Shown here: positions 1 through 32,000 of the stretch, one piece after another
How the letters are laid out: every line of letters starts with the position of its first letter
How positions within the stretch are numbered: position 1 is the first letter of the stretch
Translations under genes and position numbers: made by a program
Source of the DNA: Nitrosopumilaceae archaeon
Lineage (GTDB): Archaea > Thermoproteota > Nitrososphaeria > Nitrososphaerales > Nitrosopumilaceae
Reading direction: 5' to 3'
Assembly: GCA_965214835.1 (NCBI GenBank)
Contig: CBDCCK010000002.1
Location: 3,054,430-3,086,429 of the forward strand
Length of the DNA: 32,000 nt
The notes under the pieces: generated by a model
Told to the model about the DNA's origin: nothing
The model's database searches: none
What the model saw: the letters and a program-made list of their open reading frames with translations, nothing else

Positions 1-353
1 CATACGCGCAAACTTTGCATTATCTCAAGCAGGCGCGCAAAAAGTGGGGAAAGGTCCTGATGGCGATGGACAACGCAATACAGCACAAGACCAGCAAGGT
101 TCGCAGATACCTAAAGAAAAATCCCGACGTTGTCCTGCCGTACCTGCCGGTAGCCAGGCCGGAGCTGAGCGCCACAGAGGCAGTCTGGAAGGATGCCAAG
201 TACAGGCTGGTCACGCCGGCCTTTTATGACGCGGCGGATCACCTCAAAAGGGCCGTCTCGGAATACTTTAGGACGTGTTCCATCAAGATTGACATCTACA
301 GGTATCTTGAGCGCAGCGTGTAAGGGAGGCGAAATTTTCAATGACCATCAGTA
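1..353 (+). mobile_element. IS630-family insertion sequence, decayed copy running off the left edge (right end present)
   Basis: ORF 15..323 is roughly four-fifths identical by eye to the C-terminus of the 24154..24966 transposase. The right TIR ggcgaaattttcaatgaccatcagta (328..353) matches 24971..24996. Bases 1..20 show deletions relative to the full copy. TA follows at 354..355. Confidence 0.85.
15..323 (+). pseudogene. IS630-family DDE transposase, C-terminal fragment
   Basis: HYLKQ..GKVL.MDNA.QHKT.KVRRYLKKNPDVVL.YLPVARPELS..EAVWKDAKY...HLKRAVSEYFRTCSIK.DIYRYLERS aligns with 24154..24966. The upstream part is out of frame or deleted. Confidence 0.8.
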
Positions 354-410
354 TAGTCCTAATGACGTCTCATGGTTTTCAGGAATTCTGGCGAGCTAGG
401 CTACAACCTG
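354..410 (-). mobile_element. Half copy of the 129-bp MITE-C (see 23306..23434), truncated by the IS630 insertion
   Basis: The reverse complement caggttgtagcctagctcgccagaattcctgaaaaccatgagacgtcattaggac aligns along its length with ggggttgtcgcctaattcgtcagaatttctgaaaatcatacgatgttatccggac of the full MITE. The break is exactly at the MITE's internal CTAG. Confidence 0.6.
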
Positions 411-549
411 CTTTGCATGTGCAAATCATCCGCACCGGACGCAAGATGGGATGGGATGCCCGCCTTCTGGCTATTCAGGCGGCATGGCGCAAGTGGCAGT
501 GACAGCGATCCCCCATTTCAGCACCATCAAAGGCTAGCGGCACCGCGCA

Positions 550-1842
550 GTGGCAGAATTATATCCCAGAGTCTTGCACAAGAACCGATTGGAAAGGCTG
601 GAGTTTGACTTGGTAGTCGTCGGGGGAGGGCCGGCAGGATCCTCGGCAGCATACGCGGCATCAAAGGCCGGACTGAGGGTCGGACTGGTTGAAAAGGAGT
701 CGTCCATTGCAGAGTCTGTTCGGACCAGCGGCGTCACCTGGATCGAGGAGGTTGAAAGGTACGGAATCCCCGAGGACTGCTACAACCCGGTCAGCAAATT
801 CGTGTTTTGCTCGCCAAACAACAAGGCCAGCATAGGGGACTCGGTTGCGCGCTCCGCGGTGCTAGACGTAAGAAAGACGTACCGGTGGCTGGCATCGGAG
901 GCAGAGTCCGAGGGCGCCCAAATCCACGTCGGCACCTCTGTAAGATCTGCAATCAAGGACGGGTCCGGCAGGATAGCAGGGGTCAGGGCCACAAGGCGTG
1001 GGGGCGAGGTAGAGTTCCACGGCAGGATGGTCATAGACGCAAGCGGTTTTCAGTCAACCGTCGCAAGATCGCTTGGACTGGTCGGGCAGTGGAGAAGGTT
1101 CGGGGCCGGTGCAGAGTACGAGGCAAGGGTGGAGCATGTGGATCCGGACACGTGGTGGCTGATGGTTGGGCAAAAGTACTCTCCGGCCGGATACGCCTGG
1201 ATTTTTCCACTAGACGGCAGGACTGCAAGAATCGGCGTGGGCATCGGAAAGCCGGACTCCCAGGTGGATCCCGCTGCAAGGCTTGATGAGCTCATAGAAA
1301 ACAGGGAGGGGCCGATCGCGGATCTTGGAAGAATCGAGCCAATAGAGTTCCATTACGGGCTGATACCAAATGACGGCCTTGCAAGAAGGACGGTCTATGA
1401 CAACCTGATCCTCGTGGGGGACGCCGCAGGCCAGGCAAACCCCCTGGTTCTGGAGGGAATACGCTACGCCATAAGATTCGGCAGGATAGCAGGGGAGGTG
1501 GCATCAAGGGCGGTAAATGCAGGCGACACGTCCGAGGGGGGGCTGGCAGAGTACGAGGAGCGCTGGAAGAAGGAAATCGGATCCAAGGTGGCCTCGGCGG
1601 GGAGGGTGCAGGAGAGGTGGATGGGACTGACCGATGAGGAATGGGACAGGGAGCTTGACATAATCGGCGAGCTCAGGCCCGGGGAGTTCCTGGACTTTAT
1701 CAGGGCCGACTTTGGACTGCCGGACATGCTAAGGCTTGCGGCCAGCCATCCAAAGCTGGCAGTCAGGCAGCTGTTCTCCATGGTCAAAAATGCCGCAGGA
1801 TCCATGGGACGCAACAGCTCGGGCTCTGGAGGCCATTCCTGA
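550..1842 (+). CDS. Geranylgeranyl reductase family FAD-dependent oxidoreductase (archaeal lipid saturation type)
   Basis: 430-aa ORF. It has the N-terminal FAD Rossmann motif DLVVVGGGPAGSSAAYAASKAGLRVGLVEKE and a later LVGDAAGQANPLVLEGIRYA motif typical of GGR/FixC-like flavoproteins. Confidence 0.85.
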   Translation: MAELYPRVLHKNRLERLEFDLVVVGGGPAGSSAAYAASKAGLRVGLVEKESSIAESVRTSGVTWIEEVERYGIPEDCYNPVSKFVFCSPNNKASIGDSVARSAVLDVRKTYRWLASEAESEGAQIHVGTSVRSAIKDGSGRIAGVRATRRGGEVEFHGRMVIDASGFQSTVARSLGLVGQWRRFGAGAEYEARVEHVDPDTWWLMVGQKYSPAGYAWIFPLDGRTARIGVGIGKPDSQVDPAARLDELIENREGPIADLGRIEPIEFHYGLIPNDGLARRTVYDNLILVGDAAGQANPLVLEGIRYAIRFGRIAGEVASRAVNAGDTSEGGLAEYEERWKKEIGSKVASAGRVQERWMGLTDEEWDRELDIIGELRPGEFLDFIRADFGLPDMLRLAASHPKLAVRQLFSMVKNAAGSMGRNSSGSGGHS

Positions 1843-1919
1843 CTTTAGGCACGGATTGCACTCGATCGGGTTTCCGGGGGGCAAAATCCGCACCTGAGAT
1901 TCCAGATCCCTGGCAGCTA

Positions 1920-4877
1920 CTAGGGAACCGTAAAAAAGTCGGTGACGGTCAGGTCGTGATACTGCAGCTGCGCCACATGCACCCCGGACTGGAACGGCCC
2001 GGCCAGCCGCTCGCTGAACATCCCGCCTGCGCTGTCCTTGAGGTGCACGGACTCTACCAGATTCCCCCGCTGATCAAAGATGTCAACGTACAGATCCTCG
2101 CTGAACGCGAGCATCTTCTGAACGGCGCCGGAGAGCAGTAGCGTGTCTCCGTCAAGATGGGCGTCAATCACCGCAGAGCGGTGCCTGACGGGCAGATAAC
2201 GCTCGATGAACCGCTCAAGATCCTCCAGCCTGTCACCTACAAGCAGGTCGTTTCGCTCTGAAAGACCCAGCCTGATCTGCTGCATGGCATCTATGATTCT
2301 CGGATTGTCGTGCTGCGAGCCCCCAAACTCCTTGACAAAGCCCTCCAGCTCCATGAACTCCCTTGCCAGCTCCACAGAGTCAAGCTCGGCTAGGCGCGGC
2401 GTATACTGGACATCATCCACAATGTTGGCTATCTGCGATGCCTGCATGTTCTGATACTGCAACATTACGACGTACAGTCCGGGGTCAGTCGGCGCCACCC
2501 ACTGGGTAAAGAAGTTTCCCTGCCTCGTGTCTGTAAACTCCAGAAAGCTGTGCATGTCTCCGTTCATGTCGTATATCGTAACGTACAGGTTCTCGCGCCT
2601 GTCCATTATCTGCTTTTCTACCGCACCCTGCAGCGTCCAGATGTCTCTCTCAGGGCTGTACGAAATATCGTACATTATGCCCGCGCTCCTCAGTGGCAGG
2701 TGCTCTGCCAGGTACTGGCCTATGGACTTGATTTTTTGGTCGACGTCTATAAAGTTGCCATACTCGATCAGATCATATGCCTCGTCCATCATCTGGTGGT
2801 ATTGCTCAGAATGTGCGTCAAAGTCAGAGTTGTAAAACGAGGACACCACGCTAGAGTACGCCTCGAGCTGTTCCCTGAACTTTATCCTCTGGAGCTCGTC
2901 TATGGAATAGCCAACATCTGAGCTGTGCGGATCATCAGAGTACGCGCCAGATATGAGCCTCCATTCGGCAAACAGCTCGCGGACAAGGTGATCGGCGGCC
3001 TCGAGATCGTTTTGCATTACCAGGCCCCTGGCACCGTCCAGCCTGTTTTTGATCGAGTCGGTAAAGTCGGTAAAGCCCGGCAGGAACTGGTTTTTGCGCA
3101 GGCTCAGGTCGGCAAGGTTTTCTATTGATTTGGCACGCTGCAGTATGTCGGCTGCCTTTGTCTCACTGTCGGACTGGGCGCCCTCTTCCAGATCAGAGCG
3201 TATGGAGGGGGCAATCCTGCTTGCCCAGGATAGCAGCAGCTCAGAGCGGTCTATTTTTGAGGAGGCTGCCGAAGAGCCGGCCTGCTCTGCAGAGTGTATT
3301 GCCTGCAGGGCCTGGTTAATCAGTATCAGGTTCTTGTGATCTGCCTGCAGCTCCGCCTTTTGTTTTAGCCGCTCAAACTCAAGCTTCATGGAGATGGTGG
3401 GGTGGCGCGTGTCACGAAGCTCGGAGATGTGCGCATCAAACGTAGAGACCACCAAGAGGATCTCGTCGATTGTCGTGGCGTCATTTACGTCCCGCATCAG
3501 CGACTCCCATTCTGCAACGTTCTCGGCGCCGGTGTCCTGGGCGATTTCCAGGGACTTTGACAGTCGTGAGGAGATCTCAATTACGTCCTTCATGTCCCGG
3601 ATATCGTCCCGGGAGTCCAGTATGTCCCCCGTCGAGGAGGCAAACTCCAGCTGGGACGAAAGCGAGTCCCATGTCGGCTTTATGATGTTTGCAAGATCAG
3701 AGTTTTCTGCCTCATCAGATGAGATAAACCGGTCAACCGTGTCCAGGTTGCGCAAGAGTAGCGCGGCCGCATGCAGCTTGTCCACATCGGATTTTGATTC
3801 CAAGAGATCGCCAATACTGGTCTTTTCAGGCAGAAGGATGCGCAGCGTGTTCCAGTCGGAGCTTACCAGCCGGTACAGGGGAGTGTCCTTTCTGGATACG
3901 ATATCCAGGTAGCGGGACTTTGAGAGCATGTCCACCAGATCGGATATGTCATCTGAGAACAGCGGAGCGGTTCCGCGTGCCAGGATGAAGGCGATCTCCT
4001 CTTTGACCTCACGGTTCATCACGGTGTCGGTTTTTGTCATCAGGTTAAGCAGGGTCTCCTCCAGCTCTGAAAATGTCAGTTGCCGCGGCTCGGCTTTGAC
4101 AGGATTGACGTTTTTGAGCTGCTCGAATGCGTCGTTGATGTGCAAGACTGCACGCCCGGTGTCCCCCATCTCATAGTAAAATATCGCAGAATATACAGAA
4201 CGGTCTATCTGGTCGGAGATCTTAAAGCCGATCTCCCCGGATTCCAAAAGAGCCTCGTTTGAATCGATTGCGGTGCTTACAGCCGGGCGAAATATCGGAT
4301 CCACGCCAAGTATCGCATCCTCGATTAAAAACTGATCCCACAAGTCAACATACAGGGCCTCAAGCTCCGAAAGGGTCGCCGCAGAGTCAAGCCTTGCCTG
4401 GTATCCGGACAGATCCAGGTCGGAGGCGTCGGCCACTGACTGGATTTTCTGGCCAGTCAGCTCCATGGCACGGTCATAAAGCAGTGAATCGCTCGGGGTA
4501 GCATAAGCCCCAGAGACTGAGAATGTAGATGATTTGGTATGATCGCCATAAAAGAGCCTCAGATCGTAGCTGCCCTCAATGCCGCAGACGCCTCCAGACA
4601 GCGAGATCGGGTCGGTCAGAAACACGCCGTTGGACAGTGTGGTCAGCTGCTGGATATGGCACAGATCGCCATTGGGATTTGTGATCTGCAGCACCAAGAA
4701 TGCATCAGGAAGGACGCTGGCCACGGCTCCAAAGACAAACATACTCTCCCCGCTCTGGTAGGTTCCCAAGTTGTCCAAGATGGCAATACGTTCCGATGTT
4801 TGCGCAAATGCGTTTGCAGGCGTCAGTAGGACGGCGAATAATATCGACACTGTTAGCAGGCGTCTCACGGTAATCAC
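1920..4877 (-). CDS. Large secreted protein of unknown function (three related beta-rich modules plus a long acidic helical region)
   Basis: 985-aa ORF with signal peptide MITVRRLLTVSILFAVLLTPANAFAQ. The + strand ORFs over it are shadow ORFs. Confidence 0.85.
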   Translation of the reverse strand: MITVRRLLTVSILFAVLLTPANAFAQTSERIAILDNLGTYQSGESMFVFGAVASVLPDAFLVLQITNPNGDLCHIQQLTTLSNGVFLTDPISLSGGVCGIEGSYDLRLFYGDHTKSSTFSVSGAYATPSDSLLYDRAMELTGQKIQSVADASDLDLSGYQARLDSAATLSELEALYVDLWDQFLIEDAILGVDPIFRPAVSTAIDSNEALLESGEIGFKISDQIDRSVYSAIFYYEMGDTGRAVLHINDAFEQLKNVNPVKAEPRQLTFSELEETLLNLMTKTDTVMNREVKEEIAFILARGTAPLFSDDISDLVDMLSKSRYLDIVSRKDTPLYRLVSSDWNTLRILLPEKTSIGDLLESKSDVDKLHAAALLLRNLDTVDRFISSDEAENSDLANIIKPTWDSLSSQLEFASSTGDILDSRDDIRDMKDVIEISSRLSKSLEIAQDTGAENVAEWESLMRDVNDATTIDEILLVVSTFDAHISELRDTRHPTISMKLEFERLKQKAELQADHKNLILINQALQAIHSAEQAGSSAASSKIDRSELLLSWASRIAPSIRSDLEEGAQSDSETKAADILQRAKSIENLADLSLRKNQFLPGFTDFTDSIKNRLDGARGLVMQNDLEAADHLVRELFAEWRLISGAYSDDPHSSDVGYSIDELQRIKFREQLEAYSSVVSSFYNSDFDAHSEQYHQMMDEAYDLIEYGNFIDVDQKIKSIGQYLAEHLPLRSAGIMYDISYSPERDIWTLQGAVEKQIMDRRENLYVTIYDMNGDMHSFLEFTDTRQGNFFTQWVAPTDPGLYVVMLQYQNMQASQIANIVDDVQYTPRLAELDSVELAREFMELEGFVKEFGGSQHDNPRIIDAMQQIRLGLSERNDLLVGDRLEDLERFIERYLPVRHRSAVIDAHLDGDTLLLSGAVQKMLAFSEDLYVDIFDQRGNLVESVHLKDSAGGMFSERLAGPFQSGVHVAQLQYHDLTVTDFFTVP

Positions 4878-4923
4878 GATCTAAACCACCTTACTTAAGC
4901 TTTAAGCACGACTTGCACGCCTA

Positions 4924-5956
4924 TTTCATATGATAATTAGTTCCGCCTAACATTTGTATCCTTCATCCATTTGGGGTCGCTTTTCCTGATCGCTTTTGTG
5001 GCCTCCCGGCTCCGGAACGCCATCCTGGGCGTCTCGGCATGCTTGATGTCAAGCGACCAGTGCGTCCTGCGCTCGTTGTAGAACTCGATGAACTCGTCTA
5101 CTTTGTCAAAGTGCGTCAGCTCCTTCTCAAGCGTTCCGAACCACCTCTCCAGCTTGCCGTTGGTCTGCGGATGGTACGGACGTGAGTTGAGCAGAGTGAT
5201 GTTGCGCTCCAACAGCTCGTCCTCAAACAGCGTGGGCATCCAGCTGCCCCCGGGGGGTGCCGCGCCTGGCCGACGTAAAGCAGCTGCCGTTGTCCGAGAG
5301 TATCTGGGCCGGCGTCCCGAACTCCCGGATGGCCCTGCGCAGCACCAAGACTGCGTTCTCCGATGTCGCGTGCTCAAATACGCCGAATCCGGTTATGCAC
5401 CGCGAAGAATCGTCAAGATACGCCTGCCAGATTGAGCTTTTGTAGGCGTGGATCCTTCATTTCGTGCCAGTCTGTGTGCCACATTGTGTTGTAATACATG
5501 CGCTCATAGCGCAGCCATTTGAGCTGTCTGGATCTTCCTGGCGAGCTGCCCGTGATTCCCTCGGCCTTCATGATCCCGTATACCTAATAGTAGCTTATCT
5601 GCCTGCGGCCCTCATGCGCAATGCCAGCCGCTCCGCACCCGACGGCATCTGGGAATATGCGTCAAGGACCGCCCTGACATCCCCGGGATCCATGCCCATG
5701 CCGGGCCTTCCTGCCCCGTTCTGCGGCAGGACCGTGCCGGATCTACGGAACCTGGCCCATATCTTCCCGACGTACCTGTCGCTGATGCCCAGCTCCCGGG
5801 CTATCTGCCTTGCAGGCACGCCCTTTTTTCTCTGCCTTTCTATGTACCGGAGCGACTTTTTCCCCAATCTTTTCCTCGCATTTTTTGATCGGTACAGCCT
5901 GAAATAATCCTTCAAAGTACGCCTGATCTTAGGCGGAACTAATTTTCGTATGATAG
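4924..5956 (-). mobile_element. Decayed insertion sequence with rve (integrase-core) DDE transposase, IS481-like
   Basis: Terminal inverted repeats: 4921..4950 ctatttcatatgataattagttccgcctaa versus 5929..5956 ttaggcggaactaattttcgtatgatag (16 bp perfect, about 25 bp imperfect). They enclose a fragmented transposase. Confidence 0.75.
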
Positions 5957-5969
5957 AGTACGTGGTCAT
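4937..5969 (-). pseudogene. rve-type DDE transposase, disrupted by an in-frame stop and frameshifts
   Basis: HTH ORF 5595..5969 (GVPARQIARELGISDRYV). Across 5377..5600 the frames read WHTDW and LSDNGSCF only after frame changes and a TAG. C-terminal ORF 4937..5377 carries PYHPQTNGKLERW. Confidence 0.75.
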
Positions 5970-6045
5970 CTGCCCCTAGCAATCATGTACGGATCTGCCT
6001 GCATCTGTGATCTTCATGCCCAGATAGGAGGACGTGACTTCAATT
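5958..6045 (+). mobile_element. MITE-A copy (about 90-bp palindromic element, TIR GTAyGnGGTCAyCTGCCCCT)
   Basis: Left arm gtacgtggtcatctgcccctagc and right arm gataggaggacgtgacttc. Homologous to 8114..8205 and 16744..16834. Confidence 0.6.
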
Positions 6046-6116
6046 CTGGCTAGGGGTTATCCTATTGCCCTCCTTGCTACCGTATAATACGGTACTTTTA
6101 TATCATATTTGATCGC

Positions 6117-6314
6117 ATGTATGGCATGCAAAATACAGCATTCCTTCAAAGAATGGCCTACGCAAAATCCTCTGCACGAGAAGTCAGATGCCATGTATGT
6201 GGGAGTGTTTGGAGGACGGATTTTCAATCACCGCCAAATCATTGCGAAATGACACTCCAGTGTTTTGCGACATTCGTTACAAGATGCAGTATAAGTGAGG
6301 GCAAGCCATCATGA
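6117..6314 (+). CDS. Small hypothetical protein (possible CxxC motif)
   Basis: 65-aa ORF whose stop overlaps the next start in ATGA (6311..6314). Contains CHVCG. No recognisable family. Confidence 0.3.
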   Translation: MYGMQNTAFLQRMAYAKSSAREVRCHVCGSVWRTDFQSPPNHCEMTLQCFATFVTRCSISEGKPS

Positions 6315-6697
6315 ACCCGCAGGACGATTCAAGAAGATTTAGGGAGATTGTGATGGACAACTCCTTTCTGATTGCAATAGTCGCGACAGGGGGAGTCATT
6401 CTGTCAGCTGGGTTGGATCCGTTTCGCTCAGAGATGCTGCAGGCCTTGGGAGGTGCCTTTATTATCGCCGGCTCCGTAGGAATATACATGATGCTGGCAA
6501 CGCGCCGGGTAGTAAGGAGCCTTCACAATCGGTTTGACGCACTCGATGATGCCCTGAAAACCCATACTGAAATCCTCAAGGAAATGGCCTCATCCCAGAA
6601 GGAAATGGCCTCATCCCAGAATCAAAACCATAGCGAGATGATTGGTGTCATGACAAGGGTGATCTCCTCCTTGGAAAGGATAGAGAAAAAACTCTGA
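6311..6697 (+). CDS. Small membrane protein with C-terminal coiled-coil-like tail
   Basis: 128-aa ORF with two hydrophobic helices (FLIAIVATGGVILSAGL, ALGGAFIIAGSVGIYMMLA) followed by a charged helical tail. Contains a tandem KEMASSQ duplication. Confidence 0.6.
   Translation: MNPQDDSRRFREIVMDNSFLIAIVATGGVILSAGLDPFRSEMLQALGGAFIIAGSVGIYMMLATRRVVRSLHNRFDALDDALKTHTEILKEMASSQKEMASSQNQNHSEMIGVMTRVISSLERIEKKL
6581..6622 (+). repeat. Tandem 21-bp duplication inside the CDS (KEMASSQ x2)
   Basis: gaaatggcctcatcccagaag followed directly by gaaatggcctcatcccagaat. Confidence 0.9.
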
Positions 6698-7083
6698 TGT
6701 GCTGTAAAACATCCCTACACTGCAAGACAGGAGGCTGAAAACCATGGTATGTAACTATCTTCCCAAGTGTTTCTTTTTGAACTTCTCTTGTAGTGCAAGA
6801 CAGGAGGTTGAAAGGAAGTTTGGATTTCGTAATGTGAGCGGGATAACCAGCCGCAGTCATGGTGCAGAACGTGTAGGAAATCATAGCAACGTAACACAAT
6901 ATCGGCATTACCAACAGCCATAATTAGCATCTGAAACGAGTGTTGACGTAACAGATCGGGCCCTGGAAGTTCAGGCATGAGTCTTATCACCGAAGATGCA
7001 TTCGCAGATGTAATTCATGCCTAAAGTCGTAAATCACTTCGAGTCTGAGCTGTTACAAACAAAGAGCAGTTGGAGACGACGGG

Positions 7084-7614
7084 TCAGCACCCATAGGATT
7101 GTGCCCATTCTGATGTCGCAAACTCACTGGCACTGCAAAGATCAGTGGGAAGATAGCCGTTGCCAGAGTCCAGCAGCGCCTGGTTTAGGTTCTGGCCGTT
7201 GCAGTATACGGCACCGACGATTCTTCCATAGCTGCCCTCCTGCTGTCCGTCATCCTCGTCAACCAGGACAGTCGAGCCGACAGGGCATGCGCCTTTTATG
7301 AACAGCGTGGCAGCCTCCCCTCCGTCCTCGTATTTCTCAGGTGCAAAGGACAGGGCAAGGCGAACCGACTGCCCGTCGACTTTGAGCGTATCGCCATCCA
7401 CGATCTCAGTGACCTGGCCTGAAAGGCACCTGGCCTCGCCGCTGCACTGAAACGTTCCGGGAATGGTAAACGCAAACATCACCCCGATCACGGCAAGCAT
7501 GATCGGGATGACTGCAAGCTGTTTTGGCTTCACACAGCATGGTGGCTTTACAAAAACAAAAGAATTTCCATCATGGAAAAATCCAAGGACAAGACTGCTT
7601 TCAAAGCAGGACAT
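7084..7614 (-). CDS. Membrane-anchored or secreted staphylococcal-nuclease (SNase/OB-fold) homologue with a variant active site
   Basis: VDGDTLKV...VRLALSFAPE...GSYGRIVGAVY...NLNQALLDSGNGY follows the SNase pattern, preceded by the hydrophobic anchor LAVIPIMLAVIGVMFAF. The longest ORF extends to 7686. The start at 7614 (M25) or 7500 is uncertain. Confidence 0.7.
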   Translation of the reverse strand: MSCFESSLVLGFFHDGNSFVFVKPPCCVKPKQLAVIPIMLAVIGVMFAFTIPGTFQCSGEARCLSGQVTEIVDGDTLKVDGQSVRLALSFAPEKYEDGGEAATLFIKGACPVGSTVLVDEDDGQQEGSYGRIVGAVYCNGQNLNQALLDSGNGYLPTDLCSASEFATSEWAQSYGC

Positions 7615-7731
7615 GGCAGGCGGGGAGGGCTGCGGGGCCAGCGGCATACGGCATGGCGGGGGATTTTGCAGGTCTTGGCGCCGCACATGCCATAGTATGT
7701 AATATCACATACAGTTGAAAATCAAACATTT

Positions 7732-7782
7732 GTACGAGGTCACCTGCCCCCATCAGCCAGGCACGAATTAGCGACCTAGTAC
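7732..7782 (+). mobile_element. MITE-A short copy
   Basis: gtacgaggtcacctgcccccatcagccaggcacgaattagcgacctagtac. Both arms are related to the 8114 and 16744 copies, with the interior shortened. Confidence 0.5.
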
Positions 7783-7791
7783 GATCTTTTA

Positions 7792-7900
7792 GCAACAGCT
7801 CGGGCTCGAAGTTGTTCCTGATTTCAGGCACGAATCTGCTCAAGGGGGATCCTCGAGGTGGCAAAACTCACACCTGAACTTCCAGAGCACGAGCTGCTAC
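7792..7900 (+). mobile_element. MITE-B: 109-bp element made of the fused left and right ends of the IS66-family element at 25017..26853
   Basis: gcaacagctcgggctcgaagttgttcctgatttcaggcacgaatctg aligns to 25017..25065. ctcaagggggatcctcgaggtggcaaaactcacacctgaacttccagagcacgagctgctac aligns to 26793..26853. Confidence 0.7.
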
Positions 7901-8113
7901 AAAAAAGCAAAGGTCACATGTTGTTTGTACTGGGTAACAGAGTCGAAGTTTTGATCAGGCTTGATCGTGATGGCAAAGAATTGTACTTTATGGATTGTAA
8001 CGATATTGGTACGCTGTAGCTAATTCTCGGAGATTATATGATGTGGCGTATCAAGTAAAAGGAATGATTTGATTGAATTTACTCTGATCCGTAAGCAGTG
8101 AATCGTCGTTATT

Positions 8114-8205
8114 GTGCATGGTCACCTGCCCCTGCCAACCAGGCGCGAATTGGCATGTATGACTATGGTTTTTGTGCCTGCCAATAAGGGGGCGTGATAT
8201 CGTAC
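8114..8205 (+). mobile_element. MITE-A copy
   Basis: gtgcatggtcacctgcccctgcc...aataagggggcgtgatatcgtac. The interior (ggcgcgaattggcatgta...) aligns with 16744..16834. Confidence 0.65.
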
Positions 8206-8269
8206 GATCATTTTTCATCAAAGTATGCCCGCCCTGGGGGTTTCGCATCGGTGATGCCAATGCAGTACA

Positions 8270-8923
8270 TTGAAATTAGATTCACAGGCACATGCCAGCA
8301 TGGATTCGGTGCAGAGGCTGTTTGACAGATGGTCAGATGTTGGCAGGGCAGAGTTGATGGAAAAAGAGCACGGAAGGCCGGTGAGGGAGTTTTTAAAAAA
8401 GGCGGATCTGAAAAAGCCGTTTACGTTTTTGGACATCGGCTGCGGAAACGGATGGGTCGTCAGGATGGTTTCGGGCCTAGACAGCTGCAAAAAGGCAACA
8501 GGAATAGACAAAAGCGAGAAAATGATCAGAAATGCCAGGTCAAAGATCTCCTCAAGAAAAGAGGAGTATTTTGTTGAGGACATAGATAGGTGGGGGACCA
8601 GGAGAAAGTTCGACAGGATATTTTCCATGGAGACCATATACTACACCGAATCGCCGGAGAGTACACTGAGGAAGATCTTCGGTCTGCTGAATCCAGGTGG
8701 GATGTTTTTTTGCGGTACCGACTTTTATGCAGACAACAGGGCAACCGCAGGCTGGTCTGAGAGGATGAGCCTGAGGATGCACCTGCTCTCAAGAAGGGAG
8801 TGGAGGGGACTGTTTGAGGATGCGGGGTTTGAGGCCAAAACAGCACTCATCAAAGACAAGGCAGACCGCAAAAAATGGAAGCGGGAGTTGGGAACCTTGT
8901 TCATCACGGGGACTAGGGACTAA
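8270..8923 (+). CDS. Class I SAM-dependent methyltransferase
   Basis: Motif I FLDIGCGNGWVVRMV and a post-I acidic residue (GIDKSEKM), then LLNPGGMFF. 8270 is a TTG. An ATG at 8300 (MDSVQRLF) is the more likely start. Confidence 0.8.
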   Translation: MKLDSQAHASMDSVQRLFDRWSDVGRAELMEKEHGRPVREFLKKADLKKPFTFLDIGCGNGWVVRMVSGLDSCKKATGIDKSEKMIRNARSKISSRKEEYFVEDIDRWGTRRKFDRIFSMETIYYTESPESTLRKIFGLLNPGGMFFCGTDFYADNRATAGWSERMSLRMHLLSRREWRGLFEDAGFEAKTALIKDKADRKKWKRELGTLFITGTRD

Positions 8924-8987
8924 GTTGTAGGGATATGGTTCCCTCCCATTAAGAGCCGGGGCATGAGGCTATGTTCTGGATTGTCGC

Positions 8988-9097
8988 CTTCCACTTGCCC
9001 TCACCCCTAATCCGGATTCCTGCGAGCTATCTGTCGACTTGGGCCGTATTGAATTATTCATCTTCCACTTGCCCTCACCCCTAATCCGGATTCCTGC
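8988..9097 (+). repeat. Two identical 36-bp direct repeats separated by a 38-bp spacer
   Basis: cttccacttgccctcacccctaatccggattcctgc occurs at 8988..9023 and 9062..9097. Each copy contains the 10-bp palindrome aatccggatt. Confidence 0.9.
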
Positions 9098-9823
9098 CCT
9101 GTCAGCTGTGTTCTTACAACTCAAGTCCCGCCCGCAAGAGTCTACCCCACAGGCGATACTGCTGGCCCGAGCCTTGATCACCATGCCCACCACGCCGCAT
9201 ATTCTGGAGGTGATAGACTCTTACGTCCCGCCCCCCAGATAGCTTCAAATAGATTCGGCGCTGCATGGGTCATAGGCGAGCTGGAGCACGACACGCTGCC
9301 ACGGCAGAGGAAACTCCTCCCTCCATACAGGAAATGTGACCTGGAGATGGGTAACCAGAGATGGTTGGAAACAGAACAGAAAACCAATCCCGCTGAAATT
9401 ACGATGACGGTGAAAAGCCCGAGATGTTCAGCTGCGGAATGAAAAATCTGCCCCACATGGAGCAAGGCCAAACAGAACCCCAAGTGCCTGTACTCGGTTC
9501 AGGTAGGCTGCAAAGCGAAATATCGTGAAAACAGAAGGAGGGTTACTCCCAGCACGCCTGGAATCTTTTTCCCTTGGCACGGTGCAGACGGTTTTCCCTC
9601 CCTCATGTCACATGCATGCATTCTGTCAGGTCCAGTCCTGCAATCGACGCACCAAAGGTCTTTGATCATCAAAAAGCGTCCTCATACACAGCTTGCGCCC
9701 ACATGAGCTCAAGAACTTTTGCTCGTCACCACATGCAGGACTCGTCGGATCCTGCAGGCACCTAAAGAGCAGAAGCTGCTTTGTGTGGCACTGACTTGGG
9801 ATTTGTCCTGACGGATTATGCAT

Positions 9824-10159
9824 TCATCCCCTTTTTCTCACTACCGCACCTACAACAGAGACCAGCACTCCGGCGATAAAGACTCCAATGCCAACTTTAC
9901 CCAGTACCCCAAATATGGGCAGGCTCTTTCCAACCTGTGGAGTAATCGGAGTGCCCGAGCTGCCAGATCGCATGACCACTTCGGGGGGGACGGGTACGAT
10001 TGTAAGCAAGCCGACAGCCATGCTGGCAACAAAGAGGCCAATTCCCGAGACAGACACGATGAGGCCGGCCCGCAGCAGATTCAATGCTATGTCATTCTCA
10101 AGGCTAGAAGGAGCCTGTGTGATCCTTGCAGACAGAAGCGCCGCACCTGCAGTCTGCAT
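9824..10159 (-). CDS. Small two-TM membrane protein (hypothetical)
   Basis: From the internal ATG at 10159 the product has two clear hydrophobic helices (GLIVSVSGIGLFVASMAVGLLTIV and IFGVLGKVGIGVFIAGVLVSVVGAVV). It overlaps the 3' end of the upstream gene in another frame. The long ORF form reaches 10306. Confidence 0.45.
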   Translation of the reverse strand: MQTAGAALLSARITQAPSSLENDIALNLLRAGLIVSVSGIGLFVASMAVGLLTIVPVPPEVVMRSGSSGTPITPQVGKSLPIFGVLGKVGIGVFIAGVLVSVVGAVVRKRG

Positions 10160-11480
10160 CACAAAGACACGAGCCCTGCATCGCGCAATCGCATTCGCTG
10201 CCAATATCGGCAGACGCCGCACAGCCACACGCTGCCTCCTGCTGAGCAGAGTCCAGCTGGGGGCTCTGTGGCGGGGGCGTGCTCTGTGAGCTCGACGAGT
10301 CCTCATAGACGCTGCGTGTCTGCTGATAGTCTGACTCGTCTCTCAGCTGCGCCTCGCCGCGGTTGGTCTTGTAGCCGCCGGAGCTCTCGCTAGTAGAATA
10401 TCCTACCAGCCGGGACGGGTCGATGCCGCTTTGTCCCTGGCCCTCCTCCTTTTTCATCTGCCTGTTGCTGTACACGAAAAATGCGCCTCCCCCGACTGCT
10501 GCCATACCGGCCATCCCGTAGACGATGGCCACGGGAAAGTCGCCGGTCGATGTTTGTGCATATCCCTCCGGAGGAGTAGGCAGTATGCCAAATATTTCAA
10601 TGCCGTCAAGACTGTCCAGCTGTGCAAACCCGATTGCGTGGACGTTTGCATTGTCAGCGGACTGGACGGTTCTTACCGTGTACTCTTGGTCGGCGCTAAA
10701 GGTTGCATGGAACTCCCGCTCCACCTGGATCCCCTCCCGGATGCTGCTCTCGCCCATCGTATAGCTGGAAACTACAAAGCCTGCAATCTCATCGTCCAGG
10801 CCAAACTGGGCGGCGTCTGCGTTGATGCCGGTCGGATCAAACAAAAAATGCCAGTTAGCTAGCGGCTGATCCCTGATAAAGTCAGCATTGATTAAATTAT
10901 CATGCAGTAGATCCTCTGCCTCGGAGCCACTGATGAGCGATGCCAGTGCTGGATCTTCTGATTCTATTGCAGAGAACGGATGGTTGATTTCAATGCCGTC
11001 GGCAATTACAGGATCCTGGATGGATATGCCCCTCCAGCCCATGTCAACTAGCGCCGGGTTCCGGCCGTCTGCTGCACGAATTACATAGCTTCCAATCTCT
11101 CCGGTGATCAGGATTTGAAAGTCAACTGCCGCAGAAACCGGGTTTCCCTTGAGGGTCGCAAGATAGTCCACGGCAAGGTTCGAAACCTGGGCATGGCTGC
11201 CGTCGCCTACAAGGTTTGCGTTGATTTGGTTGGCAATTGTCTGGGCCTCGGCAGGATCTGCAGTTGCGGTGACAGTCCAAGAGTCGCCGCGAAGGGAGTC
11301 TGCCACCTGTCCGCCGTCGGGATACTCGATGAAGATTGTTTTTTGATACCTGATCTTAAATTCGGATGTGTCGGTGTTTGGGTTGATTCTTGTCTCCAGT
11401 TGCGCGGCCTCGGCGGCAGAGAAGGTGCCAAATACGAGAATCGCCGCCACTAAAACCGAGAATAAAGCTGCCCCTTGCAC
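10104..11480 (-). CDS. Single-pass surface protein with a Cys-rich (CxC) cytoplasmic tail, unknown function
   Basis: 458-aa ORF with a GTG start and signal peptide QGAALFSVLVAAILVFGTFSAAEAA. It has a TM segment FPVAIVYGMAGMAAVGGGAFFVY, a Ser/Gln-rich linker, and the tail ACGCAASADIGSECDCAMQGSCLCDADCRCGASVCKDH. Confidence 0.8.
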   Translation of the reverse strand: MQGAALFSVLVAAILVFGTFSAAEAAQLETRINPNTDTSEFKIRYQKTIFIEYPDGGQVADSLRGDSWTVTATADPAEAQTIANQINANLVGDGSHAQVSNLAVDYLATLKGNPVSAAVDFQILITGEIGSYVIRAADGRNPALVDMGWRGISIQDPVIADGIEINHPFSAIESEDPALASLISGSEAEDLLHDNLINADFIRDQPLANWHFLFDPTGINADAAQFGLDDEIAGFVVSSYTMGESSIREGIQVEREFHATFSADQEYTVRTVQSADNANVHAIGFAQLDSLDGIEIFGILPTPPEGYAQTSTGDFPVAIVYGMAGMAAVGGGAFFVYSNRQMKKEEGQGQSGIDPSRLVGYSTSESSGGYKTNRGEAQLRDESDYQQTRSVYEDSSSSQSTPPPQSPQLDSAQQEAACGCAASADIGSECDCAMQGSCLCDADCRCGASVCKDHTGSF

Positions 11481-11592
11481 GAGTCAAATCCTTGGTCACT
11501 TACATTTAATCTTATCTTAAAAGGCGAATAACGATCAGGCTTTGAAAAGGTAATATTGAGCTACATAGCTTACCAGCTCGTTCTAAAAGAAA

Positions 11593-12513
11593 ATGATTAC
11601 GGTACTATCAGGCGGCACGGGCTCAGTCAAGCTAGTAAGGGGGCTAGTTGCGCAGGACGGCAGCGTCAGCATAGTCAGCAACGTAGGAGACAACTACTGG
11701 CTGTACGGCATGTACGTGTGTCCGGACGTCGACACGGTCATTTACGGCCTGGCAGACATTTTAGACCATGACAAGGGCTGGGGGGTCAAAAAGGACACCT
11801 TCAACTTTTTGAGGCAGATGGAGGTCTTCGGGGAGGAGACTTGGTTTAGGATTGGCGACAGGGACGCGGCAACCCACCTGATTCGGACCAACATGCTAAA
11901 GAACGGAAAAAACCTGAGCGACATTACGAAATGGATGTGTGAAAAGTTTGCAATAAGCGCAAAGATCATCCCGGTCACAGACAACACCATAGAGACTAGG
12001 ATCATCACCAACAAGGGGGAGCTGCACCTGCAGGAGTACTGGGTAAAATACAGGGGCATGGACGATGTCGAGGGGATCCAGTACATTGGGGCAGACAAGG
12101 CAAGGCCGAACCCGGAGGCGGTAAACGCGATTCATGACTCGGATCTGGTGATTCTGGCGCCAGGAAACCCGCTGACCAGCATAGGGCCGATGCTGCAGAT
12201 CAAGGGAATCAGAAAGGAGCTTTCAAAGATCAAAAAGAAGGTGGTGGCAGTCAGTCCGCTGATAGGAGACAAGGCGATAAGCGGTCCGGCGGCAAAGTAC
12301 ATGCAGGCTGCCGGAATCGAGTCAAACGCATACGGGCTGGCAAAGATGTACTCTGATGTTTGCTCCAATATAATCATAGACTCAAAGGACAGGCTGCTCT
12401 CAAAGAAGATCCAAAACTTGGACATGAAGGTATTTGATACAAAGATTACCATGAAGACCAAGCAGGCAGAGGATGCGCTTGCCTCGTTCATCCTAAAACA
12501 AGTCCACGTTTAG
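11593..12513 (+). CDS. cofD: 2-phospho-L-lactate transferase (LPPG:FO transferase), coenzyme F420 biosynthesis
   Basis: The N-terminus MITVLSGGTGSVKLVRGL and a 306-aa length are typical of CofD. cofC follows after a single nucleotide. Confidence 0.85.
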   Translation: MITVLSGGTGSVKLVRGLVAQDGSVSIVSNVGDNYWLYGMYVCPDVDTVIYGLADILDHDKGWGVKKDTFNFLRQMEVFGEETWFRIGDRDAATHLIRTNMLKNGKNLSDITKWMCEKFAISAKIIPVTDNTIETRIITNKGELHLQEYWVKYRGMDDVEGIQYIGADKARPNPEAVNAIHDSDLVILAPGNPLTSIGPMLQIKGIRKELSKIKKKVVAVSPLIGDKAISGPAAKYMQAAGIESNAYGLAKMYSDVCSNIIIDSKDRLLSKKIQNLDMKVFDTKITMKTKQAEDALASFILKQVHV

Positions 12514-12514
12514 C

Positions 12515-13162
12515 TTGCTCAAAATAGCGGTAATCATACCAGTCAAGACGTTTTCAAGGGCCAAGTCTCGGCTGGACCTGCCGCAAAAAGTCAGGAGCAG
12601 CCTGTGCGAGCTGATGCTAGATGAGCTGCTGCACACGCTGTCCATGTCGCCGCTAATTGAGAGGACAATCACAGTCACGGGGGATCCGGCGGCCGGAAGG
12701 ATTGCAGAAAAATACGGGTCGGTAGTCATCCCAGACAGAGAAGAGTCTGGGGTAAACGAGGCAGTCTCCCTGGCAGACGACCATGTAAGGGAGAACGGCA
12801 TAGGGGCGACCATAGTGCTGCCGCAGGACATACCGTTTACAAAAACCCAGGATATCGACTTTTTGCTCAGGGTTCAGATTCCGCCGAACTTTGTGACGGT
12901 TGTGCCCTCGCGCAGGTTTGACGGGACCAATGCTCTGGTCCGAATGCCCCACGACATCATGGGCACGTCATACGACCAGGACAGCTACCGGAGCCATGTC
13001 GAGGCTGCAAGGAGGCATACGCGAAACTGGTCTGTCCTGTTTGTAAGGAGGATGATGGTGGACATAGACGATGTCGAGGATCTAAGATACGCTCTAGAGC
13101 GAAACGAAAAGCCGGAGCTGTGTGAGAGGATCAGGAAGCTGGTAGGCCTGGAGGCGCCATAA
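12515..13162 (+). CDS. cofC: 2-phospho-L-lactate guanylyltransferase, coenzyme F420 biosynthesis
   Basis: TTG start. The N-terminus IAVIIPVKTFSRAKSRL is typical of CofC. 215 aa, tightly coupled to cofD. Confidence 0.8.
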   Translation: MLKIAVIIPVKTFSRAKSRLDLPQKVRSSLCELMLDELLHTLSMSPLIERTITVTGDPAAGRIAEKYGSVVIPDREESGVNEAVSLADDHVRENGIGATIVLPQDIPFTKTQDIDFLLRVQIPPNFVTVVPSRRFDGTNALVRMPHDIMGTSYDQDSYRSHVEAARRHTRNWSVLFVRRMMVDIDDVEDLRYALERNEKPELCERIRKLVGLEAP

Positions 13163-13163
13163 A

Positions 13164-13412
13164 GTGGCAAGCGCGCGCAAGACAGGAGCTGGAATTGGCT
13201 ATGTTTATTCCGTATATGATCAATATCCCGGTGATAGTGGTTCCCCGGTTGGAAAGCTAACTGGAGGGGATTTCACTGTACATGGAATGCACGTAGGTCT
13301 TGCTGATTCAGGTTTCTACGACCAACCAGCTTGCTCTCAAGGCGGCAAATATTCCAAGTTTATCACGTACGACAAAATACAAAGCGTGTTAGGCATGGTA
13401 GGAAAGACATGA
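13164..13412 (+). pseudogene. C-terminal fragment of a trypsin-like (S1-type) serine protease
   Basis: Contains the catalytic-serine motif PGDSGSPV followed by VHGMHVG. The frame opens only at 13146, so the His/Asp-bearing N-terminal domain is absent. The stop overlaps the next start in ATGA. Confidence 0.45.
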
Positions 13413-14116
13413 GGCATCCTCCTTTTTTTCTTTTTTTACTATTGCTTGTGCCAAGTACGGTGATTTTTGCCGAGTTGCATGATGAAGAAATGACATCCTC
13501 TAAACAAACCGAGGCATGTGAGTACCATTCAAAGTATCCAAATGAGTTATTCAATTTATGTGAATACAAACTGGATTGTGAGGGATTAGAATTTACTTAT
13601 GAAGGGGGAAGAAATGTATTGGAAAAAGATTATCTCACTCAACTATTTTTACAAAATAATCCGTGGGGAAGTATTAACACTGGAAATATAATAGGAAACT
13701 TTGATGTAGGAAACGTTTGGTTGGTTGGTGATAAAATCCATCATGAAGATAAAAATCTGGGAATTGGCATGAACATGTGTAATGATATCACCAGGTATTC
13801 CTATCAGGATTTGATTTTACGAATATATGAAAAAGGAGACCATGGAAAAGCAGTTTTAAATGTGGAAGGGAAAAACATAACTGACTCGGCGGTACTGGCA
13901 GGAGAAGGCAAATATGAAATTGCTAAAAGAATCATCGGCAAGCATGCCTCCCCAAAAGTTCAGATAAATGAATTTGGAATTCCATCAAACAGGATACACT
14001 GTAATGACGGGCTTGAATTATTTGAACGTAGCAACAATGTCCTTGTATGCATCAAACCTCAAACATTTGAAAAACTGGTGGAAAGGGGATTCGACATTAA
14101 GCACTATCCTTCATAG
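13409..14116 (+). CDS. Secreted hypothetical protein encoded in a low-G+C islet
   Basis: Signal peptide MRHPPFFLFLLLLVPSTVIFA from the ATG at 13409 (the longest ORF starts at 13331). About one-third G+C by eye versus well over half in the flanks. C-terminal motif CNDGLELFERSNNVLVCIKPQTFEKLVERGF. Confidence 0.75.
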   Translation: MRHPPFFLFLLLLVPSTVIFAELHDEEMTSSKQTEACEYHSKYPNELFNLCEYKLDCEGLEFTYEGGRNVLEKDYLTQLFLQNNPWGSINTGNIIGNFDVGNVWLVGDKIHHEDKNLGIGMNMCNDITRYSYQDLILRIYEKGDHGKAVLNVEGKNITDSAVLAGEGKYEIAKRIIGKHASPKVQINEFGIPSNRIHCNDGLELFERSNNVLVCIKPQTFEKLVERGFDIKHYPS

Positions 14117-14199
14117 CCGGTCTTCCCAGTAGCCCGAAATTGCCAATTTTGACCGAGGCAGATCAACAAGGTGCGTCCCAGAAGGCCAGTAGTCCATAG

Positions 14200-15326
14200 G
14201 TATGAGATCACCTACCCCTAGATTATTTTGGCCGCCTCAGCCGCGATGGACTTGCCCTGCATCCCCCACGTCTACACGCATGTATTGAACCATCCATGCC
14301 TTTCCATCCAGGCCAGGCCGCCCTTGATCTGGCCGCTTATCTTGAATTGAAGCACGACGGGGCGCAGCGCCCGCTCTGCACCGTTGCTGGTGGGCTCGAC
14401 ACCCTCGTATTCCAGAAACGCAAACATGTACGGCAGGGCCCTGTGCATCCTCTTGAGGGGGTGGCTCCGGCGGGCCGCCCCCATGCATCAACGTATCCGA
14501 ACAGTATATTCTGCATGTCGGTCTCAAACCGCCGGCGCAGATCCGGCGAGTGCCGCCCCATCAGCCCGCTGGCCCTGCCCATCCCCGTCCTCTCCTCGAG
14601 CTCCCAAAGACTTTCCTCGGACAGCTTGTCCCAGCCCTCAAGACACCCCTTGGCATCCTCGAACAGCTGCTGCATCTGCCGGTACAGGACTCCTGCAAAC
14701 ATCGGGCGCCCTTTTTCTGCGATATATACGGGAGGAACCGCAGCTCGTGCTCCCAGCACCGCCGGAGCCTTCCCAACAGCCCGAGCTCCTCGTATGCGGG
14801 ATATCCGTCCGATGTGACGACGCCCCAGTACCCGCCCATGTACTGGTTCAGGATCCTAGCGCTCCTAGTGTCTGCATGTATCATGAACATGCCCACCGCC
14901 GGCAGCATGGCCCGCGTCCATCCCAGCCTGCCTGCCAGGTTGATCCCCGTCTCGTCTATGCAGACTGTCTTGGCTTTTTACCTTCTTGGCGATGTCCTCT
15001 GCAGGCTCCATGGCATCAGAGACGCGTCCCGGGATGTTGATTATCGTTGACTAGCATGTATCCTCATGGGACCGGATAAGCGTGCGATCCTGTTGCTGGG
15101 AATGTCATCTGCGCGCGGCTCGGTGGCGATTGACTGCGCTCTTGCCGTAGCCGCCGCTCTTTGGCAGGTCGTTGGGGACAGCATCATCTCCCTGAGCGAT
15201 TCTGCAGATGCCTAGATCTCACAAACTATGAGAGGCTGGCCTTTCATAATGCCTATCCGGCGCTCACACATGGATCAGTATCGCCATCAATGTTTAACCT
15301 GCTACGAGGTGCAGGTGATCTCATAC
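14200..15326 (-). mobile_element. Decayed, internally shortened IS66-like element with both TIRs retained
   Basis: TIRs are gtatgagatcacctacccct (14200..) and the reverse complement of gaggtgcaggtgatctcatac (..15326), 14 bp perfect and 18/20 overall. Minus-strand frames read CIDETGINLAG, GYWGVVTSDGYPAYEELG, RCWEHELR and FLEYEGVEPTSNGAERALRPV only across several frameshifts. Confidence 0.7.
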
Positions 15327-15384
15327 GATGCCGTGCCGCAGCTCAGAGCAGCAGAGTCAGGCCAGTCAAAAACAGATGCGGTGC

Positions 15385-16374
15385 CTAGCGGGCTTCCAGG
15401 CCGGATCGCCTTGCATTGAAACGGCCAAGCACCAAGAACAGGATGGATATTGCGCCGGATGCGACAAAAAGCAGCTCCAGGCTGCCAAGCAGTGAGTGGG
15501 AGTACGCATCATCCAAGGAAATGTCGTTTACAAACGCGACAAAGTAGACGTATGAGAGGACGAAATAGTTTGTAGCCCAGTGCAGCATTATTGCGGCCAA
15601 CAGCCCGTACCGATAGTATACCCAGCCAATGATCACGCCGGCGGCGGATGCCTGGGCAAACTTGCCACCGCCCCATGGCTCGCCCGAAAGCACGTGGGCC
15701 AAGCCAAACAGGATGCCGACTGCCGCAATCAGCGCAAGCACGCGCCCCGGGCCTGCAGCGTCCAGATTCTCAAAGGGATTCCACAGGGATGCTGCAAGCC
15801 TCCCAGGCGAGGCCCTGCGGCCGAACATCAGGTAAAGGGGCAGTCCGATCAGGATTACGCGGAACCCGATCTCCTCTACGAGGGGCGCCAGGCTGGCCGA
15901 AAAAAACTGCGTCAGATCGTTGTCAAAACTCGGAGGCTCTATGGCTATTCCAAAGGAGCCCTGAACCGCATCGACTACGGCAGAGACAACAACCAAAACC
16001 CCAAACCACTGAAGCATCGAGACCAGGTAGTTTGACGAGGAGTCCCTTCCAGATGACAGGATGAGGGCAAGCGACTTGATGAAGTTTTGCCCGGGGCCCA
16101 GGATGCCAATGGCAAACAGGATTACAAACACCGACCAGATCACGATAAAGCCGTCCCCAATTGCAACCTCAAACGGAAGCGGTTCAAGCAGGGACTCGAT
16201 CCCAGAATAGACGTACGCCAGCGGATACTCGTGCGTGATATCCCGGCCGACGTCGGAATTGAAAAAGACGTACGCCCCGACCGGAAAGGACAGCAGCATC
16301 ATTCCAAAGATTATCGACAGTAGTGCAGAGTGCGGAATCCCAAGTCCCCGGAGTATTCTGTCAGTTTCCTGCAA
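15385..16374 (-). CDS. CPBP family (CAAX/Abi-type) intramembrane metalloprotease
   Basis: Multi-TM 329-aa ORF with motifs EEIGFRVIL (EExxxR), FGLAHV (FxxxH) and HWATNY (HxxxN). TTG start 7 nt after the SUI1 stop. Confidence 0.85.
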   Translation of the reverse strand: MQETDRILRGLGIPHSALLSIIFGMMLLSFPVGAYVFFNSDVGRDITHEYPLAYVYSGIESLLEPLPFEVAIGDGFIVIWSVFVILFAIGILGPGQNFIKSLALILSSGRDSSSNYLVSMLQWFGVLVVVSAVVDAVQGSFGIAIEPPSFDNDLTQFFSASLAPLVEEIGFRVILIGLPLYLMFGRRASPGRLAASLWNPFENLDAAGPGRVLALIAAVGILFGLAHVLSGEPWGGGKFAQASAAGVIIGWVYYRYGLLAAIMLHWATNYFVLSYVYFVAFVNDISLDDAYSHSLLGSLELLFVASGAISILFLVLGRFNARRSGLEAR

Positions 16375-16381
16375 TTCTGGT

Positions 16382-16690
16382 CTAGTGCAGCTCTATTGAG
16401 GACTCTGCAAACCCCAAGTCGACAAGCGTGTCCTTGAGGGTATCGCGATGATCGCCTTGCAGGAAGATGTATCCCTCCTTGGCGGTGCCGCCGCACGCGT
16501 ACTTGTTCTTCAAGTCCTTTGCGACGCGCTCTAGATCGTTTAGCTTTGGATCAAGGCCCTCAATCATGGTGCCCTTTTTCTTAAAGCGGCGGGTTTCTAG
16601 CCGGATGATAATTTTCGTACTGTCCTTGGCTAGGTCGCCACAGGCACACAGATCTTCGGGAAGGCCACACGTATTACAAATTACTGCCAT
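16382..16690 (-). CDS. sui1: Translation initiation factor aSUI1 (eIF1 homologue) with N-terminal Zn-ribbon
   Basis: MAVICNTCGLPEDLCACG followed by IRLETRRFKKKGTMIEGL...LKNKYACGGTAKEGYIFLQGDHRD. The ORF track form starts at 16714, but the ATG at 16690 is preferred. Confidence 0.9.
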   Translation of the reverse strand: MAVICNTCGLPEDLCACGDLAKDSTKIIIRLETRRFKKKGTMIEGLDPKLNDLERVAKDLKNKYACGGTAKEGYIFLQGDHRDTLKDTLVDLGFAESSIELH

Positions 16691-16743
16691 TCGTTCGTTA
16701 CAATTCCCCCACACACACTATTAAGCCTTTTAGTCGCCACTGG

Positions 16744-16834
16744 GTATGTGGTCACCTGCCCCTATCAATAGGCATGAATTGGCATGTACAATGTGATTTT
16801 CGTACCTAGATAGCAAGGGGACGTGACCACGTAC
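16744..16834 (+). mobile_element. MITE-A copy (best preserved)
   Basis: gtatgtggtcacctgcccctatc ... gatagcaaggggacgtgaccacgtac. The arms are inverted repeats, total length 91 bp. Confidence 0.7.
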
Positions 16835-16841
16835 GCCACTG

Positions 16842-17488
16842 GGCAATTGGCTAGGTTGAGCACACGGGCCCGGGTGGGAAGCAGGCACGAATCCTATGCT
16901 GCCGCAGGCACCCAGGCCAGATTGGCCGGTGCATCCGGCCCGCGCATGCACCATGTCCTGATGCACGATATCAAGGTGCCAAACATCCCCCATGCCGGCA
17001 GGGATGCGCAGCCTTTACCGCACGCCCCCCTGTATGACTGCCCTGCGCAGCGCCCTCTCGGCCCTGCTGTTGGTAGGCTCCATGCCCGGATACCTGACAA
17101 AGGTGAACAGGTACGGGCCGCAGCTGCAAGCGTGCCTCCAAGGCTGTACCACATCTAGGCATACTGAGCGGCTAGGGCCTCTGCGGGCGATATCATTTCG
17201 GTGCAGTCGTGATCGGGGGGCATGTGCTTGGCCTCGCAGAGTACGGGCTGCAGACGCCTGTACAGTGATTCCCCGGTACATCCCTTGGGTACATGCTGCC
17301 CGGTAAGCCAGACTATTATCCAATCCCCGTCTGTGATGGCCTCATCCTTGCCGGACTCGGCCATGGTGCGGGCCCAGCTCATCGCGCAATATCTGGGATC
17401 CCTGAGCCAGGCAATGGGTCAGGCATGACCGGGGCGCTTATCGCGTGGTGATCAAAAATTGGCCTTGTGCTCGGCCCAAGCGGTTACA
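16842..17488 (-). pseudogene. IS66-like transposase remnant (C-terminal third), truncated element
   Basis: Minus-strand frames read LFTFVRYPGMEPTNSRAERALRRAV and TLISCIRTWCMRGPDAPANL across frameshifts. The subterminal 42-bp block 17447..17488 recurs at 17987..18028. Confidence 0.6.
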
Positions 17489-17533
17489 GGCACGGGGCAA
17501 ACACTATTTTTAGCAAGGAATCAAACAAGCATC

Positions 17534-17869
17534 ATGGCAGAGGATCTTACAAAAAAGGCAGCAGAGATGCTTCTGCGCGGTGCCACGCTTGTCAGCCAGC
17601 CATGCCCGTACTGCAGCGGCGTGAGAGTCATCAAGGACGGAAACGCGCTGTGTACAAGCTGCGGAAGGAGGCCGGGGGGGAAAGAGACTGGAAAAGACGC
17701 GACGGTGCAGGCACCCGCAGCGCTGCAGATTCTGGAAAAAAAGCTAGATGCGCTATCAAGGGAGCTGGAGGGAGAGACGGATCACGGCAGGCAGCAGGAG
17801 ATCATCAGGGCAGTGGACTCTCTGATTGATGCCATTGCCAAGCTCAAGGACGGCAATCAATCAGGCTGA
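17534..17869 (+). CDS. UPF0148 / autoantigen-p27-like Zn-ribbon protein
   Basis: MAEDLTKKAAEMLLRGATLVSQPCPYCSGVRVIKDGNALCTSCG followed by a coiled-coil tail. A-T rich TATA-like ctatttttag lies about 25-30 nt upstream. The ORF track form starts at 17459. Confidence 0.8.
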   Translation: MAEDLTKKAAEMLLRGATLVSQPCPYCSGVRVIKDGNALCTSCGRRPGGKETGKDATVQAPAALQILEKKLDALSRELEGETDHGRQQEIIRAVDSLIDAIAKLKDGNQSG

Positions 17870-18080
17870 GCACGTAAGGACTAAGACAGGCATGGATCCT
17901 AGATTGCCGCAGGCACCCAGGCCAGCTTCAGATACGTCCAGTCCGCGTATGATCCAGGTTGTGTAGCCTGCGCATATGGATCTAGGGGTGATCAGAAATT
18001 GGCCTTGTGCCCAGCCCAAGCGGTTGCATTCAGTATCGTCATCAATGCTTAACTTGCTGTGAAGGGCAGCTGACATCATG
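17852..18080 (-). mobile_element. IS66-like remnant with an internal deletion of about 470 bp relative to 16842..17488
   Basis: 17852..17925 aligns with 16842..16915 (ggcaat...tgagcac...tgccgcaggcacccaggccag). 17987..18028 matches 17447..17488 with 4 mismatches. 18031..18080 aligns with the right end of 14200..15326. Confidence 0.55.
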
Positions 18081-18197
18081 CCAAGGGCGGCAAGAGCTTA
18101 CCCCCTAGGCGAGACTGCAGGTCAGGGCCCTGACTGCCGTACCTGCCACGCCGTATTTTCGGGGAGATAAGCTCTTACCCAAGGGCGTGCAATAACG

Positions 18198-18205
18198 TTT
18201 TTAAG
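18198..18205 (+). promoter_or_regulatory. Putative archaeal TATA box for the Sec61-beta gene (leaderless or short-leader transcript)
   Basis: tttttaag lies 25 nt upstream of the ATG at 18230 in an A-T rich stretch. Position only, no experimental support. Confidence 0.35.
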
Positions 18206-18229
18206 TAAATATTCGATTCGTAGGATATC

Positions 18230-18394
18230 ATGGCAGAGAAGAAGGGGGCACCGCTTCCGGCATCAAGTGCGGGACTGCTCAGGTTCTTTGAGGATGAGAC
18301 CAAGGGATTCAAGATTGATCCAAGAATCGTAGTCACCATCCCAATCGGTTTGATTGCCCTCTCATGGGCTTTGGATTTGTTGCTAGTATCGTGA
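18230..18394 (+). CDS. secG: Preprotein translocase subunit Sec61-beta (archaeal SecG)
   Basis: 54-aa ORF absent from the ORF track (under 60 aa): MAEKKGAPLPASSAGLLRFFEDETKGFKIDPRIVVTIPIGLIALSWALDLLLVS. It has the conserved SSAGL.RFF motif plus a C-terminal TM. Confidence 0.8.
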   Translation: MAEKKGAPLPASSAGLLRFFEDETKGFKIDPRIVVTIPIGLIALSWALDLLLVS

Positions 18395-18401
18395 AATCAC
18401 A

Positions 18402-20141
18402 ATGGATGATTCGGCAGACAATGTTTCGGGGATTCACAAGCGCTACACACTTACGTTGTTCAACCCGTCATCGCACTACCAGTCACTGATTCTTTCCGTC
18501 GGCGTGGCCGCTGCAATAGCTGCCCTGGCCTCGCTCAGCTATGACATAACGGACAGCCTTCTGCCTGCGGTGGCGCTGATTGTACCGGTCATGCTTGCCA
18601 CGCAGGCAGTCGACTCTAGGCTAATCCGAAACAGGGAATACTCAAAGGCGTTACACATGTCGCTGTTTGGCAACCTGATCTGGCTGATCACTGCGGCATC
18701 AGCAGTGCTTGCGGCACATGTCTTGGACAAGCCAGAGGCCTCAGTAATGCACCTTGTCATAGGGATGTTTCTGTTTGTGAGCTTTAGGATCGGAATACTT
18801 ACAACGGTGCTGGGGGTAAGCCTGAAAAGGGCGTGGCTGTTTTGCTTCATCCAGCCGCTTCCGATGCTACTGGTCCTTTTGCCTGTTGACAGATGGGAGT
18901 CGACGCTGGCAGATCCGCTCACTCTGGCGTTTGGAGCGGCCTTTATTGCTATCGCATCGGTATGGTCCAGAATGACGGACAATGCAGGAAGGCCCGGGGT
19001 CGAGAGCACCCACAGGCTCATACAGGTATACCTTTCATCGCAGGGCAGCGACAACGAGCAGATCGAGGCCATAATAGAGGATCGCTCCAGTCCCTCCACG
19101 ATCAAGACGCACCAGATCCGCCTGGAAAACGAAAAGGACGTCGATGTAAGGCTGGTGCTGCCAGGCATTCATCCGGGCCCGTACCACCCGATCGGGGGAA
19201 GCAACATCCCGTTTAGGATCTACGAGGCGCTGGGCTCCTCGGCGATGGTCATGCACAGCATATCTGATCACTCGCTGAACATACCGTCACAGAGGCAGGT
19301 GGAGCAGTACATTACGGACCTCAAGGAGACCTCGACGATAGACCGTGGAATGACGTGCACCGAGCCCGTGGTAGTCCAGATAAACAGGGCAAGGGTTACA
19401 GGGCTGTTGTTTGATAAAAAGCCGATCCTGTTTTTGTCGCTCTCTCCCCACGGAATGGAGGATCTACCAAGCTACATCAAGACCGAGATCGAGCAGTTTG
19501 CCAGAAACAGGAACTTTGAGCAGGTTCTGGTAGTGGACTGCCACAATGCAATGGGCGGGGAGATTTCAAAGTCAGACTCGGAGGACATGTTAAAGGCGGC
19601 AAAGTCATGCCTGGACACCCTGATCACCAAGGAGAAGCATCCGCTTGAGTTCGGGTACGCAAACTCGAGCAAGCTGAACCTGTACACCGTGGATCTGGCA
19701 AACGGGGGACTTGGAATACTGTGCCTGAAGATAAGGGATCAAAAGTACTTCCTCGGGTGGGCAGACGCAAACAACATGGAAAACGGGGTGAGGGAGAGGA
19801 TCGTCGAGGAGTTCAAGTACAACGGATACTGCCTACTAGAGCTTTTCACGTCAGACACCCACTTTTCACAGGTAAGGGTGCGCAACAAAAACGGGTATTA
19901 CCAGTTCGGGGTGATGTCAGAGCCCGAGGAGATTGCGGCGTGGTACCTGAAGATAGCAAGGGACGCAGAGGACAACCTCAGTCCGGGAAGGTTTGAGCTG
20001 CTGCGAAACACGTCAAAAATCAAGATCATGGGGCCCAAGATCTTTGAGGACTACAAGGTGGCAATAGACAATTCGCTGAGAATCACAAAGTTTTTTGCAG
20101 GCGGGGGCTTTGCGCTGTTTATCTCGAGCCTGTTCCTATAG
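18402..20141 (+). CDS. Archaeal membrane protein, DUF2070-like (N-terminal multi-TM domain plus C-terminal soluble domain)
   Basis: 579-aa ORF with about 6 N-terminal hydrophobic helices, a large soluble domain and a terminal TM. The family name comes from recollection of the architecture, not from a search. Confidence 0.8.
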   Translation: MDDSADNVSGIHKRYTLTLFNPSSHYQSLILSVGVAAAIAALASLSYDITDSLLPAVALIVPVMLATQAVDSRLIRNREYSKALHMSLFGNLIWLITAASAVLAAHVLDKPEASVMHLVIGMFLFVSFRIGILTTVLGVSLKRAWLFCFIQPLPMLLVLLPVDRWESTLADPLTLAFGAAFIAIASVWSRMTDNAGRPGVESTHRLIQVYLSSQGSDNEQIEAIIEDRSSPSTIKTHQIRLENEKDVDVRLVLPGIHPGPYHPIGGSNIPFRIYEALGSSAMVMHSISDHSLNIPSQRQVEQYITDLKETSTIDRGMTCTEPVVVQINRARVTGLLFDKKPILFLSLSPHGMEDLPSYIKTEIEQFARNRNFEQVLVVDCHNAMGGEISKSDSEDMLKAAKSCLDTLITKEKHPLEFGYANSSKLNLYTVDLANGGLGILCLKIRDQKYFLGWADANNMENGVRERIVEEFKYNGYCLLELFTSDTHFSQVRVRNKNGYYQFGVMSEPEEIAAWYLKIARDAEDNLSPGRFELLRNTSKIKIMGPKIFEDYKVAIDNSLRITKFFAGGGFALFISSLFL

Positions 20142-20742
20142 TCCTCAGATCATCGAGGTTTCCGTAAAACTCGTCGACAAAGGATGGGAACTGCAGGATT
20201 GGAACTATGGGCACGCGGTCAATAAAGTCGATTCTGTCATGGTATAGTGTGACGATCACGGGGATGGCCACGGAGCCCTCCGTCCTTGCGACATACTGCT
20301 TGGTGCGTTCGACCTGCTTTTTGACCACGCCGCGCAGCAAGGAGGCGCCGTATCGCCGCCAGTGCTTGCAGTCCACTAGGATCGCAACCCCGAGGTTTAC
20401 GCCTACCACGTCAATCTCCATCCTAGGCTTTGTCAGGATCAGGTTCCTCATGGTTGCAAAGCCCTTGGATTCGAGGATCTTGGCGGCCAGGCCCTCAAAG
20501 GACCTCCAGTCCAGGTGGACTGCGACGTCGTCAACCGGGACGCCTTTTTCAATCAGCATCAGGGCCGCAGACAGCCTGTCGGAGGGCTCAAAGACATACT
20601 GCCGGCCCGCACGCCTGCCTATCCCGTTCTCAACCAGGGTCTCAAGCATCTGTGAGCAGGCAGGGACATCCATCCCGGTTACGGCCGAAAAGTCATCAGG
20701 CGATATCCCGCCCGGGACTATCGCAGGCAGGGCATCAAGCAT
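20119..20742 (-). CDS. wHTH plus PD-(D/E)xK (restriction-endonuclease-like) nuclease-fold protein
   Basis: The C-terminal half has EIDVVGVNLGVAILVDCKHW (D...D/E-x-K nuclease motif). The N-terminal half resembles a winged helix. The longest ORF reaches 20901, but its first 53 codons are low-complexity and overlap the upstream gene. The ATG at 20742 is preferred. Confidence 0.7.
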   Translation of the reverse strand: MLDALPAIVPGGISPDDFSAVTGMDVPACSQMLETLVENGIGRRAGRQYVFEPSDRLSAALMLIEKGVPVDDVAVHLDWRSFEGLAAKILESKGFATMRNLILTKPRMEIDVVGVNLGVAILVDCKHWRRYGASLLRGVVKKQVERTKQYVARTEGSVAIPVIVTLYHDRIDFIDRVPIVPILQFPSFVDEFYGNLDDLRTIGTGSR

Positions 20743-20869
20743 GGACGATATGTTCACAGCGGGGATCAGGGCCGGCGCAACTTTAAGTGTTTTACGGGGA
20801 CGCCGACCCGCGGGCGTCCTGCCGCGGCCCCGATCTTTTGGATTCGGCCCCGGGGGGCTCGGGCCCGCA

Positions 20870-22357
20870 TCAGGGCGATGCTGCAATGACGCCGTTCTCA
20901 ATCAGCCACGTAATTCCGTCCACAAAGACCCTGTCGCCGATGATTCCCGCAGACCAGGCTCCTGTGGCGTCCCTTACCCAGCTTGGAACGGAACCGGCCG
21001 CATCTCCTGCCGCCTCGGTCGGCGGGATTACAATGACGCCGTTGTCTATCAGCCACCCAATGCTCTGCAAAAAGGTAGAGTCGTCGGTTATCCCCATCGA
21101 CCAGGCCTCCGCACTGCCCTTGATCCAGCTTGGAAGATTGATCTGGGCATCCGCTACAGACGGGACTGTAATCCCGGACTGATCGTTTTGTTGAACGGTT
21201 ATGGGCACCAGCAGGTAGTCAGTCGGAGTCCTGGTAAAGTCGGGCACGACAAACTCGGGCGCCAGGCCATACACCATTATCAGGTAGTTGTTCTCGCCGG
21301 CAGGCTCTCTTGCAAGCATTGTCCTCTCTGCCAGCCCGGAGGTGGAGTACAGGGATTTTCTTGCGTCCTCGTCGGCCAGGCTTCGAAGTGGCGGGAATGT
21401 GATATCGTCATCAACCACCATTATGTCATACTGGACCTGGTTCAGGAATTCGGTCTCGTCATAGGGCTCGAACTTTATCAGCCACTCGATGTCACATCCC
21501 TGTTTTGGCTGCTCGGGCTTGTACAGCACCTCTAGGTTGTAGTTAAACTGCGCGGTGGGTTTTTTGAGGGAGGTAAACTGCAGCTGATCAACATCCGGGC
21601 ACCCCAGCGCCTGCCGGACCTGCCCGTCGTCCTGTATGCCGGCAAACGGATCCTCCTGCACGTTCTCCCTGTAGTCAAGCAGTGTCAGGGCATACTCCTG
21701 CAGATGCTGGCCCTCTGCAACATGGGTCCAGGTGCTTGCCTTTACCGGAAACGGGAATCCATCCACGATCCAAATGTGGCTGTGCGCGCCGCCTGTCTTC
21801 CATCCAACACGTATGGCATCAAAGGTTCCGGCGGGAACCGTTACGGACTCGGCCGCCTGTGGGGCCACCTGCACGCCTCCTATGTCTCCAATCTTGGCCC
21901 ACGATGGCCTGCTGAACTCCTTTGGTCCTTTCCCGCCCTCGCCGCCATATGATGTCGCAAATGAGGACAGCCATGATATCGAGGACTTGATTGCGACGCG
22001 GTAGGTCGCCAGGTTATCAGTACCCTCGGTCGGCTCGGCCGTAATCTTGCCAAACTCCAGCTCCCCCTTGTGAACCCTGCCGCCGTCATAGACTACTGCC
22101 TGTGCCAGCCACTTTGCCTCAGAGCCCACCTGCCTGTCCCCCTGAATCCAAAAGTCGACCTCAAAGAAGGTACACTCCTTATAGTCAACATGGCAGAGGC
22201 GGTACGAGAAATAGTCACCCTGCTTGAGTCCCTCGCCCAGCCACCACTCCCCGGGAACCTGGATGCCGCCCCCAATCTGCGACGCGTGTGCAGCTGACGC
22301 CGTCGAGAGTAGGGCAACGGCTGCGCCCAGCACCAATGCGGAAATTACGGCCTTCAA
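20870..22357 (-). CDS. Secreted protein of unknown function with two C-terminal Trp-rich repeats of about 37 aa
   Basis: TTG start and signal peptide KAVISALVLGAAVALLSTASAAHA. C-terminal PSWIKGSAEAWSMGITDDSTFLQSIGWLIDNGVIVIP and PSWVRDATGAWSAGIIGDRVFVDGITWLIENGVIAASP. Confidence 0.85.
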   Translation of the reverse strand: MKAVISALVLGAAVALLSTASAAHASQIGGGIQVPGEWWLGEGLKQGDYFSYRLCHVDYKECTFFEVDFWIQGDRQVGSEAKWLAQAVVYDGGRVHKGELEFGKITAEPTEGTDNLATYRVAIKSSISWLSSFATSYGGEGGKGPKEFSRPSWAKIGDIGGVQVAPQAAESVTVPAGTFDAIRVGWKTGGAHSHIWIVDGFPFPVKASTWTHVAEGQHLQEYALTLLDYRENVQEDPFAGIQDDGQVRQALGCPDVDQLQFTSLKKPTAQFNYNLEVLYKPEQPKQGCDIEWLIKFEPYDETEFLNQVQYDIMVVDDDITFPPLRSLADEDARKSLYSTSGLAERTMLAREPAGENNYLIMVYGLAPEFVVPDFTRTPTDYLLVPITVQQNDQSGITVPSVADAQINLPSWIKGSAEAWSMGITDDSTFLQSIGWLIDNGVIVIPPTEAAGDAAGSVPSWVRDATGAWSAGIIGDRVFVDGITWLIENGVIAASP

Positions 22358-22435
22358 GTGCCATATTGTAAAAAAATCCCTAGTTAAGCCTTGTTCATAT
22401 TTCAGCTGAGTACCCCAGATCCGGCGTCATGGAGA

Positions 22436-22990
22436 GGACTTGGGCTCCCTGAGATACACCGTCATGCACTCCTTGAACACCGGGCATCGTCGTGACGTTT
22501 TGCACCCCGGATTCCTCGACAGAGCAGCGCCCTAGCAGTTATCCACTCGTTGAACAGCATCATCGAGTAGTAAAAGCACAGGCGTCCTGGTGGCCAGGTC
22601 GGCGGTCCGGGTCTTGGCCCTGCTTAATCTTTCACACTGCCGTTTTATCTGCGCCTCAAAGGCCTCCTGTGCGGCCTCCAAGGGTGGTCGCCTTGATCCT
22701 GTAGGTGTGCCACCGGGCAGAGGAACCGGCGCCGCTTGTACACGTCGTGGCGTTGATGCACCCGCCCACCGATGCGTCATTGAGGGCACCGCGCATCATG
22801 CCGCGGCTCAGGTAGTCGATCCCGTATATGGCGTTGTGTTTCCCGGACATTCTGACACACGAGAGCATCTCCTTCCGCCATCTGTAACATGTTCATATAT
22901 GCGCGGGTCGTTCTCAAGATCGCGGCACTTTCTGGATTTTTGTTTTATCACGAAAACCACGGGGCCGCACCCCGACTGATCCGTTTGCAT
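22436..22990 (-). pseudogene. DDE transposase remnant (IS4/ISH3-like), copy A
   Basis: Multiple overlapping minus-strand frames. 22436..22623 is a 188-bp repeat of 27164..27351, which in copy B lies just downstream of the ESYSSRWGIETG (Y-x2-R-x3-E) motif. Confidence 0.5.
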
Positions 22991-23089
22991 CTGATAGTAT
23001 TGTCAAGACGGTCTAAATTTCTTGGTTTTCTGCCTGACTGGGGTACTTTTCACTTAGCTGAAGCTGCAATGCAAAGGGCAAGGGCAGCG

Positions 23090-23575
23090 GCGACAAGTGG
23101 GGCCGGCTGGTGCGATGGTAGATCGGTGGCTGCCCCAAGGTGCCGATGGGTGATCTCTCAAAGGCAGGGAGACAGGAGGGCCTATGGTATCCGAGGAGCA
23201 CCGTGCTACGGCAGGAGGCGGATCGTCGGGATCGTGATACCTGCCATAAAGCGCATGTTCGGCGAGGACGTAAAGGCCCTCAAGTGGCTCAATATAGTGC
23301 AGGAGGGGGTTGTCGCCTAATTCGTCAGAATTTCTGAAAATCATACGATGTTATCCGGACTAGGCGTGCAAAAGTGCAGAAATTCAGAAAAACGTGCGGA
23401 TTGAGTCCGGCAGGTGGAATTAGGCGACAACCCCGTGCAGGAGGTAAAGTTGAGGATATGGCTGCACAGCAAGTGGATCGCAGAGGCGCTGGCTGCCATG
23501 TGGGAGCCGAGCGCCGGCCACGATACTGGCGGATTGACTGGGCTCTAGTCGGAGCCATGTAACAGACCAGCGCAA
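23090..23575 (+). pseudogene. IS5-like DDE transposase C-terminal remnant, interrupted by MITE-C
   Basis: YGRRRIVGIVIPAIKRMFGEDVKALKWLNIVQE resembles the Y..R..vE..fs.iKRkFG...Q..E C-terminal signature. Removing the MITE and one TSD copy extends the frame to about 23548. Confidence 0.5.
23306..23434. mobile_element. MITE-C: 129-bp element with 18-bp perfect TIRs and a 9-bp target-site duplication
   Basis: TIRs are ggggttgtcgcctaattc (23306..23323) and gaattaggcgacaacccc (23417..23434). It is flanked by gtgcaggag at 23297..23305 and 23435..23443. Confidence 0.8.
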
Positions 23576-23617
23576 CCCAAATATACAATTATAACATAGT
23601 ATAAGTGGTGAATGTGC

Positions 23618-23740
23618 ATGGATAAGGAGACCAATGATGTTGAAGACATTGTCTTTGACGATAACGAAAAAATTGAAATTGCCTGCTCGTACCCGGATGT
23701 GGAAACTGCTATAAAGGCGCTCCACGCTTCAGTCAAGTAA
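23618..23740 (+). CDS. Small acidic protein (40 aa), first gene of a low-G+C two-gene cassette
   Basis: MDKETNDVEDIVFDDNEKIEIACSYPDVETAIKALHASVK. The stop overlaps the next ATG (TAATG). An A-T rich TATA-like region lies upstream. Absent from the ORF track because of its size. Confidence 0.4.
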   Translation: MDKETNDVEDIVFDDNEKIEIACSYPDVETAIKALHASVK

Positions 23741-23910
23741 TGGCAATCTCAAAAAAACTCATTTCCTTTTCTAAAGATTTTAAAAAGCAGTATCCAAACA
23801 GGTCAAAACCCGTACGTGATGAAATTGATGCAATTCTTAAGGATGTTGGAAAGATGGTGCAATACATCAGAAAAAATGATCTGCCGCTCAGAAAAGCTAA
23901 ACTATACTGA
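23740..23910 (+). pseudogene. 5' part of a small ORF interrupted by the IS630 insertion (continues at 24999..25016 and 26862..26927)
   Basis: MAISKKLISFSKDFKKQYPNRSKPVRDEIDAILKDVGKMVQYIRKNDLPLRKAKL runs into the IS630 TIR, which supplies Y-stop. Confidence 0.5.
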
Positions 23911-23981
23911 TGATCATTGAAAATTTCGCCTGATTACACATCTTGTAAAGGTTTATAGCTCCCCACCATGTCACTCCCGGC

Positions 23982-24185
23982 ATGAACAAGACGAAAATCC
24001 TCACGGATGCCATGCATGTCGAAAAGGATCTCAAGATTCACACCAGAATCATGGCGGTGCGCTCCGTACTGCTTGGCAACACCACCGCACAGACTGCAGA
24101 GATTGCCGACGTGACACAGCGTACCGTACAGATGTGGATCAAGAGATTCGAGCTTGACGGCATCGACGGCCTCCGTGACTCCTAA
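23982..24185 (+). CDS. IS630-family transposase, N-terminal HTH part
   Basis: TAQTAEIADVTQRTVQMWIKRFELDGIDGLRD is an HTH typical of IS630/Tc1 transposases. It ends in TAA while the homologous reading continues in the +1 frame. Confidence 0.75.
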   Translation: MNKTKILTDAMHVEKDLKIHTRIMAVRSVLLGNTTAQTAEIADVTQRTVQMWIKRFELDGIDGLRDS

Positions 24186-24966
24186 CAGGGACAAAAAACC
24201 AAAGGTTCCGGTCGGCAGGATAAAAAAGATCGCCACAAAGTTGCGTAGGATGGAAAAGCTCACCCCGAAGAAGCTGTGCAACCGGGTGCGCCGCAGGCTG
24301 CATGTCACATACAGCGTGGGAAGCATCAGAAGAATCCTGCGCACGATGGGATTCTCGCCAAAGACGTCAACCACCAGGCTTGCAGATGCTGCCGACGCAA
24401 AGGCGGTAAGACGGTGGCAGGGGGTGGCAAGAACCGCGATCAAGCTTGCAAAAAGGCGCGGATTTAGGATAGCCGTACAGGACGAGTCGATATTCGTCAG
24501 TACGGGAAGGGACGGCAGAAAGTTCTGGTCGCCCGTGGGGGACAGGATCGAGGTGCAACGATCCGGCAGAAGGGAGCGCGTCGCGGTATACGGAACGATT
24601 GCAGACGACGGAACCCGGCTGATGCGCACATACGACAAGTTCAACAGCGCAAACTTTGTGCATTATCTCAAGCAGGTGCACAAAAAGCGGGGAAAGGTTC
24701 TGATTGTGATGGACAACGCAGCACAGCACAAGACCGGAAAGGTCCGCAGGTACCTGAAGAAAAATCCAGACGTCGTCCTGCTGTACCTGCCGGTAGCCAG
24801 GCCGGAGCTGAGCGTCATAGAGGCAGTCTGGAAGGATGCCAAGTACGGGCCGGTCACGTCGGCATTTTACGAGACGGTAGATCACCTCAAAAGGGCCGTC
24901 TCGGAATACTTTAGGACGTGTTCCATCAAGGTTGACATCTATAGGTACCTTGAGCGCAGCTTGTAA
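24154..24966 (+). CDS. IS630-family transposase, DDE (DDE_3-like) part
   Basis: PNRDKKPKV..., IAVQDESIF, VAVYGTIADDG and LIVMDNAAQHKT give the DDE_3 pattern. Joining to the upstream ORF needs a +1 shift within 24154..24183. Confidence 0.8.
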   Translation: MTASTASVTPNRDKKPKVPVGRIKKIATKLRRMEKLTPKKLCNRVRRRLHVTYSVGSIRRILRTMGFSPKTSTTRLADAADAKAVRRWQGVARTAIKLAKRRGFRIAVQDESIFVSTGRDGRKFWSPVGDRIEVQRSGRRERVAVYGTIADDGTRLMRTYDKFNSANFVHYLKQVHKKRGKVLIVMDNAAQHKTGKVRRYLKKNPDVVLLYLPVARPELSVIEAVWKDAKYGPVTSAFYETVDHLKRAVSEYFRTCSIKVDIYRYLERSL

Positions 24967-25268
24967 GGGAGGCGAAATTTTCAATGGTCATCAGTATAGT
25001 TCTTAGAATAAAAAAGGTAACAGGTCGGGCTCCGGAAGCTGTTCCTGATTCCAGGCACGAATCTGTCTGATCGGGCTCCGGAAGCTGGATTTTGGCACAA
25101 TCTGCCATGTTTTTCGGGCTCCGGACTGCGGTGGCACATGAGCGGAACCGAATTCGTGTACCGCACACCATTTACGGCAGCCACCGCTATCATTGTATTG
25201 CTATTCCATGGCAGCAGCCATGCGCATCCGGATTCAGGGCGTGCCTGCAGGGCCTGTCATGCCTTTGT

Positions 25269-26306
25269 TTATGCTGCCGCCGCGCCGACTTGCGGGGCAG
25301 GCATCGGGATCTCCGTGACCCTGCCGTCAAGATAGTCCGTTACGAACGAGCAAAAGTTGACGCCGCGCAGCTCACACGTGGCGTATACTGTACACATGGT
25401 CTCAGTCATCTTCATTCCCTTCTCGGATCTGTTTCCGTACAGGATCTTCCGTATCACGGCAATCATGCGCAGTACCCTCTCGCTGCCGTTGTTGTGATAC
25501 TCGACGTCATGCTCCAGGAACGTAAACAGGTCGTCGACCTCCCTTTTGAGGCGCTTTGTATATCGGATGCAGTCCGTGTCCGTGTACGCGGCCGAGGCAA
25601 GCTTGTGTATGCGGTACTTGAGGCACTGCACCTCCCCGGGCGTGGCCTTGCCCATCTCTATTGCGTCCTTTAGGATGCCGCGCAGCCTGTAAAACAGCGT
25701 GCCGTACTCGGCGCTGCCGTTTTTATCCAGCGTCAGGTACATGTCCCGAAAGTAGTGCAGGAGGCACTTTTGGTGCTTGCCGCCGATGCGGTTCCACACC
25801 GAGTACGAGTCTGATGAGACGATGCCGTCAAAGGCTGCCATCAGGGAATCTATGACGTCGCCTGAGCGGGACGGCGCTATGTGGTAGAACACCGAGAACC
25901 GGGTCACAAGCACCCAGACCCAGTGGCCCGTCCCGTTGAGAAACCAGCCCGTCTCATCACCCCCGACGGACTCTGAGCGCCGTATTCCCTCCAGAATGCC
26001 GTCATATACAGGCATCATCCTGGTAGTCGATACATCACACAGGTGGATCAGGGTGGACTTTGGTATGCAGGCGTCGTGAAGCGTGTGCAGTATGATCTGG
26101 ATCTTTTCAAAGGATATACACATGCAGCGAAGAAACACGATTATCCCGATGATGCGCGTGCCGTAATGCTCGTCCGGCAGCACGCCGGGCACGGGGCGGC
26201 GCGCTTTTTCTTGCATGACTTGCAGTAGCGCTTGGTGACGTCCCATTCCGTCTCGGTCCACTTGCCGTCGACCAGATCCTTGGACTTTCTTGTGTACCTT
26301 TCGCAC
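25269..26306 (-). CDS. IS66-family transposase, DDE catalytic part
   Basis: GGDETGWFLNG, GHWVWVLVT, SRSGDV...FDGIVSSDSYSVWN, QKCLLHYFRD and HNNGSERVLRMIAVIRKILYGNRSEKG follow the IS66 TnpC pattern. It is in the -1 frame relative to 26141..26719. Confidence 0.85.
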   Translation of the reverse strand: MRKVHKKVQGSGRRQVDRDGMGRHQALLQVMQEKARRPVPGVLPDEHYGTRIIGIIVFLRCMCISFEKIQIILHTLHDACIPKSTLIHLCDVSTTRMMPVYDGILEGIRRSESVGGDETGWFLNGTGHWVWVLVTRFSVFYHIAPSRSGDVIDSLMAAFDGIVSSDSYSVWNRIGGKHQKCLLHYFRDMYLTLDKNGSAEYGTLFYRLRGILKDAIEMGKATPGEVQCLKYRIHKLASAAYTDTDCIRYTKRLKREVDDLFTFLEHDVEYHNNGSERVLRMIAVIRKILYGNRSEKGMKMTETMCTVYATCELRGVNFCSFVTDYLDGRVTEIPMPAPQVGAAAA

Positions 26307-26719
26307 CAGTCAGAGAGCTTGTCGCCGCATCCGGGGCAGAACTCGGCGTCTGCCGTGCACGTGCGGGTGACTGCCTTGGTCTCTGGCTTCTTTTTTGGGG
26401 CCGCCTTTTCAGGATGCGGAAAGTCGTGGAACTTGCGCACGTTATAGCTGCGCGAGTTCGGCTCTTTGCGGGCCTCCTTTGGGACCGAGCCGTCTGCCGG
26501 CCCGGATCCGGACGCCGGTATCTGCTGGCCGAGCAGTGTCCTTAGCCGTTCGATTTCCTCTTGCTGCTGCTGGATCACTTTCTGCAGCTGTCCGATTTCC
26601 TCTTGCTGCTGCTGGTTCTCGTTTTCAACCTTCTCCACCCTTGACCTCATGTGTTCAAACAGGCGGATCACGTCGGGAATTCTCCAGTCCACGTCCGTAA
26701 TGTCAGGATCCCCAACCAA
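26141..26719 (-). CDS. IS66-family transposase, N-terminal part (coiled coil plus zinc finger)
   Basis: A Q/E-rich heptad region (QQQEEIGQLQKVIQQQQEEIERLRTLL), then CPGCGDKL...YCKSCKKK (CxxC...CxxC). Confidence 0.8.
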   Translation of the reverse strand: MVGDPDITDVDWRIPDVIRLFEHMRSRVEKVENENQQQQEEIGQLQKVIQQQQEEIERLRTLLGQQIPASGSGPADGSVPKEARKEPNSRSYNVRKFHDFPHPEKAAPKKKPETKAVTRTCTADAEFCPGCGDKLSDWCERYTRKSKDLVDGKWTETEWDVTKRYCKSCKKKRAAPCPACCRTSITARASSG

Positions 26720-26861
26720 TACCCGGAAGGCAGATCCTGGGATCTTTATGTGTTGTGATTCCTCCAGATCTTCCTGCTAACCCGGGGTGCTGCTCAAGGG
26801 GGCCTCCAAGGTGGCAAGATTCACGCCTGAACTTCCCGAGCCCGACCTGTTACTAAAAAAG

Positions 26862-26927
26862 TCTAACGAGGCACTTGAAGTAATTATCCTTCCGGTTCCA
26901 CGCATAATCATAAAAAGAATAGCATAG
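26862..26927 (+). pseudogene. 3' part of the interrupted small ORF (see 23740..23910)
   Basis: After in silico removal of both IS elements and one copy of each TSD, the frame continues VLRIKK-SNEALEVIILPVPRIIIKRIA-stop. Confidence 0.4.
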
Positions 26928-26992
26928 CAGACTGCATAAACGAAAACAATAGGCTGTGGTGTAGATTAGAAGTTATTCAACAACAAAAAGTA

Positions 26993-27003
26993 CCCCCCCC
27001 CCC
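26993..27003 (+). repeat. C11 homopolymer tract
   Basis: gta followed by eleven C then agtgg, inside an otherwise A-T rich stretch. Confidence 0.9.
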
Positions 27004-27118
27004 AGTGGCCCACATCACATGAGTTAAAGAATTTTTGATCATCACTGTGGATCGCTGTAACATGCAGATACCAATTTTGTTGCGAGAAGGTTTGGTCATG
27101 ACTGAAAGCCAAGTTGGA

Positions 27119-27523
27119 CTAACCTGTACAATTGACTTTGAACAAATCCCAGAATCTGCTAGGGGACTTGGGCTCCCTGAGATACACCGTCATGCACTCC
27201 TTGAACACCGGGCATCGTCGTGACGTTTTGCACCCTGGATTCCTCGACAGAGCAGTGCCCTGGCAGTTATTCACTCGTTGAACAGTATCATCGAGTAGTA
27301 AAAGTACAGGCATCCTGGTGGCCAGGTCGGCGGTCCGGGTCTTGGCCCTGCATTCTGTCTTGGCGCATCCTGTCTCGATTCCCCACCTTGACGAGTACGA
27401 CTCGATCCTGATTCCGGGCAGGTTCGCTGCAAGCCCGATGGACTTTTTCTCCGGCCTGTCCTCCTTTGATGCATCCATGGGCCTGCCGTCATCCCCGGAC
27501 TTTTTCCTCTCCGTTACTATCAT
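27119..27523 (-). pseudogene. DDE transposase remnant (IS4/ISH3-like), copy B
   Basis: ESYSSRWGIETG (Y-x2-R-x3-E signature), then frameshifted LYFYYSMILFNEW. 27164..27351 repeats 22436..22623. Confidence 0.55.
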
Positions 27524-27812
27524 CTAATACGTGGCTGAGCTCGTGCTGTTCCCGATGACGTTTTTGGATGCCCGGGGCCTGTCCCTGCGGCCGAACCCGT
27601 CTAGCGCTGCGACCGCGCTGCCCGTGTTCCTGCACGGCATCAGGAACCTTACCCCCTCTCCTGCAGCATGGCAATCACCACCGGCAGGGGGGACGTGACC
27701 TCGTACTCGAGGAATGTTTTTGGGAACCGGAAGGAAAAAAGCCGCGGCTTGATGCCCCGTGCGCTCAAAAAATGAAAAGGACGTTTAATTACGTCCGCAG
27801 CTGAAACAAGGC

Positions 27813-30263
27813 GTGAGGGCCATAATCATCATGCTGATTGCAGCCGTTGCAGTGGCATCAGGCACGTCAGCTGCGCACTCTATAGGGACAAACGTGGAGT
27901 CGGTAAAGTTCATCCAGTATTTGGACGAGAATACGGCGCTAGAGGAGGTCCGCAACGGAAACCTGGACATGTACTACTTTAGGATCTCCCCAGACAGGAT
28001 TGAGGACGTCCAGTCAAGGGAGGGCCTGAAGGTCTATGACTCGACGGGCGGATCCTACAGCATCCTGGTGAATCCGGCCGAGCCCAAGGATGGATACAAT
28101 CCGTTTTTTCACAGAGACGCCAGATTTGCGCTAAACTACCTGGTGGACAGGAAGCTGATCGTAAACGAGCTGATGGGCGGGTACGGCGTGCCGATGATCT
28201 CAAACTATGGCCCGTTTGATCCCGAGTACCTTACGATTCTGGGCCAGCTAGAGGAGTTTCAGTTCAGGTACAACCCCAGGCTGGCCGAGCAGATGATCTC
28301 AGACGCGCTTGAGGCAGGCGGGGCAGAGAAGATCGGCGGCATCTGGACCTTTGAGAAAAGGCCGGTCACGGTTACCGTCTTTATCAGAAGCGACGACCCG
28401 GTAAGAAAGTCCATCGGCGAGATTCTGGCAGCAGAGCTGGAGGCCCTGGGCCTCGTGATCGTCAAGGACTATGGGGATCTGAACAAGGCCTTTGTCGTAG
28501 TATACGGCTCAGACCCGGCAGACAACAGGTGGAACCTGTACACCGAGGGGTGGGGGGGACGCTCTGCCTTTGTCAGGTATGATCCAGTCGGCCTGGCGCA
28601 GATGTACTCCCCGTGGTTTTCAAACACGCCGGGATTCAACGATCCGGACTACTGGAACTATGAAAATGATCACCTAGATAAAATCACGCAGAGGATCTAC
28701 ACAGGGGACTTTGACTCCGAGGGGCAGAGAAACGATCTGATACGGCAGGCCACGGAGGAGGCAGTCAACGAGTCAGTCAGGGTGTTTCTTGCAAGCAAGA
28801 TAGACCAGTACGTGGTAAGCGAGAACGTAGACGGCGTGATCAACGACTTTGGCGCGGGAGTGCCCACAAGGTTTACCCCCATCAATGCCAAAACGGACGA
28901 CGGGGAGCTTGTCATAGGGGTCAAGCAGATCTATCAGGGGGCGTGGAATCCGGTAATGGGCCTGACTGACAGCTACAGCACGCACATTTGGAACCCAATC
29001 AACGATCCCGCGCTGTTCAAGCACCCGTTTACCGGGGACACGATACCGATCAGGGCCCAATGGAGCGTGGAGACGGACGGGCCCGGGCATAAAATCGATG
29101 TCCCCGGCGACGCAATCCTGTGGAACCCGCAGACGCAGGCCTGGGAGGGCGTAAGGGACGGGCAGGCCACAAGCAAGGTAACCTTTGACTTTGAGTTTGG
29201 GAGATGGCACAACGGCCAGGCGGTGGACATCTATGACATGCTGTACATCGCATACTTTGATCTAGAGTGGGGAGAGGCCGTTGACGAGGAGGACAGGACG
29301 GTGGACTCGGAGTTCACCCCCCAGGCGGCCCAGATGGTCTCCAGCATAGTCGGGATAAGGCCCGTCGGGAGCTCGCAAATCGAGATGTATGTAGACTATT
29401 GGCATTTTGACGAGTCAGAGATTGCGCACTGGGCGGCATTATGGGGCAGCATGATGCCGTGGGAGGTCTTTGCATCCATGGAAAAGTCGGTACTGGATGG
29501 AAAGATGTCGTTTTCACGGTCTGGTGCTGCAAGCAAGAACGTAAGCTGGCTGTCGCTGATCGTCCCCAACGACGCCCGGATCATAGGGGAGAATCTTGAA
29601 GAGTACGGCCGGGAGGGCTTTGTTCCTGCGCCCCTGAGGGGATTTGGGCTGGAGGAGGACTATTTTGACTCAAGGTACGGCGCCACTGCAGGATGGATTG
29701 AGCGGATGGATCACGCAGTAATCAGCAACGGGCCGTTTTACCTGGAATCATATGCCCCAGAGTCAAGGACGATCACGCTTGCCGCGTTTGATGATCCGGA
29801 CTATCCGTTTGGGCAAGGGCACTGGTCGGAGTTTGAAGGCGCTGACTTTCCAAGGATAACAGGCTTTGAGGTTCCAAGGATAATTCCAAAGTCAGAGAGG
29901 ATCGAGCTGCACATAGAGACGGAAAACGCATCGGAGATAAGGTACTTTGTCTCAAATCAAAACGGCATAGTAGAGTCGCAGACGATACGCACAGGGTCAG
30001 GCAGGGACATCATCGAGATACCAGGCGAGGTAGTCGTGGAGGGCACAAACAGTATCAAGGTCTTTGCAGTATCCGATGAGGTGCTGAGGCCGGATTTGTA
30101 CGAGACAAGCTTCGTGGTAAGCGAGGGCGCCGTATTGATTGACGAGGGCGGCATGGGGAATGTCCCGAAAATCAGCAGTGCGGATTATTCGTGGGCATAT
30201 GCGGCAATTGCCCTTGCAGTTATTGCGCCAACAATTATTGCAGTCAGGATGAGGCTAGGTTAG
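27813..30263 (+). CDS. Extracellular solute-binding protein, family 5 (peptide/nickel ABC-type SBP), C-terminally membrane anchored
   Basis: 816-aa ORF with a GTG start and signal peptide RAIIIMLIAAVAVASGTSAAHS. DARFALNYLVDRKLIVNELMGGYGVPM is typical of SBP_bac_5. C-terminal TM YAAIALAVIAPTIIAV. Confidence 0.8.
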   Translation: MRAIIIMLIAAVAVASGTSAAHSIGTNVESVKFIQYLDENTALEEVRNGNLDMYYFRISPDRIEDVQSREGLKVYDSTGGSYSILVNPAEPKDGYNPFFHRDARFALNYLVDRKLIVNELMGGYGVPMISNYGPFDPEYLTILGQLEEFQFRYNPRLAEQMISDALEAGGAEKIGGIWTFEKRPVTVTVFIRSDDPVRKSIGEILAAELEALGLVIVKDYGDLNKAFVVVYGSDPADNRWNLYTEGWGGRSAFVRYDPVGLAQMYSPWFSNTPGFNDPDYWNYENDHLDKITQRIYTGDFDSEGQRNDLIRQATEEAVNESVRVFLASKIDQYVVSENVDGVINDFGAGVPTRFTPINAKTDDGELVIGVKQIYQGAWNPVMGLTDSYSTHIWNPINDPALFKHPFTGDTIPIRAQWSVETDGPGHKIDVPGDAILWNPQTQAWEGVRDGQATSKVTFDFEFGRWHNGQAVDIYDMLYIAYFDLEWGEAVDEEDRTVDSEFTPQAAQMVSSIVGIRPVGSSQIEMYVDYWHFDESEIAHWAALWGSMMPWEVFASMEKSVLDGKMSFSRSGAASKNVSWLSLIVPNDARIIGENLEEYGREGFVPAPLRGFGLEEDYFDSRYGATAGWIERMDHAVISNGPFYLESYAPESRTITLAAFDDPDYPFGQGHWSEFEGADFPRITGFEVPRIIPKSERIELHIETENASEIRYFVSNQNGIVESQTIRTGSGRDIIEIPGEVVVEGTNSIKVFAVSDEVLRPDLYETSFVVSEGAVLIDEGGMGNVPKISSADYSWAYAAIALAVIAPTIIAVRMRLG

Positions 30264-30740
30264 ACGATAATCGGAGGCTATCTGCTCTATGTCACCCTCC
30301 AGCCTTGCCTTGGAATAGTCCTCTAGCAGGTTTTGGTTCAGGGTATAAAACGTATGGCCCCACCTGAACTTGTCAAGCAGCCTTAGCGACTCGTCCCTCA
30401 GCCCCATGACAAACAGCGCGCCGGATACGGCCTCAACGGTAGTCAGCTTGCCTATCTTGGAGTAGTTTACGGGGTTTCCGGCAAGCATCGGGGGCAGCCT
30501 TCGTCGGATCCCTGCGAGTTTTTTGGAAAAGACGCCATCGGCCAGGCTCCAGGAGCAGTCGACGGCGGTGATGGAGGCGGATCTGTCAGAGGGAAGCAGG
30601 TATCGCGTCGCAAACGGATCCAGGACTATGGTGCTGGCGGAGGTTTTTTTGATGTTTCGCGCAAGGCCGAGCCTTACCAGCCTTACGGCAGTGCACTTGT
30701 CAGGATCGTCCTGCCTGAGCATCAATACCTGGACTCTCAA
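30255..30740 (-). CDS. tsr3: 16S rRNA aminocarboxypropyltransferase Tsr3 (DUF367 family)
   Basis: DPDKCTA, VLDPFA...LLPSD, ITAVDCSW, RRRLPPMLAGNPVNYSKIGKLTTVEAVSGALFVMG and FRWGHTF match the Tsr3 pattern. Confidence 0.8.
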   Translation of the reverse strand: MRVQVLMLRQDDPDKCTAVRLVRLGLARNIKKTSASTIVLDPFATRYLLPSDRSASITAVDCSWSLADGVFSKKLAGIRRRLPPMLAGNPVNYSKIGKLTTVEAVSGALFVMGLRDESLRLLDKFRWGHTFYTLNQNLLEDYSKARLEGDIEQIASDYRLT

Positions 30741-30892
30741 CGGATGACATCAGGGATGCGGTGGTATTAATTATTCAGTAGCCGAGTCTACGCCCCGCAC
30801 CGGTACCGCCGCGCCAGCCCGCAGTGGCTTTGGTGATCCGTAAGATCGCTGTGCGCCATCCGGCCCTGCATCGGGTGCGGCCAGGCCAGTGC

Positions 30893-32000
30893 CTAGTCGG
30901 ACTCGGTATAGATGGGCCCAAACGACAGCCCCCTCATGATCTCCTGCATCCTCTTTTGCTCTGCAAGTATGGCCTCCTCCAGGCGGTCAAGGCGCGCGTC
31001 CCCTCCGTCCAGATCCTCTGGCAGATCGTATGCAAGTACGGGTTCAAGCTCCGACATCAGCTGCGCGGCGTCAAAGACCAGCACGGCCCTGTCCTGCTCG
31101 GCCTGTACGAGCGCTGCAAAGTTGGAGTTCATCCTGGTCATCACGCCCCACGTCCCGTCCTGGTGGCGCTCAAACGGCTCTGGCACCAGCCTCGACCAAG
31201 TGCCGTACGAGTTCCGGGTCCACTCGCCGCCCCACTGGTCCTCCCACGTGTCGCTCAGCTTGTCGGTGCGCTGCAGCGATATGGCTACGGCATCATACTG
31301 GTTTCCCTTCTTGGATATCCCGGCAGTCTCCCTGGGTGCCGGGTTCAGCGAGTCGCCTTGCACCAGCAGGCCGTCGTTCATGTAGTTCTGCGCGCTCCAG
31401 CGCTGTACGTCCATCACATATATGACAAAGGGCTCGTGGTACATCTGCTCCCTGAAGAGCAGTCCGTCGACTGAGAGCTCCACGCACTTGGTTGGGTCAT
31501 CAGGTGACATGCAGCCGACAAGCGCCACGTCCAGCGTGGCCTCGCCCAGGATGTCGTTTGGATCCGTGTAGGTTGCATCCCGTATCTTGTAGGTCGAGTT
31601 TGTGGCATAGTCGCGCTCGAGATCGACGGTCAGTACTGCCTCGGACTGGCCTATGGACGAGCCCACCTCCGGCACCCCGAAGCCCATCTGGAACTGCTGT
31701 ACCCCTGTTACAGAGTGTGCCTTTAGCGTAAAGTCGTGTGTCGAATTGGTCTGTATTGATTCGCGCCTGTAATCTACGTGGTAATCAAGCACGTCGCGGC
31801 ATGTGCCGTCCATGGAGTACCCACAGCTTACCATCTGGCTGCCCGTCTGCGGCGATACGCCAAAGGTCGGCGCCGTCTGCCACTCGTCGTCATTGCCGCC
31901 GCCCGACGGTCGTTTGAATTCACCATCAATCCAGGTGCCCACGAGTGTCCAGCCCGATCTATCCATGCCCCATACGGCATATGTGAGCCAGTCCAGATCT
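30893..32000 (-). CDS. Hypothetical protein, 5' end beyond the window edge
   Basis: The frame stays open from 31966 to base 32000 (reads DLDWLTYAVWG upstream of the first Met). Protein-like composition, no family recognised. Confidence 0.7.
   Translation of the reverse strand, partial: DLDWLTYAVWGMDRSGWTLVGTWIDGEFKRPSGGGNDDEWQTAPTFGVSPQTGSQMVSCGYSMDGTCRDVLDYHVDYRRESIQTNSTHDFTLKAHSVTGVQQFQMGFGVPEVGSSIGQSEAVLTVDLERDYATNSTYKIRDATYTDPNDILGEATLDVALVGCMSPDDPTKCVELSVDGLLFREQMYHEPFVIYVMDVQRWSAQNYMNDGLLVQGDSLNPAPRETAGISKKGNQYDAVAISLQRTDKLSDTWEDQWGGEWTRNSYGTWSRLVPEPFERHQDGTWGVMTRMNSNFAALVQAEQDRAVLVFDAAQLMSELEPVLAYDLPEDLDGGDARLDRLEEAILAEQKRMQEIMRGLSFGPIYTESD

What the first reader, a model, noticed from the sequence alone, without database searches (positions are those of the whole stretch)
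5958..16834. MITE-A family: palindromic elements of about 90 bp sharing termini with a decayed IS66-like element
At least four copies (5958..6045, 7732..7782, 8114..8205, 16744..16834) share arms GTAyGnGGTCAyCTGCCCCT and AGGGGaCGTGAyyaCGTAC. The 8114 and 16744 copies align across their whole interiors. The same terminus (gtatgagatcacctacccct) forms both TIRs of the decayed IS66-like element at 14200..15326, which suggests the autonomous parent. Possible half-sites also occur near 27688..27702. Four to five copies in 32 kb is a high density, and all sit in intergenic or promoter-proximal positions.
Basis: seen in the sequence. Interest (0 to 1): 0.6.

Follow-up and report, generated by a model that had tools for sequence, protein, structure and literature searches.

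The report
IS66-type MITE family in an archaeon
The repeats are real copies of a 93-base non-coding jumping element (a MITE) that has spread to about 160 sites in the genome of an ammonia-oxidising archaeon, almost certainly by borrowing the transposase of a one-gene IS66-family insertion sequence. It is a clean example of an ordinary kind of mobile DNA.

Summary
The shared core motif occurs 6 times in the window against 0.64 expected.

Genome-wide (3.22 Mb, an ammonia-oxidising archaeon of the Nitrosopumilaceae):
- The 20-nt terminus occurs 303 times, against 8 in a reversed-genome control.
- A profile search finds 267 loci. About 159 of them are free, near full-length 91-95 bp elements.
- 76 of the 177 near full-length hits have perfect 8-bp target-site duplications.
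- 15 groups of identical copies sit at different loci.
- In-silico excision of four printed copies restores paralogous empty sites exactly.

The partner is a 1635-bp single-ORF IS66-family element, here called ISa. It has the same 20-nt ends and the same 8-bp duplication. Six copies carry an intact 516-codon frame. The window's element at 14200-15326 is a dead, internally deleted copy of it.

- 5958-6072 is not a free MITE. It is the right-end remnant of a second IS66-type element that carries a MITE-A-like module.
- 7732-7784 is an internally deleted copy.
- The MITE interior is not derived from ISa; only the terminal repeats are shared.
- The density in the window is only about twice the genome average.

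New MITE copies repeatedly inserted exactly against the end of a resident copy.

By sequence, the scan has not seen this family before. By kind, it has reported IS66-type MITEs in other archaeal genomes. Verdict: a new member of a known kind.

The parts
16744..16834 (+). Intact young MITE-A copy (subfamily c41, 15 members). It is flanked by a perfect 8-bp target-site duplication GCCACTGG at 16736-16743 and 16835-16842. It lies 18 bp upstream of the TATA-like box (16719-16725, minus strand) of the SUI1/aIF1 gene.
   Evidence: nhmmer E 9.8e-22, all 93 profile positions; hairpin -40.8 kcal/mol, z -5.35
8114..8205 (+). Old, diverged full-length MITE-A copy (a singleton in the clustering). No target-site duplication remains. 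No copy is present at the syntenic place in the related genome G041.
   Evidence: (E 5.1e-16)
7732..7784 (+). Internally deleted MITE-A copy: the left 41 nt joined to the last 10 nt of the right end. No target-site duplication. It is directly followed by a MITE of a different family (MITE-B, about 7793-7900).
   Evidence: (profile positions 1-59)
5958..6072 (+). Right-end remnant of an ISc-type IS66-family element. It consists of a MITE-A-like module followed by the ISc terminal repeat. It is not a free MITE-A. The body of the IS is missing, and another IS (4921-5958, 33-nt inverted ends) abuts it.
   Evidence: I5; cluster 7
27680..27706 (+). Solo MITE-A right end (…GGGGGACGTGACCTCGTAC).
14200..15326 (-). 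Decayed copy of ISa (1127 bp instead of 1635). The transposase is frameshifted, about 500 bp are missing, both 20-nt ends are present, and there is no target-site duplication.
   Evidence: (fragment ORF hits DDE_Tnp_IS66, 7e-6)
18030..18080 (+). Further decayed ISa-like right end (80% identical to 15275-15324).
   Evidence: D11; weak
1..5 (+). Last 5 nt of a MITE-A copy that straddles the window start (genome C2:3054343-3054434, duplication GCGCAAAC).

Best explanation
MITE-A is a non-autonomous DNA transposon of 91-95 bp with no coding capacity. It has 20-nt imperfect terminal inverted repeats (GTAYGNGGTCACCTRCCCCT at one end and GTATGTGGTCACGTCCCCTT at the other) and a hairpin-forming interior. 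It is moved in trans by the DDE transposase of ISa, a 1635-bp single-ORF IS66-family element of the ISBst12 type in the same genome. The transposase recognises the shared 20-nt ends, cuts at the GTA... tips and inserts into a weakly AT-rich target with an 8-bp stagger, which produces the 8-bp duplication. Shown here: end identity, the same duplication length, precise filled and empty sites, identical copies at many loci, intact transposase genes, and co-occurrence of MITE and transposase in related genomes. Inferred: that ISa rather than a sister element supplies the enzyme, and that movement is copy-and-paste rather than cut-and-paste. After insertion the copies drift neutrally and are tolerated mainly between genes.
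For: Abundance: the terminus occurs 303 times against 8 in a reversed-genome control. 74 inverted pairs lie 91-95 bp apart, and 55 of them have a perfect 8-bp duplication.
Census: the profile search finds 267 loci, 177 of them near full-length. 76 of the 177 have perfect duplications, against none with fewer than 3 mismatches in a shifted control.
Age structure: young subfamilies of 52, 15, 14 and 6 copies sit beside about 65 diverged singletons. 15 groups of 100% identical copies lie at different loci.
Mobility: 37 copies have a paralogous sequence that spans the in-silico excision junction. Four printed examples restore the empty site exactly, with one copy of the 8 bp.
Partner: ISa has the same 20-nt ends and 8-bp duplications, six intact 516-codon frames and IS66 family hits.
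Shared use of ends: a 1771-bp unit made of a truncated MITE-A left end, 82 bp of other DNA and ISa is flanked by the duplication TTTGTAAG. A MITE end and an IS end therefore appear to have been used together.
Co-occurrence: MITE-A was found only in G002 among 40 relatives, and in G041. G041 also holds the 98%-identical transposase. Same-genus genomes with only transposases of 30% identity or less lack MITE-A.
Location: 88% of free copies lie in predicted intergenic DNA, which is 24% of the genome. 12% of excised sites lie deep in coding sequence, against 52% of random sites.
Against: One MITE arm differs from the ISa end at 3 of 20 positions, so recognition of that arm is assumed. The interior is unrelated to ISa, so the origin of the MITE is not a simple deletion of ISa. 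Other IS66-type transposases (44-48% and about 80% identical) exist in the genome and could contribute. The gene set used for the intergenic statistics is a rough home-made one.
Confidence: 0.85

Rival explanations
1. MITE-A is a true MITE but is mobilised by another IS66-type transposase of the genome. Candidates are the roughly 80%-identical ISa variant and the ISc element, whose right end carries a MITE-A-like module. On this view ISa only shares ancestry of its ends.
For: The MITE-A interior is homologous to the ISc sub-terminal module and to MITE-C, not to ISa. Several IS66-type lineages coexist in the genome.
Against: The free copies are cut exactly at GTAYG tips that are identical to ISa ends for 20 nt. 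ISc and MITE-C are cut at a different, outer terminus (GTAAYAGGTTAGCC...). There is a composite of a MITE end and an ISa end with its own duplication.
Confidence: 0.1
2. The copies are kept by the host as structured RNA or DNA hairpins, for example regulators, terminators or small RNAs, and are not merely selfish DNA.
For: The hairpin is stable (-40.8 kcal/mol, z -5.35). Copies lie near promoters. MITE-A inserted independently upstream of the SUI1 gene in two species.
Against: Private substitutions in the young subfamilies are as frequent in paired columns (0.52 per column) as in unpaired ones (0.62), n = 53. There is no Rfam match. There is no fixed offset to TATA-like motifs. Orientation bias is not significant (27 against 41) and class bias is weak. 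The old copy at 8114 is absent from the syntenic site in G041.
Confidence: 0.04
3. The repeats are not transposon-derived. They could be REP/BIME-like palindromes spread by a tyrosine (RAYT) transposase, CRISPR-like repeats, or repeats made by recombination or by assembly error.
For: They are short palindromic intergenic repeats.
Against: The 8-bp duplications and exact empty sites are hallmarks of DDE transposition. The termini match an IS66-family IS. The copies are dispersed rather than arrayed with spacers. The same family occurs in two further assemblies.
Confidence: 0.01

Closest known systems
ISBst12 group of the IS66 family (ISBst12; ISDge4 of Deinococcus geothermalis, PMC12898284)
   Same: ISa has one transposase ORF with the IS66 DDE domain and no tnpA or tnpB. 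Its inverted ends begin with GTA, and it makes an 8-bp direct repeat on insertion. ISDge4 likewise has a 449-aa transposase, GTGACT/GTAACT ends and an 8-bp repeat.
   Different: ISa is archaeal and its transposase is at most 46% identical to anything outside its own lineage. Its ends read GTATG or GTACG. It is accompanied by a large non-autonomous family. No IS66-derived MITE paper turned up in the library searched.
Prokaryotic MITEs that share only the terminal repeats with their IS ('type II' MITEs); also the archaeal Sulfolobus SM elements (named from my own knowledge) and MITEPsy1 (PMC3189936)
   Same: Small, non-coding, with terminal inverted repeats, a target-site duplication of the partner's length, many copies, mostly intergenic, and hairpin-forming.
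   Different: The partner family here is IS66 rather than IS630, IS5 or IS1. The interior is shared with a second IS66-type lineage (ISc and MITE-C). The host is an ammonia-oxidising archaeon.
IS66-type MITEs reported earlier by this scan in other archaeal genomes (e1-2574590, e1-4170570 and others)
   Same: Elements of about 92 bp with 8-bp duplications, a single-ORF IS66 partner and an ammonia-oxidising archaeal host.
   Different: No sequence look-alike of MITE-A was found in the scan's index. The fixed 'promoter docking' offset reported for some of those families is not seen here.
Insertion sequences that target their own ends (for example IS30, named from my own knowledge)
   Same: New MITE-A copies repeatedly landed exactly against the tip of a resident copy and re-used its flanking 8 bp.
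   Different: This has not been described for the IS66 family as far as I know. Here it is inferred from five arrays in two genomes, not from an assay.

Membership tests
MITE (prokaryotic miniature inverted-repeat transposable element) | Short (under about 300 bp) and non-coding | tested here: met
   Elements are 91-95 bp. Too short to encode a transposase.
MITE (prokaryotic miniature inverted-repeat transposable element) | Terminal inverted repeats | tested here: met
   20-nt arms matching at 17 of 20 positions, consistent across 74 strict pairs and 177 profile hits.
MITE (prokaryotic miniature inverted-repeat transposable element) | Target-site duplication of fixed length | tested here: met
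   Perfect 8-bp duplication in 76 of 177 hits and 1 mismatch in 10 more. The shifted control has none with fewer than 3 mismatches.
MITE (prokaryotic miniature inverted-repeat transposable element) | Evidence of insertion (filled against empty sites) | tested here: met
   37 paralogous empty sites were found, and four are shown base for base.
MITE (prokaryotic miniature inverted-repeat transposable element) | Ends shared with an autonomous element that encodes a transposase | tested here: met
   ISa ends are identical over 20 nt, the duplication length is the same, and six copies have intact ORFs.
MITE (prokaryotic miniature inverted-repeat transposable element) | Mobilisation in trans demonstrated experimentally | not testable with these tools
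   Needs a transposition assay. Read data were unavailable.
Deletion-derivative ('type I') MITE of ISa | Interior made of the two sub-terminal regions of the parent IS | tested here: not met
   Positions 21-46 of either MITE arm score no better than shuffles against the ISa ends (p 0.10-0.98).
IS66 family, ISBst12 group (for ISa) | Transposase with the IS66 DDE domain | tested here: met
   PF03050 at 5e-30. NF033517 scores 193.1 bits against a cut-off of 180.
IS66 family, ISBst12 group (for ISa) | Single ORF, with no tnpA or tnpB accessory genes | tested here: met
   One 510-aa ORF fills 1533 of the 1635 bp. No TnpB_IS66 (PF05717) match anywhere in the genome.
IS66 family, ISBst12 group (for ISa) | 8-bp target duplication and inverted ends beginning with GTA | tested here: met
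   Five of six intact copies have perfect 8-bp repeats. The ends read GTATGA or GTATGT. ISDge4 serves for comparison.
REP/BIME elements (RAYT-mobilised) | No target-site duplication, and an associated Y1 (RAYT) transposase | tested here: not met
   8-bp duplications and DDE-type ends are present. No search for a RAYT gene was run.

The most novel reading that the evidence does not exclude
The single-ORF IS66-type transposase of this lineage has a self-end targeting mode: it places new copies exactly against the tip of a resident copy, re-using the resident's flanking 8 bp as target. This builds head-to-tail MITE arrays out of different subfamilies. Three junctions are seen in this genome where about 0.07 are expected, and two more are seen in a related genome. 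A second point goes with it. The hairpin interior shared by MITE-A, MITE-C and the ISc right end may be a portable sub-terminal cassette with a role in transposition, rather than filler.
Probability: 0.3. Interest if true: 0.5.

Novelty: new member of a known kind. Interest (0 to 1): 0.35.

Why it matters
The finding documents, with base-level filled and empty sites, a large and recently active MITE family driven by a poorly studied transposase group, the single-ORF IS66 (ISBst12) type. The host is an ammonia-oxidising archaeon whose genome, at 3.2 Mb and 52.6% G+C, is about twice the size of most family members searched (0.8-1.8 Mb). A recent survey found the highest IS load of 17,237 archaeal genomes in a 'Nitrosopumilus sp.' MAG but did not analyse MITEs (PMC13343696). 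Elements like this one therefore add to the mobile-DNA load and to genome expansion in that lineage. For annotation, about 270 loci can now be masked as MITE-A, and several apparent MITEs can be recognised as IS ends. The end-abutting insertions and the MITE-plus-IS composite offer testable hints about IS66-family target choice and end use, both of which remain little understood.

Tried and rejected
2. Metagenome scan with the right-arm pattern: 22 hits, none a MITE-A by profile search, so all are chance matches.
3. Rfam on the whole window: only archaeal RNase P RNA, nothing on the MITEs.
4. Promoter docking, a lead from earlier scan notes: there is no fixed-offset TATA-like motif next to 86 copies with duplications. 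The target shows only a weak AT-rich, roughly palindromic preference.
5. MITE interior as a deletion derivative of ISa: no similarity beyond the terminal repeat.
6. Post-insertion selection on the hairpin: private substitutions are equally frequent in paired and unpaired columns. Power is low, n = 53.
7. Orthologous empty sites in relatives: G041 is only about 78% identical in genes, so intergenic DNA cannot be aligned precisely. Paralogous empty sites within the genome were used instead.
8. Bias towards promoter-facing intergenic regions: weak. Observed 48 divergent, 24 convergent and 68 tandem, against about 38, 33 and 70 expected by length. My own chi-square is about 5.2 with 2 d.f..
9. A review of archaeal IS elements that I recalled (PMC1847376) is not held.
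10. No paralogous empty site was found for the 1771-bp MITE-plus-ISa composite.
Full report
**Observation.** The core GGTCAYCTGCCCCT with up to two mismatches occurs six times in the window: at the four copies and at both ends of the element at 14200-15326. The expectation is 0.64, and none of 100 shuffles reached six. The 8114 and 16744 copies align end to end. The 'half-site' near 27688 is a genuine solo right end.

**Host.** The window lies at C2:3054430-3086429 of a 3.22-Mb genome with 52.6% G+C. The genome encodes archaeal AmoA (1.4e-115) and an archaeal 16S rRNA. The nearest public records holding the same transposase are titled 'MAG: Nitrosopumilus sp.'. The host is therefore an ammonia-oxidising archaeon of the Nitrosopumilaceae with an unusually large genome. 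Most family members searched are 0.8-1.8 Mb.

**Genome-wide census.**
- The 20-nt terminus GTAYGNGGTCRYCTRCCCCT, with up to 3 mismatches, occurs 303 times against 8 in the reversed genome. 74 inverted pairs are 91-95 bp apart, and 55 of them have a perfect 8-bp direct repeat at the tips.
- A profile built from these copies finds 267 distinct loci, 177 of them near full-length.
- 76 of the 177 have perfect 8-bp duplications and 10 more have one mismatch. A control with the right flank shifted by 20 bp has none with fewer than three mismatches.
- Clustering gives young subfamilies of 52, 15, 14 and 6 copies, most with intact duplications, and a tail of about 65 diverged singletons without them. 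This is the burst-and-decay pattern expected of a transposon.
- Fifteen groups of 100% identical copies lie at different loci.
- 18 of the 177 hits are not free elements (see 'A second lineage' below), which leaves about 159 free near full-length copies.

**Proof of insertion.** For each copy with a duplication I removed the element and one copy of the 8 bp in silico, then searched the genome with the joined flanks. 37 copies have a paralogue that spans the junction. Four examples printed base for base show the empty site with a single copy of the 8 bp, at 98-100% flank identity.

**The autonomous partner.**
- Pairs of the same terminus about 1.6 kb apart define ISa, a 1635-bp element with 8-bp duplications.
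- It has one 510-aa ORF that hits Pfam DDE_Tnp_IS66 (5e-30) and NCBIfam transpos_IS66 above its curated cut-off.
- No IS66 TnpB is found in the genome, so ISa is of the single-ORF ISBst12 type. That type is described for ISDge4 with GTA... ends and an 8-bp repeat (PMC12898284).
- Six copies keep an intact 516-codon frame and a dozen more are broken.
- The window's element at 14200-15326 is one of the broken copies. It is about 90% identical to ISa over the first 860 bp or so, is frameshifted, lacks about 500 bp, and retains both ends.

**Link between MITE and IS.**
- The left MITE arm is identical to the ISa ends for 20-21 nt. The right arm differs at three positions.
- Beyond the terminal repeat there is no similarity to ISa. 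MITE-A is therefore not a deletion derivative of today's ISa, and it shares only the ends.
- A 1771-bp unit made of a truncated MITE-A left end, 82 bp of other DNA and an ISa copy is flanked as a whole by the duplication TTTGTAAG. The inner ISa end has no duplication of its own. The simplest reading is that a MITE end and an IS end were used together by one transposase.
- Among 40 relatives, MITE-A was found only in one same-genus genome (G002, a fragmentary assembly). It is also abundant, with at least 40 copies, in G041, which holds a 98%-identical transposase.
- Same-genus genomes with only distant IS66 transposases (30% identity or less) have no MITE-A.
- Outside this lineage the closest transposase is 46% identical.

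**A second lineage explains the 5958 copy.**
- Many profile hits cover only the interior of the model. They belong to a 117-bp family, here called MITE-C, with different outer ends (GTAAYAGGTTAGCCCCTGCCTAG). Its IS, here called ISc, is 1.6-1.9 kb, has about 16 copies and also makes 8-bp duplications.
- The right end of ISc carries a complete MITE-A-like module just inside its own terminal repeat. Fourteen near-identical copies of that end were among the 177 hits.
- The window's 5958 copy aligns with this ISc end up to about 6072. Its three closest relatives are all preceded by ISc body sequence.
- In the window that body is missing, and another IS with 33-nt inverted ends (4921-5958) abuts the remnant.

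**The other window copies.**
- 16744-16834 is young and intact, with the duplication GCCACTGG.
- 8114-8205 is old, and no copy is present at the syntenic place in G041.
- 7732-7784 is an internal-deletion derivative.

**Where the copies sit.**
- With a rough home-made gene set of 2971 genes and 76% coding density, 140 of 159 free copies are intergenic.
- Only 12% of excised sites lie deep in coding-like sequence, against 52% of random positions.
- The duplications are AT-rich (38% G+C against 52.6% for the genome). The reconstructed target shows only a weak A-rich/T-rich palindromic preference.
- There is no fixed offset to TATA-like motifs, so the 'promoter docking' reported by earlier scan notes for other IS66-type MITEs is not seen here.
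- The 16744 copy sits 18 bp upstream of a conserved TATA-like box of the SUI1 gene. G041 has an independent MITE-A insertion upstream of the same gene, with a different duplication (CGTACACG), a different subfamily and a different distance.
- The window's density is about twice the genome mean of 1.75 full-length copies per 32 kb.

**Host function.** The element folds into a long hairpin (-40.8 kcal/mol, z -5.35). However, private substitutions within young subfamilies are as common in paired as in unpaired columns, Rfam has no match, and orientation bias is not significant. I find no evidence for domestication.

**Tandem arrays.**
- A triple array at C2:1055139-1055431 has every member separated by the 8-mer AAATATTG (one spacer has lost its last base). 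A double at C2:1782874-1783067 and two doubles in G002 have the same layout. In each, one member carries a duplication that is exactly the 8 bp abutting its neighbour's tip.
- In both G000 arrays the neighbouring members that were typed belong to different subfamilies, so those are separate insertions and not duplications.
- My estimate under random intergenic insertion is about 0.07 such junctions, against three observed in this genome.
- This suggests that the transposase can target the junction of a resident copy.

**Literature and earlier notes.** Searches found no paper describing IS66-derived MITEs or MITEs in ammonia-oxidising archaea. A 2026 survey reports the highest archaeal IS load in a 'Nitrosopumilus sp.' MAG but does not treat MITEs (PMC13343696). 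The scan itself has already reported IS66-type MITEs of about 92 bp in other archaeal genomes, though none with this sequence.

**Verdict.** This is a real, recently active MITE family with a clearly identified IS66-type partner. It is a new member of a known kind. The end-abutting insertions and the interior module shared with ISc are modest extras.

Noticed in passing
window 9276-9557 (+): Archaeal RNase P RNA (Rfam RF00373, 185.9 bits, full length). The two perfect 36-bp repeats at 8988-9023 and 9062-9097 lie just upstream of it.
   Followed up: no
window 25017-26853 and 7793-7900: A third IS66-type element (ISb, about 1837 bp, 22-nt ends GTAACAGGTCGGGC..., transposase fragment hitting PF03050 at 4e-24) and its roughly 108-bp MITE-B. 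Further end fragments lie at 6948-6991 and 26810-26853.
   Followed up: partly
window 23900-25001 and 16-357: An IS630-like element (DDE_3 plus HTH_33 transposase, 32-nt inverted ends), with a second partial copy at the window start (300 nt, 90% identical).
   Followed up: no
window 4921-5958: An IS of about 1038 bp with 33-nt inverted ends and an rve_3 integrase-core ORF. It abuts the ISc-end remnant at 5958.
   Followed up: no
genome C2:1055139-1055431 (L046), C2:1782874-1783067 (L047), G002 C118:55-248 (L044), G002 C24:13891-14084 (L045): Head-to-tail MITE-A arrays in which neighbours are separated by exactly the 8-bp duplication (one spacer in the triple has lost a base). In the two G000 arrays the typed neighbours belong to different subfamilies. 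This implies repeated insertion against a resident copy's tip.
   Followed up: partly
genome C2:914467-916237 (L018): A 1771-bp composite of a truncated MITE-A left end, 82 bp of other DNA and an ISa copy, flanked as a unit by the duplication TTTGTAAG.
   Followed up: partly
genome C2:251580-254201 (L017): A 2.6-kb segment bounded by a full MITE-A copy and a solo arm, with a 7-bp direct repeat (AAAGATT). The cargo has no transposase and includes a DUF3426 protein. It may be a MITE-bounded composite transposon.
   Followed up: partly
genome C2:638911-639094, C2:1345333-1345515 and C2:1524706-1525906: MITE-A copies that themselves carry insertions at a TA. Two hold a MITE of about 91 bp with TAGTGACGATT... 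ends. One holds a 1.1-kb IS. All three keep their outer 8-bp duplications, and the third has a 99% paralogous empty site.
   Followed up: partly
genome, about 16 ISc copies (e.g. C2:599384-601181) and about 20 MITE-C copies (e.g. C2:1817205-1817320): A second pair of IS66-type IS and MITE, with ends GTAAYAGGTTAGCCCCTGCCTAG. The right end of ISc embeds a MITE-A-like module, so the MITE-A and MITE-C interiors are homologous.
   Followed up: partly
window 30893 onwards (-), to about 45478 in window numbering: An open frame of about 4860 codons that runs far beyond the window end and has a very high coding score. It is probably a giant surface protein.
   Followed up: no
window 16690-16743 and L015 1830-1880: A conserved promoter-like block (AAGGCTTAATAGTGTG on the gene strand) upstream of SUI1/aIF1 in two species. 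Each species has its own independent MITE-A insertion just upstream of it.
   Followed up: partly

Follow-up and report, generated by a model that had tools for sequence, protein, structure and literature searches.

Positions ~13182–14199 of the window (the whole 32,000-nucleotide stretch that we analyzed) very probably derive from a foreign cassette of two genes, now trimmed, which landed in the short spacer between cofC and a convergent CAAX protease gene. The host (G000) is a thaumarchaeal ammonia-oxidizing genome of 3.22 Mb and 52.6% G+C. What is left of the cassette is the 3' stump of a protease gene, followed by an intact gene for a secreted partner protein. The region shows every hallmark expected of a horizontal islet: deviant composition, an empty syntenic site in relatives, discordant divergence and a flank of mobile elements.

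The native surroundings of the islet could be defined on both sides. On the left lie cofD (11593–12513, recognized by Pfam) and cofC (12515–13162, plus strand), which encodes 2-phospho-L-lactate guanylyltransferase (Pfam CofC, E = 1.2e-15). The cofC gene is full length; its product has 215 residues, of which 1–211/213 align with the same-genus orthologues, and its TAA stop is at 13160–13162. On the right, the native neighbor is a gene for an Rce1-like CAAX protease (15385–16374, minus strand; Pfam Rce1-like, E = 2.4e-13), placed there by synteny with three genomes of the same genus (G001, G003, and G004). In these genomes a surface protein gene, cofD and cofC are followed by the convergent CAAX protease gene and SUI1. 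Vertical orthologues of the islet genes were looked for beside cofC in relatives, and the junction was empty in all three congeners.

The two stop codons, of cofC and of the CAAX protease gene, are separated by 131 bp in G001 and 166 bp in G004 (−43 bp in G003), versus 2222 bp in the window, where the gap holds the islet, a MITE remnant and a decayed copy of an IS66-family element. The segment at 15327–15384, just left of the CAAX protease stop, is presumed to be the remainder of the native intergenic DNA, by position only, and is unalignable to relatives. The G+C content of the cofD–SUI1 locus itself takes values of 39%, 46%, 54%, and 66% within the genus (L039 in G001, L040 in G004, L041 in G003, and window positions 9000–17000), and cofD protein identity is still 75–91% across these divergent loci.

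A sequence-only reading of the DNA had described a low-G+C islet, and windowed G+C and GC3 analyses bore this out. The G+C content is 36.3% for the partner gene and 47% for the stump, against 55% for cofC, 59% for the IS region and 52.6% for the genome. GC3 is 0.32 for the partner and 0.39 for the stump, whereas the long ORFs of the genome have a mean of 0.65 (sd 0.09). The partner value is 3.5 sd below that mean and under the first percentile (0.343) of 1236 long ORFs; only 1.4% of the 700-bp windows of the genome have a G+C content of 37% or less.

The frame that follows cofC is open from 13146 and has its first start codon, a GTG, at 13164, one base past the TAA. The resulting ORF of 82 codons (13164–13412, plus strand, with a TGA stop at 13410–13412) encodes PGDSGSPV...VHGMHVG and corresponds to about the last 76 residues of a 431-aa S1 peptidase of the alpha-lytic protease kind, P0005, whose residues 356–431 it matches with 64% identity. 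The proposal that this frame is a protease C-terminus of about 80 residues without the His/Asp half was therefore correct. The stump keeps only the Ser of GDSGSP and is devoid of the His, the Asp, the pro-region and the signal peptide. Of the two-barrel chymotrypsin fold it covers just the final four strands and the C-terminal helix.

By itself the stump gave zero Pfam or NCBIfam matches, and a word-indexed protein search retrieved nothing beyond the protein of the window itself. When the genome was searched in six frames with P0005, no second protease copy emerged, just the stump and matches at the level of signal peptides. Without His and Asp, and with no other copy in the genome, the stump cannot be a protease. 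Its product, with neither the His-Asp-Ser set nor the two-barrel fold of S1 peptidases, is a pseudogene fragment. A truncation on arrival or by later deletion, as had been suggested, agrees with the survival of just the last 76 protease codons.

The nature of the missing part became apparent from the full-length relatives. P0005 is encoded on a 2.25-Mb contig of 37% G+C (L002), directly 5' of the gene for P0002, a close homologue of the partner (69% identity). The P0005 family is small, with only seven representatives at E < 1e-30 among 1.8 billion proteins; a member from Nitrosopumilus ureiphilus (P0010) is named peptidase S1 in UniRef. P0005 gave no protease or other meaningful Pfam match, trypsin models and pro-domain included. 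In the family alignment (A2, 18 members), H237, D302 and S374 are near-invariant, and the A2 profile, stump row included, matched Thermobifida protease A (PDB 2pfe), alpha-lytic protease and streptogrisin B with E values from 6e-11 to 1e-6. An AlphaFold model of P0005 (pLDDT 76.5) retrieved alpha-lytic protease, Lysobacter L1/L5 and TFPA in Foldseek, with E ~5e-10 and TM scores of 0.70–0.73.

In P0005 and its kin, about 200 residues precede the protease domain, and the P0005 model shows helices at 5–122 and then a small strand–helix unit. Judging from these profiles and from the predicted structure, the full-length proteins constitute a new branch of alpha-lytic-type proteases in archaea. The GDSGSP match is thus upheld through the full-length family, by both profile (E = 6e-11) and fold (TM 0.70–0.73). 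The family is of the alpha-lytic S1 type; Pfam recognizes neither stump nor partner. As a separate observation, residues 1–50 of P0005 contain a signal/anchor pattern, KTILFASLIAAMILPFS, that recurs at 60–90% identity on otherwise unrelated proteins, some of them with metalloprotease Pfam domains; from its sequence, the segment looks like a common lineage-specific export signal.

The start codon of the partner gene (13409–14116, plus strand) overlaps the stop of the stump (ATGA), as had been noticed, and its 235-codon frame, complete and supported by homologues, encodes a Cys-containing secreted protein. The N-terminus is hydrophobic, with a putative signal peptide at about residues 1–22, read by eye. 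Close homologues show 86% (L054), 69%, 59%, and 56% identity, and the family has five invariant cysteines.

The C-terminus of the partner (residues 182–228, encoded at 13952–14092 on the plus strand) is a WING-49 domain (NCBIfam NF058652; 49.2 bits versus a cut-off of 22, E = 4e-13). WING-49 gave 20 matches in the host genome and 0 in 14 control genomes. It is a two-Cys motif ending in ..RGW, present on about 20 secreted proteins of the host, where it may follow the signal peptide, lie internally, stand at the C-terminus or be repeated in tandem. Sites include G000:C2:1589731–1590738, 3159382–3160389 and 2275745–2276161, and the set comprises two near-identical 336-aa paralogues and one 139-aa truncated copy. 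Among variants of the partner family (L053:4221–5090 and P0004, at L003:6001–7179), one has a tandem WING-49 and another a C-terminal extension of 160 aa, rich in charged helices.

Outside WING-49, profile and fold searches gave the partner no relative of known structure or function. Its alignment, compared with PDB profiles, yielded nothing below E = 1.8 and no similarity to inhibitors, and a scan of species-representative genomes with the same alignment found no relative. Two candidate assignments were discarded. A Bet v 1/PYL-like fold, proposed by Foldseek on an AF2 model with pLDDT 66, was too weak (E = 0.085, TM 0.2), and the idea that the partner is a copy of the protease pro-region foundered on a profile–profile match limited to the region of signal-peptide cleavage.

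Pairs of a full-length protease and a partner gene in other genomes, which the sequence-only reading had advised looking for, do exist. When species-representative genomes were scanned with a 9-row protease alignment, six full-length protease loci emerged, all in Nitrosopumilus sp. or Nitrososphaerota MAGs of 33–36% G+C, and each of the six had a partner homologue (30–34% identity) directly 3', often with overlapping stop and start codons. Full cassettes are present at about seven or eight loci, including L002 and L048–L053, in low-G+C genomes of the Nitrosopumilus type. Gene 1 of the native cassette would encode an exported, alpha-lytic-protease-like S1 peptidase of ~430 aa, consisting of an N-terminal signal or anchor, a long helical pro-region and a His-Asp-Ser domain. 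Gene 2, directly downstream, would encode a secreted partner of 200–290 aa ending in WING-49.

A close homologue of stump or partner was found in none of the 40 relatives and 200 family genomes searched. The nearest copies lie elsewhere, either in low-G+C genomes (L002, L003, and L047) or in a distant genome, where the position differs. The latter copy (L054, in the 2.83-Mb genome G217) shares 88% DNA identity with window positions 13191–14132, sits between unrelated housekeeping genes at a different locus, and forms a low-G+C patch there too. Comparison of the copies confines the start of the foreign DNA to the 28 bp at 13163–13190: DNA homology sets in at 13191 against L054 and at 13215 against L002, and protein homology to P0005 begins at about residue 356, near 13182, which is ~20–28 bp past the cofC stop. 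In L054 the protease has lost residues 1–269, its frame is broken and its 3' end is split by a MITE, while the partner is intact at exactly 235 codons.

Between G000 and G217, the synonymous divergence (pS) is 0.275 in the islet, whereas cofD and cofC are saturated (0.86 and 0.87). The sister copy is therefore of much more recent date than the divergence of the two genomes. Donor-type loci have 33–37% G+C and a GC3 of 0.30–0.34, equal to that of the partner, implying that no amelioration has occurred. Together with the empty site in G001, G003 and G004 and the GC3 contrast (0.32 versus 0.65), these values sustain both parts of the initial proposal, namely a horizontally acquired fragment and a low-G+C relative as its source.

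Two other origins fit these data poorly. One is an ancestral cassette that the relatives have lost, in favor of which G217 and G000 both carry it and have mobile-element families in common. However, the loci differ between these genomes, the synonymous divergence of the islet is 0.275 against saturated housekeeping genes, GC3 falls short of the genome mean by 3.5 sd, three congeners have nothing at the site, and no homologue occurs in the 40 relatives or 200 family genomes. Vertical inheritance, which we regard as highly improbable, is already contradicted by the present data. Still less credible is an assembly chimera, i.e., a low-G+C contaminant read joined to the cofC region. The source genome is metagenome-derived and the composition changes abruptly, but the junctions recur in two other public assemblies (L045 and L046), one with a contig of 7.7 kb and one with a SPAdes-style contig from short reads at 44x coverage, both 99.7% identical to the window with scattered SNPs. 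The arrangement is thus fixed in three assemblies of the species and, given this concordance, is not an assembly artefact.

The right border of the horizontally acquired islet differs from what had been described. The islet was said to abut the terminal repeat of an IS66-like element, but that repeat starts at 14200, 83 bp past the partner stop, and a degenerate MITE-like remnant of 77 bp (14118–14194, with the terminal motif GTCTTCCCAGTAG at 14120–14132) lies in between. The remnant has CATAG on both sides, at 14112–14116 (which includes the partner stop codon) and at 14195–14199. Homology to L002 stops at the partner stop, while homology to L054 continues for 16 bp, into the MITE terminus; L054 has a complete 121-bp MITE at the same place, again bracketed by CATAG. 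The MITE interiors differ between the window and L054, and other MITE copies show no common target sequence. Since CATAG surrounds both copies in spite of this lack of a common target, independent insertions are less likely than a shared ancestral one, and the insertion after the partner gene probably predates the split of the window and L054 copies.

The MITE family has members of ~117–121 bp with termini CAGTCTTCCCAGAAG (e.g., G000:C2:477202–477318 and 499452–499568). Its core motif, GTCTTCCCAGWAG, is found at 65 places in the host genome, often as inverted pairs ~104 bp apart; counts of the full terminus are 57 for the host, 88 for G217 and 36 for the congener G002 (76% complete). Another genome, G277, has five MITE termini, including two inverted pairs ~1.28 kb apart that may represent the autonomous parent element. 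The 121-bp MITE inside the protease remnant of L054 (L054:3526–3646) is flanked by a 7-bp duplication, AAGTTTA, and the window retains this target uninterrupted at 13356–13362. G000, G002, and G217 have the same IS66-family element and MITE family in common; both families are absent from ~297 other family genomes and from the low-G+C, cassette-bearing G218 and G219. Evidently, the three genomes that share them exchange DNA.

The decayed IS66-like element itself was confirmed (14200–15326, minus strand). It measures 1127 bp versus 1635 bp for intact copies, its 20-bp terminal repeats (14200–14219 and 15307–15326) are intact, and its remnant ORF matches Pfam DDE_Tnp_IS66 with 26 bits against a cut-off of 23.1. 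The copy is 89% identical to at least eight intact 1635-bp copies, relative to which it has lost ~500 bp and the reading frame. The intact copies have a 516-aa ORF, terminal repeats of ~20 bp starting with GTA, and 8-bp target duplications; the Pfam domain, the GTA... repeats and the 8-bp duplications are all IS66-like, and we take the element to belong to the single-ORF type of the family, the ISBst12-like group. At least four of the compared copies are 98.5–99.5% identical to one another with an open 516-aa transposase frame, and the element looks recently active (examples are G000:C2 2052495–2054129, 1545630–1547264, and 675078–676712). Further sites resembling the IS terminal repeat occur in the window at 7732 and 16744.

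The window copy has no target-site duplication; its 8-bp flanks, GTCCATAG and GATGCCGT, are unrelated, pointing to a later rearrangement at one end. A missing duplication is the residue of an IS-adjacent deletion or of inter-IS recombination. We also considered that the incoming cassette had recombined via a shared IS66 copy, homology having anchored one end; this was unsupported, there being no IS66 end near L054.

The following sequence of events would account for the locus. The island would once have been larger, and deletions would have cut it back on both sides, one beginning exactly at the IS end and the other halting at the cofC stop codon, because going any further would destroy cofC. 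The partner would now be transcribed by read-through from cofD–cofC and its translation coupled through the stump ORF, by way of TAA-A-GTG and then ATGA. The product would be exported and work without a protease encoded beside it. We consider the partner to be probably a live exported protein, transcribed with cofD–cofC and coupled through the stump frame.

Whether the partner is under selection cannot be read directly from its divergence. Between the window and L054, dN/dS is 0.24 for the partner and 0.285 for the stump (57 alignable codons; Fisher p = 0.01 against neutrality). As the stump value is as low as that of the partner, most of the divergence predates the breakage, when both genes were intact, and the partner dN/dS is consequently no proof of selection after the loss of the protease. 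This is one reason to take seriously the chief alternative, albeit an unlikely one in our estimation: the islet would be neutral cargo without a function in this host, the partner being no exception and uninterrupted solely because it arrived recently. The unameliorated GC3 and a partner without recognizable catalytic or binding fold are in line with this idea. On the other hand, the partner has kept exactly 235 uninterrupted codons in two independent hosts, where the adjacent protease has lost 355 codons (window) or 269, with a frameshift and a MITE (L054). Moreover, two further loci (L003 and L047) have a close partner homologue and no trace of a protease, so that four of the five close-partner loci are without an intact adjacent protease, and all three assemblies of the species have the same arrangement.

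It is even less likely that selection maintains the stump as a small ORF, whether for handing ribosomes from cofC to the partner or for an 82-aa peptide that has its own role. Its frame opens 1 nt past the cofC stop, it has kept the native ATGA overlap, and its dN/dS against L054 is significantly below 1. Yet the counterpart in L054 is frameshifted and split by the 121-bp MITE, hence dispensable there; the putative peptide lacks a signal peptide and, out of a two-barrel fold, spans just four strands and one helix; and a coupling role would leave the amino-acid sequence unconstrained.

As to what such a partner does, our best guess, tentatively held, is that it binds proteases of the alpha-lytic-like family, as an inhibitor or guard protein. 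A protease-binding partner would stay useful against the enzymes of neighbors. Among solved structures, the protease is closest to Lysobacter L1/L5, enzymes that lyse bacterial walls; self-protection from such lysis would be superfluous for an archaeon, which weakens the inhibitor idea.

The full-length relatives of the stump resemble alpha-lytic protease and its kin (the Lysobacter enzymogenes enzyme, L1/L5, TFPA, and streptogrisins), a group that we take to correspond to MEROPS S1E, in their His-Asp-Ser order, the GDSGxP motif and the fold, as well as in a long N-terminal extension that precedes the protease domain. In the archaeal family, though, this extension is a long coiled coil that does not match the known alpha-lytic pro-domain, and the P0005-family protease always travels with a WING-49 partner gene. 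To our knowledge, the bacterial enzymes have no such partner gene.

The locus also recalls bacterial CDI and Rhs loci, which contain orphan modules of a toxin stump and an immunity gene. The common traits are a C-terminal fragment of a secreted effector gene followed by a small intact partner, mobility, and occurrence in several contexts. In contrast to those systems, the window genome has no full-length system with which the stump could recombine, and the partner is predicted to be exported rather than cytoplasmic; neutralization is hypothetical.

As a genome feature, the islet is an ordinary one, a piece of recently acquired and already trimmed foreign DNA amid many IS and MITEs, and the event is of an ordinary kind. 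At the same time, the locus provides a clear and dated case of gene flow between archaeal genomes that are only distantly related, are rich in mobile elements and have IS and MITE families in common. The cassette behind the islet is modestly interesting. We found no paper on an alpha-lytic-type protease in Nitrosopumilus or on WING-49, and a conserved two-gene cassette of an alpha-lytic-like enzyme and a WING-49 partner in Nitrosopumilus-type archaea is undescribed.

That four of the five loci with close partner homologues are without an intact adjacent protease is a testable hint at a role of the partner in its own right. A more specific suggestion, one that we rate as rather improbable, is that the WING-49 partner is a dedicated extracellular inhibitor or guard against secreted alpha-lytic-type proteases, in which case the recurrence of a broken protease beside an intact partner would be an archaeal counterpart of the orphan immunity genes of bacterial CDI and Rhs toxin systems. 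If this were true, ammonia-oxidizing archaea would be using such proteases on one another or on their own surface.

Follow-up and report, generated by a model that had tools for sequence, protein, structure and literature searches.

Among described systems, the closest to the locus analysed here are type II toxin-antitoxin pairs of the RelE/ParE superfamily. In the archaeal pair aRelE-aRelB of Pyrococcus horikoshii (1WMI), a small antitoxin of 67 aa, without a folded DNA-binding core, wraps round a toxin of 90 aa. PaaA2 of the PaaR2-PaaA2-ParE2 system in E. coli O157:H7, 63 aa long and also devoid of a DNA-binding domain, only neutralises its ParE-fold toxin. The window (the whole 32,000-nt stretch of archaeal DNA that was analysed) contains a cassette of two small genes, ORF1 and ORF2, the latter interrupted by two insertion sequences (IS). 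With slightly better than even confidence, we regard this pair as a type II toxin-antitoxin-like module, not described before, of Nitrosopumilus-type ammonia-oxidising archaea, with a putative toxin of RelE/ParE fold, here inactivated by the IS elements.

The cassette shares with E. coli RelBE (4FXE) and with other members of the superfamily (HigB, YoeB, YafQ, ParE) the antitoxin-then-toxin gene order and the stop/start overlap. ORF2, the putative toxin, is likewise small and basic, and its predicted model has their β-α-α-β-β-β topology. Unlike members of the superfamily, ORF2 has no detectable sequence homology to them, and the ORF1-ORF2 pair has so far been seen only in Nitrosopumilus-type archaea. 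In contrast to RelBE, the partner ORF1 is just 40 aa long, lacks DNA-binding domains of the ribbon-helix-helix or any other type, and shows greater conservation than ORF2. The cassette would resemble aRelE-aRelB, likewise an archaeal RelE-type pair with a small antitoxin lacking a folded DNA-binding core, but neither ORF1 nor ORF2 is similar to it in sequence. PaaR2-PaaA2-ParE2 has its regulator encoded by a gene of its own. The cassette has no such conserved companion, the small ORFs upstream differing among loci, and ORF1 is shorter than PaaA2.

Reading the sequence to the base, we found that the first disruption of ORF2 is an IS630-like element of 1,092 bp (23905..24996, plus strand), bordered by TA copies at 23903-04 and 24997-98 and ending in inverted repeats of about 25-32 nt that are 97% complementary. 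The restored target, AAACTAGTTC, has CTAG inside. Duplication of TA, typically in CTAG, and terminal inverted repeats are hallmarks of the IS630 family. The transposase is broken into two frames one apart (23982-24185 with the HTH and 24154-24966 with DDE_3, split near 24154-24185), in which Pfam models identify DDE_3 (E=7e-23), HTH_23, HTH_28 and HTH_33. A DDE transposase of the IS630/Tc1-mariner type, combined with the TA duplication and inverted repeats, assigns the element to this family. A partial second IS630 copy lies at 6-357 of the window.

The second element, of 1,837 bp (25017..26853, minus strand), belongs to the IS66 family, having a DDE_Tnp_IS66 transposase (Pfam, E=4e-24), an 8-bp duplication and inverted repeats that start with GTAA. 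The duplication, TAAAAAAG, is identical on both sides (25009-16 and 26854-61), and the repeats, 22 nt long and 95% complementary, begin with GTAACAGG. Its transposase is broken into 26719-26141, with a coiled coil and a weak zf-IS66 match (E=0.002) that stays below the Pfam cut-off, and 26306-25269, with the DDE_Tnp_IS66 domain. The tnpA and tnpB accessory genes of canonical IS66 were not found in the element, which has space for the transposase alone, and we take such a transposase-only element to belong to the ISBst12-like subgroup. Both IS are textbook in anatomy; unusual are the 18-bp spacing of two unrelated elements and the frame-split state of both transposase genes.

The elements divide ORF2 into three parts on the plus strand. 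Part A (23740..23904) covers codons 1-55 and elements β1, α1 and α2 of the model, part B (24999..25016) codons 56-61, and part C (26862..26927) codons 62-82 with the stop and model strands β3 and β4. Part B is the 18 bp of host DNA between the two IS, and its last 8 bp are one copy of TAAAAAAG. Joined, the parts make 249 nt, that is, 82 codons and a stop, while the annotated product of the interrupted gene is truncated to 56 aa (P0005). The restored protein aligns over all 82 residues with uninterrupted homologues of 79–82 aa, and its C-terminus LVLRIKKSNEALEVIILPVPRIIIKRIA aligns without gaps with that of homologues such as ITLRIKPSNEALSVIILPVPRIIIKRIE. In a close relative (L005, OZ243974.1) the site is contiguous and empty of both IS, reading ...AAACTAGTTCTTAGAATAAAAAAAGTCTAACGAGG.... 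In the proposed course of events, in a genome with many IS elements, the IS630 element would have entered at CTAG in codon 55/56 and the IS66 element 18 bp downstream. Since either insertion alone takes the whole β-sheet away from the product, the putative toxin would be dead, and ORF1 is left as an intact orphan.

These results bear out the initial annotation, which had been made without database searches. Its coordinates for the 40-aa acidic ORF1 and the TAATG overlap with ORF2 are exact, excision of both IS in silico returned an 82-codon ORF identical to the one it had given, and the two insertions that it placed within 20 bp of each other are 18 bp apart. The homologues of restored ORF2 that it proposed to look for exist and are full-length, and the cassette is present uninterrupted in relatives, where such sites bear a continuous ORF. 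It had left both products without a family, and the sequence searches placed them in none of the known toxin families. Its guess of a toxin-antitoxin-like pair, based on size, charge and gene order, gains support from the RelE/ParE-topology model, the conserved overlapping pair, a natural fusion and repeated loss of ORF2.

ORF2 encodes a basic protein (82 aa, pI 10.5). A search of 1.84 billion representatives returned a family of 17 proteins at E≤0.001, and all named hosts are Nitrosopumilus archaeal genomes. The dN/dS values of ORF2 range from 0.11 to 0.5, a sign of purifying selection. Neither ORF2 nor ORF1 products matched Pfam, NCBIfam, PADLOC or PHROG models. None of 24 ORF2 family members matched RelE, ParE, YoeB, HigB or YafQ models of Pfam and NCBIfam even at E<=10, and no RelE/ParE-type toxin model was matched by ORF2 in the PADLOC search. 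The family profile found no RelE/ParE match among PDB sequences, and its hhalign comparison with E. coli RelE was not significant. Protein models of defence systems (PADLOC-DB 2.0) gave nothing meaningful, the best being an MTase_II methyltransferase model at E=0.031.

Resemblance appears at the level of the fold. The AlphaFold2 model of ORF2 (pLDDT 89.8, pTM 0.76) has the topology β1-α1-α2-β2-β3-β4, and its best Foldseek match in the PDB is E. coli RelE (4fxe_E; E=0.02, probability 1.00, TM 0.60). It is followed by Mycobacterium tuberculosis RelE1, 6af4 (labelled only as a 'toxin-antitoxin module', and presumably HigB), ParE1, ParE2 and ParE (3kxe). All scores are weak, none reaching E<=0.001, with TM of 0.38-0.60, and both 1WMI and the M. 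jannaschii RelBE entry are absent from the best 50 matches. A further resemblance to RelE/ParE toxins lies at the N-terminus, where the pattern [LI]xFSxxFKxxY leads into a long amphipathic helix. As in RelE, lysines occur in β2: the ORF2 motif RK[IA]K (RKxK) occupies the positions of YKIK (K52 and K54) in the verified RelE sequence, matched by sequence position. The lysine at the K52 position is kept in 90% or more of the 24 aligned members, and that at K54 is nearly invariant among the 12-member core. No equivalent of R61 is visible, and, unlike RelE, ORF2 ends right after β4, without the C-terminal helix bearing R81 and Y87. On the toxin-antitoxin reading, ORF2 would be the toxin and probably a RelE-type ribosome-associated mRNA endonuclease; a gyrase poison of the ParE type is the less likely option.

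ORF1 (23618..23740, plus strand), which may be the antitoxin or a partner subunit, is undamaged in the window. Its product, MDKETNDVEDIVFDDNEKIEIACSYPDVETAIKALHASVK, has pI 4.2 and a charge of -7. A GGTGA ribosome-binding motif can be read directly at 23607..23611 (plus strand), 6 nt 5' of the ATG, and GGTGA/GTGA stands at an equal distance in L001, L003 and L004. Upstream of it, a TATA-like AT-rich stretch (23580-23600) may serve as a promoter. The 12 homologues of ORF1 are 39-43 aa long and share 19 invariant positions, and dN/dS of 0.05-0.23 indicates purifying selection. Conservation of this degree is unusually high for an antitoxin and exceeds that of the putative toxin. No DNA-binding domain (RHH, HTH, AbrB, Phd/YefM) was recognised in ORF1, and canonical autoregulation is therefore inapplicable to it. 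Among antitoxins it resembles just those without such a domain, and it would neutralise ORF2 through direct binding.

Coupling of the two genes extends throughout the family. The order ORF1-ORF2, joined by TAATG, by ATGA or by a nearly abutting stop and start, was observed in L001, L003, L004, L007, L011, L012, L016 and L022, and likewise in L024, which stands farthest from the rest of the family. At all intact loci the genes overlap by TAATG/ATGA or are separated by 0-5 nt. By their sequences, the two small genes thus have the tight coupling and the order, presumptive antitoxin before toxin, of a type II module, and would form a bicistronic, translationally coupled unit of an acidic 40-aa and a basic 82-aa protein. 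One homologue, P0037, is a natural fusion with an ORF1-like N-terminus (ORF1 profile, E=0.0075) and an ORF2-like C-terminus; in its AlphaFold model the ORF1-like part is undocked, with pLDDT below 50. This fusion, the strict co-occurrence of the genes and their opposite charges suggest that ORF1 and ORF2 may bind directly.

Loss within the pair is asymmetric. ORF1 is intact and ORF2 defective in the window, L003, L008-10 and L013/14, the defects being backed by three independent assemblies for L008-10 and by two for L013/14, and L015 has ORF1 alone. An intact ORF2 beside a damaged ORF1 was found at no locus examined. Part of the asymmetry is explained by the length of ORF1, which at 40 vs 82 aa is a smaller mutational target. 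Two ORF2 defects, in L005 (a run of 7 A's) and L003 (two 1-nt deletions), may be assembly errors.

The same observations can be read without a toxin. The pair could make up a conserved protein of two subunits without toxicity, such as a regulator or a small heterodimer that binds nucleic acids or ribosomes. It would then be RelE-like only in its α/β topology and dispensable here, and its loss would have no addiction logic. We consider this possible but doubtful. It would suit the lack of sequence matches to toxin or defence families, the weak fold match, the missing catalytic C-terminal helix, the conservation of ORF1 far beyond that of typical antitoxins, and the stable, syntenic locus adjoining MoxR/VWA genes in the high-GC lineage L011/L019/L020. 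However, the best structural matches all point to toxins of a single superfamily, ORF2 is lost first, and the cassette is AT-richer than its host throughout. Its distribution is also very patchy and its contexts vary by lineage; it is associated with IS remnants, and its neighbours include HicB, Fic and MazE-like genes at L013 and Fic at L022.

This genomic setting is consistent with the toxin-antitoxin-like reading, in which the module would behave as accessory DNA, patchy in distribution, varied in neighbourhood, AT-rich and often beside IS6-like remnants. After removal of the IS, the island has 38.5% G+C (ORF2 34.5%, ORF1 42%) vs 54% in the window; the initial annotation had rightly set this DNA apart from the backbone, although its estimate of one-third G+C was somewhat low. 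GC3 of the cassette is 0.31-0.49 vs 0.62-0.70 in host genes of the window, and the cassette is AT-richer than its host at every locus. On its left lies a degenerate transposase-like ORF without a Pfam match (22433..23560, plus strand), with a C-terminal motif that we take to be IS5-like. A 128-bp MITE (23307-23434) is nested in it, and the ORF is back in frame once the MITE and one copy of the 10-bp duplication (GTGCAGGAGG) are taken out. The first 191 nt of this ORF recur at 27161-27351. The AT-rich 3' flank (26928..27159, no strand assigned), which includes an 11-C run (26993-27003), was delimited by blastn and direct reading: L005 6178-6478 and window 26855-27159 are 94% identical, and homology stops at 27159, where another repeated element begins. 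In total, the cassette is embedded in a block of about 5.4 kb of IS/MITE debris (22.4-27.8 kb), while the equivalent locus of L005 has a different set of piled-up IS elements.

Another explanation, possible but doubtful and compatible with the toxin-antitoxin reading, is that a larger mobile element (an IS6-type compound transposon, plasmid or virus) carries the cassette as cargo or has left it behind, so that it is no free-standing chromosomal module; on the toxin-antitoxin reading it would then be a stabilisation module. Pieces of IS6-like transposase genes lie beside the cassette in L001, L004, L013/14 and L022. Identity of 75% between L001 and L004 reaches 350 bp beyond the ORF2 stop, the remnant co-diverging with the cassette, and the same IS6-like piece is found 5' of ORF1 in L013/14 and 3' of ORF2 in L022. 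The low GC3 points the same way, as does the contig of the fusion homologue, with 28% G+C and same-strand ORFs of no recognised kind, one of which has a PHROG match. On the other hand, no locus has an intact pair of flanking IS6 elements, and in the window the flanks carry no IS6 homology and neither a tRNA nor an integrase adjoins the cassette. Two scans of 2.9 million viral contigs with the ORF1 and ORF2 proteins gave zero matches, which leaves the viral origin suggested initially unsupported.

It is less likely still that both insertions were selected, inactivation of ORF2 being advantageous, for instance by ridding a host-restricted symbiont of a toxin that is costly to it, with the second insertion reinforcing or following the first. 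Such selection would account for two independent IS inside 18 bp, for at least three robust lineages with independent ORF2 hits and persisting ORF1, and for the ORF1 dN/dS of 0.125 between the window and L008, both of which lack functional ORF2. Against it, the debris block and the different IS pile in L005 indicate a permissive dumping ground, and once the first insertion was present the second was neutral by definition. Moreover, in a 54% G+C genome where CTAG is scarce (58 observed vs 123 expected in the window), the AT-rich island provides a CTAG/TA site as well as an 8-mer rich in A. We think that the double insertion represents tolerated decay, with no need for selection. The island is dispensable and AT-rich, offers target sites favoured by both IS families and has some 5 kb of IS debris clustered around it. 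That the two frames are open by chance in AT-rich junk and rejoin by coincidence is practically ruled out, despite the lack of matches to curated families for either product, by purifying selection, the residue-for-residue alignment of the C-terminus, the empty site in L005 and the confident model.

The toxin-antitoxin-like reading can be extended, speculatively, to a minimal addiction module borne by IS6-type elements, in which an 80-aa 'mini-RelE' without the catalytic C-terminal helix would be paired with a 40-aa acidic antitoxin lacking a DNA-binding domain, and the antitoxin would outlive the toxin as a selected orphan. We hold this extended form to be possible but doubtful. If it is true, the surviving orphan ORF1 would serve its host as an anti-addiction gene.

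The cassette comprises two small genes, the second of which is split by two insertion sequences. ORF1 (23618..23740, + strand) encodes a 40-aa acidic peptide and is preceded by GGTGA 6 nt upstream of its ATG. An alternative ATG at 23612 immediately adjoins this motif, so the start proposed in the initial annotation is the more likely. The ORF1 stop codon overlaps the ORF2 start in TAATG, and ORF2 remains open for 55 codons, up to position 23904, where an IS630-like element begins. This element (23905..24996) has TA on both sides, inverted repeats that are 97% complementary, and a DDE_3 domain (Pfam, E = 7e-23). Its restored target, AAACTAGTTC, includes CTAG, the classic IS630 target site. Separated by 18 bp of host DNA, the IS66-like element (25017..26853) is characterized by 22-nt inverted repeats starting with GTAACAGG, a DDE_Tnp_IS66 domain (Pfam, E = 4e-24), and a perfect flanking 8-bp duplication, TAAAAAAG. 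Because the two elements are adjacent and not nested, the order of their insertion cannot be deduced. Both transposase genes are split between two frames, which may reflect either decay or programmed frameshifting. The IS630 transposase changes frame (24154-24200) shortly before an A6 run (ACAAAAAACC), and the two ORFs of the IS66 transposase share a 166-nt overlap (26141-26306). The insertion events themselves are ordinary.

Re-reading of the window showed the initial sequence description, including coordinates, element boundaries and duplications, to be exact, and joining the three host pieces yields a string identical to the 82-codon ORF2 proposed there. Among 5.8 billion protein clusters, the restored product matched nine proteins, seven of them uninterrupted (79-82 aa) and one being the 56-aa stump from this same genome. 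The rejoined tail SNEALEVIILPVPRIIIKRIA agrees with the family consensus SNEALSVIVLPxPRIIIKRIE. When GTDB was scanned with each species represented by a single genome, a closely related MAG emerged, the 2.83-Mb 'Nitrosopumilus sp.' chromosome OZ243974.1, in which the cassette is 98% identical to that in the window. Because it is contiguous through both insertion points, it represents an empty site for both elements. In-frame reconstruction is thus borne out by this empty site together with the gap-free alignment of homologues over both junctions, making the window a clean, base-exact example of a gene rebuilt through two adjacent mobile elements. The copy in the relative (5140-6189) carries damage of its own: seven A's, compared with the six implied by the duplication in the window, shift the frame of ORF2, unless the extra A is an assembly error, and nested fragments of IS66-like and IS5-like elements replace the 5' half of ORF1 (first 25 codons). 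As this damage differs from that in the window, the same cassette was damaged independently in two genomes. In the 3' flank of the cassette, a run of 11 C at 26993-27003, at which the relative has TCCACCTAG, is perhaps a hypervariable homopolymer, or else an artefact of assembly.

Homologues of both genes were found at other loci (numbered here with the prefix L). For ORF1 there are 12 homologues, 39-43 aa long and invariant at 19 positions (consensus VEDIVFDDGEKIEIACSYPDVETAIKALH). The ORF2 family amounts to 14 proteins by profile in a word-indexed search of the 5.8 billion clusters, and to 17 proteins at E ≤ 0.001 in a HMMER search of 1.84 billion representatives; all named hosts are Nitrosopumilus MAGs. 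At every locus with intact ORF2 (L001/L006, L004, L007, L011 with L019-21, L012, L016, and L022), ORF1 is located upstream, with a TAATG/ATGA overlap or a gap of up to 5 nt. The same arrangement holds for the most distant ORF2 relative (E = 1e-5), located in L024. Purifying selection acts on both genes: dN/dS ranges from 0.05-0.23 in ORF1 to 0.11-0.5 in ORF2, synonymous sites being saturated. The two products differ in pI, 4.2 for ORF1 vs 10.5 for ORF2. In L007 (CATOSM010000001.1), a partial duplicate of the ORF1 5' end (SEVEDIVFDDGEKI...) was observed at 5828-5870, ~ 70 nt upstream of the intact pair.

A metagenome scan with ORF1 returned two true loci and one false match, L017. This last locus shares the motif YPEVETAIKALH and is a different gene, presumably CutA-like, on an unrelated contig of 63% G+C. 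Its strand-helix segment at 295-339 (RYPEVETAIKALHPYDLPEI) is near-identical to the ORF1 motif YPDVETAIKALH, a likeness that is probably due to convergence and that offers a clue to the secondary structure of this part of ORF1.

Searches of Pfam, NCBIfam, PADLOC and PHROG found no relevant model for either product, and the Pfam check proposed initially for the 40-aa and 82-aa products accordingly assigned no family. Scanning all 24 ORF2 family members one by one gave the same outcome, the family profile matched nothing among PDB sequences, and hhalign of ORF2 with E. coli RelE gave no significant match. Structure prediction was more informative. The AlphaFold2 model of ORF2, built on a 12-sequence alignment, has pLDDT 89.8 and pTM 0.76 (five of five models at least 85), and its predicted order of elements, b1(8-10), a1(12-20), a2(23-45), b2(53-58), b3(65-71) and b4(75-81), follows the topology of RelE/ParE toxins. 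In a Foldseek search against the PDB, the top match was E. coli RelE (4fxe_E; E = 0.02, probability 1.00, TM 0.60), followed by M. tuberculosis RelE1, the S. pneumoniae toxin-antitoxin module 6af4 (which we take to be HigB), ParE1, ParE2, and ParE, all with weak E-values and none at E ≤ 0.001. Matches in BFVD were weak only, and nearly all were to uncharacterised proteins. The N-terminal LISFSxDFKKQY of ORF2 and the long helix that follows it resemble the N-termini of RelE, YafQ and ParE toxins. Comparison with the E. coli RelE sequence itself places YKIK, with catalytic K52 and K54, at the same sequence positions as RK[IA]K in b2 of ORF2. RelE also has a helix with R81 and Y87, whereas ORF2, ending directly after b4, lacks it. 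On the basis of the model, a RelE/ParE fold of ORF2 is probable.

Joint function of the pair is addressed by a natural fusion and by the pattern of gene loss. P0037, a distant family member of 133 aa at L018, aligns with ORF1 at its N-terminus (IYDDDGEIIKITTATDYGDAIKSY; ORF1 profile E = 0.0075) and with ORF2 at its C-terminus. A structure model of P0037, run to see how the two parts dock, was uninformative, with pLDDT < 50 in the N-terminal part. The fusion is encoded at 955-1356 of a Logan ERR10503222 contig of 28% G+C, which also carries same-strand ORFs without family assignment and one neighbour matching a PHROG of unknown function, and which may be a virus or a plasmid.

ORF2 decays before ORF1. 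It is cut by the two elements in the window, deleted in a 52% G+C relative (L008-10, three independent assemblies) and in L013/14 (two assemblies agree), frameshifted twice in L003, and absent from L015, while ORF1 is intact in each case. The L003 frameshifts are two 1-nt deletions in GCA_029782515.1 and may be assembly errors. The sole ORF2-defective locus with damaged ORF1 is that of OZ243974.1, and none of the loci examined combines intact ORF2 with damaged ORF1. That ORF1 is the shorter gene accounts for part of the asymmetry, yet its dN/dS is still 0.125 when the window is compared with L008, both without ORF2. No DNA-binding domain was recognised in ORF1, so canonical autoregulation would not be possible; the nearest precedents known to us are the antitoxins PaaA2 and P. 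horikoshii aRelB, which also lack such a domain.

The cassette is located within a block of ~ 5.4 kb (22.4-27.8 kb) composed almost wholly of mobile DNA: a degenerate transposase-like ORF with a nested MITE, the IS630-like and IS66-like elements, and a further repeated element from 27160. The MITE (23307-23434, 128 bp) ends in perfect terminal inverted repeats of 18 nt (GGGGTTGTCGCCTAATTC) and is flanked by a 10-bp target duplication (GTGCAGGAGG); its excision restores the reading frame of the surrounding ORF; OZ243974.1 holds three copies of 80-94% identity. A 191-nt direct repeat (22433-22623 and 27161-27351, 96% identical) brackets the cassette together with its IS elements and resembles the beginning of a further repeated element, for which no inverted repeats were found at 22433 or 27160. 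Homology with OZ243974.1 stops exactly at 27159. Elsewhere in the window, a partial second IS630 copy (6-357) is 90% identical to 24647-25000, and an IS66-derived MITE of ~ 115 bp (about 7793-7907) consists of just both element ends.

At the corresponding locus, OZ243974.1 has a different set of IS elements, and the AT-rich island offers CTAG and an A-rich 8-mer within a 54% G+C genome. Given the mobile-DNA block, this different set and these target sites, we favour tolerated insertion of both elements into dispensable, target-rich DNA, the second being neutral once the first had occurred. Selection for toxin loss as the driver of the insertions is possible and is not required. Sponge-symbiotic Thaumarchaeota are reported to have high G+C, Fic proteins, variable transposase loads, and IS-rich genomes (PMC7848895). 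The genomes concerned here are likewise high in G+C and rich in IS elements. We infer that the source genome may be that of a sponge symbiont.

Neighbourhoods of the cassette vary by lineage: HicB, Fic and MazE-like genes are among its neighbours in L013, and Fic is in L022. The locus is stable in the high-GC lineage L011/L019/L020. In all cases the cassette is AT-richer than its host: GC3 in the window is 0.31-0.49 vs 0.62-0.70 for host genes, and it is 0.52-0.56 in a locus of 68% G+C. In four lineages, IS6-like transposase remnants with weak DDE_Tnp_IS240 and rve_3 matches are physically linked to the cassette. They adjoin the ORF2 stop tail-to-tail in L001 (6211-6717), L004 (2143-2526) and L022 (about 497-555), whereas in L013/14 (L013, 1835-1975) the remnant precedes ORF1 by 60 nt, a position suggestive of an earlier tandem, circular or compound-transposon arrangement. 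Together with the decay pattern, the patchwork contexts, AT-richness and remnants characterise the cassette as accessory DNA that moves horizontally, in line with what an addiction module would be expected to do. A viral derivation, also raised initially, found no backing, as neither family had a match in the viral contigs scanned. Linkage to tRNA integration or a non-coding RNA is dismissed, since the window holds no tRNAs and Rfam detected only an RNase P RNA (9276-9557, RF00373, 186 bits), whose archaeal type identifies the window as archaeal.

Fold, gene architecture and decay pattern support the toxin-antitoxin-like reading of the initial annotation, and from these we infer the function of the cassette, a candidate new family in the RelE/ParE toxin-antitoxin world. 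Its partner protein, ORF1, is unusually small, and all finds of the family so far come from Nitrosopumilus-type archaea. Ammonia-oxidising archaea have global importance, and to our knowledge there is almost no experimental knowledge of their toxin-antitoxin or addiction modules. ORF2 ranks with the smallest RelE/ParE-fold candidates, and its tiny partner has no DNA-binding domain. Should ORF2 prove toxic, the RelE/ParE superfamily would gain a family, and the cassette would be a compact case of toxin-first decay with retention of an orphan antitoxin.
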